Shown here: positions 1 through 32,000 of the stretch, one piece after another | Layout: the number at the start of each line of letters is the position of its first letter | How positions within the stretch are numbered: the stretch's first letter is position 1 | DNA from: Cylindrospermopsis raciborskii Cr2010 | Lineage (GTDB): Bacteria > Cyanobacteriota > Cyanobacteriia > Cyanobacteriales > Nostocaceae | NCBI RefSeq assembly: GCF_003367075.2 | Contig: NZ_CP065936.1 | Location: 3,180,001-3,212,000, forward strand | Reading direction: 5' to 3' | DNA length: 32,000 nucleotides | The notes under the pieces: model-generated | Told to the model about the DNA's origin: nothing | What the model saw: the letters and a program-made list of their open reading frames with translations, nothing else | The model's database searches: none | Program-made: the position numbers and the translations under genes

Positions 1-475
1 CAGCCAGATTCACAGAACCCTGGGCATATACTACTTGAACTCCTGGATGTTGGGCTTCGTCTGTGCGATAGACATTCGCAGCCTCGCGCTTTTTATTGTA
101 GGTATATTTTTCACTGAGTTCCAACACGCCAATATATTCACCTTGGGAGTTATCTAGACGTACTAACCCACCCACCTGCAAAGGACTTGCCACTTCTTCT
201 GTCACAGACAAAGTGATGGGAATTGACCAAACTACACCATTAGCCAGACGCATTTCCTCTACTACACGGTTGTAGTCCACCTGGTTCATAAAACCAGTTA
301 AGGGACTAAAACCACCAATGGCTATCATTTCTAAGTCTGAAACAGCCCGCTCATCCAGGATCACTCTCGGTAGGAAATCAGCTTTAGCACAAAAAAATTC
401 TTTTTGTTCTGGTGAAGCAACTCGGTTTATTAACTCTCCGCCGTGGGGGGCGATCGCATCTCGATGGTAACTCAA
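1..475 (-). CDS. sat: Sulfate adenylyltransferase (ATP sulfurylase), N-terminal ~158 codons; the gene runs off the left edge
   Basis: Not in the ORF track because it is edge-truncated and has a TTG start at 475-473. My minus-strand translation is (TTG)[90 protein letters not shown]... This is the canonical ATP-sulfurylase N-terminus (APHGGxLINR, [13 protein letters not shown]). Confidence 0.85.
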
Positions 476-645
476 GGTGATCCTTCCGTAATTTAGTAAT
501 TTATAGTTTTGTTGCCAATCAATTAATAAGTTATCAAATGCTTGGTGCACTGTCCTAGTAGTTTGGCAAAAAAATTTCTTGGTGGTGCGGTGCCCAAACT
601 ACATTAAAATTTTGCCATCTTTGGTAACTACACCGCAAGTCCTAA

Positions 646-1254
646 TTATTGGATCAGATCCGGGAAAACAATTTCCTCATAAAACTCCTGGATCGGCAAA
701 CTCAAGCTAATGCTTTTTAGCTCCACCCGATCACCTGGGCGATCGCTCAGAATTAACCAGTCACCTGTCTCATTTTTGTGATAAATATCAATTGCGATTT
801 CGTCAGAGCTGGCTAATACGTAATCAATCAAGTTGGGATTACGTCTGTACTTTTCAAACTTATTACCACGACTATATGCCTCAGTACCGCTCGATAGAAC
901 TTCAACGATTAAACAGGGATAGGTAATATAGAGGGAATGCTCCCGATCTCGATTGTCGCAAGTTACACTCAAATCTGGATAAGTATAGTTAGAAGTTCCA
1001 AGGATATTAACCTTTAGGTCTGAGTTAAAAACTTGACATGTACTTCCTCGCAGATGAGACCGAATTAATAATAAAAAATTAATTGCGATCGCACTGTGAT
1101 TTTGTGTGCCACCACTCATTGCATATACGCGACCATCGATTAGCTCGTGCTTTTCTAACTGCTGTTCTTCCCAGCAAAAATACTCTTCAGGTGTAAAAAA
1201 CTGGTCTTGTTCTTTGACTGCAATCATAGGAATCATCTGAACTAAAATTGACAT
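646..1254 (-). CDS. Uma2-family (DUF820) restriction-endonuclease-fold protein
   Basis: 202-aa ORF. The pattern EL(I)DG..Y.MSGGT..HS.I..N...PDLSV...IVEVLS..T...D...K...Y is typical of the Uma2/DUF820 PD-(D/E)xK family, which is highly expanded in cyanobacteria. Confidence 0.75.
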   Translation of the reverse strand: MSILVQMIPMIAVKEQDQFFTPEEYFCWEEQQLEKHELIDGRVYAMSGGTQNHSAIAINFLLLIRSHLRGSTCQVFNSDLKVNILGTSNYTYPDLSVTCDNRDREHSLYITYPCLIVEVLSSGTEAYSRGNKFEKYRRNPNLIDYVLASSDEIAIDIYHKNETGDWLILSDRPGDRVELKSISLSLPIQEFYEEIVFPDLIQ

Positions 1255-1281
1255 ACTCCCCTACCTTTTTATCACTTTACT

Positions 1282-1582
1282 TTACTCCTGCTCAAAGGCC
1301 TGACTGTTAAATTTGAGGGTGCGGCAATTTTCTGTGACAGTGCGCACCACATCATCAGGTACACCATCGGGAATGTCTGCTTCAATTTCTAATACTATCC
1401 TAACTTTCGCATCTTTTAAGCTGGTTAGGTGCTGAATGATTTCATTGGCGATCGCAGGAGCATCGCGATTAATTCGTAAGGGGTCAATCTCTACTGTGCC
1501 ATGAAATCTCTTGAGCTGGGGTTTTGTTTCTCTGGTTCTCTCGGTTGGGGTGGGTTCTTGGGTGGGTTGGATCGGTTTTTTA
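1282..1582 (-). pseudogene. C-terminal fragment (~97 codons) of the HEPN-DUF499 ATPase, cut off by the IS1 insertion
   Basis: Deleting 1583-2333 and one copy of the 8-bp duplication rejoins the 1013-aa ORF in frame: ...SRSESTSKK|PIQPTQEPTPTERTRETKPQLKRFHGTVEIDPLRINRD...RTVTENCRTLKFNSQAFEQE*. The first ~31 codons of the 128-aa track ORF (1282..1668) are read from IS sequence. Confidence 0.85.
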
Positions 1583-1621
1583 GGCGTTGCATAATAGAGG
1601 TATGAATTGAGGTAATCTACT

Positions 1622-1912
1622 GTGCATTGTCCAAACTGCGGGTCTTCCAAAATCAGAAAGAATGGCAAACGTCGAGGTAAACAAAATCACATTTGTGTTG
1701 ATTGTGGTCGTCAATTTATCGATGTCTATAGTCCACCTAAAGGCTATTCAGAAGAAGTTAAACAAAGTTGCCTGCGCTCTTATGTTAACGGTATGGGATT
1801 TAGAGCAATTGAACGCGATAAAGGCGTTCATCATACAACTATTATTTACTGGCTAAAACAAATTGGTTCCATACTTCCAGATGCTCCACCAGGAAACACC
1901 CTTGGTAGGTGA
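1622..1912 (+). CDS. insA: IS1-family transposase N-terminal part (InsA-like: Zn finger + HTH)
   Basis: MHCPNCGSSKIRKNGKRRGKQNHICVDCGRQF... gives a CxxC...CxxC zinc finger followed by an HTH (GMGFRAIERDKGVHHTTIIYWLKQ), as in IS1 InsA. Confidence 0.8.
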   Translation: MHCPNCGSSKIRKNGKRRGKQNHICVDCGRQFIDVYSPPKGYSEEVKQSCLRSYVNGMGFRAIERDKGVHHTTIIYWLKQIGSILPDAPPGNTLGR

Positions 1913-2309
1913 GCTTGATGAGTTGGAGACCTTTGTGGGATCAAAAAAAAACAAAATATGGTTGTGGACAGCAGTAAATCACTTCCGTAAAAATATCCTG
2001 GCTTGGGTTGTGGGAGACCACAGCTCACAAGCATTTCAACCTTTGTGGGACATCGTTAAACTCTGGCAATGCTTTTTTTATGTTACTGATGGGTGGAGGG
2101 TTTATCCGAGTTTTATTCAGCCAGAGGATCATATTGTGAGCAAAACATATATGACTAGGGTAGAGGGTGAAAATACACGTTTACGTCACTACTTAGCGCG
2201 ACTACATAGAAAAACGCTATGCTATTCAAAATCTGTAGATATGCTTAGGTATTCAATTAAATTATTACTTCACTATTTAAAGTATGAAGTAATACCCGCG
2301 TTTAGTTGA
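1863..2309 (+). CDS. insB: IS1-family transposase catalytic part (InsB-like DDE domain), in a different frame from insA
   Basis: ...GELDELETFVGSKKNKIWLWTAVN...VTDGWRVYPSFI...SKTYMTRVEGENTRLRHYLARLHRKTLCYSKS matches IS1 InsB conservation. The frame is offset +1 relative to insA. Confidence 0.8.
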   Translation: MVPYFQMLHQETPLVGELDELETFVGSKKNKIWLWTAVNHFRKNILAWVVGDHSSQAFQPLWDIVKLWQCFFYVTDGWRVYPSFIQPEDHIVSKTYMTRVEGENTRLRHYLARLHRKTLCYSKSVDMLRYSIKLLLHYLKYEVIPAFS

Positions 2310-2310
2310 T

Positions 2311-5300
2311 TCATCCCGCAAATATGCAACGCCGTTTTTTACTGGTGCTTTCACTTCTACTGGGTGAGGTAAGTTCTTTGACTTGCTCCTCTTCTAGCTG
2401 TTTTGTCGCTATTTCGGGTTTTACAATCAGGTTTTCACTGCTGATGCTGGGGTTTATGTTATGCAATACTACTAGGTTTTTATATTTCTGTTTGCTCTCT
2501 TCCCACCCCTGTGCATAACCAAAGTGATTCTGTATGTCTATTTTTTGTACTCCGTTTTTTACTGCTTCTAATAGCACTTCTGGGTTCTTTAATCGGGGTA
2601 GATATACGTATTGGGCTAAGTATTCCCACAGCTGTTTGAGATCTATGTGGTTGGTGTCTCTCCATAGGTATTTGTCTAGTGCTTCCATTCTTAGGGTGTT
2701 GCTGGAATATTCTGTAATCAGTTGTCCATCGTTTACTAGTTGGCGACTAGCTCTTAGTATGGGAGAACTCTCTCCTGGTATTCGTTCGCAGTTAATCTCT
2801 ATCGGTTCGTGGGGATTTGGTTGCTCAGGTGAAATTAACCATTGATAGGTCTGGTTCAAAATTGTTTTTACATATTTTTCTGATTGTTCTTTCTGAGCTG
2901 TGGCTTGTTTGGTCTGTGAAACATTTAGGTTTAATGTGTCTTTGTCATTCAATATGGAATCCCATGCTAGATACTGGGCAACATTCTTGTTTAAATTTTC
3001 TATGTTGTCTTCCTCCGCAGCAACAAATACTAGGGTGTTTTTATAATAGCGGCGGCTGGTTCCTCTATGATTCAGAACGTCTTCTATCCATTCTATAGCA
3101 CTGCTATTTTTTTTAGCTTTATTGTGCTGGAGTTCGGGACTAAGAACTACAAGTCTCACTCCTAGGTTAGGATCGTCGGGTATGTCGCTGCTGGAGTCTG
3201 GAGCAGTATGAATGGCTGTAAATTCACCCCGCTCTTTGTCGCTTTTTAATCTTCTAATTATTTCTTCTGTGACTTTGTATAGTTCCTCTAAAAATTGGTT
3301 GGTTCTATCCTGTGCTGTACGGGTAACGTTGGGTTGATTAGAGATCCAGTAGCGGTTACCATCAATATACAAGTAGGTAGCTCTATCTGTTAATCTTCTA
3401 AGAGCATCTACAAAGGTGGCTACTACTTCCCCTGGTTGGACACAGCCAAGTTTTATCCGCTGTTCTTCTAATCCTATGTTGGCGGCCTGTTGAATGGGCG
3501 CTGAGCCTAGGTATATGGTGCGTGCAACTCTCCGACAAGCAGAGTAACGACCAATGGGGGTGTTTTGCCTGTCTATCTCCAGAGGAAGGGAGTTTATTCC
3601 ATCTACATCTTTTTCGATGATGGGAACCCAGTTGTCATCCAGGTATCTTGTTAGTTCTGACTGAACTTGAGCATCATCCATGGGAATTTGACCTGGCATG
3701 ATCAGTAAACCTTTATCTTCTCTTTCCCACAGAGAATGGATTACTTTGGCCATTAGACGCAATACTCCCCTAGTTCGCTGAAATTTATCCAGAGTTGACC
3801 ATTCTGAATAAAGGCGATCAAATATTTCTGGGTGTATGGGGTAAGACTCTTTTAGGCGGTTTTGATATTTGGCTTCTGCGCATTCACTAGGAAACTCTTG
3901 CTTTTGCTGGCGATACATATCATAGAATGCCCGAATCACCCTATCTCTTTCCACAAACAGGTCTGGGTTTGTAGTAGTCTCAAATAGGCGACGACGGACT
4001 ATTTCCAAGCTCTCTTCCGCACTGGATGGTCTCCAGGGAGATTCTACCCTACCCATAGCATTTTTTAATCTGTCCAGGGCTTGTTTGCCCCTATCTCCAC
4101 CTATTTCGTTATCAGAGGAGGAGGGGATGCTCACTACTAACAGGGTGCGGTCGGCATTTTTTGCTGATTCGCTCAGGGTCTGGGCAAAGGTAAAGTGGGT
4201 ATCAAAACTCCCTCCTGGGAGATCTGGTTGTTCATGAAGTTGGCGAGCGTAAGCAACCCACTCATCTATTAATATCATGCAGGGAGCATAGCGGTTAAAT
4301 AGGTGTTTGAGAGTATCACCAGGATTAGTAGCTGTTTGGTCGCTGTCTCTCACCATTTCATAACCCTCTTTCCCTCCCAGTTGCCAGGCTATTTCTCCCC
4401 ACAGGGTACGTATTTGGGTGCCATCTGATTTTTTATAAATGGTACCAGGTGAGATTTTGTTACCCACTATGACTACTGTGTTGACGTTTTGGGGTAGTTC
4501 CTTGATGGATGTTTCTTCAAATACTGGATCTAGTCCGGGTAGTTCGTGGGGTTGTAGTCCAAAAAACATGTGATAGAGGGCAAGTATAGCATGGGTTTTG
4601 CCTCCTCCAAAGTTGGTCTGTAGTTCGATTACTGGGTCTCCTCCTTTGCCTGTCAAGCGAATGAGGGCATTAGTAAGGAGTTTTTTGAGTCCTTCCGTCA
4701 AGTAGGTGCGTCGGAAAAATTCTGTAGGGAGGCGGTATTCATCAGAACCTTCATCTTGATATACTTGCCACAGGTCGGCGGCAAATTCTGCTTGTTGGTA
4801 GCGACCTGATGCTACGTCGGGGTGGGGTGTGGCAATTTCTCTCCATGGTTTTAACCATGATGATGGTTGTCCTTCTGTGGGTGCTTCTGCTTTGCGTCTT
4901 GTTTCTCTTTTGGCTTGTTCTTCATACCGGGTTCTGAGGATTTCTTGTTTTTGCTTTTCTACTTCTTCGGTATCCCCAGAAACTGCATTTAGCAGTCTGG
5001 TAATACTGTCAAAAGCGCGGTAGGTGTCGTCTAGGGAAAATGAACTGTTATGGGCCCAGCTGTTGCGGGTCTCTCTTAGTTCACTCACTAATGAGCGATC
5101 GCTTCTCCCCAGGGTTTTTTTAAAAACGTCGTTCCAATATTCCCACATAACAATAAGTAGGGCTGATACGTCTTCTTGAAAGATAGTATCTGCTGTTTTT
5201 CGGGTTGTGTAGCTTTCCGGGAGGCAATTTATGGCCATAGTAGTCCATTGTTTACCATAGGTTTGTTTCATTTCTCTGTCCACAAAGGGGTAGAGTCCTT

Positions 5301-5352
5301 CTTTAAGGGAATCAAGTGCCCTTCCTACACGTTCCCGATTACTTATTGCCAT
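2311..5352 (-). CDS. Swt1-type HEPN domain fused to a DUF499 (COG1483-type) P-loop ATPase, 3'-truncated by IS1; the native gene reconstructs to ~1103 aa
   Basis: The N-terminal HEPN has an Rx4H motif (SELRETRNSWAHNSSF). The DUF499 core reads WREIATPHPDVASGRYQQAEFAADLWQV...RTYLTEGL, with Walker A LQTNFGGGKTHAILALYH and Walker B CMILIDEW. The last 7 codons (RRCIFAG*) are read from the IS1 end. Confidence 0.9.
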   Translation of the reverse strand: MAISNRERVGRALDSLKEGLYPFVDREMKQTYGKQWTTMAINCLPESYTTRKTADTIFQEDVSALLIVMWEYWNDVFKKTLGRSDRSLVSELRETRNSWAHNSSFSLDDTYRAFDSITRLLNAVSGDTEEVEKQKQEILRTRYEEQAKRETRRKAEAPTEGQPSSWLKPWREIATPHPDVASGRYQQAEFAADLWQVYQDEGSDEYRLPTEFFRRTYLTEGLKKLLTNALIRLTGKGGDPVIELQTNFGGGKTHAILALYHMFFGLQPHELPGLDPVFEETSIKELPQNVNTVVIVGNKISPGTIYKKSDGTQIRTLWGEIAWQLGGKEGYEMVRDSDQTATNPGDTLKHLFNRYAPCMILIDEWVAYARQLHEQPDLPGGSFDTHFTFAQTLSESAKNADRTLLVVSIPSSSDNEIGGDRGKQALDRLKNAMGRVESPWRPSSAEESLEIVRRRLFETTTNPDLFVERDRVIRAFYDMYRQQKQEFPSECAEAKYQNRLKESYPIHPEIFDRLYSEWSTLDKFQRTRGVLRLMAKVIHSLWEREDKGLLIMPGQIPMDDAQVQSELTRYLDDNWVPIIEKDVDGINSLPLEIDRQNTPIGRYSACRRVARTIYLGSAPIQQAANIGLEEQRIKLGCVQPGEVVATFVDALRRLTDRATYLYIDGNRYWISNQPNVTRTAQDRTNQFLEELYKVTEEIIRRLKSDKERGEFTAIHTAPDSSSDIPDDPNLGVRLVVLSPELQHNKAKKNSSAIEWIEDVLNHRGTSRRYYKNTLVFVAAEEDNIENLNKNVAQYLAWDSILNDKDTLNLNVSQTKQATAQKEQSEKYVKTILNQTYQWLISPEQPNPHEPIEINCERIPGESSPILRASRQLVNDGQLITEYSSNTLRMEALDKYLWRDTNHIDLKQLWEYLAQYVYLPRLKNPEVLLEAVKNGVQKIDIQNHFGYAQGWEESKQKYKNLVVLHNINPSISSENLIVKPEIATKQLEEEQVKELTSPSRSESTSKKRRCIFAG

Positions 5353-5425
5353 GAGTTTTTTATATATGTTATTAATGCAGTTATTAACTATAATGCACGA
5401 TTTTGGTCATTAAAAACAATGGCGC

Positions 5426-8086
5426 TCATAAAGAAAGACTAATTTGGTGATCACTAGGGGTTCTATATTGGTTGGCTAATCGGGTAATCTCCGTCCAGGA
5501 TATGACTAGACTATTATAGGCTATAGCCTCTTGATTCCATCCCTTGCGATCGCACAGGTTATACAATCTATAGGCCAGGTCTCGGGCGAGGTAGGGACTG
5601 GTTTCTAGTTGGGCTAGGAGTTTGGCTGCACCGACTTCTCCTTGAAATAGGAGTGAGTGGATAAGATGTTGAGTGATTTCCCAGATTGGCATGCGGGTAT
5701 CTTTTTGTGGTTTCCAGTCTGTAGGGAGGTCTTCTCGTTTGAGGAGTCTGACCTTACCCGCTTTAGCTTCTAAAATGCCTGATTCTACTAGACCTTGAAC
5801 GCTGGTGTTTTTAGCTTTAGAAAGGGTTTCTGCATCACCATAGGGACCATCAGAGAATTGGTGTTGCTCAAACCAGGTGAGGGCCCAGCGGGTATCGCTA
5901 TCGAATTCGCCTTCTTGTTCGGTGAGGAATTCGTCCAGAATTTGGTTAATAGATTGGAGTGCGCTGCGTACGCGTAGGGACTTGCCATCAGGTTCTAATA
6001 CAGCAGCATATTTGGAGAAGATAGCCATACCGGGGCCTATGCTGGCTTGGGCTAGGTCAACGGGGGCGATGTTGCCTTGTTGTAGGAGTTTGAGGGCTGG
6101 GGGAAGGTCTGTTTTGAGTTCTTTGAGGAATTGGCGGCGGGTGGTTTTGGGTGCGTCTTGGGGTCGGGGGCGACATACGAGAACTATGGAGGAGGCAAGG
6201 GCGTTAGAATTTTGTCCTCTGATACGATTACCTAATTCTGTTCGTAGTGGCCATGTTCCATTAATACTAAAACTAGATTGGATTAATCCTTGTAAAATAG
6301 TTTCCCATCCTGTAGAATAGATGTTTTGTTCATTGTCTGTTTCGGTTTGTTTTAACGCATAATATATTGTTATAGGATAATCTTTGTCATTAATTTGATT
6401 GATACGTTGAAAAACTTGAATAAGACTATCTTCAAAAAATTGTTTTGCCTTATCTTTAGTTTCGTGTCGAAAGTGATCTGCCACCATTTCTTGAGCTTTC
6501 GGAACTAATACAGTATTAAAGATGTCTGGATAGATAGAACCTATAGATTGGCGCAGCCAAACATAAAAGAAATCAGATAGATCTGCATAGGGAATAGCGT
6601 CATAGTAAGGTGGATCTGTGGAGATGAATTTGGGTGTATTGTTGCTAGATTGTGATGTGGTGGCATCCAGCTGAATAGCTTTTCCCTGGGGAAAACAAGA
6701 AGACTTTTCAATAACCTTCCAAATCCAATCAATAGCACCATTAAAATTGCCGCTGGAATCACTCATAGGATTAGCTTCAGCAAAATCCCAAGTCATGGGA
6801 ATAGCTTGTCTTGTAAAGACATGACTCATTTTTTCCCCACTTATGTGCCAAGTGCAAATACTACTCCAATAATCTGAGCTTTTGTCAATAGCGATTGCCA
6901 AATAGGTAGCTACTGCATCTGCATAAGCGGTAGCTCCCATACCCCCATCATTGAGAGAGAGATGATCATCAGTTTTTCCTGCTGCTATGGCGTGGTCTTT
7001 TATCTTCTCTCTTGCTTCCTGTACTAGGTCGCTGAAGGTGGTCAGGGCTACAAGTTGGCGCGAGGTGAAGAGATCGCTATGTTTTGTCATGCCATAACGA
7101 GGTGTTGCCATGTATTGGGAATGGGTTGAAAGTTCTGTCTCTGGTTTCCAACTTGGTTCGACTAAAAGAGCTATTTGTTCATGTTCATCACTAGGAGAGA
7201 CATAAATTCTTCCACTTTTTCCTTCAGCTACAATGGCCATTAATTGAGCATTCATCCTTCCTGCTTTCCCTTCGCTACGGATATGATCCAATGTCACGGG
7301 TGTTTTACAGGCTATACAAACTGCTCCTTTTCTACTTACAGTCCCCTCTGGTGCTTCCCCCTTTCCTGTGTTTACCTCAAATCTTATTTTGGGAGTTAGG
7401 GCCCCTTGCTGCTGCTCAATCAAAGGTTCAACCCAAGCCTCTTTCCCTTTCTTGGTTGAAAGATGAAACTTATTAACCAATGGCATTTGACAACCACATG
7501 CTGGGTTAGGACATTTGACGGTTCTAGCCCACACCCAGGCAATAACTGTGGCTTCTCCGCCTCCCTGCTCTTTTGCTAGCTTGACCTTGGGATACAAATG
7601 CCCAATTCGTTTAAAGGCTTCATCCCGCATCCACTGTCCATAATATCTGATATCTTCTGCTAATCCCTGGGCACCATACCATTTTCCTGTGGGGGTGGCT
7701 GATGGATTAACTGGGCGTTGGTCTCTAAATTTGGGTGGAATCTCAATGAGTGCTTTGGTAATTAATACTGCTACTGGGTTGAGGTCACTACCATGGGACT
7801 GAAGTCCTAATCGCTGGGCTTCTAGGGGTATGGATCCTCCTCCGCAAAAAGGGTCGTATGCGGGGGGGGCATTTTTAGCGATGTAGTCTCTTATGGCATC
7901 AGGTTTAGTCGGGGGTTGGTCTCCACGTTCCCAAGCTAGGCAGCGGGTGATTTCTTTTTGAGCATCTATTAATACTGTTGATTTAGGATTATTAATGTCA
8001 TCCCAGGATACTAATCCTTTTACAGTCTCTTTTATATTTCCTTTTTTATCTTCTTTAATTTCAATTCTTCGTGACATACTCCACAC
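5426..8086 (-). CDS. DUF1156-family Zn-ribbon DNA methyltransferase (N6-A/N4-C type, COG1743-like) lacking the N-terminal DUF1156 domain
   Basis: SAM-binding motif YDPFCGGGSIPLEAQRLGLQSHGSDLNPVAVLI. Catalytic motif FISTDPPYYDAIPYADLSDFFYVWLR. Cys clusters CPNPACGC...CIACKTP. The conserved N-terminal WWARRP-type DUF1156 segment expected in this family is absent. The track's GTG start at 8086 lies inside the IS200/IS605 end hairpin, so it is fortuitous. Confidence 0.85.
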   Translation of the reverse strand: MWSMSRRIEIKEDKKGNIKETVKGLVSWDDINNPKSTVLIDAQKEITRCLAWERGDQPPTKPDAIRDYIAKNAPPAYDPFCGGGSIPLEAQRLGLQSHGSDLNPVAVLITKALIEIPPKFRDQRPVNPSATPTGKWYGAQGLAEDIRYYGQWMRDEAFKRIGHLYPKVKLAKEQGGGEATVIAWVWARTVKCPNPACGCQMPLVNKFHLSTKKGKEAWVEPLIEQQQGALTPKIRFEVNTGKGEAPEGTVSRKGAVCIACKTPVTLDHIRSEGKAGRMNAQLMAIVAEGKSGRIYVSPSDEHEQIALLVEPSWKPETELSTHSQYMATPRYGMTKHSDLFTSRQLVALTTFSDLVQEAREKIKDHAIAAGKTDDHLSLNDGGMGATAYADAVATYLAIAIDKSSDYWSSICTWHISGEKMSHVFTRQAIPMTWDFAEANPMSDSSGNFNGAIDWIWKVIEKSSCFPQGKAIQLDATTSQSSNNTPKFISTDPPYYDAIPYADLSDFFYVWLRQSIGSIYPDIFNTVLVPKAQEMVADHFRHETKDKAKQFFEDSLIQVFQRINQINDKDYPITIYYALKQTETDNEQNIYSTGWETILQGLIQSSFSINGTWPLRTELGNRIRGQNSNALASSIVLVCRPRPQDAPKTTRRQFLKELKTDLPPALKLLQQGNIAPVDLAQASIGPGMAIFSKYAAVLEPDGKSLRVRSALQSINQILDEFLTEQEGEFDSDTRWALTWFEQHQFSDGPYGDAETLSKAKNTSVQGLVESGILEAKAGKVRLLKREDLPTDWKPQKDTRMPIWEITQHLIHSLLFQGEVGAAKLLAQLETSPYLARDLAYRLYNLCDRKGWNQEAIAYNSLVISWTEITRLANQYRTPSDHQISLSL

Positions 8087-8125
8087 ACTCCCTTACAGGT
8101 GAGTGTGGGCTTCTCAACGACTCTT

Positions 8126-9349
8126 CTATGAAGACATTGATTGAGCTTTGAGGGCGTGTGTCCCACGCGCCTTTATATTTATAGCCGCATTTAGATCCCG
8201 GCACAAGCTGACCTTGCAATTAGGGCAATTGTGCCTTCTTTCTGATAGCGGCTTTTTGACTTTGTGTCCACAGTTAGAACATTCTTGGTTCGTACCGTTT
8301 GGATTTACAGCTATCACTTTCAAGCCAGCATTCTCGGCTTTGTTTGAAAGTATGGTGATGAACTGTCCCCAACCAGCATCGTTAATACTTTTAGCCAATC
8401 TTGTTTTAGCAAGTCCTTTTATATTTAATTTTTCAACAGCTACTACGTCATACTTTTTGAGTAGATTATTAGCTGTTTTGAATTGGAAATCTTTTCTAGT
8501 ATCAACAACTTTCTTGTGTAGAATACCCAGTTTTTTAATCGCTTTTTTACGGCGATTAGAACCTCTCTTCCGACGAGAGACACGACGTTGCGCAGATTTT
8601 AACTTGCGTTCAGCTTGGCGTAGAAACTTAGGTGCGGCAATTCTTTCACCGTCTGAGGTGACAATAAAATCAATCAATCCGACATCAATACCAACAATAT
8701 TATTAGCATTAAAATCAGGCTTAATTGTGGGAACTGTTTTGTCGTCAAGACTTAGAGTTACATAATACCCGTCTGCTTTTTTAGTGACAGATACAGTTTT
8801 AATTTGAAACCCGTCGGGAACTTGACGATGAACAATTACTTTAACATCGCCTATTTTTGATAGCGTAATCTTGTTATTGACAAAGTGATGTTGTTTGAAT
8901 TGAGGAAAAGTAAATGTTTTATATTGTCCCGTACTTTTAAATCTAGGTCTACCAGACTTTTTGCTGTTGCTATCACCTTTTAACCATCGGTCAAAAGCTA
9001 ACTCAACTTTCTTTGCGACTTCCTGTAGCACCTGAGAATGAATCTCTTTGTACCAAGGACGGTCTTTTTTAAGTTGAGTTAATGATGCTTTTTGGTTGTA
9101 ATAATTAGGTTGCTCTTTGAGTTCTGGTAAATGACAAACGAATATGGAACATCTATTAATAGGGGAACGATTTTGTTCATACCAATCAAACCGTTGAGCC
9201 AGCAAATAATTGTATTGATAGCGCAGCATTTCTAGCGTTTTATCAATCTTTTCTGCTTGCTGTTTTGTCGGTTTAATTTTGTATTGATAGGATATCCGCA
9301 CCTGATTATCGCCTTTTTCTGATGTTGGTGTTACTATTCTAGTATACAC
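8126..9349 (-). CDS. tnpB: TnpB (IS200/IS605 OrfB, RuvC-like RNA-guided nuclease family)
   Basis: Typical N-terminus (R)ISYQYKIKPTKQQAEKIDKTLEMLRYQYNYLL. RuvC-type acidic residues are in context: GIDVGLIDFIV, VVAVEKLNIKGL, CRDLNAAINI. Zn ribbon CSNCGHKV...CPNCKV. The true start may be the internal GTG at 9301. Confidence 0.9.
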   Translation of the reverse strand: MYTRIVTPTSEKGDNQVRISYQYKIKPTKQQAEKIDKTLEMLRYQYNYLLAQRFDWYEQNRSPINRCSIFVCHLPELKEQPNYYNQKASLTQLKKDRPWYKEIHSQVLQEVAKKVELAFDRWLKGDSNSKKSGRPRFKSTGQYKTFTFPQFKQHHFVNNKITLSKIGDVKVIVHRQVPDGFQIKTVSVTKKADGYYVTLSLDDKTVPTIKPDFNANNIVGIDVGLIDFIVTSDGERIAAPKFLRQAERKLKSAQRRVSRRKRGSNRRKKAIKKLGILHKKVVDTRKDFQFKTANNLLKKYDVVAVEKLNIKGLAKTRLAKSINDAGWGQFITILSNKAENAGLKVIAVNPNGTNQECSNCGHKVKKPLSERRHNCPNCKVSLCRDLNAAINIKARGTHALKAQSMSS

Positions 9350-9377
9350 TAATTATGAGAAATATGGCAAGAAGCTT

Positions 9378-9512
9378 ATGAAAAATGATTTTGTTTCAAA
9401 GGGAAGGTCAGTCAGTGACTTAAAAGTACATCTAGTTTTAACGACAAAATATAGGCGCAAAGCCTTTACTGGAGATATGTTACAGCGATTACATATCATC
9501 CTAGCAGAATAA
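9378..9512 (+). pseudogene. tnpA: Remnant (44 codons) of the IS200/IS605 Y1 transposase TnpA
   Basis: My translation is MKNDFVSKGRSVSDLKVHLVLTTKYRRKAFTGDMLQRLHIILAE*. It matches the TnpA N-terminus (HxVxxxKYRRK) but stops before the HUH and catalytic Tyr regions. It is divergent from tnpB with a 28-bp spacer. Confidence 0.7.
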
Positions 9513-9575
9513 GACAGTGTTCGTTTTCTCCATGTTCCCTATTAGTCAGGGAACTGTCGTCAACTCACGCGCCAT

Positions 9576-11618
9576 TCATCCCACGCTCACTCTTAGGAGC
9601 GTGGGGCTTCTGTCGGCAAAGCTAATGGCTTCAATGAGCAGTTCTCGCAACTCTTTGCCGGCGATCGCTTTGCCCAAGACGTCAAAAACCTGTCCTCCTA
9701 GGGCTTTTTGTTCGGCTTCTAGTTTTTCTAGGAGGGTGCGATAAACGTCTCCTTCTCGGGTTTCATGGGCGACCAGGTTCCAGAGATGACATACTTCTGT
9801 TTGTCCAATACGATGAATGCGACCAAATCTTTGTTCTAGGCGGTTGGGATTCCAGGGGAGGTCGTAGTTAACCATCAGATGGGCTCTTTGTAGGTTTATA
9901 CCTTCACCTGCTGCGTCTGTGGCAAGGAGGACTTGTACTTCTTTATCTTGTTTGAAGTTTTCTTCTGCTTTTTTGCGGTCTTCTCTTCCCATAGCTCCAT
10001 GTATGGTGACTACGGTTTCTGAGTTACCTAGGAGGTTGGCAATTTTATCTTTGAGGTAGTTAAGGGTGTCTCTATGTTCAGTGAAGACGACTATTTTACG
10101 TCGATATCCTCCTTGATCAAACATTTCTGCTTTATCTTGGAGTAGATGGGAGAATTCTTCCCATTTGCGGTCTTTCCCGCTTAGACGCACGCTGTTGGCT
10201 AGGTCTTCTAGGTTTTTTAGTTGGCTGATTTCAAATTCTAGTTCAGCAATTGTACGTGCTGCTGTGGCTTGATCTACTACTTCTTCTATGGTGGATTCCC
10301 GCTCTGTGCTATCGCTATTTTCTAAGTCATCATCTATGTCTTCTTGGTCAATAATACTACCATTTTCTACTTCTAGGTTTTTTCCTCGTTTGAGTAGTTG
10401 TTCTTCTCTGACTCGTTTTGCTAGTCTTTCTCGTCGTCGTTTCAAGGACTGATAGATGGCTTCTGGGGATGAGGCTAAACGGCGTTGTAGGATGGTGAGG
10501 GCAAAGCCGACTGTTCCTTTTCTGCCATTATTAGAGAGCATTTCTGCTCGGTTAAATTCTTCTCGGACGTAATCTGTTACTTTGCTGTAAAGAAGAGCTT
10601 CTTGGTCGGAGAGTGGATAACTAACTGTATGGGCAATTCTTTCTGGAAACAGTGGTTTGCCATCAAACTTGAGTAATTCTTCCTTAACCATACGACGCAT
10701 CAGGTCGGATGTGTCTGATACATGAACACCATCCCGGAATCGCCCCTCAAAGCGATCTCCATCCAGGAGGGCAAGGAATAATTGAAAATCTTCTTCTTTG
10801 CCATTATGGGGTGTGGCGGTCATAAGGAGAAAATGGCGGGTGAGGGTGGAGAGGAGTTTGCCCAATTTGTAGCGTTTGGTTTCTCGAATTTCTCCACCAA
10901 AAAACGAGGCGGACATTTTGTGAGCTTCATCGCAAATGACCAGATCCCAATCTGTGTGCTGGAGTTTTTTTTGTAAGTCATCATTGCGACTGAGTTTATC
11001 TAGTCTGGCAATAACCAAGTTCATTTCATCAAGAGCATTACCAGTTATAGCTGCTTCTATACGTTCATTAGTGAGGATTTGGAAATGGAGGTGAAATTTG
11101 TGATGTAGTTCATCTTGCCATTGGACCGCTAAACTTCCTGGACAGACAATTAAACAACGGGCTAGATCCCCACGAATTAGTAGTTCTCTGATTAATAGCC
11201 CTGCCATAATAGTTTTTCCGGCGCCTGGGTCATCAGCAAGAAGGAAGCGGAGAGGTTGGCGATTGAGCATTTCACTGTAAACAGCAGTGATTTGATGGGG
11301 TAAAGGTTCTACTAGTGATGTGTGAACGGCTAGAAGTGGGTCAAATAGATAAGCTAGGTTAATGCGATGAGCTTCAGAAACTAGGCACAATGTTTCCCCG
11401 TCACCATCGAAGCTCCAGGGTTTTCCCTCGTTTACAATTTGTAGGCTTTCTTCTCTATCTCGGAAAAGTAGTTCTGTGTAAGGACTACCGTGGATATCTT
11501 TGTAGGTTAATTCAACTGTGTCTGTTCCGAACCACTTGGCATCAATGACTGTAACACCTTGACCAGGTAGAATGCCATTTATTATTGACCCTTGTTTTAG
11601 CTCTTCTAGTTTTATCAA
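9576..11618 (-). CDS. SNF2/COG0553-type helicase, copy A: native codons 1-665, C-terminus replaced by 15 IS-derived codons
   Basis: Walker A LLADDPGAGKTIMAG, DEAH box LVICDEAHKM, motif VI NPNRLEQRFGRIHRIGQ. Native sequence ends at 9622 (..LRELLIEAI). The tail SFADRSPTLLRVSVG* is read from the IS200/IS605 left end. Confidence 0.9.
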   Translation of the reverse strand: MIKLEELKQGSIINGILPGQGVTVIDAKWFGTDTVELTYKDIHGSPYTELLFRDREESLQIVNEGKPWSFDGDGETLCLVSEAHRINLAYLFDPLLAVHTSLVEPLPHQITAVYSEMLNRQPLRFLLADDPGAGKTIMAGLLIRELLIRGDLARCLIVCPGSLAVQWQDELHHKFHLHFQILTNERIEAAITGNALDEMNLVIARLDKLSRNDDLQKKLQHTDWDLVICDEAHKMSASFFGGEIRETKRYKLGKLLSTLTRHFLLMTATPHNGKEEDFQLFLALLDGDRFEGRFRDGVHVSDTSDLMRRMVKEELLKFDGKPLFPERIAHTVSYPLSDQEALLYSKVTDYVREEFNRAEMLSNNGRKGTVGFALTILQRRLASSPEAIYQSLKRRRERLAKRVREEQLLKRGKNLEVENGSIIDQEDIDDDLENSDSTERESTIEEVVDQATAARTIAELEFEISQLKNLEDLANSVRLSGKDRKWEEFSHLLQDKAEMFDQGGYRRKIVVFTEHRDTLNYLKDKIANLLGNSETVVTIHGAMGREDRKKAEENFKQDKEVQVLLATDAAGEGINLQRAHLMVNYDLPWNPNRLEQRFGRIHRIGQTEVCHLWNLVAHETREGDVYRTLLEKLEAEQKALGGQVFDVLGKAIAGKELRELLIEAISFADRSPTLLRVSVG
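9622..9889. repeat. 268-bp block identical to 14995-15262 (helicase codons ~577-665)
   Basis: Base-by-base comparison by eye found no differences. Confidence 0.9.
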
Positions 11619-11696
11619 ATTTAGTCTCTCTCTTGCGATCGCATTTCTATATTTTTATCCTCCAGTCCCTATTCTAACACAGTATTTTTTGGGCGA
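11121..11696. repeat. 576-bp block duplicated at 15262-15837 (helicase codons 1-166 plus 78 bp upstream)
   Basis: There are six differences, at 11127, 11148, 11211, 11220, 11400 and 11409. All are third-codon positions and both copies encode identical protein. Confidence 0.9.
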
Positions 11697-11886
11697 ACAG
11701 GCGATTGGGAAGCACTCCCTATGGGAGATCACTTTCTTATGTGGATCCATCTATATTTAGCCTGCTATATGTTGTATAGTTCTGGATTTGTACTGTTACA
11801 CTGAGTAAGTTTTTTATCAAGTTGCTGTATTAAATAGAAAAATAATCTCATACTAAAGTTATTTTATCTACAGGTGACTGTTTTAA

Positions 11887-11929
11887 TATCTACCCTAAGA
11901 TGGATTAAATATCTATCTTAGGGTAGATA
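11887..11929. repeat. Perfect 15-bp inverted repeat with a 13-nt spacer in an AT-rich intergenic region
   Basis: TATCTACCCTAAGAT (11887-11901) and ATCTTAGGGTAGATA (11915-11929) are exact reverse complements. Confidence 0.8.
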
Positions 11930-12091
11930 CAAGGAGCAAGTAGTGTTTATTGAGAATAGATTTTGATGACATTTTTGCTGATTTACTGTTTCTCGAATGC
12001 TTTTTTCACTCTCTATGTTTATTTTTATGCTAACTTTGATTTTTTATCTCAGTAATTTCCCTCCCTGATAGTTGAGGGTGCGGAATGTGGG

Positions 12092-12126
12092 TATAATGGC
12101 AGCAAAATATTTACCAAAATGGTAAA
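12092..12126 (+). promoter_or_regulatory. Candidate -10 box plus palindromic operator upstream of the higB-like gene
   Basis: TATAAT at 12092-12097 lies 49 nt upstream of the ATG at 12146; there is no convincing -35. The palindrome TTTACCA-AAA-TGGTAAA at 12110-12126 sits between the -10 box and the start codon, where an HTH antitoxin operator would be expected. Confidence 0.4.
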
Positions 12127-12145
12127 CTAAAATATAGTTCCATCG

Positions 12146-12475
12146 ATGGATATTACCTTCGCTGACAGCAAACTTCAGAAGCTATGCGAGCAGCAATCGG
12201 TCGCCCAACAGAAACTGGGTCGAACCTGCGCTCGTAAACTTCGCTCTCGCCTCGCTGACCTTCGTGCTGCGGGGTCGGTAAGGGAGCTGGTGTCAGGGCG
12301 GCCGCATCCCTTAAGAGGCGATCGCGCTGGGGAGTTTGCTGTAGATCTAGAAGGTGGGAGACGACTCGTCTTCAAGCCAGCTAGTACTCCTATCCCTATA
12401 AATGAGGATCGAAGTATTGATTGGTCGAAGGTCACTCGCGTCTGTATCGTTTTTATAGGGGACTACCATGACTGA
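12146..12475 (+). CDS. higB: HigB-like (plasmid-maintenance-killer / RelE-superfamily) toxin
   Basis: 109 aa. The pattern ...RLADLRAAGSVRELVSGRPHPLRGDRAGEFAVDLEGGRRLVFKP...VCIVFIGDYH matches the HigB/killer family (..L...P...HPLKGDR.G.wsv.v....R..F......v....DYH). It overlaps the downstream gene by 8 nt (ATGACTGA). Confidence 0.7.
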   Translation: MDITFADSKLQKLCEQQSVAQQKLGRTCARKLRSRLADLRAAGSVRELVSGRPHPLRGDRAGEFAVDLEGGRRLVFKPASTPIPINEDRSIDWSKVTRVCIVFIGDYHD

Positions 12476-13613
12476 AATTACACGCCCCTTCACCCCTGAT
12501 TGGGTCTCTCCTCCTGGTGATACTATTCTGGATCTGCTAGAGGAACGCGATTGGACGCAGGGCCAACTGTCAGAGCGTCTGGGGTATACAACAAAGCACA
12601 TAAGCCAACTGATTAACGGCAAAGCACCGATTAATGAGGAGACTGCGCTTAAGTTAGAACGGGTACTAGGAAGTACCGCTGGATTCTGGCTTAACCGGGA
12701 GGCTCAGTACCGCGCTCAACTTGCCAAGATTGAGGAACAAGAGCGTTTGCAAACCTGGACTCCCTGGTTAGATGAATTACCCGTAAAGGAGCTGATGCAG
12801 CAAGGAGTAATCCCAAAGCGTCGAATTGATGCTAAGAGTAAACCTGGCATTGTCAGGGAACTACTACACTTCTTTGGTGTGGCATCACCAGATGACTGGC
12901 AAACCTTTTACGTTGGGATGGAGTGTGCCTTTCGTCGGACGCGAGAGGCTCAAAGTGATGTGGGAGCGATCGCCGCCTGGATTCGGCAAGGGGAAATTCT
13001 TGCGGAGCGGCTCAACTGCCCGAAGTACAGTAAGCCAAAATTCGAGAAGGCGGTGCGAGAGATTCGCACGCTCACCATGTTAGAACCCGAAGAGTTTGAT
13101 CCAGAGATGCGGAAGCTCTGCTGGGAAGCCGGAGTGGTATTTGTGATTGTCCCGTCAATTCCAAGGGCGCACGTAAGCGGGATGGCCCGGTGGTTAAATC
13201 CGCACAAGGCACTGATTCAGCTATCGCTCTATGGCAAGCAGAACGACCGCTTCTGGTTTACCTTCTTCCACGAAGCAGCTCACATTCTTCTTCACGACAA
13301 AAAGGATATCTTCCTAGATGAGTGGGATGGAGGAGCAGTAGTGCAGTCAAAGCAAGAGGAAGAAGCAAACTGCTGGTCACGGGAGTTTTTAATTCCGCTA
13401 CATCACGAGTTAGAACTACCTAATTTGAAGTCGAAGGAGGCTGTAATTGACTTTGCCAAGCGGATTGGAATTCATCCCGGTATTGTGATAGGAAGGCTTC
13501 AGCACGATAAAGTGATTGCTCCTACTTGGATGAACGGTTTGAAGGTAAGTTTTCGGTTCAAAGGGAATTGTGCCTCCCTACTTAACTCATCCCAAAAGAG
13601 CTTGTCCTGGTGA
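12468..13613 (+). CDS. HigA-type XRE HTH antitoxin fused to an ImmA/IrrE (COG2856) Zn-metallopeptidase domain
   Basis: N-terminal HTH: DWTQGQLSERLGYTTKHISQLINGKAPINEETALKLERVLG..FWLN. C-terminal HExxH: FWFTFFHEAAHILLHD. The start is translationally coupled to the toxin stop. Confidence 0.75.
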   Translation: MTEITRPFTPDWVSPPGDTILDLLEERDWTQGQLSERLGYTTKHISQLINGKAPINEETALKLERVLGSTAGFWLNREAQYRAQLAKIEEQERLQTWTPWLDELPVKELMQQGVIPKRRIDAKSKPGIVRELLHFFGVASPDDWQTFYVGMECAFRRTREAQSDVGAIAAWIRQGEILAERLNCPKYSKPKFEKAVREIRTLTMLEPEEFDPEMRKLCWEAGVVFVIVPSIPRAHVSGMARWLNPHKALIQLSLYGKQNDRFWFTFFHEAAHILLHDKKDIFLDEWDGGAVVQSKQEEEANCWSREFLIPLHHELELPNLKSKEAVIDFAKRIGIHPGIVIGRLQHDKVIAPTWMNGLKVSFRFKGNCASLLNSSQKSLSW

Positions 13614-13671
13614 TGTTTATTTCCTCTTTCTTTCATTTGGTTTCATCCCAGCTAAAAGCTTACTCCCCTAC

Positions 13672-13900
13672 GATCGCCCGTAGGGAGTGTAATGCGATCT
13701 CGCGTAGCGAGTGCTTCGCAATCGCCCATAGGGGGTGTAATGCAATCTCCCCTCAACACATTCAGATTTTTCCCTACTTAATTCTAGGGAGTGCTTCGCA
13801 ATCGCCCTTCAACACCTTCAAAATTTTCCCTTGAGAAGGAACTAGGGGGATAATCTCTAAGAGCGATCGCCCAGAGGGAGTGCTGCGCAATCGCCGACCA
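13672..13900. repeat. Cluster of short dispersed cyanobacterial repeats built around HIP1
   Basis: Three copies of (G)GAGTGCT(T/G)CGCAATCGCC, two of GATCGCCC(G/A)TAGGG(A/G)GTGTAATGC(G/A)ATCTC and two of CTTCAACAC-like ...TTCA(A/G)A(T)TTTTCCCT. Related motifs occur at 11701-11726 (inverted) and 17965-17980. Confidence 0.7.
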
Positions 13901-13917
13901 AACAAAAGATGGTATAT

Positions 13918-14268
13918 TTAACGTGTCCTTGACTTATTATTGTTAATTGTCCATCCAATATGTATATTAGCTCCTCTTAAACCATGATAGCTAACACCCA
14001 CTGTAAAACCTGAACCAGTATAATTAATACCAGCTTGACCGGTAAAATCGGTACTGGTAAAACTATCTTTTTTATAAAGCCATCCAGTAGCGTTAGACCG
14101 TATGATATTGGCTCTTTCAGCAAAGTAGAAACCAGGTCCCCCATATAAAAATAAATCCTGACTTATCGGTAAAAAGCCCAACAGGTCTATTCCTAGTTTT
14201 GAAGTCTCTCTTTCTCCAATACTTGTGTAATAGTTGTGGGGAATATCAAATTTCTCTATTGTAGGCAT
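13918..14268 (-). CDS. Hypothetical protein with an alternating beta-strand-like pattern; possibly a fragment of an outer-membrane beta-barrel
   Basis: 116-aa ORF (..GFTVGVSYHGLRGANIHIGWTI..). The frame is open for another 34 codons upstream (..WYGLEIGVASFGN) into the end of helicase copy B. No family recognised. Confidence 0.3.
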   Translation of the reverse strand: MPTIEKFDIPHNYYTSIGERETSKLGIDLLGFLPISQDLFLYGGPGFYFAERANIIRSNATGWLYKKDSFTSTDFTGQAGINYTGSGFTVGVSYHGLRGANIHIGWTINNNKSRTR

Positions 14269-14294
14269 ATTGCCAAATGAGGCGACTCCTATTT

Positions 14295-15759
14295 CTAAAC
14301 CATACCAGTCTCTTCTAAAACCAACTGCTCCAGTAATTGTTTTTCTTGTTGCAGGTCTTTCAGGCGTTGGTTAAGACGGCTTTCTAGTTCGTCCGCTCTG
14401 GCTTGGGCTTTGTTAGAATTTAATCTGGCATTAGGTTTGCCTGCTTCTTCTTGTAAACGCAGTTGGCTGGCTCGATAATCCCAATAGTTGATTTCTTTGG
14501 TTAATCGGTCTTTTACTGCTTTCATGGTCTTTTCTATTAATTCTTCTTTTCTCTGTTTTATCTCTTGCAGGTGTGCTACAACTAGATTGGTAATGGCATA
14601 TTCTATGGCTTTCTTTTCTATATTATTTTCTATTTGTAGTGAATCTAGTATGGGATCTACTAGGGATTTTTCATTCTCTTTTAAGGGTCTATAGTTCAAA
14701 TAGGGTGCATAGCCTGCATTTTTTACTTGGTTTTCTTTGCTGTCTTCATTTTGCTTGTTCACTCTCAGGGGAATTTCTACATACTGCATGCGCTTTGAGA
14801 CTACTCTTCTTTTTCCATCCCTATTTAATCGGGCATCTTGAATGGCATGTTCTAAATATACTAGGGCGCGAATCTCTTCTGTATAATCATTTTCATCAAT
14901 TAGTATGGCTCCTCTTTTGAGTAGTTGCTGTTGATCTAGTTTCTCTTTTACAACTTCGTTTAGTCTGGCTTTTACCTCTGGGCGATCGCCATATCTAATG
15001 GCTTCAATGAGCAGTTCTCGCAACTCTTTGCCGGCGATCGCTTTGCCCAAGACGTCAAAAACCTGTCCTCCTAGGGCTTTTTGTTCGGCTTCTAGTTTTT
15101 CTAGGAGGGTGCGATAAACGTCTCCTTCTCGGGTTTCATGGGCGACCAGGTTCCAGAGATGACATACTTCTGTTTGTCCAATACGATGAATGCGACCAAA
15201 TCTTTGTTCTAGGCGGTTGGGATTCCAGGGGAGGTCGTAGTTAACCATCAGATGGGCTCTTTTGGACTGCTAAACTTCCTGGACAGACGATTAAACAACG
15301 GGCTAGATCCCCACGAATTAGTAGTTCTCTGATTAATAGCCCTGCCATAATGGTTTTTCCTGCGCCTGGGTCATCAGCAAGAAGGAAGCGGAGAGGTTGG
15401 CGATTGAGCATTTCACTGTAAACAGCAGTGATTTGATGGGGTAAAGGTTCTACTAGTGATGTGTGAACGGCTAGAAGTGGGTCAAATAGATAAGCTAGGT
15501 TAATGCGATGAGCTTCAGAAACTAGGCACAATGTTTCCCCATCACCATCAAAGCTCCAGGGTTTTCCCTCGTTTACAATTTGTAGGCTTTCTTCTCTATC
15601 TCGGAAAAGTAGTTCTGTGTAAGGACTACCGTGGATATCTTTGTAGGTTAATTCAACTGTGTCTGTTCCGAACCACTTGGCATCAATGACTGTAACACCT
15701 TGACCAGGTAGAATGCCATTTATTATTGACCCTTGTTTTAGCTCTTCTAGTTTTATCAA
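14295..15759 (-). pseudogene. SNF2-type helicase, copy B: codons 1-166 joined out of frame to codons 577-898 by a 1231-bp internal deletion; it carries the C-terminus missing from copy A
   Basis: Track ORFs 15241..15759 (172 aa) and 14295..15248 (317 aa) match copy A for residues 1-166 and 582-665. The junction at 15262 corresponds to copy-A positions 9889|11121, a deletion of 9890-11120 (1231 bp, not a multiple of 3). Past LIEAI it continues RYGDRPEVKARLNEV... for 233 more codons. Confidence 0.9.
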
Positions 15760-15837
15760 ATTTAGTCTCTCTCTTGCGATCGCATTTCTATATTTTTATC
15801 CTCCAGTCCCTATTCTAACACAGTATTTTTTGGGCGA
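14995..15837. repeat. Copy-B counterpart of the two duplicated helicase blocks
   Basis: 14995-15262 equals 9622-9889 (offset 5373). 15262-15837 equals 11121-11696 (offset 4141). The two blocks share the single T at 15262. Confidence 0.9.
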
Positions 15838-16033
15838 TTTGTGGTCCAGCGAGTGGGACTTGTGGCTTTCTGGTGGCTGCTAATGAATATTTACGGGAAC
15901 ATCACCCGGAAGTAAGGAAGTTGTGCATGAGCAGGTTGATCATCTTGCACCTCAAGAAATTCTGGCTAATTTAGCGAAGTTAGAGGTGGAAATTCAGCAG
16001 GGGATGGAGAAATTAGAGGGGATGCTGAAATAA
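15838..16033 (+). pseudogene. hsdM: Relic of a type I R-M methyltransferase (HsdM-like): motif-I segment joined to the extreme C-terminus
   Basis: Frame A (from 15840) reads CGPASGTCGFLVAANEYLREHHPEV, which resembles the HsdM AdoMet motif DPxxGTxGFLxxAxEYL. Frame B reads ...KEVVHEQVDHLAPQEILANLAKLEVEIQQGMEKLEGMLK* (stop 16031-16033), a typical HsdM C-terminal helix. The two are in different frames about 10 codons apart, so most of the gene is deleted. Confidence 0.45.
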
Positions 16034-16086
16034 TTGTGTTTGTTAAGATTAATTTGACTGTATTTTAAGTTTTATTAGGATGAAAT

Positions 16087-16383
16087 GTGATGAAAACCTT
16101 TGATGAACTCCGACAACTTTTATCACTACAAAAGCAATCTCTCTGTGAAATTTATCAAATTACAGAAATTGGGATCTTTGGTTCTTATGCTAGGGGTGAG
16201 GAGACGGAAGCAAGTGATGTTGATATTTTGGTTGATTATGAAACAGCGCCTACTTTTATTATGTTAGTGGAACTTAGGGATTATTTAAGTCAGTTGTTTG
16301 GCTTGAAGGTGGATGTTGTTACTAAGAACGGGCTTAAACCCCGGATTCGTGAGCGTGTTTTGGCTGAGGCTATTTATATATGA
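16087..16383 (+). CDS. mntA: MNT-type nucleotidyltransferase (type VII TA antitoxin, MntA-like)
   Basis: GIFGSYARGEETEASDVDILVDY is the GSxxRG...DxD minimal nucleotidyltransferase signature. The 4-nt overlap (ATGA) with the downstream DUF86 gene is the classic pairing. Confidence 0.85.
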   Translation: MMKTFDELRQLLSLQKQSLCEIYQITEIGIFGSYARGEETEASDVDILVDYETAPTFIMLVELRDYLSQLFGLKVDVVTKNGLKPRIRERVLAEAIYI

Positions 16384-16721
16384 AGCGTAGTTATACGGAA
16401 TTTTTACAGGATATTTTAGACGCTATTACAGAAATTGGTTTGTTTGTAAATGGTGTTAGTTATGAGGCTTTTGAGTCCAACAGAGAGAAAACTTTGGCGG
16501 TGGTGAAGTTATTAGAAGTTATTGGGGAAGCTGTTAAAAAAATTCCTAATGAACGCCGTGAACAGTATCCAGATATACCTTGGAAATCTATAGCAGGTAT
16601 GAAGGATATGCTTGTACATGAATATTGGCAGGTTGATGTGGCGGTTGTCTGGGCTACGGTTCAGCTTTCTTTACCATTATTAAAAGCAGTTGTAGTGATG
16701 GAATTGGAGGAAAAACCATAG
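16380..16721 (+). CDS. hepT: HepT-like DUF86 HEPN protein (type VII TA toxin family)
   Basis: DUF86 layout: FLQDILDAI..I......YEAFESNREKTLAVVKLLEVIGEAVKKIP......YPDIPWKSIAGMKDMLVHEYWQVD. The usual R-N-x3-H-x-Y motif reads K-D-M-L-V-H-E-Y here. Confidence 0.8.
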   Translation: MKRSYTEFLQDILDAITEIGLFVNGVSYEAFESNREKTLAVVKLLEVIGEAVKKIPNERREQYPDIPWKSIAGMKDMLVHEYWQVDVAVVWATVQLSLPLLKAVVVMELEEKP

Positions 16722-16799
16722 TGAAAAACAGAGAAATTTTGCCAAATTAGCCAAGTGGGTCTAGACAACGGTAAGAGTAAGGGATTAGAATAAGGGATA

Positions 16800-16919
16800 G
16801 ACCGCTTCTATCTAAGAAGCAGAATTAATGGAAACTCAATAAAGTATCAGCCCGTGAAATGTCTGGTATTACAAAAAAGACCGCTTCCTTCAGTGGAAGC
16901 GGAACTAATAAAAGTAAAC
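16800..16919 (+). CRISPR. Degenerate two-repeat CRISPR-like relic (repeat, 43-nt spacer, repeat)
   Basis: R1 (16800-16835) is GACCGCTTCTATCTAAGAAGCAGAATTAATGGAAAC. R2 (16879-16919) is GACCGCTTCCTTCAGTGGAAGCGGAACTAATAAAAGTAAAC. They share the GACCGCTTC...GAAGC.GAA.TAAT...AAAC frame, an internal hairpin (CCGCTTCC/GGAAGCGG in R2) and a ...GGAAAC 3' end typical of cyanobacterial type III repeats. Only two copies are present, and they have diverged. Confidence 0.4.
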
Positions 16920-17046
16920 ACAGGTTAAAGCTGGGGATTTATATCCTTTTTAAAATGCTCTGACCCAGGGATTTACAAAACAAAATCATCAATTATTTTA
17001 ATTAAGTATCTTTATTTTCGTGATAAAGTAAAAGCTTTAGCGATTT

Positions 17047-17619
17047 ATGATTATGCCAGAATCAGATTCACCAGGACTTTTTCGGGTAGAAATTGAAGAA
17101 ATAGAAGTTAAAGAAAATTACTCGCAAGATTTACCAAATTTTCTCTCAGGTAAATTAACCTTGCACCACAATTCTCAATCACAAAATTTACCAGAAAATA
17201 GACAACAAGCTTTAAGCCTTTTACTCTATAATTTAACTTGGTTAATGTTTCGTTTAGGAGGGGTTGGACAAGGCGCAAGACGACCCTGTTATAAGAGAAG
17301 TAGCAATCCATATTGGCGCGGTTCCACTTTAATTCCCCCAGATACAACTGGCGAATTTTGGAATTTACCTGATACTCTATTAGAATTTCAAGAATTATTC
17401 CGAACCCGACTCAAAGACTTTTATAGAGGTTTACGTACTTTTAGTCTGATAGCATTTGACTATAATGAGTTAAAAACCGTTCAGACTACAAGTAGAGAAT
17501 GGATTGAAACTGTGTTTGGTGCAACCACTGGATTACGGCGAGATTTTGTTCAGCAATTAACAAAAGATCCTTCTAATTGTTTACAAATTTTTCCCCTAAC
17601 CACATCTAATAGGACTTAA
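17047..17619 (+). pseudogene. Possible fragment of a CRISPR type III RAMP protein (Cmr1-like G-rich loop)
   Basis: 190-aa ORF containing WLMFRLGGVGQGARRPCYKRSSNPYWRGS, which resembles the RAMP glycine-rich loop (GGxGxxxxRRxx). It is too short for a complete RAMP protein and lies 130 bp downstream of the CRISPR-like repeats. Confidence 0.3.
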
Positions 17620-17670
17620 TGAATTACCCATACTTTCCTTTTTGCGTAAGTCCTTGGTATGCACTAAAGC

Positions 17671-17691
17671 GCACTTCCCTTTGGGAAGTGC
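17671..17691 (+). terminator. Perfect 9-bp stem / 3-nt loop hairpin just after the RAMP-like ORF
   Basis: GCACTTCCC-TTT-GGGAAGTGC followed by TATTAAATT, a weak U tract. It could equally be part of a dispersed repeat. Confidence 0.3.
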
Positions 17692-17921
17692 TATTAAATT
17701 AGCGATCGCATGAACAACTAGAGAAATGCGATCGCCCCAGAACTTAAAACATCCTTTAAAGTAGCAATCTCGCGTGTGGAGTGTTTTGGGATCTCATGTT
17801 TTTAAAAACACTCTACCCCCTACCCCAAAACCCTTGAAATAATTGATTTATATCCTTACCAAAAACCTTTATCCTCAATCTTTGATCAAGCAGGATCCGA
17901 AGTGAAATGCGAATAATCTAG

Positions 17922-17976
17922 GTTGGGTTGAGTTTAATAACCCAACACCCCCATGGGATATAAACGGGATTGCGAA
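17922..17976. repeat. Hairpin (GTTGGGTT-9 nt-AACCCAAC) plus the left copy of a ~38-bp direct repeat
   Basis: 17939-17976 AACCCAACACCCCCATGGGATATAAACGGGATTGCGAA recurs at 18959-18997. The same hairpin arms recur at 18195-18219. Confidence 0.7.
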
Positions 17977-18068
17977 GCACCAATAATCAAGACAATGGTA
18001 AATTTACATTAATACTATGATATACAGTATTTAAGCCTTAGTTTACTTACCAAGTTAAGGAATATAAA

Positions 18069-18977
18069 ATGAGTACATCAATAAGTAGAATTCGGGGAAA
18101 AGAAGCATTAGTTAGACTGGGTATAATAACATCTATATTTACAGGTATAGGTAGTATAATTGCTTCTAATATTCATTGGGTTACCCATGGGGGCGTTGGG
18201 TTTCATACTTCAACCCAACCTACGTTCATCTTATATTTAATTCCACCCACCCAATTATTTGGTTTAATACTTACAGATCCAAATGGAAAAAATATTATCT
18301 CCTATTCTGGTAAAAATTCTTCAACACCCATATCTTGGAGAGCAGCTCTTAACCCTGAAGAATTAAAAAATCATCCTTATGACCTGCTGCTTGATCCCCC
18401 TGCTATTTTTCCTCAATCGGTATATGCTAATCCTCGTGCAACCGAACGAACTGCTAATCCTTTTTCTACTAGTGGTTGGATTCACTCTTATGCTGTTGCT
18501 ATAATTGTCACTATTGTAATGGTTATTTTGATGATCTTAGAACATACTTTAGCTCGAGAAAGAGAAAAAAAACTACAAGAAAATAATAGGAAGCTGCAAA
18601 TAGACTTAGCGGAAAAAATTCAGGAACGTGAATTACAACAAACCCAAATAGATAGTCAAATCAGTCAATTTGAGCAAGAAGTTGAGCAGTTGCATAATAA
18701 AATTGGTGTTTTGAATCAATCAATAGCTCAATTACAATCTCAGTGCCAAAATGAATTATTTGAACTACAAAATAAACTTAGGGAAGCTCAATTGCAATCA
18801 CAGCAAAATTTAAATCAGCAACAAGAATACGAAAACCGCATACAACTATTGACACAACAGTTAAATGAACAAAAAGGTAATCAGTCTCAGGAACCAAGAA
18901 GACAGATTTTAATCAAGATTTTCTGCATCAAATTAAACCTAAATGGGAAGAACAATCAAACCCAACACCCCCTATGA
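18069..18977 (+). CDS. Hypothetical membrane protein with a long Q-rich coiled coil
   Basis: 302-aa ORF with hydrophobic segments (LGIITSIFTGIGSIIA; YAVAIIVTIVMVILMIL) followed by ~110 residues of heptad-like Q/E/L-rich sequence. The N-terminal region contains a dispersed-repeat hairpin and the last ~7 codons are read from the right direct repeat, so the ends are suspect. Confidence 0.4.
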   Translation: MSTSISRIRGKEALVRLGIITSIFTGIGSIIASNIHWVTHGGVGFHTSTQPTFILYLIPPTQLFGLILTDPNGKNIISYSGKNSSTPISWRAALNPEELKNHPYDLLLDPPAIFPQSVYANPRATERTANPFSTSGWIHSYAVAIIVTIVMVILMILEHTLAREREKKLQENNRKLQIDLAEKIQERELQQTQIDSQISQFEQEVEQLHNKIGVLNQSIAQLQSQCQNELFELQNKLREAQLQSQQNLNQQQEYENRIQLLTQQLNEQKGNQSQEPRRQILIKIFCIKLNLNGKNNQTQHPL

Positions 18978-18997
18978 GATATAAATGCGATTGCAAA
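18959..18997. repeat. Right copy of the ~38-bp direct repeat
   Basis: AACCCAACACCCCCTATGAGATATAAATGCGATTGCAAA matches 17939-17976 at about 34 of 38 positions with one 1-nt indel. Confidence 0.7.
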
Positions 18998-19029
18998 ATA
19001 TCGCTCTTTATTTGTAGCGTATCATTGCT

Positions 19030-20925
19030 TTAAGGATGGAAATAGGCAAAAACTTGCTGTGCCAACTTCAATCCAATTCCAGGAGCTTCTGCTAATTGCT
19101 GAACTGTTGCTTGACGAATATAATCAATAGTGCGAAAATGAGCCAATAATAGCTTCTGTCGATGGACACCCAAACCAGGGATTTCATCCAAACAAGACCT
19201 TTGCCATTGATTACTTCTCTGTTGACGATGAAAACCTATAGCAAATCGATGAGCTTCATCCCTAAGTCTTCTTAACAGTTGTACACCCGGTTGCTCTGTT
19301 TGAGTTATCAAAGGTTGAGACTCCTGGGGTAAAAAGATTTCTTCTCTTTTTTTTGCCAAACTAATCACTTGTAAATCCTTTAACAAGTCAACTTCTTGTA
19401 AAATATTCACAACCGTAGATAGTTGACCCTTACCCCCATCAATCATAATTAAATCTGGCCAGTCATCATTTCCCTGTCTTGGCAATTGGGGATTTTCAAT
19501 ATACTGTCTGAATCTACGATAAATAACCTCCGCTAAACTGGCAAAATCATCAGAATGACCAATGGTGACATTAGAGTTTTTAATTTTATAGTGACGGTAA
19601 TATTGTTTAGCTGGTAGACCATCAATAAACACTACTTGGGAACCTACCGCATTACTACCTTGAATATGGGAAATATCATAACCTTCAATCCGATGAGGTA
19701 AATCTAATAAACCCAGAATTTCTGCTAAATCTTCCAGACATTTTTGATTAACCTCACCCATTTTTTGCATTCTTTTTAATTCATACTGGGCATTTTTTTC
19801 TACCATCTCAATTAATTCTGCCTTGGTTTGTCGCAAAGGAGTAATAATATTTACCTTTTTGCCTTTACGTTGCCTAAGAAAATCAGCTAAAATATCTCCA
19901 TGGGGTAATTCATATTGTACCAATATTTCCGTGGGAATTTCCACACTATCTGCAGTTTGATAGTGTTCTTCTAAAACCCTCTGTAAAATCTCCCCTGGGT
20001 CAGCATGACCATTGGCTACAAAAGCTAATCTTCCTACTAATTTGCCAGCACGAATTTGAAATAACTGAATATGGGCTTGTTGATTGTCTGTGGCTAAAGC
20101 AACAGCATCTCGAGAAACTGTATCATCGGGTAGGGATACTTTCTGACGAGCAGTTAGGGATTTTAAACCAATAATTTGATCTCTAATTCCAGCAGCAGCT
20201 TCAAACTTTAATTCACTGACGGCGGTTTCCATTTGTAATGTTAAAATATCAATTAGTTCCTCCGTTCTTCCCTGAAATACCATAGCCACTTTTTCTACAA
20301 CTTTATGATAGTCTTCTACAGAAACTAACTTTTGACATACTCCCGGACAGCGACCAATATCATAATTTAAACAAGGACGGTCTTTAAATAAAGGTTGAGG
20401 TCTTTGTCGCATGGGAAATATCTGTTGGCATATATGTAAAACTCCCCGCAATAGGGTTGAATCTGTATAGGGTCCATAATATTTATCCTTGTGTGGTCTA
20501 TCTCCTTGAAGTTTTTGTGTTCCCCGTTGACGTTTACGGGTGATAAACAGTCGCGGATATTCTTCTGACCAGGTGATACATAGGTAGGGATATTTTTTAT
20601 CATCTTTAAGTAGAACATTAAAATATGGTTGATGCTGTTTGATTAGATTTGCTTCTAATGCTAAGGCTTCCGCTTCTGTATCCGTAATGATGAATTCAAT
20701 ATCTGTAATCTGTTGCACCATTGTATTGATACGTTGGGTTTTACTTGTGTAATCCCTAAAATAAGAACGTACTCGAGAGCGTAATTTTCGTGATTTACCA
20801 ATATATATAATGGTATCCTTCTCATCTCGCATCAAATAAACCCCTGGTGCTAGGGGAATTTCTGATAAGCGACTTTCTAGTTGCTCAGGATTTTTTACCA
20901 AGGGTTGGCTGCTATATGCTCTCAC
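19030..20925 (-). CDS. uvrC: Excinuclease ABC subunit C
   Basis: 631 aa. GIY-YIG N-terminus ([30 protein letters not shown]), UvrB-interacting and Endo V-like regions, C-terminal (HhH)2 ([16 protein letters not shown]...LAEAPGIG). Confidence 0.95.
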
Positions 20926-20999
20926 TACTCAAGTTAATTAACAAGTTAACTGATTCTAAGATATCTTAGCATTGGTATTTTAACTTAATTTGGGTGATT

Positions 21000-21416
21000 A
21001 TGGCAAGATTGCTTTTTGGAGGGATTTTAACTTTATTAGTCTTGTCTATAACTGCATGTAGTAGTCTTGTATTAATTCCAACTTATGAGTTAGTTTTCAA
21101 GGCGGTCAGTATGCAGCTAGAACAAGCTCAGCAGGAGCTAGAGCAAAAACTAGATTTGGATTTTGAAGGGTTCACTATTGAACATCTGGTAATTAATCAG
21201 CAACAAGCTCTCACAATTGAAAATTTGCCGGGTTATCATGTGGAAGGGGTTTATGATTTGAAGGTTAAATTACCAAGTAGACAAATCACCCAAACGCACA
21301 ATCATTTTAATATCTATTTACAAATTCAGAAGGAAGGTAAAAGCTGGCGACTACTCATACCTGAGAAAAGTGGGGAAAACCAACCATTAGTTTGGCGTGG
21401 TTATTTAATTATATGA
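21000..21416 (+). CDS. Small hypothetical lipoprotein
   Basis: Signal peptide with lipobox LSITAC|SS. The track ORF starts at GTG 20994, but ATG 21000 is more likely. Confidence 0.55.
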   Translation: MARLLFGGILTLLVLSITACSSLVLIPTYELVFKAVSMQLEQAQQELEQKLDLDFEGFTIEHLVINQQQALTIENLPGYHVEGVYDLKVKLPSRQITQTHNHFNIYLQIQKEGKSWRLLIPEKSGENQPLVWRGYLII

Positions 21417-21426
21417 GTTATTTCTG

Positions 21427-21457
21427 GAGTTTAGATTGTCTAAACTCACTTATTTTT
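21427..21457 (+). terminator. Rho-independent terminator of the lipoprotein gene
   Basis: GAGTTTAGA-TTG-TCTAAACTC (perfect 9-bp stem) followed by ACTTATTTTT. Confidence 0.6.
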
Positions 21458-21485
21458 GGTTTCACCTCTACCGTTTGAGGAATTC

Positions 21486-21887
21486 TTAAAAACTAGAAAA
21501 TATATTCATAACAGATGTATTCACCAGCTTAGAAGATATCTGTCGATTGATATATTTCATAATAGAAGCAATGATTTCTTCCTCAAGAATTTCACACAAT
21601 CTTGTTTTATGACCGTGTTTCATCTGTAATACTAACTCCTGAGTGCGACAAGAGATGTCTTGCATCACATATTCATCTGGCAAAATCACAGGAGTTTTTA
21701 AAATATATTTAGCAGAATTATTTGCTGAAGGGTTAATAGATTTTAAGCAATGCCAAAAAGCAGGAGAGTTACAATAAGCTAATAAGAAAAATAAATCTAT
21801 GGAAGATTTAGGAAAAATTCCTACTATAGACTGATCAAAAAGAGTCTGCTCAATTAATACTGCTGTCGGACGTTTAGAGGTTACCAT
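21486..21887 (-). pseudogene. Orphan fragment resembling the C-terminal target-recognition (TaqI_C-like) part of a type II/IIG N6-adenine methyltransferase
   Basis: 133-aa ORF. ..GIFPKSSIDLFFLLAYCNSPAFWHCLKSINPSANNSAKYILKTPVILPD resembles the '..L.llaiLNS.l..fy.k......g...f....l..lPIp' segment of the TaqI_C-type domain. No catalytic methyltransferase motifs are present. Confidence 0.35.
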
Positions 21888-21948
21888 AGGAAAGCCAATT
21901 CCTGTTTTGAAATAATATATAATAATTTATTCATTTTTCTATCAATTA

Positions 21949-22896
21949 CTATTTACGATTACAGTACATCACTAATAGAATAAATATTCCCAATCCCACT
22001 AAATACTTAACTGGATCTGGTATTATGGGGTTGGGAGAGAAAAACCCCTCGATTATTCCAGCAATAATTAGTAATGGTACAATTCCAAAAACCAATTGTG
22101 CAGCAAGGGAACTGTAATATTTAATTGCTTCTAGACGTAAATATTTACCAGGAAATAGAATTCCTCTACCCAATAATAAACCTGCTCCCCCTGCAAAAAA
22201 TATGGCAGGTAATTCCAGGGCACCATGGGGAAATACAAAGGCCCAAAATGGATAGGCTAGATTATTTTCAGCCACTAAAGTAGCAATAGAGCCAATCAAT
22301 AATCCATTGAATACTAATATGTAAATAGTGAATATTCCCCCCGTAATTCCCCCAGCAACAGCAGAAAAGGAAACGGAAATATTATTAATCATAATATTAC
22401 TGGATGCTAAGGGTTCTATACCGACTATGGAACCTATCCATAACTCACCCCGATCTTGAACTTGGGAAATCAAACTCTCAGGTATCAGTAGGGACATAAA
22501 ACTGGGATCTTGCCAAGTATACCACCAACCTACTAACATCCCTAAGATGAATAGTCCTGTAGCAGCAATGATATAGGGAAAGGTCTGTTGTACTATAGCT
22601 GGAAATCTCCAACGGTAAAACTGTATGACTCCTTCCCATTCTTGTTTTCGAGAACCTTGGTAAATTTGTGTGTAAGCACGGGTTGCTAGGAGTTGTAAAC
22701 TTTGAAATAAAGTATGGGACACGTTGTAGGTGCGCGCTCGTGCTAAGTCAGCTGTTATAGACCGATAAAGACTAGCCAGCTCTCTAATTTCTGACGATTT
22801 CAGGGATTTTAGTCTTTTTCGCTCTATTTTGCTCAAAAGGGAGTCTAACCGTTGCCAATTTTCTTCCCTTGTGCTAATCCAACGTTTAATATTCAT
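21949..22896 (-). CDS. Stage II sporulation protein M-like (COG1300/DUF95) integral membrane protein
   Basis: 315 aa. The N-terminal cytoplasmic helix region (W.RL..LL......L..L...E...L..LYR....DLA.A) followed by ~6 TM segments is typical of the SpoIIM-like family found in cyanobacteria. Confidence 0.65.
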   Translation of the reverse strand: MNIKRWISTREENWQRLDSLLSKIERKRLKSLKSSEIRELASLYRSITADLARARTYNVSHTLFQSLQLLATRAYTQIYQGSRKQEWEGVIQFYRWRFPAIVQQTFPYIIAATGLFILGMLVGWWYTWQDPSFMSLLIPESLISQVQDRGELWIGSIVGIEPLASSNIMINNISVSFSAVAGGITGGIFTIYILVFNGLLIGSIATLVAENNLAYPFWAFVFPHGALELPAIFFAGGAGLLLGRGILFPGKYLRLEAIKYYSSLAAQLVFGIVPLLIIAGIIEGFFSPNPIIPDPVKYLVGLGIFILLVMYCNRK

Positions 22897-23015
22897 TAAA
22901 TTTACGGTACTGAGGTGAATTTAGTTTAATATATTCTTACTCTCAATAATATCCGTTCCTTTTGCAAATTGCCTACTGTGATCTGACTTAGTAGTTAATT
23001 GGAGTGTTTTTTATT

Positions 23016-23876
23016 ATGGCTGAGAATAGAGGTTTTTACACCACCGGACAGGTTTTAACAGTGGGAAATGCAGTTAGCGCATCAGTTCGCTTATATCGTT
23101 CCCATTTTAAAGACTACTTTTTGCTGTCTTTAAAAGCTTGGCTATGGATATTTGTACCAGTCTACGGTTGGGCTAAATTTTGTGCTTTATCAGCTCTGAT
23201 TAGTCGTTTAGGTTTTGGTGATTTGGTTAATCAACCAGAAAGTGTTCACTCGGGTGAACGATTTGTTAATTCCCGATTGTGGCAGTTTTTAGGCACATTG
23301 ATTTTAATGTTTTTCATCTACGTTGGGATTTTTGTTAGTTTTTCTATTCTAGGATTTTTGTTGGTGCTTATTCCTACGGCAATTTTGGGTGGGTTAGACA
23401 TTCAGAATCCCACTAATATAGGTACTTGGTGGGTTCTGATATTTCTCCTAGTTCTTCTGTTGGCTATTGTCGCTATTGTAGGATCTATCTGGTTAGAAAT
23501 TCGGTTTTCTCTGGTAACTCTCCCTCTAGCAATTGAGGAAAATATGGATGCTACCTCTACTATTGGTCGCAGCTGGGAGTTAACCAAAGGTCATGTATGG
23601 AGAATATTTCTCATCCTTTTTGTAGCATCTTTAATCACTTTACCAATGCAAATTTTATTACAAATTATTTCCTTTATTGTTCAGGGAATATTGGAATTCA
23701 CATCTGACAATAATCCCCTCCTTAATAGTTTACTGCTTCTCTTCTTTATTGCTATATTTATAGGCGGTAGTGCCCTAATTTTACCTTTTTGGCAATCTCT
23801 CAGAGCTGTAATTTATTATGACTTACGCAGTCGTCGCGAAGGATTGGGTTTAAAGTTACGAGAACGGGAAATTTAA
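23016..23876 (+). CDS. Hypothetical polytopic membrane protein
   Basis: ORF 23004..23876 (GTG); ATG at 23016 is preceded by GGAG. Multiple TM segments. No family recognised. Confidence 0.55.
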   Translation: MAENRGFYTTGQVLTVGNAVSASVRLYRSHFKDYFLLSLKAWLWIFVPVYGWAKFCALSALISRLGFGDLVNQPESVHSGERFVNSRLWQFLGTLILMFFIYVGIFVSFSILGFLLVLIPTAILGGLDIQNPTNIGTWWVLIFLLVLLLAIVAIVGSIWLEIRFSLVTLPLAIEENMDATSTIGRSWELTKGHVWRIFLILFVASLITLPMQILLQIISFIVQGILEFTSDNNPLLNSLLLLFFIAIFIGGSALILPFWQSLRAVIYYDLRSRREGLGLKLREREI

Positions 23877-23879
23877 ACC

Positions 23880-24656
23880 ATGCACTTATTCAATAAAGTC
23901 AAATTTAATACTCCCGAAAGTGTGGAGCTGGAATTTACCTTAGCTGGTATAGGAAGTCGTGCTTGGGCTTTTTTAATTGACTATTTGGTCTTGACTACCA
24001 CTTTAATTTTGGTGATCATTGCTTGGGTATTTATCTTTAGTCAATTAGTTATATCAACAATTTTAGACTCAGCTTTTGGTTTGTGGATATGGGCGATCGC
24101 CTTCCTGACTGTTTTCACTATTTATACGGGCTATTTTGTCTTTTTTGAGACTTTATGGCAAGGACAGACCCCTGGTAAACGCATGGCTAAAATTCGGGTA
24201 ATCAGAGATGATGGTAGACTAGTGGGACTACAACAGTCGGTATTGCGAGCTTTACTCCGTCCTGTGGATGAGTTTTTTTTCATCGGTGCTTTTTTAATCA
24301 TCTTAGCTAAGAATGAAAAGCGTCTGGGTGATATGGTTGCTGGAACTATAGTAATCCAGTCTCAAATAGAAAATAAAGTTGTCAACTTAACTATTTCTCC
24401 AGAAGCGCAGTTGCTTTGTGTCAAGCTGCAGCAAAACTGTGACCTGTCCCAGTTGTTGCCCGATGATTTTGCGGTGATTCGTGAGTATTTAAAAACCCGT
24501 GGTGGTATGTCTTCTAAAGCTAAAGCTTCTTTATCACTGGAATTGTCTCAGCAGGTTCAGTCCATAATTAATTTATCAGTTTTGCCCGGTGATATGTCAG
24601 CTGATGTGTTTTTAGAAGCTGTCTATCTAGGATATCAAAAATTGGAATTTGTTTGA
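23880..24656 (+). CDS. RDD-family membrane protein
   Basis: RDD-domain layout: TM helices, GQTPGKRMAKIRVIRDDGR..G...S..R. It starts 4 nt after the preceding gene. Confidence 0.75.
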   Translation: MHLFNKVKFNTPESVELEFTLAGIGSRAWAFLIDYLVLTTTLILVIIAWVFIFSQLVISTILDSAFGLWIWAIAFLTVFTIYTGYFVFFETLWQGQTPGKRMAKIRVIRDDGRLVGLQQSVLRALLRPVDEFFFIGAFLIILAKNEKRLGDMVAGTIVIQSQIENKVVNLTISPEAQLLCVKLQQNCDLSQLLPDDFAVIREYLKTRGGMSSKAKASLSLELSQQVQSIINLSVLPGDMSADVFLEAVYLGYQKLEFV

Positions 24657-24689
24657 TCGCATTTATAGTCCCCATTTCCCCCTATCCCC

Positions 24690-25478
24690 TTAAAACCTGA
24701 AACTAGACCAGTTTGGTTGACGATAATAATGGGTCATATCATCAAACTTTCTTACCTCAGCTTGACTGACCACAATTTCTGAGAAATTTAACAGCCAATA
24801 TTGATTTAATTCCGATAATAAATTACTCAGATTAACCCGGTCTAAGTTAGCAGGGATTTCACTAAAATAACCTAACGTAATATGGGCTGTGAAGTGATAG
24901 TGCTGTTCAATGCCCAGTCCCATTAATTTGCGATTTTGATAAATTAGTCGTCGTAGTTGAATAATTTCTTCGTATGAGCGTTCATCCTTTGGTATTAAAC
25001 CCAATGCTATAGCTCTAGGCATTACTATTACTCCTAAGACTTGCCAAGAAATGGGACCTTGCGATGAACTACGCAATTTTTGGTACTGACCAAACAAGTC
25101 TCCTAGATAAGAGTTTAGCTCTTCTTCAAAATCAGGCTTTTTCTCGCAGGCGTGAATAAACGCATGATCCCAAATCAAATCTGCCAAAGTAACATGAAAA
25201 CTGCTCACCGGTAAGGGTACAATCAAATCGGAAGCAATTGGTAACTCTAACAGCAATTGCCCAAAAGTCTCTATTTGCTTGTAAAAGTCCGCATTTTGCG
25301 GATCCTCACTTGCTGGTGGAGTAATCAGGGTATAACCGGGAAAGGGGGTTGCTCTGAGGACACCATCTACGGACTGGAATTTAGAGGATTCCTGGATATG
25401 TTGAACCTGGGTTCTGAAAGAATCTGGTAGCGTCATTCTCGCTAACCGATTTAAGTAGGTTTGGTAGTTATCGTCCAA
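24690..25478 (-). CDS. 2H-phosphoesterase-superfamily protein (resembles cyanobacterial DUF1868)
   Basis: Two H-x-T motifs in the expected context (SSFHVTLADL; FTAHITLGYF). The start is uncertain: TTG at 25478, or an internal ATG 14 codons downstream. Confidence 0.55.
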   Translation of the reverse strand: MDDNYQTYLNRLARMTLPDSFRTQVQHIQESSKFQSVDGVLRATPFPGYTLITPPASEDPQNADFYKQIETFGQLLLELPIASDLIVPLPVSSFHVTLADLIWDHAFIHACEKKPDFEEELNSYLGDLFGQYQKLRSSSQGPISWQVLGVIVMPRAIALGLIPKDERSYEEIIQLRRLIYQNRKLMGLGIEQHYHFTAHITLGYFSEIPANLDRVNLSNLLSELNQYWLLNFSEIVVSQAEVRKFDDMTHYYRQPNWSSFRF

Positions 25479-25657
25479 TCTTGTTACCCTCGTGATCTTC
25501 TTGATAAATTCTAGAAAAAATTACCTGATCTGAGCAATTTTTATTTAACCACAGTTCCCCACAAGCTGTAAAATAATATAGCGATCGCATCCTTTAGCCC
25601 AAGGTAAAATCAACTCCTACCCAAAATATAATCAAAATATAATTACAACATACAATT

Positions 25658-26662
25658 GTGGTTTATCGTATCCTAGATGCAAATTTAAATAGATCCCGGG
25701 AGGGGCTGCGAATCATTGAAGAATGGTGTCGTTTTGGCTTAAATGATGCCTCCCTAGCTGAAACCTGTAAAAACCTACGTCAAGAAGTTGCTAGGTGGCA
25801 CACACCACAAATCAGAGCAGCACGAGATACTGTAGGTGATCCTGGCACGGTTTTGAGCCATCCTCAAGAGGAACAGCGTAGTTCTATTACATCCCTATTA
25901 CAGGCTAATTTTTGCCGTATTCAGGAAGCCTTTAGGGTTTTAGAAGAATACGGCAAGCTACATCACGAAGAAATGGGGAAAACTTTTAAGCAAATGCGCT
26001 ATCAAGTGTATACCCTAGAAAGTACCTTGATGGGTCATCAACGTCATCACCTATTATGGCAGTCTCGCTTGTATTTAGTCACGTCTCCTGCGGATAACTT
26101 ATTAGCTATTGTTGAGTCTTGTCTCCAAGGTGGACTGACCATACTGCAGTATAGAGAAAAAACAGCTGATGACATGGTGCGTTGGGATAGGGCTAAGAAA
26201 CTCAGAGAGTTGTGTCGAACTTATGGTGCTTTGTTTATTGTTAATGACCGTATAGACCTAGCCTTAGCTGTTGACGCGGATGGAGTACATTTAGGACAAC
26301 AAGATCTACCAGTTGCTGTAGCTAGGGAATTATTAGGTTCACAACGTATCCTAGGACGTTCCACCACCAACCCCCAGGAGATGCAAGCAGCAATTACAGA
26401 GGGTGCGGATTATATTGGTGTCGGTCCTGTATATGAAACACCAACTAAACCAGGAAAAGCAGCAGCAGGATTTGACTATGTAAGTTATGCAGCTAGAAAC
26501 TGTCCCATTCCTTGGTTTGCCATTGGAGGTGTGGATATGGGTAACATTCATGATGTCATCAAGGCTGGGGCCCAGCGCGTAGCTGTAGTAAGGTCGCTTA
26601 TGGAAGCAGAACAACCTACCCTCGCTACCCAATATTTCATATCCCAGCTATTGCGCAAGTAG
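25658..26662 (+). CDS. thiE: Thiamine-phosphate synthase with the cyanobacterial N-terminal extension
   Basis: N-terminus RILDANLNRSREGLRIIEEWCRF. ThiE core LYLVTS..., LQYREK, FIVNDRIDLALAVDADGVHLGQQD, IGVGPVYETPTKPG, AIGG. Confidence 0.9.
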   Translation: MVYRILDANLNRSREGLRIIEEWCRFGLNDASLAETCKNLRQEVARWHTPQIRAARDTVGDPGTVLSHPQEEQRSSITSLLQANFCRIQEAFRVLEEYGKLHHEEMGKTFKQMRYQVYTLESTLMGHQRHHLLWQSRLYLVTSPADNLLAIVESCLQGGLTILQYREKTADDMVRWDRAKKLRELCRTYGALFIVNDRIDLALAVDADGVHLGQQDLPVAVARELLGSQRILGRSTTNPQEMQAAITEGADYIGVGPVYETPTKPGKAAAGFDYVSYAARNCPIPWFAIGGVDMGNIHDVIKAGAQRVAVVRSLMEAEQPTLATQYFISQLLRK

Positions 26663-26663
26663 G

Positions 26664-27302
26664 TTAACTCCCATTTAATCTTACCATGAGATCTTTAGAT
26701 TGCTTGCTAATAGCTGACCAGTTTTCCGTTAGTACCCATTGTTTAGGGAACAATTCCCCACTCAAACCTACTGCAATAGCTCCCCCTTGCAAAAAAGCTG
26801 AGGCATTGTCTATAGTCACCCCACCTGTGGGAATCAGGGGAATATGACCCAAAGGACCTTGTAAACTCCTAACATAGTTAACTCCCCCCATAGCTTGCAC
26901 AGGAAACACCTTGACACTACTTGCACCCTGATGCCAAGCTGTAATGATTTCTGTAGGTGTTAAAGCTCCAGGAATAATGGGCACGTTTTTAAAAACTGCC
27001 ATTTTAATCATTTCTACATCTGTGTGGGGGGTAAAAAGAAACTGGGCCCCAGCAGCGATCGCCTCTTGTAATTGTTGAACATTAAATAGGGTACCAGTCC
27101 CAATTAGACAATGGGGTAAATGAACTCTTAACTTAGAAATTAAATCCCGGGCGCGATCGCTATCCCAAGTAATTTCTATTAACTGCATACCTGCGGATGC
27201 TACGGCCATAGCCATCTGTTCACCCCAGTACATTTTTGGGGTACGAATAACAGCGATCGCCTTATGTTGTTTTAATTTTGACAGCCAGGTTTGATCAGAC
27301 AT
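26664..27302 (-). CDS. eda: KDPG / 4-hydroxy-2-oxoglutarate aldolase
   Basis: AIAVIRTP......A..G..LIEITW.S......I..L........IGTGT......Q...A...GAQF..TP......IPG..TPTEI..A...G...VKVFP. I prefer the ATG at 27302 (MSDQTWLSKL..) over the track start at 27380. Confidence 0.8.
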   Translation of the reverse strand: MSDQTWLSKLKQHKAIAVIRTPKMYWGEQMAMAVASAGMQLIEITWDSDRARDLISKLRVHLPHCLIGTGTLFNVQQLQEAIAAGAQFLFTPHTDVEMIKMAVFKNVPIIPGALTPTEIITAWHQGASSVKVFPVQAMGGVNYVRSLQGPLGHIPLIPTGGVTIDNASAFLQGGAIAVGLSGELFPKQWVLTENWSAISKQSKDLMVRLNGS

Positions 27303-27400
27303 AGGGCAACTATCTCGACAGTTAGTCTTGTGGAATATCTTCAGAAGGTGTAAAAATAGTTCTACCTTGAAATAGTCCAAAAATACCAGAAATAAAAACT

Positions 27401-28147
27401 ATGATCATGCTTCCTCAGCTGCAAAATGCTTTTCTTCGCCGCAACGTTTTAAAAGTAATTAGCGGTTTAAATAACTTCAACCTTGACAGTGTAGCTGCTA
27501 TAGTTAAAGCGGCGGATTTAGGCGGTGCAACATTCGTTGATATTGCTGCTGACCAAAGATTAATCCATTTAGTCAAAAGTTTAACCAGCTTACCAGTTTG
27601 TGTATCTGCTGTGGAACCAGAGCAGTTTGTCCTGGCTGTAAATGCTGGTGCCGATTTAATTGAAATTGGCAACTTTGACTCATTTTACGCACAAGGTCGC
27701 AAATTTGAAGCCGACGAAGTTTTATCCCTAACCCATAAAACTCGTGCCTTACTGCCTGAAATAACCCTATCTGTGACTGTTCCCCATATTCTCACCCTAG
27801 ACCAACAGGTGCAACTAGCTGAAGCCCTAGTTCAAGCTGGTGCTGACATTATTCAAACCGAAGGGGGAACTAGTAGTAAAGCAACCCATGCTGGAACCCT
27901 GGGTTTAATTGAAAAAGCTGCTCCCACCCTAGCAGCAACATTTGAAATTTCTCGTGCTGTGTCCATCCCCGTTTTGTGCGCTTCTGGTATTTCCAATGTC
28001 ACCGCACCCCTAGCTGTAGCTGCTGGCGCTGCTGGTGTGGGCGTAGGATCTGCGATTAATCAACTTAACAGTGAAATTGCTATGATTGCCTCTGTGCGCT
28101 CTCTAGTAGAATCCCTGTCTAATAGTAATATTAGTTCACCTGTGTAA
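27401..28147 (+). CDS. ycf23: Ycf23-like (DUF561) TIM-barrel-type protein
   Basis: LKVISGLNNFNLDSVAAIVKAADLGGATFVDIAAD resembles the conserved opening of the cyanobacterial/plastid Ycf23 family. Confidence 0.55.
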   Translation: MIMLPQLQNAFLRRNVLKVISGLNNFNLDSVAAIVKAADLGGATFVDIAADQRLIHLVKSLTSLPVCVSAVEPEQFVLAVNAGADLIEIGNFDSFYAQGRKFEADEVLSLTHKTRALLPEITLSVTVPHILTLDQQVQLAEALVQAGADIIQTEGGTSSKATHAGTLGLIEKAAPTLAATFEISRAVSIPVLCASGISNVTAPLAVAAGAAGVGVGSAINQLNSEIAMIASVRSLVESLSNSNISSPV

Positions 28148-28174
28148 GCGGTTGTCAGAGAATTCTTAAAGGGT

Positions 28175-28193
28175 GTTTGGTCCTGGACCAAAC
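28175..28193. terminator. Palindromic hairpin between convergent genes; possible bidirectional terminator
   Basis: GTTTGGT-CCTGG-ACCAAAC lies between the stops at 28147 (+) and 28204 (-). There is no clear U tract. Confidence 0.35.
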
Positions 28194-28203
28194 CCATATT
28201 CAA

Positions 28204-29352
28204 CTAACTCAAACAGTCCTTCAAACTATAAATCACCCTGTCTTGCTGCTCCTGAGTCAGTTCTGGGAACATAGGTAAGGATATAACTTGATGACAAGCT
28301 GCTTCAGACACTGGCAATTTTCCACACTCATAACCTAAACATTGATATACTGGTTGCAGGTGTAAAGGTACAGGGTAATAGACCATGGTGCTCACTCCCC
28401 TTTCTTGTAGCGCAGTTCTCACCCAGTCCCTATATTTAGAACTAGCGCCATTTCTCTCTTGACTGGAAACGCGAATAGTATATTGATTCCAAACTCCTAT
28501 CCCCCCCAATAATTCTTGCGGTGGGGTAATCCCAGAAATTTGTCCCAGATGTTGATAATAATAGGCGGCTATTTTTTGCCGTTGTTCATTCCAAATATCC
28601 AAATAGGGTAGTTTGATTTCCAGAATTGCAGCTTGGAGAGCATCTAAACGACTATTTACACCTACTTCCTCATGAATATATCTTGTCTTGCTACCATGTT
28701 CCTTTAATAGTCTAATTTTGTCCGCTATTTCTCTATCGTTAGTGGTGATTGCTCCCCCATCACCACAACCCCCCAAATTTTTAGTGGGATAAAAGCTAAA
28801 ACACCCAATATTTCCTATACTACCAACCTTTTGTCCCTCCCAACTCGCACCTGTAGCTTGAGCGCAATCCTCAATAACAGCTAAATTATGGGAGTGAGCA
28901 ATCTCCATCAAAGCTGTCATATCCACAGGTAATCCAAACAGGTGTACAGGCATTATAGCTTTAGTTTTTTTGGTAATAGCCGCTGAAATTTTGCTCACAT
29001 CCAAGTTAAAGGTAGTGGGGTCAATATCTACAAATACAGGTATAGCCCCTACCGCACTAATCACTTCCGTAGTCGCAAAAAAGCTAAAGGGTGTGGTAAT
29101 TACCTCGTCCCCCGCCCCAATATCCAAAGCCCGTAGCGATAAATACAAGGCATCAGTACCGGAATTACAAGCTACACACTCGTTAACACCATGATAGGCA
29201 GCAAATTGCTGTTCAAACCCCTCCACTCCGGGGCCACCAATGTAACGTCCGGAACTGAGAACTTCTAACACAGCACGACTAATTTTGGACTCAATGGCCA
29301 AATACTGCTGTTTGATATCAAATGCGGGAACGGAATTTACACCTTGGATCAT
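28204..29352 (-). CDS. DegT/DnrJ/EryC1/StrS-family PLP-dependent sugar aminotransferase
   Basis: 382 aa. ..GRYIGGP.VE.FE..FA.Y.G....V...SGTDAL.L.L.AL.IG.GDEVITTPFSF.AT.E.I...GA.PVFVDI...FN.. and the FYPTKNLG lysine motif. Confidence 0.9.
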   Translation of the reverse strand: MIQGVNSVPAFDIKQQYLAIESKISRAVLEVLSSGRYIGGPGVEGFEQQFAAYHGVNECVACNSGTDALYLSLRALDIGAGDEVITTPFSFFATTEVISAVGAIPVFVDIDPTTFNLDVSKISAAITKKTKAIMPVHLFGLPVDMTALMEIAHSHNLAVIEDCAQATGASWEGQKVGSIGNIGCFSFYPTKNLGGCGDGGAITTNDREIADKIRLLKEHGSKTRYIHEEVGVNSRLDALQAAILEIKLPYLDIWNEQRQKIAAYYYQHLGQISGITPPQELLGGIGVWNQYTIRVSSQERNGASSKYRDWVRTALQERGVSTMVYYPVPLHLQPVYQCLGYECGKLPVSEAACHQVISLPMFPELTQEQQDRVIYSLKDCLS

Positions 29353-29500
29353 GGTTTTTATCTTAATTGCGGGATAGGGATCAGACGGAAAAGTATTGTT
29401 CTAATAGGAATGGCTATTCTATTCGCCTGTTCTAATTGTACTGGTTAGTCATACTATTTATTATATTTATAATATGGTCATATACTAGTATTACTGAACT

Positions 29501-30277
29501 ATGTCAGATTTAGTTAGGTTGGACATTACGGATTTGGGTTTTGCTCTGGGTTTAATGGCTATTACCATTGGTTTATCCGTCTGGGAAAAATTGGGACTGG
29601 AATTAAACCTAGTCATAGCAGGGTTGCGAAGCTTTTTCCAATTGGTCGTGTTAGCATACGTTTTAGATTTCGTTTTTGCCACTGATAATGTTTGGGTTAT
29701 TGGGGGGTTTGTCCTGGTTATGTTGACAATTACAGCTATTGTAGCCAGAAACCGCATCAGTACCAAAGTTTCTTTCTTACTTCCCCTGGTTTGGACAACT
29801 ATTTTTGTCAGTACATCACTAATTCTTATTTATATAAACTTTTTGATTATTAAACCTGATAGATGGTACGAACCACGTTATTTAATTCCTATATCCGCCA
29901 TATTGCTTGCTAATGCCATGAATGCAGCAGCAGTAGCAGGGGAAAGATTAGTTGGCAGTATTCGTCAATTTCCTCAAGAAATCGAAACCCATCTCAGTTT
30001 AGGCGCAACGCCACAACAAGCTGTTAGTCAATATCGCCGAGACGCAATTAGAACAGCTCTTTTTCCCACACTTAATCAAATGATGTTCATGGGGATGGTA
30101 ACCATACCTACTTTTAGTAGCGGACAATTACTGGCAGGTATGTCACCGCTGGAAGCCTTATCCTACCAAATTCTTATCGTTTTTATGGTAGTCCTGGTTA
30201 ATTTACTAACGGCAATTTTGATTACTAGATATCTATATCGTCAATTTTTCAATGATGCTATGCAGTTGTTAAAGTAG
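29501..30277 (+). CDS. fetB: FetB/YbbM-type (UPF0014) ABC-transporter permease
   Basis: 258 aa, polytopic. LGLELNLVIAGLRSFFQLVVLAYVLDFVF... and EIETHLSLGATPQQA...R.A..P.LN.M...G.V..P are typical of the family. Confidence 0.7.
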   Translation: MSDLVRLDITDLGFALGLMAITIGLSVWEKLGLELNLVIAGLRSFFQLVVLAYVLDFVFATDNVWVIGGFVLVMLTITAIVARNRISTKVSFLLPLVWTTIFVSTSLILIYINFLIIKPDRWYEPRYLIPISAILLANAMNAAAVAGERLVGSIRQFPQEIETHLSLGATPQQAVSQYRRDAIRTALFPTLNQMMFMGMVTIPTFSSGQLLAGMSPLEALSYQILIVFMVVLVNLLTAILITRYLYRQFFNDAMQLLK

Positions 30278-30622
30278 TTCAATGTTTTTTGCTCCCATAT
30301 TCCATAATGTTTTTGTTTCTTTAATTAGCCAGCTTAAATAAGTCTCACTTACATAATCAATTGGCATAGCCACAATACAAGGTGTATCGTAAGAATGTAG
30401 GGAACTTATCTTATCCTTTATTTGTACAAATAGATCTTGTCGAGATTTCATAATTAAAATTGCTTCTTTTTCTACTTGAACTTCACCATTCCACCAGTAA
30501 ATACTATCCATATTTTCTACTATGTTAGCACATGCCACAAGACGCTTTTGTACTAATAGCTTACCTATACTAATAGCTTCATCCCGGTCTTTACATGTAA
30601 CGTACAAAAAAATAACTTTCAT
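30269..30622 (-). CDS. cutA: Divalent-cation tolerance protein CutA
   Basis: VTC.D.DEA..I...LV..RLVACANI......SIYWW.G.V....E..L..K........I...I...HSYD.PCI. Confidence 0.85.
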   Translation of the reverse strand: MKVIFLYVTCKDRDEAISIGKLLVQKRLVACANIVENMDSIYWWNGEVQVEKEAILIMKSRQDLFVQIKDKISSLHSYDTPCIVAMPIDYVSETYLSWLIKETKTLWNMGAKNIELL

Positions 30623-30702
30623 ATCTTAAATGATTAATGTTTCTTTAGTTGTCACTTATCATGAGAACTGATTGAACCTCTCCCAGAATCGTTTTCTTCC
30701 CC

Positions 30703-31587
30703 ATGACATACAGTCAAATCCTACTCCCTCCTGGGACGTTGTGGAAAAAACTCCAGGAAACTACTCACCATGCTTTACAGTGCGGTGCACTCATACCCAT
30801 ATCTACCAAGTCCGAATTTGTTGAACAAGATGGAGTAATCTTTTTAGTACGAGTCTTGTCTAACCTGAATCGCAAACAAAGTGCCCAAAAAAAACAAGAT
30901 CAAATTATTAAGGTTTCCGGAACAGACTTTAACCCTTTTCTGCCATATCAAGAAGATCTATTTGTAGCTGATATCTCAGAAACTCATGTTTGTATATTGA
31001 ATAAGTTCAATGTGGTTAATTATCACCTATTGATTATTACCCGTGCTTTCGTAGAACAAGAGAGTCTGCTGACTGGGGAAGATTTGGCAGCAATGTGGGC
31101 CTGTTTAGCCGAATTTGATGGACTGGCATTCTATAATGGCGGTAAAGTTGCTGGTGCTAGTCAGCGCCATAAACATTTACAAATTATTCCCCTAGCTGAA
31201 ACTGAAATTCCCATAGCTCCATTATTGACTACAGCTAAATTGGAAAATGGCATTACTACCATACCAGCATTTCCTTTCCTTCATGCTTTCACTGCTTTTT
31301 CCCCCGATGAAACTCCTCAAGACATCCTGTCCAAGTATTATGCTTTGTTAGACATGGTTAGCATTACAGCAACTGATAATCTTCAACAATCCGCAGCCTA
31401 CAATTTTCTGGCAACCCGAAATTGGATGTTGGTTGTACCAAGATTAAAGGAGGATTTTATCTCCATTCCTATCAATTCCCTGGGGTTTGCAGGTAGTTTA
31501 TTGGTTAAAAATTCCGCACAAATGCAGCTAGTTAAGGACATTGGCCCTATGAATATTTTAAAGAACGTTGCCATATCCAATATCTAA
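30703..31587 (+). CDS. ATP adenylyltransferase / Ap4A phosphorylase-like (GalT/HIT branch)
   Basis: NPFLPY...LFV........LNKFNVV..HLLIIT..F..Q...L and the histidine motif ASQRHKHLQIIPL. Confidence 0.6.
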   Translation: MTYSQILLPPGTLWKKLQETTHHALQCGALIPISTKSEFVEQDGVIFLVRVLSNLNRKQSAQKKQDQIIKVSGTDFNPFLPYQEDLFVADISETHVCILNKFNVVNYHLLIITRAFVEQESLLTGEDLAAMWACLAEFDGLAFYNGGKVAGASQRHKHLQIIPLAETEIPIAPLLTTAKLENGITTIPAFPFLHAFTAFSPDETPQDILSKYYALLDMVSITATDNLQQSAAYNFLATRNWMLVVPRLKEDFISIPINSLGFAGSLLVKNSAQMQLVKDIGPMNILKNVAISNI

Positions 31588-31639
31588 AAATGTTATTATA
31601 TCTATAGGATTTCTATCTTCACCTGTTTCTAATCTCCCT

Positions 31640-32000
31640 ATGTCCGAATCTCTTCCTTTACGCGATCGCTACCTAGCTTTAATCGACGAGATAGTCAATA
31701 ACACACTAAAAGGCAAAATTAGCTCCGTGGATCAAATCTACCAAATGTTACTCAATGGTATAAGTTTGGGTACGGGGGAGGTATTTGAATTGGCTCTGAG
31801 CGATCGCACTAGGGATATACAACTTCAAGTAGAAAATGAGAAAGATGAGACAAAAAAAGGCAAAGCCAATCGTAGTTTAAGAGCGATAAAAACGGTTCAA
31901 AGCCAATGGCAGCGGTGGGAGGAGCAAAACCAGGCCACAGAGGTAATTACATCAGCAGTAAGAGAAATTATCAGTGCTAGTCCTGAAGAAAATTTAACTG
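31640..32000 (+). CDS. Hypothetical protein, 5' part; runs off the right edge
   Basis: My translation from ATG 31640 is MSESLPLRDRYLALIDEIVNNTLKGKISSVDQIYQMLLNGISLGTGEVFELALSDRTRDIQ... It is open to the window end. No family recognised. Confidence 0.4.
   Translation, partial: MSESLPLRDRYLALIDEIVNNTLKGKISSVDQIYQMLLNGISLGTGEVFELALSDRTRDIQLQVENEKDETKKGKANRSLRAIKTVQSQWQRWEEQNQATEVITSAVREIISASPEENLT

Follow-up and report, generated by a model that had tools for sequence, protein, structure and literature searches.

Operons that join a helicase, a methyltransferase and an ATPase were described in 2013 around a cyanobacterial prototype, Ava_2192, with a SNF2 helicase fused to a REase domain (Anantharaman et al., PMC3710099). 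[quoted passage not shown] In 79% of the Type-1 BR taxa the helicase bears an active C-terminal PD-(D/E)xK nuclease (NOV_C/DUF3883). In Halomonas meridiana, HmaA is composed of a Snf2 motor and a C-terminal NOV_C nuclease that nicks or cleaves DNA; this PD-(D/E)xK nickase is essential for defence against T4, and HmaA by itself protected E. coli from this phage (Liu et al. 2024, PMC11232893). The Type-2 BR system MANTIS (Gao_RL) has a DUF499 AAA+ ATPase homologous to that of Hma and a DPPY methyltransferase of group alpha. Its biochemical dissection has revealed that the methyltransferase is loaded with the help of the ATPase, that asymmetric 6-bp sites become hemimethylated and that a helicase-nuclease acts as the effector (Shaw et al. 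2026 preprint, 10.64898/2026.09.23.753747).

By analogy, MANTIS is the best available mechanistic template for Hma. HmaB would be an N6-adenine methyltransferase that places a self mark on host DNA, as suggested by its motifs and by the homologous Type-2 system, and HmaC, a DUF499 ORC/Cdc6-like AAA+ ATPase, may load or license the methyltransferase and link the sensing of unmodified DNA to the helicase-nuclease, as MtsA and BrxC lead one to expect. The HEPN domain at the N-terminus of HmaC has been put forward, as a hypothesis, as a back-up RNase or suicide effector (PMC12839542). This picture of the intact Type-1 mechanism combines one HmaA-only study with analogy to Type-2 and BREX, and methylation by HmaB is putative in it. 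The initial annotation of the locus studied here, which spoke of a module with no established mechanism, is outdated in view of these four papers and of the MANTIS biochemistry.

The window analyzed is a stretch of 32,000 nucleotides from Cylindrospermopsis raciborskii Cr2010. Its PADLOC matches (HmaA, E 0; HmaB, E 0; HmaC, E 7e-301) fall on genes in the order hmaA-hmaB-hmaC on the minus strand, and the models are covered only partially, in agreement with the lesions mapped. The features are the following:

646-1254, flanking the operon: Uma2 gene, with the Pfam family label "putative restriction endonuclease"
1282-1582, minus strand: 3' part of hmaC, the last ~100 codons, corresponding to the C-terminal domain (C-terminal fragment ORF 1282-1668, 128 aa)
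1583-2333, plus strand: IS1-family insertion sequence, 751 bp
2334-5352, minus strand: 5' part of hmaC, HEPN_Swt1 and DUF499 AAA+ ATPase, broken after about codon 1004 (DUF499 ATPase ORF 2311-5352, 1013 aa)
5426-8070, minus strand: hmaB with its N-terminus deleted (methyltransferase ORF 5426-8086, 886 aa)
8071-9621, minus strand: IS200/IS605-family tnpB element, 1551 bp, in place of 2486 bp of host DNA
8126-9349: tnpB, 407 aa
9378-9512, plus strand: vestigial Y1 tnpA stub, 43 aa
9622-11618, minus strand: hmaA copy 1, native codons 1-665 only, Tudor-like N-terminus and SNF2 motor (helicase ORF 9576-11618, 680 aa)
14295-15837, minus strand: hmaA copy 2, a second, internally deleted pseudogene detected by tblastn and blastn

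We conclude, with a probability of about 0.9, that this C. raciborskii-type chromosome carries here a restriction-like defence operon of the Hma type (Type-1 DUF499-centred BREX-related) that has been pseudogenised. The ORF list agrees with the three co-oriented minus-strand gene families located by the initial annotation, the 73-bp spacer between hmaB and hmaC is correct, and every motif quoted was found (DDPGAGKT, DEAH and QRFGRIHRIGQ in the helicase; DPFCGGGSIPLEAQRLG and TDPPYY in the methyltransferase; NFGGGKTH and ILIDEW in the ATPase). Its proposal of a helicase-methylase-ATPase defence module in a defence-rich island corresponds to the Hma system of PADLOC, as the matches to its HmaA, HmaB and HmaC models show. 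The suggested test of synteny also came out in its favor, as 38 of the 44 related loci with both flanks contain the complete trio. By contrast, treating 1282-11618 as one unit left unmentioned the tnpB element inside that range. The Uma2 gene is not a conserved component of the related Hma loci.

The window shares with Hma/Type-1 BR the gene order, the SNF2 helicase, a DUF1156-type DPPY methyltransferase core and the HEPN_Swt1 plus DUF499 AAA+ ATPase; it differs in the lesions described below, so that this copy is a relic of the group and not a working member. The Halomonas system has the same three families, and the D/E/K/E catalytic set of its HmaA matches that of the cyanobacterial orthologues, whereas other defence genes lie between its hma genes, its HmaC has no annotated HEPN, and the HmaA of the window lacks any nuclease domain. 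The effector of MANTIS is the PLD nuclease/SF2 ATPase MtsD, with the DUF3870 protein MtsB also required, while the effector family of the window is Snf2 plus PD-(D/E)xK and no MtsB was noted there. Identity with MANTIS/Gao_RL was rejected, since the NCBIfam models score far under their cut-offs (DUF499_antiphage, 178 bits versus 1200; DUF1156_antiphage, 100-108 versus 1000; phospholipD_antiphage, 174-176 versus 1100 and on the helicase part only) and Pfam finds no PLD domain. The SNF2 core is also related to those of DISARM DrmD and Type-3 BREX BrxHII (PADLOC DrmD, E 1e-124; BrxHI, E 8e-103), and the methyltransferase and ATPase are regarded as homologous to Type-3 BREX components (PMC12839542), although the PADLOC PglXI match reaches only E 3.6e-4. 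DISARM was rejected because NCBIfam DISARM_DrmD gives 361-373 bits, short of its cut-off (610), and there are no DUF1998 or PLD partners among the annotated ORFs; DrmA/B/C, PglZ and BrxL are absent from the window.

An intact operon of the same species, in the complete chromosome of C. raciborskii G7, served as the reference. Its flanks are 99% identical to those of the window, and it encodes an HmaA of 1206 aa (NOV_C at 1056-1137), a small DUF6883 protein, an HmaB of 958 aa and an HmaC of 1103 aa. Copy 1 of hmaA in the window has 99.06% nucleotide identity with this allele as far as 9622, where the native sequence ends in the junction ...GCCATTAG|; beyond it the ORF takes in ~15 codons supplied by the IS before it stops at 9576. 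Pfam assigns SNF2-rel_dom and Helicase_C to this ORF, and the PADLOC HmaA model matches with 1113 bits, over positions 1-677 of 1176 only. The SNF2-type helicase of the initial annotation is confirmed as a family, in an ORF that is incomplete. Residues 666-1206 are gone from copy 1, including an inactive REase, an alpha+beta domain and the active NOV_C nuclease, and no NOV_C-like sequence was found in either hmaA copy or elsewhere in the 32-kb window, because 2486 bp of host DNA have been deleted. In related loci a helicase was found in 50 of the 56 with enough upstream flank and all 50 carry NOV_C, whose catalytic motif D...EVK...E is kept in 59/59 related sequences.

The same deletion removed the DUF6883 gene and deprived HmaB of its DUF1156 domain. 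The element in its place is of the IS200/IS605 (tnpB element) type: the product of its tnpB has HTH_OrfB_IS605, OrfB_IS605 and Cas12f1-like_TNB domains by Pfam, subterminal hairpins lie near both ends and, at junctions defined to the base against the G7 allele, TTAG precedes both host breakpoints and there is no target duplication. It is probably non-autonomous, as only the 43-aa stub of Y1_Tnp is left (E 1.5e-6). The deletion could have arisen by IS-IS recombination after two insertions targeted to TTAG, a model for which no intermediate allele was found.

Host sequence starts again at 8070 within hmaB, in such a way that its first 74 codons, which comprise the entire DUF1156 domain, are missing. 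What remains matches PADLOC HmaB over positions 83-962 of 967 and keeps the N6-adenine-type methyltransferase core (motif I DPFCGGGS, motif IV DPPY), the Cys4 insert and the C-terminal region. The label of DUF1156 methyltransferase therefore stood for the core, and failed for the domain itself, which the Pfam search did not find in the 886-aa ORF. The only available starts are GTG 8086 and ATG 8077, both within the right end of the IS, and read-through from the co-oriented tnpB with ATG 8077 as start could make translation of the truncated gene (hmaB') possible.

In the 5' part of hmaC, Pfam identified HEPN_Swt1 (E 7e-41, aa 11-125) and DUF499 (E 3e-36), with RNSWAH at 96-101 as the Rx4H motif, Walker A GGGKT and Walker B ILIDEW; the PADLOC HmaC model is matched over positions 3-830 of 941 in this part and 848-940 of 941 (E 1e-23) in the 3' part. 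The profile searches suggested by the initial annotation thus assigned DUF499, SNF2 and HEPN_Swt1 but not DUF1156. The element between both parts belongs to the IS1 family: it encodes a zinc-ribbon protein (1622-1912) and a DDE transposase (1863-2309; Pfam DDE_Tnp_IS1, E 5e-27), ends in 25-nt imperfect inverted repeats (84% complementary) and is bordered by a perfect 8-bp target-site duplication, GTTTTTTA, at 1575-1582 and 2334-2341, within the 8-9 bp typical of the family. This sequence is a single copy in G7. When the IS1 and one duplication copy were removed in silico, a continuous in-frame hmaC ORF of 1103 aa was obtained, the length of the G7 protein, so the ~1100-aa HEPN/DUF499 ATPase claimed before is confirmed in its domains, and as an undivided gene it exists only after excision. 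The interrupted HmaC retains the HEPN domain, the AAA+ module and most of the downstream domains. In related loci HEPN is present on 51 of the 52 DUF499 genes.

Copy 2 of hmaA was damaged differently. Its segment 15837-15262 corresponds to 11696-11121 of copy 1 (99%) and, after a 1231-bp internal deletion, 15262-14986 corresponds to 9889-9613 (99%), although true homology stops around 14995, equivalent to 9622 of copy 1, the last 9 bp being a chance extension. From there copy 2 crosses the IS site uninterrupted into HmaA aa 666-692 and 819-1017 and then a stop, without NOV_C; over 14933-14334 it has 98.7% identity with the intact G7 hmaA. A near-identical partial protein (P0003) likewise runs through the empty IS site.

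The order of the events is given by L081, a 92-kb metagenome contig of independent origin whose hmaA'/IS/hmaB' junctions are base-identical to those of the window (hmaA' being the truncated copy 1), with hmaA' and the IS 100% identical in both. As its hmaC is intact (1101 aa, no IS1 insertion), the IS deletion came first and the IS1-family element entered hmaC later, which is what one expects of a gene that selection has ceased to maintain. The IS-deletion allele is paired with different hmaB-hmaC alleles in the window and in L081, indicating that it persisted long enough for recombination, or spread.

These comparisons also bear on the possibility that the truncated genes and the duplicated hmaA 5' end were produced by repeats during assembly. 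The window does hold IS elements, two of its hmaA segments are 99% identical, and the hmaA of a close relative lies on a contig of 1.8 kb whose two ends are both breaks. Nevertheless, an error of this kind is extremely improbable, given the identical junctions in L081, the presence of a second hmaA pseudogene, a shorter version of copy 2, in the complete G7 chromosome, the real substitutions (~1%) between the two copies and the clean IS1 target-site duplication. It is very unlikely too that the remnant keeps a reduced function under selection, either as an orphan HmaB'-HmaC methylation module or as a stand-alone HEPN-HmaC abortive-infection ATPase-RNase. Apart from the IS lesions hmaB' (886/887 aa in the window and L081) and hmaC have no frameshifts or stops, the allele occurs in two backgrounds, the tnpB upstream is co-oriented, and there is an ATG at the IS/hmaB junction. 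However, DUF1156 is retained by all 75 HmaB homologues (aa 2-73 in G7), in the homologous Type-2 protein MtsC most of the contact with DNA is made by a loop near the N-terminus (aa 37-58), its equivalence to DUF1156 being putative, and the window hmaC has received a further IS1 hit; recent events, as the 100% identity with L081 suggests, together with allelic recombination can explain the intact ORFs.

The initial annotation had gone further, proposing an R-M-like system devoid of DNase in which methylation marks self and the HEPN RNase is the sole effector, through RNA cleavage or abortive infection. In its favor, the Rx4H motif is intact and RNxWAH is kept in 62 of 64 orthologues, a suicide role for the HEPN domain has been proposed, as mentioned above, and the three Hma proteins of the window do indeed show no DNase signature. 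As a trait of the system this lack fails, for the nuclease part of hmaA was deleted: NOV_C, a recognisable DNase domain such as the annotation itself had named as evidence against its view, is present in the intact allele of the same species and on every helicase found in related loci with sufficient upstream sequence, and it is required experimentally for Hma defence (PMC11232893), while in the window the methylase N-terminus and hmaC are damaged as well. The RNA-cleavage proposal is an artefact of the 2486-bp deletion that removed NOV_C; as an account of this type of system it is already refuted, and for this locus it is very unlikely.

The locus is thus a damaged copy of a known system against phages, the helicase–methylase–ATPase system Hma (Type-1 BREX-related), in its common HEPN-fused form, intact orthologues of which are common in cyanobacteria, the same species included. 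Within the 32 kb covered the operon appears non-functional as a restriction system, although a complete hmaA located outside this stretch might act in trans. The absence of a DNase at this locus reflects gene decay in a system of known kind, not new biology, and the loss of the nuclease together with disablement of the methylase in a single step would have provided the cell with a non-lethal exit from a restriction-like system.

The unit that the initial annotation had read as an R-M-like defence module of helicase, methyltransferase and ATPase was analysed by profile searches of the ORFs in the window, in which every motif quoted for it was found. PADLOC matched HmaA, HmaB and HmaC, in such a way that the trio is real and corresponds to the helicase-methylase-ATPase (Hma) anti-phage system, but with each of its genes damaged or incomplete. 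The relevant features are the following:

1282-1668, minus strand: 3' fragment of hmaC, 128 aa (PADLOC HmaC)
1863-2309, plus strand: IS1 transposase, 148 aa (Pfam DDE_Tnp_IS1)
2311-5352, minus strand: 5' ORF of hmaC, 1013 aa (Pfam HEPN_Swt1, E 7e-41; DUF499, E 3e-36)
5426-8086, minus strand: methyltransferase ORF, truncated hmaB (hmaB'), 886 aa (PADLOC HmaB)
8126-9349, minus strand: tnpB, 407 aa (Pfam HTH_OrfB_IS605, OrfB_IS605 and Cas12f1-like_TNB, on which the assignment to TnpB is based)
9576-11618, minus strand: truncated hmaA (hmaA'), 680 aa (Pfam SNF2-rel_dom and Helicase_C)
14295-15837, minus strand: pseudogene of a second hmaA copy, detected by tblastn with an intact Microcystis HmaA

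The HmaA match (E 0) covers only positions 1-677 of the 1176 in the model, that of HmaB (E 0) begins at model position 83, and that of HmaC is divided between the main ORF (E 7e-301, positions 3-830 of 941) and the 128-aa fragment (E 1e-23, positions 848-940). The SNF2, helicase C-terminal, HEPN_Swt1 and DUF499 domains expected from the initial annotation were recovered by Pfam, but not the DUF1156 domain attributed to the methyltransferase, as no match to it was found in the 886-aa ORF. In PDB sequence searches, HmaA matched only generic Snf2/RapA motors and HmaB and HmaC gave no match, which leaves the methyltransferase and the ATPase without a solved-structure anchor. At the sequence level, the assignments left no ambiguity.

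Hma is an already known and experimentally characterised kind of system. A cyanobacterial prototype of the operon, in which the SNF2 helicase is joined to a REase domain, was described by Anantharaman et al. 2013 (PMC3710099). The system was named by Payne et al. [quoted passage not shown] In Liu et al. 2024, Halomonas HmaA was shown to guard E. coli against T4, and its C-terminal PD-(D/E)xK nuclease domain, NOV_C (D1084/E1104/K1106/E1121), to be a Mn2+-dependent nickase needed for defence (PMC11232893).

The 1013-aa HmaC ORF had no exact match among recorded sequences, and an 883-aa HmaB' cluster with 100% identity to the window bears the name C. raciborskii. An intact operon was found in the complete chromosome of the same-species strain G7 (locus L082), whose flanks are 99% identical to those of the window. 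Its components are:

hmaA: 1206 aa, with NOV_C at residues 1056-1137
9418-9753 of L082, between hmaA and hmaB: DUF6883 gene, 111 aa
hmaB: 958 aa, with DUF1156 at residues 2-73
hmaC: 1103 aa, with HEPN_Swt1 and DUF499
Uma2 gene: after hmaC

Base-level comparison with this allele showed that, in the window, a 1551-bp IS200/IS605-family element (8071-9621) stands in place of 2486 bp of host DNA. The left junction follows G7 ...GCCATTAG (window 9622/9621), and the right one follows G7 ...CATTTTAG, with the host sequence restarting at window 8070 with GAAGAATTG. Lost with the 2486 bp are HmaA residues 666-1206, the DUF6883 gene and HmaB codons 1-74, the latter being exactly the DUF1156 domain. The DUF6883 gene is conserved, and its absence from the window is due to this deletion; its 111-aa product had no match among the PADLOC or NCBIfam models. 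In a close relative, a partial protein (P0003) continues uninterrupted across the empty IS site.

The element contains subterminal hairpins, tnpB and a 43-aa stub of the Y1 transposase gene tnpA (9378-9512); Rfam and tRNA scans of the window gave no matches, and neither an omega-RNA family nor an integration-site tRNA was assigned. Insertion of IS200/IS605 elements takes place on the 3' side of a short target motif. hmaB orthologues of other genera did not confirm TTAG as such a motif, and the question was resolved by the same-species G7 allele, where TTAG sites at positions 7737 and 10223 of L082 directly precede the two host breakpoints (...GCCATTAG| and ...CATTTTAG|), which makes TTAG the probable target, or TAM, of the tnpB element. 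Given this double occurrence and the mode of insertion of the family, the simplest model for the deletion would be that the element inserted at two TTAG sites and that both IS copies then recombined, although no intermediate allele was found.

A second lesion affects hmaC, into which a 751-bp element of the IS1 family (1583-2333) has inserted. This element ends in inverted repeats of 25 nt and is bounded by an 8-bp target duplication without mismatches, GTTTTTTA. In-silico excision of the element and one copy of the duplication yields an hmaC ORF of 1103 aa, equal in length to that of G7. Independent support came from a 92-kb metagenome contig (L081), which has the same hmaA'/IS/hmaB' junctions, with 100% identity to the window over 11351-8352 and at least 99.7% onward to 8052. 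The junctions are therefore no assembly artefact. As this contig shares the deletion but keeps an intact hmaC (1101 aa), the IS1 insertion is later than the IS200/IS605 deletion.

Two segments of the second hmaA copy match the first one (9622-11618) at 99% identity. The second copy lacks 1231 bp internally, with 1-2 nt of microhomology where the ends of this deletion meet, and extends beyond the IS site, encoding HmaA residues 666-692 and 819-1017 before a stop, in such a way that a second in-frame loss of around 126 codons is detected and the copy ends before NOV_C. G7 also carries this pseudogene, in a shorter form, so hmaA was duplicated before the IS events. In the whole 32-kb window nothing similar to NOV_C was found, and low-stringency tblastn for remnants gave noise only.

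A scan with HmaB identified 583 confirmed relatives, and 80 loci were kept for counts. Where the upstream sequence extended for 6.5 kb or more (56 loci), the SNF2 helicase was present in 50, always with NOV_C (50/50), and DUF499 was present in 52 of the 57 with sufficient downstream sequence, with a HEPN domain in 51 of these 52. The DUF1156 N-terminus was found in all 75 HmaB homologues, and the complete three-gene set in 38 of the 44 loci with both flanks, confirming the synteny of the trio. The NOV_C D...EVK...E motif is kept in 59/59 matches and the HEPN RNxWAH motif in 62/64, and PF13020 occurs in almost every full-length HmaA homologue (about 1165-1190 aa) of the protein database. Since the helicases of the relatives and nearly all full-length HmaA proteins keep the nuclease domain, the window represents a decayed outlier and not a nuclease-free variant. 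The lack of a DNase, taken in the initial annotation as a feature of the system, is thus due to gene decay, NOV_C being present also in G7 HmaA; the earlier observation was confirmed in part, and its interpretation is supported in part.

The locus derives from an Hma/Type-1 BR operon, and we file it as a relic rather than a functional member because two defining features are missing, namely the nuclease fused to the helicase and DUF1156. Other assignments were rejected: NCBIfam equivalogs of MANTIS/Gao_RL scored 100-178 bits against cut-offs of 1000-1200, with no PLD domain; DrmD of DISARM scored 361-373 bits, below its cut-off of 610; and for canonical BREX there was only a PglXI match (E 3.6e-4), with no PglZ found.

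The surroundings include further defence genes and mobile elements up to around 18-19 kb of the window. A Uma2 gene (646-1254, minus strand; Pfam "putative restriction endonuclease", PADLOC PDC-S03) follows hmaC in the same orientation, at a distance of 27 bp. It was rejected as an Hma component that could substitute for the nuclease and is not a general partner of the system, as it adjoins hmaC only in C. raciborskii alleles and is found in 2 of the 80 other loci at non-equivalent positions. Between both hmaA copies (12146-13613, plus strand), a 109-aa ORF overlaps that of a 381-aa HTH_3 and Peptidase_M78 protein, similar to the HigA antidote N-terminus (47.3 bits, slightly below the cut-off) and matching PADLOC PD-Lambda-2_B (E 2e-30); the pair is 99.9% identical to that of G7. 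A MNT/HepT toxin-antitoxin pair (16087-16721, plus strand; NTP_transf_2 and HepT-like HEPN RNase, with MNT matching PADLOC PDC-S09) is 99.9% identical to its counterpart in L081, where it adjoins a type III Cas10/Cmr2 gene. The start of that gene aligns with the first 26 nt or so, and the upstream region, of a 190-aa ORF (17047-17619, plus strand) whose only match is a weak one to PADLOC Cmr6 (E 1.6e-4). This ORF may be what is left of a type III CRISPR-Cas locus, and could be what the initial annotation called CRISPR relics. Short repeats containing the HIP1-like GCGATCGC cluster at 13650-13900; those of 23 nt (13705-13896) were rejected as a CRISPR relic, as they are short interspersed repeats rich in GCGATCGC, in three copies with irregular 80-89-nt spacing. 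The segment 19030-31587 contains ordinary chromosomal genes, among them uvrC, SpoIIM-like, RDD, thiamine-phosphate synthase, KDPG aldolase, DegT aminotransferase, CutA1 and Ap4A phosphorylase.

For the intact system, a restriction-like mode of action is the best-supported model. Reconstitution of the sister Type-2 system MANTIS/Gao_RL showed that its methyltransferase, MtsC, is loaded by the DUF499 ATPase MtsA (with MtsB) and hemimethylates asymmetric 6-bp sites, and that unmodified DNA is then restricted by a helicase-PLD nuclease (preprint 10.64898/2026.09.23.753747). By analogy, HmaB would mark self DNA, as judged from its motifs I and IV and from MtsC, and HmaC would license methylation and recognition, as judged from MtsA and BrxC. 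HmaA, whose nuclease is required, would translocate and nick or cleave DNA, presumably when unmodified. The HEPN domain, which the initial annotation suggested as the output, might act as a second-line RNase; a role as back-up suicide effector was proposed by Rakesh & Krishnan 2026 (PMC12839542).

We infer, from the 32 kb covered, that the Hma system of the window is inactivated. A single deletion removed the effector nuclease and the methylase N-terminus at once, a joint loss that would avoid the self-restriction expected after loss of the methylase alone, and hmaC was then disrupted by the later IS1 insertion. The nuclease-less allele (HmaA 1-665, HmaB without DUF1156 and HEPN-DUF499 HmaC) could instead be a retained derivative devoid of DNA cleavage. 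It is common to the window and L081 on two different hmaB-hmaC allelic backgrounds, the IS events are the sole lesions in hmaB' and hmaC, and hmaB' could be expressed from the ATG at 8077 through tnpB read-through. We nevertheless regard such a derivative, for example an abortive module acting through the HEPN RNase or an epigenetic switch that only methylates and is driven by the tnpB transcript, as very improbable; some nuclease-independent function of the remnant, of whatever kind, is scarcely more probable. A derivative of this sort, if true, would be a natural restriction-like BR system turned RNA-targeting or regulatory.

The hmaB'-hmaC region (window 2334-8070, compared with L081 and L082) forms allelic mosaics among the three C. 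raciborskii-type sequences, with identities per 300 nt from 63% to 100% and a closest pair that varies by block, unlike hmaA' and the IS, in which the window and L081 are around 100% identical. Divergence is highest in the block at around window 6270-6570, immediately downstream of the DPPY motif. This pattern suggests frequent recombination of specificity-determining parts.

The locus adds little biologically to what is published on Hma/Type-1 BR systems, and illustrates a safe loss route for a restriction-like system, in which one deletion eliminates the nuclease and the methylase N-terminus. It mainly advises caution, in the sense that a "missing" nuclease in a defence operon calls for comparison with intact orthologues before a new mechanism is proposed. 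C. raciborskii offers a natural allelic series, intact in G7, IS-deleted in L081, and IS-deleted with IS1 in hmaC in the window, whose methylomes could reveal the recognition motif of a Type-1 BR methyltransferase and test its need for DUF1156.

Follow-up and report, generated by a model that had tools for sequence, protein, structure and literature searches.

Two partial helicase genes, here called copy A and copy B, lie in the window, the whole 32,000-nucleotide stretch of Cylindrospermopsis raciborskii Cr2010 that we analyzed (contig NZ_CP065936.1, positions 3,180,001 to 3,212,000). Their intact orthologue (P0001) is 1198 aa long and matched the PADLOC profile for HmaA with 1668 bits over residues 1-1195. 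Hma, comprising the SNF2/DEAD helicase HmaA, the methylase HmaB and the ATPase HmaC, is a putative defence system (Payne et al. 2021, PMC8565338). The same-strand hmaA-hmaB-hmaC operon is intact in five related assemblies (DSH, L002, L004, L005 and L006), where it matches the PADLOC models at full length; the hmaB and hmaC orthologues in DSH scored 1226 bits (HmaB) and 1089 bits (HmaC) with the PADLOC models. Both window copies are fragments of hmaA from this orthologous operon, and the locus contains the following features.

1285..5352, minus strand: hmaC (HEPN_Swt1 and DUF499 ATPase), split by an IS1 inserted at 1583-2333
5426..8070, minus strand: hmaB (DUF1156 methyltransferase), first 153 codons missing
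8071..9621, minus strand: IS200/IS605-family element, 1551 bp
8126-9349, minus strand: tnpB of this element
9378-9512, plus strand: Y1 tnpA stub of 44 codons
9580-9606 and 8083-8109: subterminal hairpins of the element
9622..11696, minus strand: copy A, the resident hmaA, with upstream region U (11619-11696) and codons 1-665, ending in CCATTAG joined to the left end of the IS
12146..13613, plus strand: inter-copy cassette encoding a 109-aa protein and a 381-aa HTH_3/Peptidase_M78 protein
13707..13895, plus strand: dispersed repeat units of about 80 bp, motif GGGAGTGCTTCGCAATCGCC
13943..14343, minus strand: 3' 400 bp of a gene for a 182-aa outer-membrane beta-barrel protein, 96% identical to L097 (C. 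curvispora CP060823) 10136-10536
14334..14928, minus strand: copy B, hmaA codons 819-1016 (gene nt 2454-3048)
14929..15261, minus strand: copy B, hmaA codons 577-688 (gene nt about 1730-2063)
15262..15759, minus strand: copy B, hmaA codons 1-166 (gene nt 1-498)
15760..15837, minus strand: copy B, 78-bp hmaA upstream region (U), with the same boundary in five other assemblies
16087..16721, plus strand: MNT/HepT toxin-antitoxin pair beside copy B

A decayed Hma locus

The PADLOC definition of an Hma system includes a full-length HmaA together with adjacent, same-strand, non-pseudogene HmaB and HmaC. Here, both helicase copies are partial: copy A covers HmaA residues 1-665 and copy B residues 1-166, 577-688 and 819-1016, while the last 182 residues (1017-1198, DUF3883/NOV_C), which we looked for across the whole window, are absent. 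The original prediction had assembled an 898-aa protein from the two copies, which is not compatible with an orthologue of 1198 aa whose end is nowhere in the window. Compared with the intact operon, hmaA is not only truncated but present twice, HmaB covers residues 154-1037 only, and IS1 interrupts HmaC at residue about 1004. With all three genes broken, the window is a decayed Hma (helicase-methylase-ATPase) locus, a relic rather than a working member, and the system would be dead in this strain.

The 109-aa protein of the inter-copy cassette is named "killer suppression protein HigA" in sources; we take it to be HigB/RelE-like. Comparison with related strains, as the original prediction had proposed, identified copy A as the resident hmaA and the cassette as its native upstream neighbor in all related strains. 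The cassette is upstream of hmaA but encoded on the other strand and is not an "embedded" cassette of Payne et al. 2024 (10.1101/2024.01.29.577857). The dispersed repeat recurs on the minus strand at 11700-11719, immediately upstream of the U region of copy A. The MNT/HepT pair served as the positional anchor for copy B across strains.

An IS200/IS605-family element at the end of copy A

The copy A open reading frame (9576-11618, TTG start at 11618) comprises codons 1-665, as predicted, and runs on for 15 more codons inside the end of the IS. The element takes the place of 2142 bp, namely the 3' part of hmaA, the spacer and the 5' part of hmaB. We compared it with the IS200/IS605 family, which includes the IS608 and ISDra2 types with TnpB. 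Members carry a Y1 (HUH) TnpA and/or TnpB (OrfB), and the window element has both: its TnpB matched OrfB_IS605 (2.5e-24), Cas12f1-like_TNB (1.4e-21) and HTH_OrfB_IS605 (3.8e-13), and the tnpA stub matched Y1_Tnp (1.6e-6, 28.6 bits against a cutoff of 23). As in the family, the element has subterminal hairpins at both ends in place of terminal inverted repeats, with folding giving -12.1 kcal/mol (z = -4.0) for the left end and a weaker -8.5 kcal/mol (z = -1.95) for the right. A second, independent full copy (L119) has identical termini. The left end was also found in 15 metagenome stretches, where the flank was CTAA(A), corresponding to TTTAG/TTAG on the IS top strand, in all except L110, which is offset by one base. 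The element is thus located 3' of a fixed tetra- or pentanucleotide without target duplication, again as in the family. It differs from the IS608 and ISDra2 types in its target, TTTAG or TTAG, and from the family in that a 2.1-kb deletion, and not just an insertion, is associated with it. Since its tnpA is cut to 44 codons, the element is non-autonomous.

At the hmaA junction, intact hmaA reads CCATTAG/ATATGG (the slash marks the junction), and at the hmaB junction intact hmaB reads CATTTTAG/GAAGAATTG, the window flank being the base after CATTTTAG. Both junctions are the same in L112, a 46-kb metagenome contig. The presence of the element's TTAG/TTTAG target at both ends argues, on sequence grounds, that copy A lost its 3' part by an IS-mediated deletion. 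The element inserts just after TTAG/TTTAG; here such a site follows codon 665 of hmaA at one end of the IS, and another lies in hmaB at the opposite end. Either recombination between two inserted copies or intramolecular transposition could then have removed the 2142 bp and left a single IS, and a deletion spanning these two target sites would account for the 5' truncation of hmaB.

Copy B carries two deletions and ends in an unrelated gene

Copy B begins at a repeat edge at 15837/15838, against the flank of a nucleotidyltransferase (NTase) gene. Codons 1-166 are followed by a frame-breaking 1231-nt deletion (gene nt 499-1729), as predicted, though the junction at 15262 has a 3-nt microhomology, CAA, and not the 1-nt overlap described before. 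What had been read as codons 577-898 with the C-terminus is instead codons 577-688, an in-frame 390-nt deletion (gene nt 2064-2453), codons 819-1016, and a last 12 codons and stop (14295) supplied by the outer-membrane beta-barrel gene fragment, to which hmaA nt 3048 is joined through about 11 nt of imperfect microhomology. The frame of the outer-membrane fragment persists from an internal start codon as a 116-aa ORF (13918-14268), identical to UJL33289.1, of which the last 25 nt fall outside the blastn span of the outer-membrane match.

Copy B in related strains

All five assemblies with an intact Hma operon also carry a shorter copy B. Its upstream boundary is that of the window, and the first deletion junction is identical to the window in at least four of the five; boundary and junction were read directly in DSH and deduced from blast coordinates in L002, L004, L005 and L006. 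The relic is present as 172-aa and 104-aa ORFs in the latter four, and in DSH it is indel-ridden with no called ORFs. The helicase sequence of this short form ends at a HIP1 site, joined to an internal IS630 fragment (8-bp and 17-bp overlaps). The long form, with both deletions and the outer-membrane fusion, was detected in five metagenome contigs and in the complete genome of R. curvata NIES-932. From these junctions, the short copy B appears to derive from the long form.

In NIES-932, the long copy B is accompanied by a copy A truncated differently, at a HIP1 site where hmaA is joined to hmaC. HIP1 (GCGATCGC)-associated excision in cyanobacteria is credited to Robinson et al. 1997 in PMC5861425, and the use of one hmaA HIP1 site in two independent joints (short copy B to IS630, and hmaA to hmaC in NIES-932) resembles it. 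However, this applies to the sister strains only, the window junctions being IS-mediated or made at other microhomologies. The long copy B was seen only where copy A is broken, in the window and in NIES-932, and a link between the two is formally conceivable.

Two further sequences lack the two-copy arrangement. In L125 (GCA_045377345.1), the copy-B flank leads through the 576-bp repeat straight into copy-A sequence, placing the helicase beside the NTase gene; this natural recombinant bears out the expectation that the direct repeats are substrates for deletion. L112 has the same IS deletion as the window and no copy B. Each of the two can be read as ancestral or derived, and we found no genome clearly predating copy B among the related genomes compared.

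Silent differences between the copies

Both repeat blocks were recovered where they had been predicted: positions 9622-9889 are identical to 14995-15262 (268 bp, offset 5373), and 11121-11696 differ from 15262-15837 (576 bp, offset 4141) at exactly six sites. These sites (11127, 11148, 11211, 11220, 11400 and 11409) are the third bases of codons 164, 157, 136, 133, 73 and 70 in the minus-strand ORF. Over the 166 codons, both copies translate into the same protein sequence, so no non-synonymous difference had been missed. In the formal test that had been suggested, all six changes being synonymous had a probability of about 1e-4 to 1e-3 under neutrality, in agreement with the earlier argument against neutral decay.

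Relative to the hmaA alleles of related strains, copy B has no private substitutions in 1426 nt. Every B state was found in at least one intact allele: 210T in L004 and L112, 219T in L002, L004 and L112, 399A in L002, 408C in L002 and L004, 471C in L005 and 492A in DSH, where the L112 allele is the IS-truncated copy A and not an intact gene. Among four intact alleles, 24 codons vary only synonymously and five change the amino acid, and variation at codon positions 1, 2 and 3 is 4:2:23. Thus, the divergence of alleles under purifying selection that the original prediction proposed fits these data, and the six differences, judged by their occurrence in these alleles, appear to be ordinary variants circulating among intact hmaA copies of related strains. 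Gene conversion had also been proposed to explain the identical 268-bp block. This is not needed, as the segment is invariant among both window copies and the intact alleles of DSH, L004 and L006.

The A alleles combine A-type with B-type bases in a mosaic, DSH having only 492A, L005 only 471C, and L002 219T-399A-408C; at 210 and 219, the short copy B shows the A-type C,C. For these mosaic sites of the 576-bp block, gene conversion within a genome and recombination between strains fit equally well.

Discussion

The locus holds two separate wrecks of hmaA, an instructive case of genome decay that is ordinary but well resolved and involves no new mechanism. Probably the two arose independently, copy A being the resident gene deleted by an IS and copy B an older relic, with the differences between them being haplotype differences. 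Copy B would carry no point mutations of its own, and copies A and B would represent two hmaA haplotypes, each having evolved as a working gene, which would explain why all six differences are silent.

Copy B is probably fixed in the lineage at one site, with the MNT/HepT pair on one side and the HTH-M78 gene on the other. It would have a single origin, in which a segment beginning 78 bp upstream of hmaA and extending to nt 3048 became fused, at a microhomology, to the outer-membrane protein gene fragment. Gene nt 499-1729 and 2064-2453 would have been lost after this founding joint and, in the strains with intact Hma, copy B would have been cut back further at the HIP1 site, leaving the IS630 scar. 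For the founding event, we favor capture of a second allele by one homologous crossover in the Hma operon and one illegitimate joint, which would explain why the upstream border of the Hma cassette is precisely where the repeat starts. Homology-facilitated illegitimate recombination and Campbell-type integration are concepts for transformable bacteria, and either may have been the route. The arrangement resembles their products in that the first copy is truncated and passes into foreign DNA at a microhomology joint, the second copy, after it, is complete, and the two differ as alleles do. No donor for the captured allele was found among the sequences compared.

A segmental duplication of the 5' region of hmaA in place, with silent changes gathering in a functional copy A, two-way conversion and no foreign allele, is possible though rather unlikely. 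The original prediction had considered the silent-only pattern unexpected for neutral decay after an in-place duplication, but such a duplication could still yield it, because one copy, functional in most strains, would gather only silent changes. Copy A is indeed intact and under purifying selection in five strains, and the mosaic A alleles and the A-type C,C (210, 219) of the short copy B resemble short conversion tracts. The mosaics are equally explained by between-strain recombination, however, and a simple tandem event would not put several kb of unrelated DNA (the outer-membrane gene fragment, repeats and the HTH-M78 cassette) between the copies, nor does it fit a repeat whose start coincides exactly with the upstream border of the Hma cassette.

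Retention of copy B for a function, either as a putative 172-aa N-terminal HmaA fragment or as a silent donor cassette feeding hmaA variants, seems very unlikely. The 78-bp upstream region and the open 172-aa frame are kept wherever ORFs were examined (DSH not among them), and several A alleles show B-type bases. Yet the donated variants are all silent and leave the protein unchanged, the upstream region showed no consensus promoter, erosion of copy B has taken different courses in three lineages, L125 and L112 have lost it, and a young age explains the absence of private mutations.

The view of the copies as complementary halves, which the original prediction implied and in which one rearrangement transferred the missing 3' part of copy A to copy B, was largely refuted and is highly improbable. 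The additional pieces of copy B (nt 1998-2063 and 2454-3048) do fall within the segment deleted from copy A, and the long form was seen only with a broken copy A. But both ends of the copy A deletion are authentic IS termini at TTAG/TTTAG, pointing to loss of the 3' part through the IS and not to its transfer; L112 has the identical deletion without copy B; and NIES-932 combines the long copy B with a different, HIP1 truncation of copy A. Moreover, copy B lacks nt 2064-2453 and everything beyond 3048 and ends in an unrelated gene, and the intact protein has 1198 rather than 898 aa. An assembly artefact, named in the original prediction as what could overturn the two-copy structure, or the coexistence of variant chromosomes within one polyploid cell is barely credible: repeats of 268 and 576 bp lying 4-5 kb apart could mislead short-read assemblers, and their edges are break points of metagenome contigs, but copy B lies beside intact hmaA in four independent large assemblies, five independently assembled contigs and the complete NIES-932 chromosome contain the long form, and the copy A-IS junction recurs in an independent 46-kb contig.

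Returning to two independent wrecks with a captured second allele, a further step is doubtful, namely that copy B is a fossil of the captured allele that has since exchanged short gene-conversion tracts with the working hmaA, both giving and receiving them. Were this true, relics of defence genes would feed the mosaic allele structure across strains of this bloom-forming cyanobacterium.

The two helicase fragments derive from one 1198-aa gene, hmaA

The original prediction read the two fragments, copy A and copy B, as complementary halves of an 898-aa protein, with copy B holding the surviving C-terminus. When this reconstruction was used as a query, however, homologues of ~1200 aa were retrieved that covered just 77-79% of it, the best being a 1198-aa protein of Cylindrospermopsis raciborskii DSH (P0001, 97% identity). 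PADLOC models identified P0001 as HmaA (1668 bits, residues 1-1195) and its downstream neighbours as HmaB (DUF1156 methylase, 1226 bits) and HmaC (HEPN_Swt1 and DUF499 ATPase, 1089 bits). Hma is a candidate helicase-methylase-ATPase defence system named by Payne et al. 2021 (PMC8565338), and a later study of it focused on embedded genes (10.1101/2024.01.29.577857). Copy B (window ~14295-15837, minus strand) was then aligned to intact genes.

Composition of copy B, in hmaA gene coordinates, from alignment to intact genes
nt 1-498, segment 1
nt 499-1729, deletion 1 (1231 nt, CAA microhomology)
nt 1730-2063, segment 2
nt 2064-2453, deletion 2 (390 nt, in-frame)
nt 2454-3048, segment 3

Past nt 3048, copy B is non-helicase sequence, and its last 12 codons and stop come from a fragment of an unrelated gene. 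A tblastn search of the window with P0001 matched residues 1-678, 1-166, 577-713 and 817-1016 only; the DUF3883/NOV_C end of HmaA (residues 1017-1198), and with it the supposed surviving C-terminus, was absent. The 898 aa are thus the size of no real protein. In RefSeq, these pieces of one pseudogene are entered as if they were normal proteins: WP_236107170.1 at 172 aa and WP_236107168.1 at 317 aa, the latter under the name 'C-terminal helicase domain-containing protein'.

The 3´ part of copy A was deleted at an IS200/IS605-type element

Copy A (window 9622-11696, minus strand) ends at codon 665, and the hmaB gene beyond it lacks its first 153 codons. Between hmaA (9622) and hmaB (8070) lies a 1551-bp IS element encoding a 407-aa TnpB (OrfB_IS605, Cas12f1-like_TNB and HTH_OrfB_IS605 domains) and, on the opposite strand, a 44-codon Y1-transposase stub (Y1_Tnp, E = 1.6e-6), with a hairpin near either end. 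A metagenome scan for the left-end sequence returned 15 stretches, 14 of them flanked by CTAA(A), which is TTTAG or TTAG on the top strand of the IS, and an independent full copy (L119, 99.2% identity) has both termini as in the window. At the window junctions, the intact DSH genes read CCATTAG/ATATGG in hmaA and CATTTTAG/GAAGAATTG in hmaB (slash, junction). Since these target sequences lie exactly at both junctions, both are genuine insertion joints, in two different targets. The 2142 bp between them (11998-14139 of the DSH locus, L001) are missing from the window; the simplest mechanism would be recombination between two inserted IS copies, or intramolecular transposition. The missing part of copy A is therefore deleted, not moved, and the two copies are not complementary halves.

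The same deletion was found in a 46-kb metagenome contig (L112, JGI Ga0169931_10001022), which has both window IS junctions and an IS 99.9% identical, without copy B and without the HTH-M78 cassette that separates the copies in the window. The contig shares the hmaA-hmaB deletion at 1611-5158, with central hmaA 99.4-99.9% identical, and diverges from the window by 10-13% in hmaB and upstream of hmaA. Evidently, the dead hmaA allele has moved between backgrounds by recombination. A blastn search with the IS against the loci of related strains gave no match, and exact look-ups with TnpB (either start residue) and with the 680-aa copy A product retrieved no protein record.

The cassette itself (window 12146-13613) encodes a 109-aa protein and a 381-aa HTH_3/Peptidase_M78 protein that form a pair; relatives with 40-80% identity occur across numerous bacterial phyla. 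The larger member of the pair matches PADLOC PD-Lambda-2_B (2e-30); the smaller carries the source label 'killer suppression protein HigA' and is presumably HigB/RelE-like.

Copy B is a relic shared with related strains

A look-up of the HTH-M78 protein led to five large assemblies (DSH, JGI 3300006450, GCA_051062915, CP195152 and CP073250), all with an intact hmaA of 1198/1206 aa followed by hmaB and hmaC. A relic with the upstream boundary and first deletion junction of window copy B lies there between the HTH-M78 gene and the nucleotidyltransferase (NTase) and type III-B Cmr genes. In four of the five (not DSH), it is called as 172-aa and 104-aa ORFs and is 99.6% identical to window copy B. 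The relic of the related strains is shorter, stopping at the equivalent of window 15025, a HIP1 site, where 17-bp and 8-bp overlaps join it to 150 bp from within an IS630-type transposase gene. In the window's long copy B, the helicase sequence runs on until it gives way to the 3´-terminal 400 bp of an outer-membrane beta-barrel gene (182 aa), present at full length on a C. curvispora plasmid (P0122, locus L097; 96% identity). This origin was found by protein search only; blastn of window 13787-14340 against the loci of related strains gave no match. As helicase sequence is unbroken in the long form and an IS scar marks the short one, the long form would, most parsimoniously, be the older state. 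Long copy B was assembled independently in five metagenome contigs and is also present, additionally shortened by a 5´ deletion, in the complete R. curvata NIES-932 chromosome, which excludes an assembly artefact.

In the DSH relic (L001 3781-4581, GCA_036409495.1), 28 mismatches and 17 indels are clustered within 585 bp, and no ORFs are called; its flanks are ~99.9% identical to the window, and clean relic copies are identical in the four other strains. Rather than true decay, these differences may reflect a repeat left unpolished in a long-read assembly. An ancient copy B re-homogenised in the window, as the 91.5% identity of the DSH relic had suggested, was dropped in view of those four clean relics. 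A consensus scan detected no sigma-70-type promoter within the 78 bp upstream of hmaA in copy A or copy B; a TGTGTTAGAAT motif seen there by eye is a guess.

The silent differences reflect allelic variation in hmaA

Repeat finding and base-by-base comparison confirmed two direct repeats shared by the copies.

Direct repeats
window 9622-9889 and 14995-15262, 268 bp, no differences
window 11121-11696 and 15262-15837, 576 bp, exactly six differences

All six differences fall at third codon positions of the minus-strand ORF (TTG start at 11618), and the 166-codon translations of the two copies are identical, so the by-eye alignment had missed no nonsynonymous difference. For a formal estimate, every single-base change was enumerated across the 498 coding and 78 upstream bases with varied transition bias. 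The probability that six of six neutral changes would be synonymous was 8e-5 to 6e-4, depending on the bias, and 2e-4 to 1.3e-3 for coding bases only, as improbable as had been supposed.

We then compared copy B, along its full 1426 nt, with window copy A, five intact alleles and L112, and recorded every variable site. Not one base was private to window copy B; every variant state occurs in other alleles, all intact save that of L112, an IS-truncated copy A.

The six differences and the alleles sharing the copy B base (copy A position, codon, gene site; L002, L004 and L005 are strains with an intact Hma operon)
11409, codon 70, site 210: T, shared by L004 and L112
11400, codon 73, site 219: T, shared by L002, L004 and L112
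11220, codon 133, site 399: A, shared by L002
11211, codon 136, site 408: C, shared by L002 and L004
11148, codon 157, site 471: C, shared by L005
11127, codon 164, site 492: A, shared by DSH

Four intact alleles differ pairwise by 0.2-0.6%, with 24 synonymous-only variable codons against 5 amino-acid-changing ones and a 4:2:23 distribution of variable sites over codon positions 1, 2 and 3. With ~83% of allelic variation silent, six of six silent differences would be drawn about one time in three. Such a pattern is expected of a copy B that represents another functional allele and has not existed long enough to show decay of its own. The original prediction of two alleles diverged under purifying selection was thus right in substance, as the copy B states circulate in other alleles and most of the variation is synonymous. 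Gene conversion, which had been proposed for the identical 268-bp block, is not needed, because this segment is invariant in both window copies and in the intact DSH, L004 and L006 alleles. Copy B-type states are scattered among A alleles and A-type states occur in short copy B, a mosaic that would fit either intragenomic gene conversion or between-strain recombination. Provided that a relic is recent and the gene itself polymorphic within the population, purely silent differences between them call for no special mechanism.

Origin of the duplication

Sequence shared by the copies begins exactly 78 bp ahead of the start codon; beyond that point their upstream contexts differ, with the NTase flank next to copy B and an ~80-bp dispersed repeat next to copy A. 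At its other end, copy B is joined to foreign sequence through microhomology, and several kb of unrelated DNA then separate it from the complete gene, as a single homologous crossover and one illegitimate joint would give. Another hmaA allele may have integrated in this way, with homology-facilitated illegitimate recombination or Campbell-type integration as candidate mechanisms. A genome-collection scan anchored on the HTH-M78 protein revealed no donor or clearly ancestral genome; it returned relatives at ≤80% identity in other genera only, with no Raphidiopsis and no outgroup arrangement. Duplication in place followed by insertions may instead have given the two copies, although we consider it less likely. 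Unequal crossover between the 268-bp blocks was rejected, its predicted products clashing with the observed gene order.

The ~80-bp dispersed repeats, with the motif GGGAGTGCTTCGCAATCGCC, are found at window 11700-11719 (minus strand) and 13707-13895 (plus strand), lie at several rearrangement boundaries and are abundant on the C. curvispora plasmid, with many copies in L097. They appear similar to small dispersed repeats known from Nostocaceae.

Recombination and deletion in sister lineages

In one strain (L125, GCA_045377345.1), which matches the window at 99.92% identity across 10.5 kb, codons 1-166 follow the NTase flank and upstream region and lead without a break into copy-A-type sequence (L125 9923-11618). 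From this order, it reads as a natural recombinant across the 576-bp repeat, bearing out the suggestion that the direct repeats are deletion substrates. Through a further deletion, hmaA nt 1341 there abuts the 3´ end of hmaC; nothing of the cassette and little of the operon remain. In NIES-932, a deletion from one HIP1 site to another has fused hmaA codon ~653 with hmaC codon ~89, the joint carrying the shared sequence GCGATCGCTT; the hmaA site is the one that bounds short copy B. The HIP1 palindrome GCGATCGC of hmaA provides the microhomology at two independent sister-strain joints, hmaA-hmaC and relic-IS630 (L122, the NIES-932 locus, 14657-14672, and L004 11470-11486; matching window sites 9661 and 15034). 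HIP1-promoted excision was reported by Robinson et al. 1997, as cited in PMC5861425.

Erosion of Hma and neighbouring defences

All three hma genes are damaged in the window. The 3´ end of hmaC is interrupted at window 1583-2333 by an IS1-type element with a 148-aa DDE_Tnp_IS1 ORF and a small zinc-ribbon ORF; DSH, NIES-932 and L125 lack this element. Separately, window 6206-8070, the 5´ half of the remaining hmaB, is 87-94% identical between any two strains with flanks >99% identical, and 6206-6494 fails to align between strains. It looks like a hypervariable segment exchanged by recombination, perhaps determining specificity.

Also gone, at the window 17068-17072 junction, are ~6.6 kb of the type III-B module (cmr2/cas10, cmr3, cmr4, cmr5 and part of cmr6), a segment present in five intact-Hma strains (cf. 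L002 13250-19874) and equally lost in NIES-932 and L125. The MNT/HepT pair (window 16087-16721; nucleotidyltransferase and HEPN RNase) is intact in the window; the five intact-Hma strains lack 262 bp of hepT (window 16416-16677), and the NTase gene alone survives there.

Collectively, the original observation is real and its two alleles are correct in substance, while the complementary halves are wrong; the locus is an ordinary, unusually well documented case of defence-island decay through IS elements, microhomology deletions and recombination. Within ~17 kb (window 1-17,100), Hma has been lost three times over, by the IS605-type deletion, the IS1 insertion and the earlier relic, and the neighbouring type III-B Cmr module is mostly gone as well. 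C. raciborskii Cr2010 is the strain used to propagate cyanophage CrV-01T, and a 116-aa ORF of the window is identical to its UJL33289.1, which makes Cr2010 the probable source. If the window is Cr2010, a contribution of eroded defences to a permissive CrV-01T host would be worth testing.
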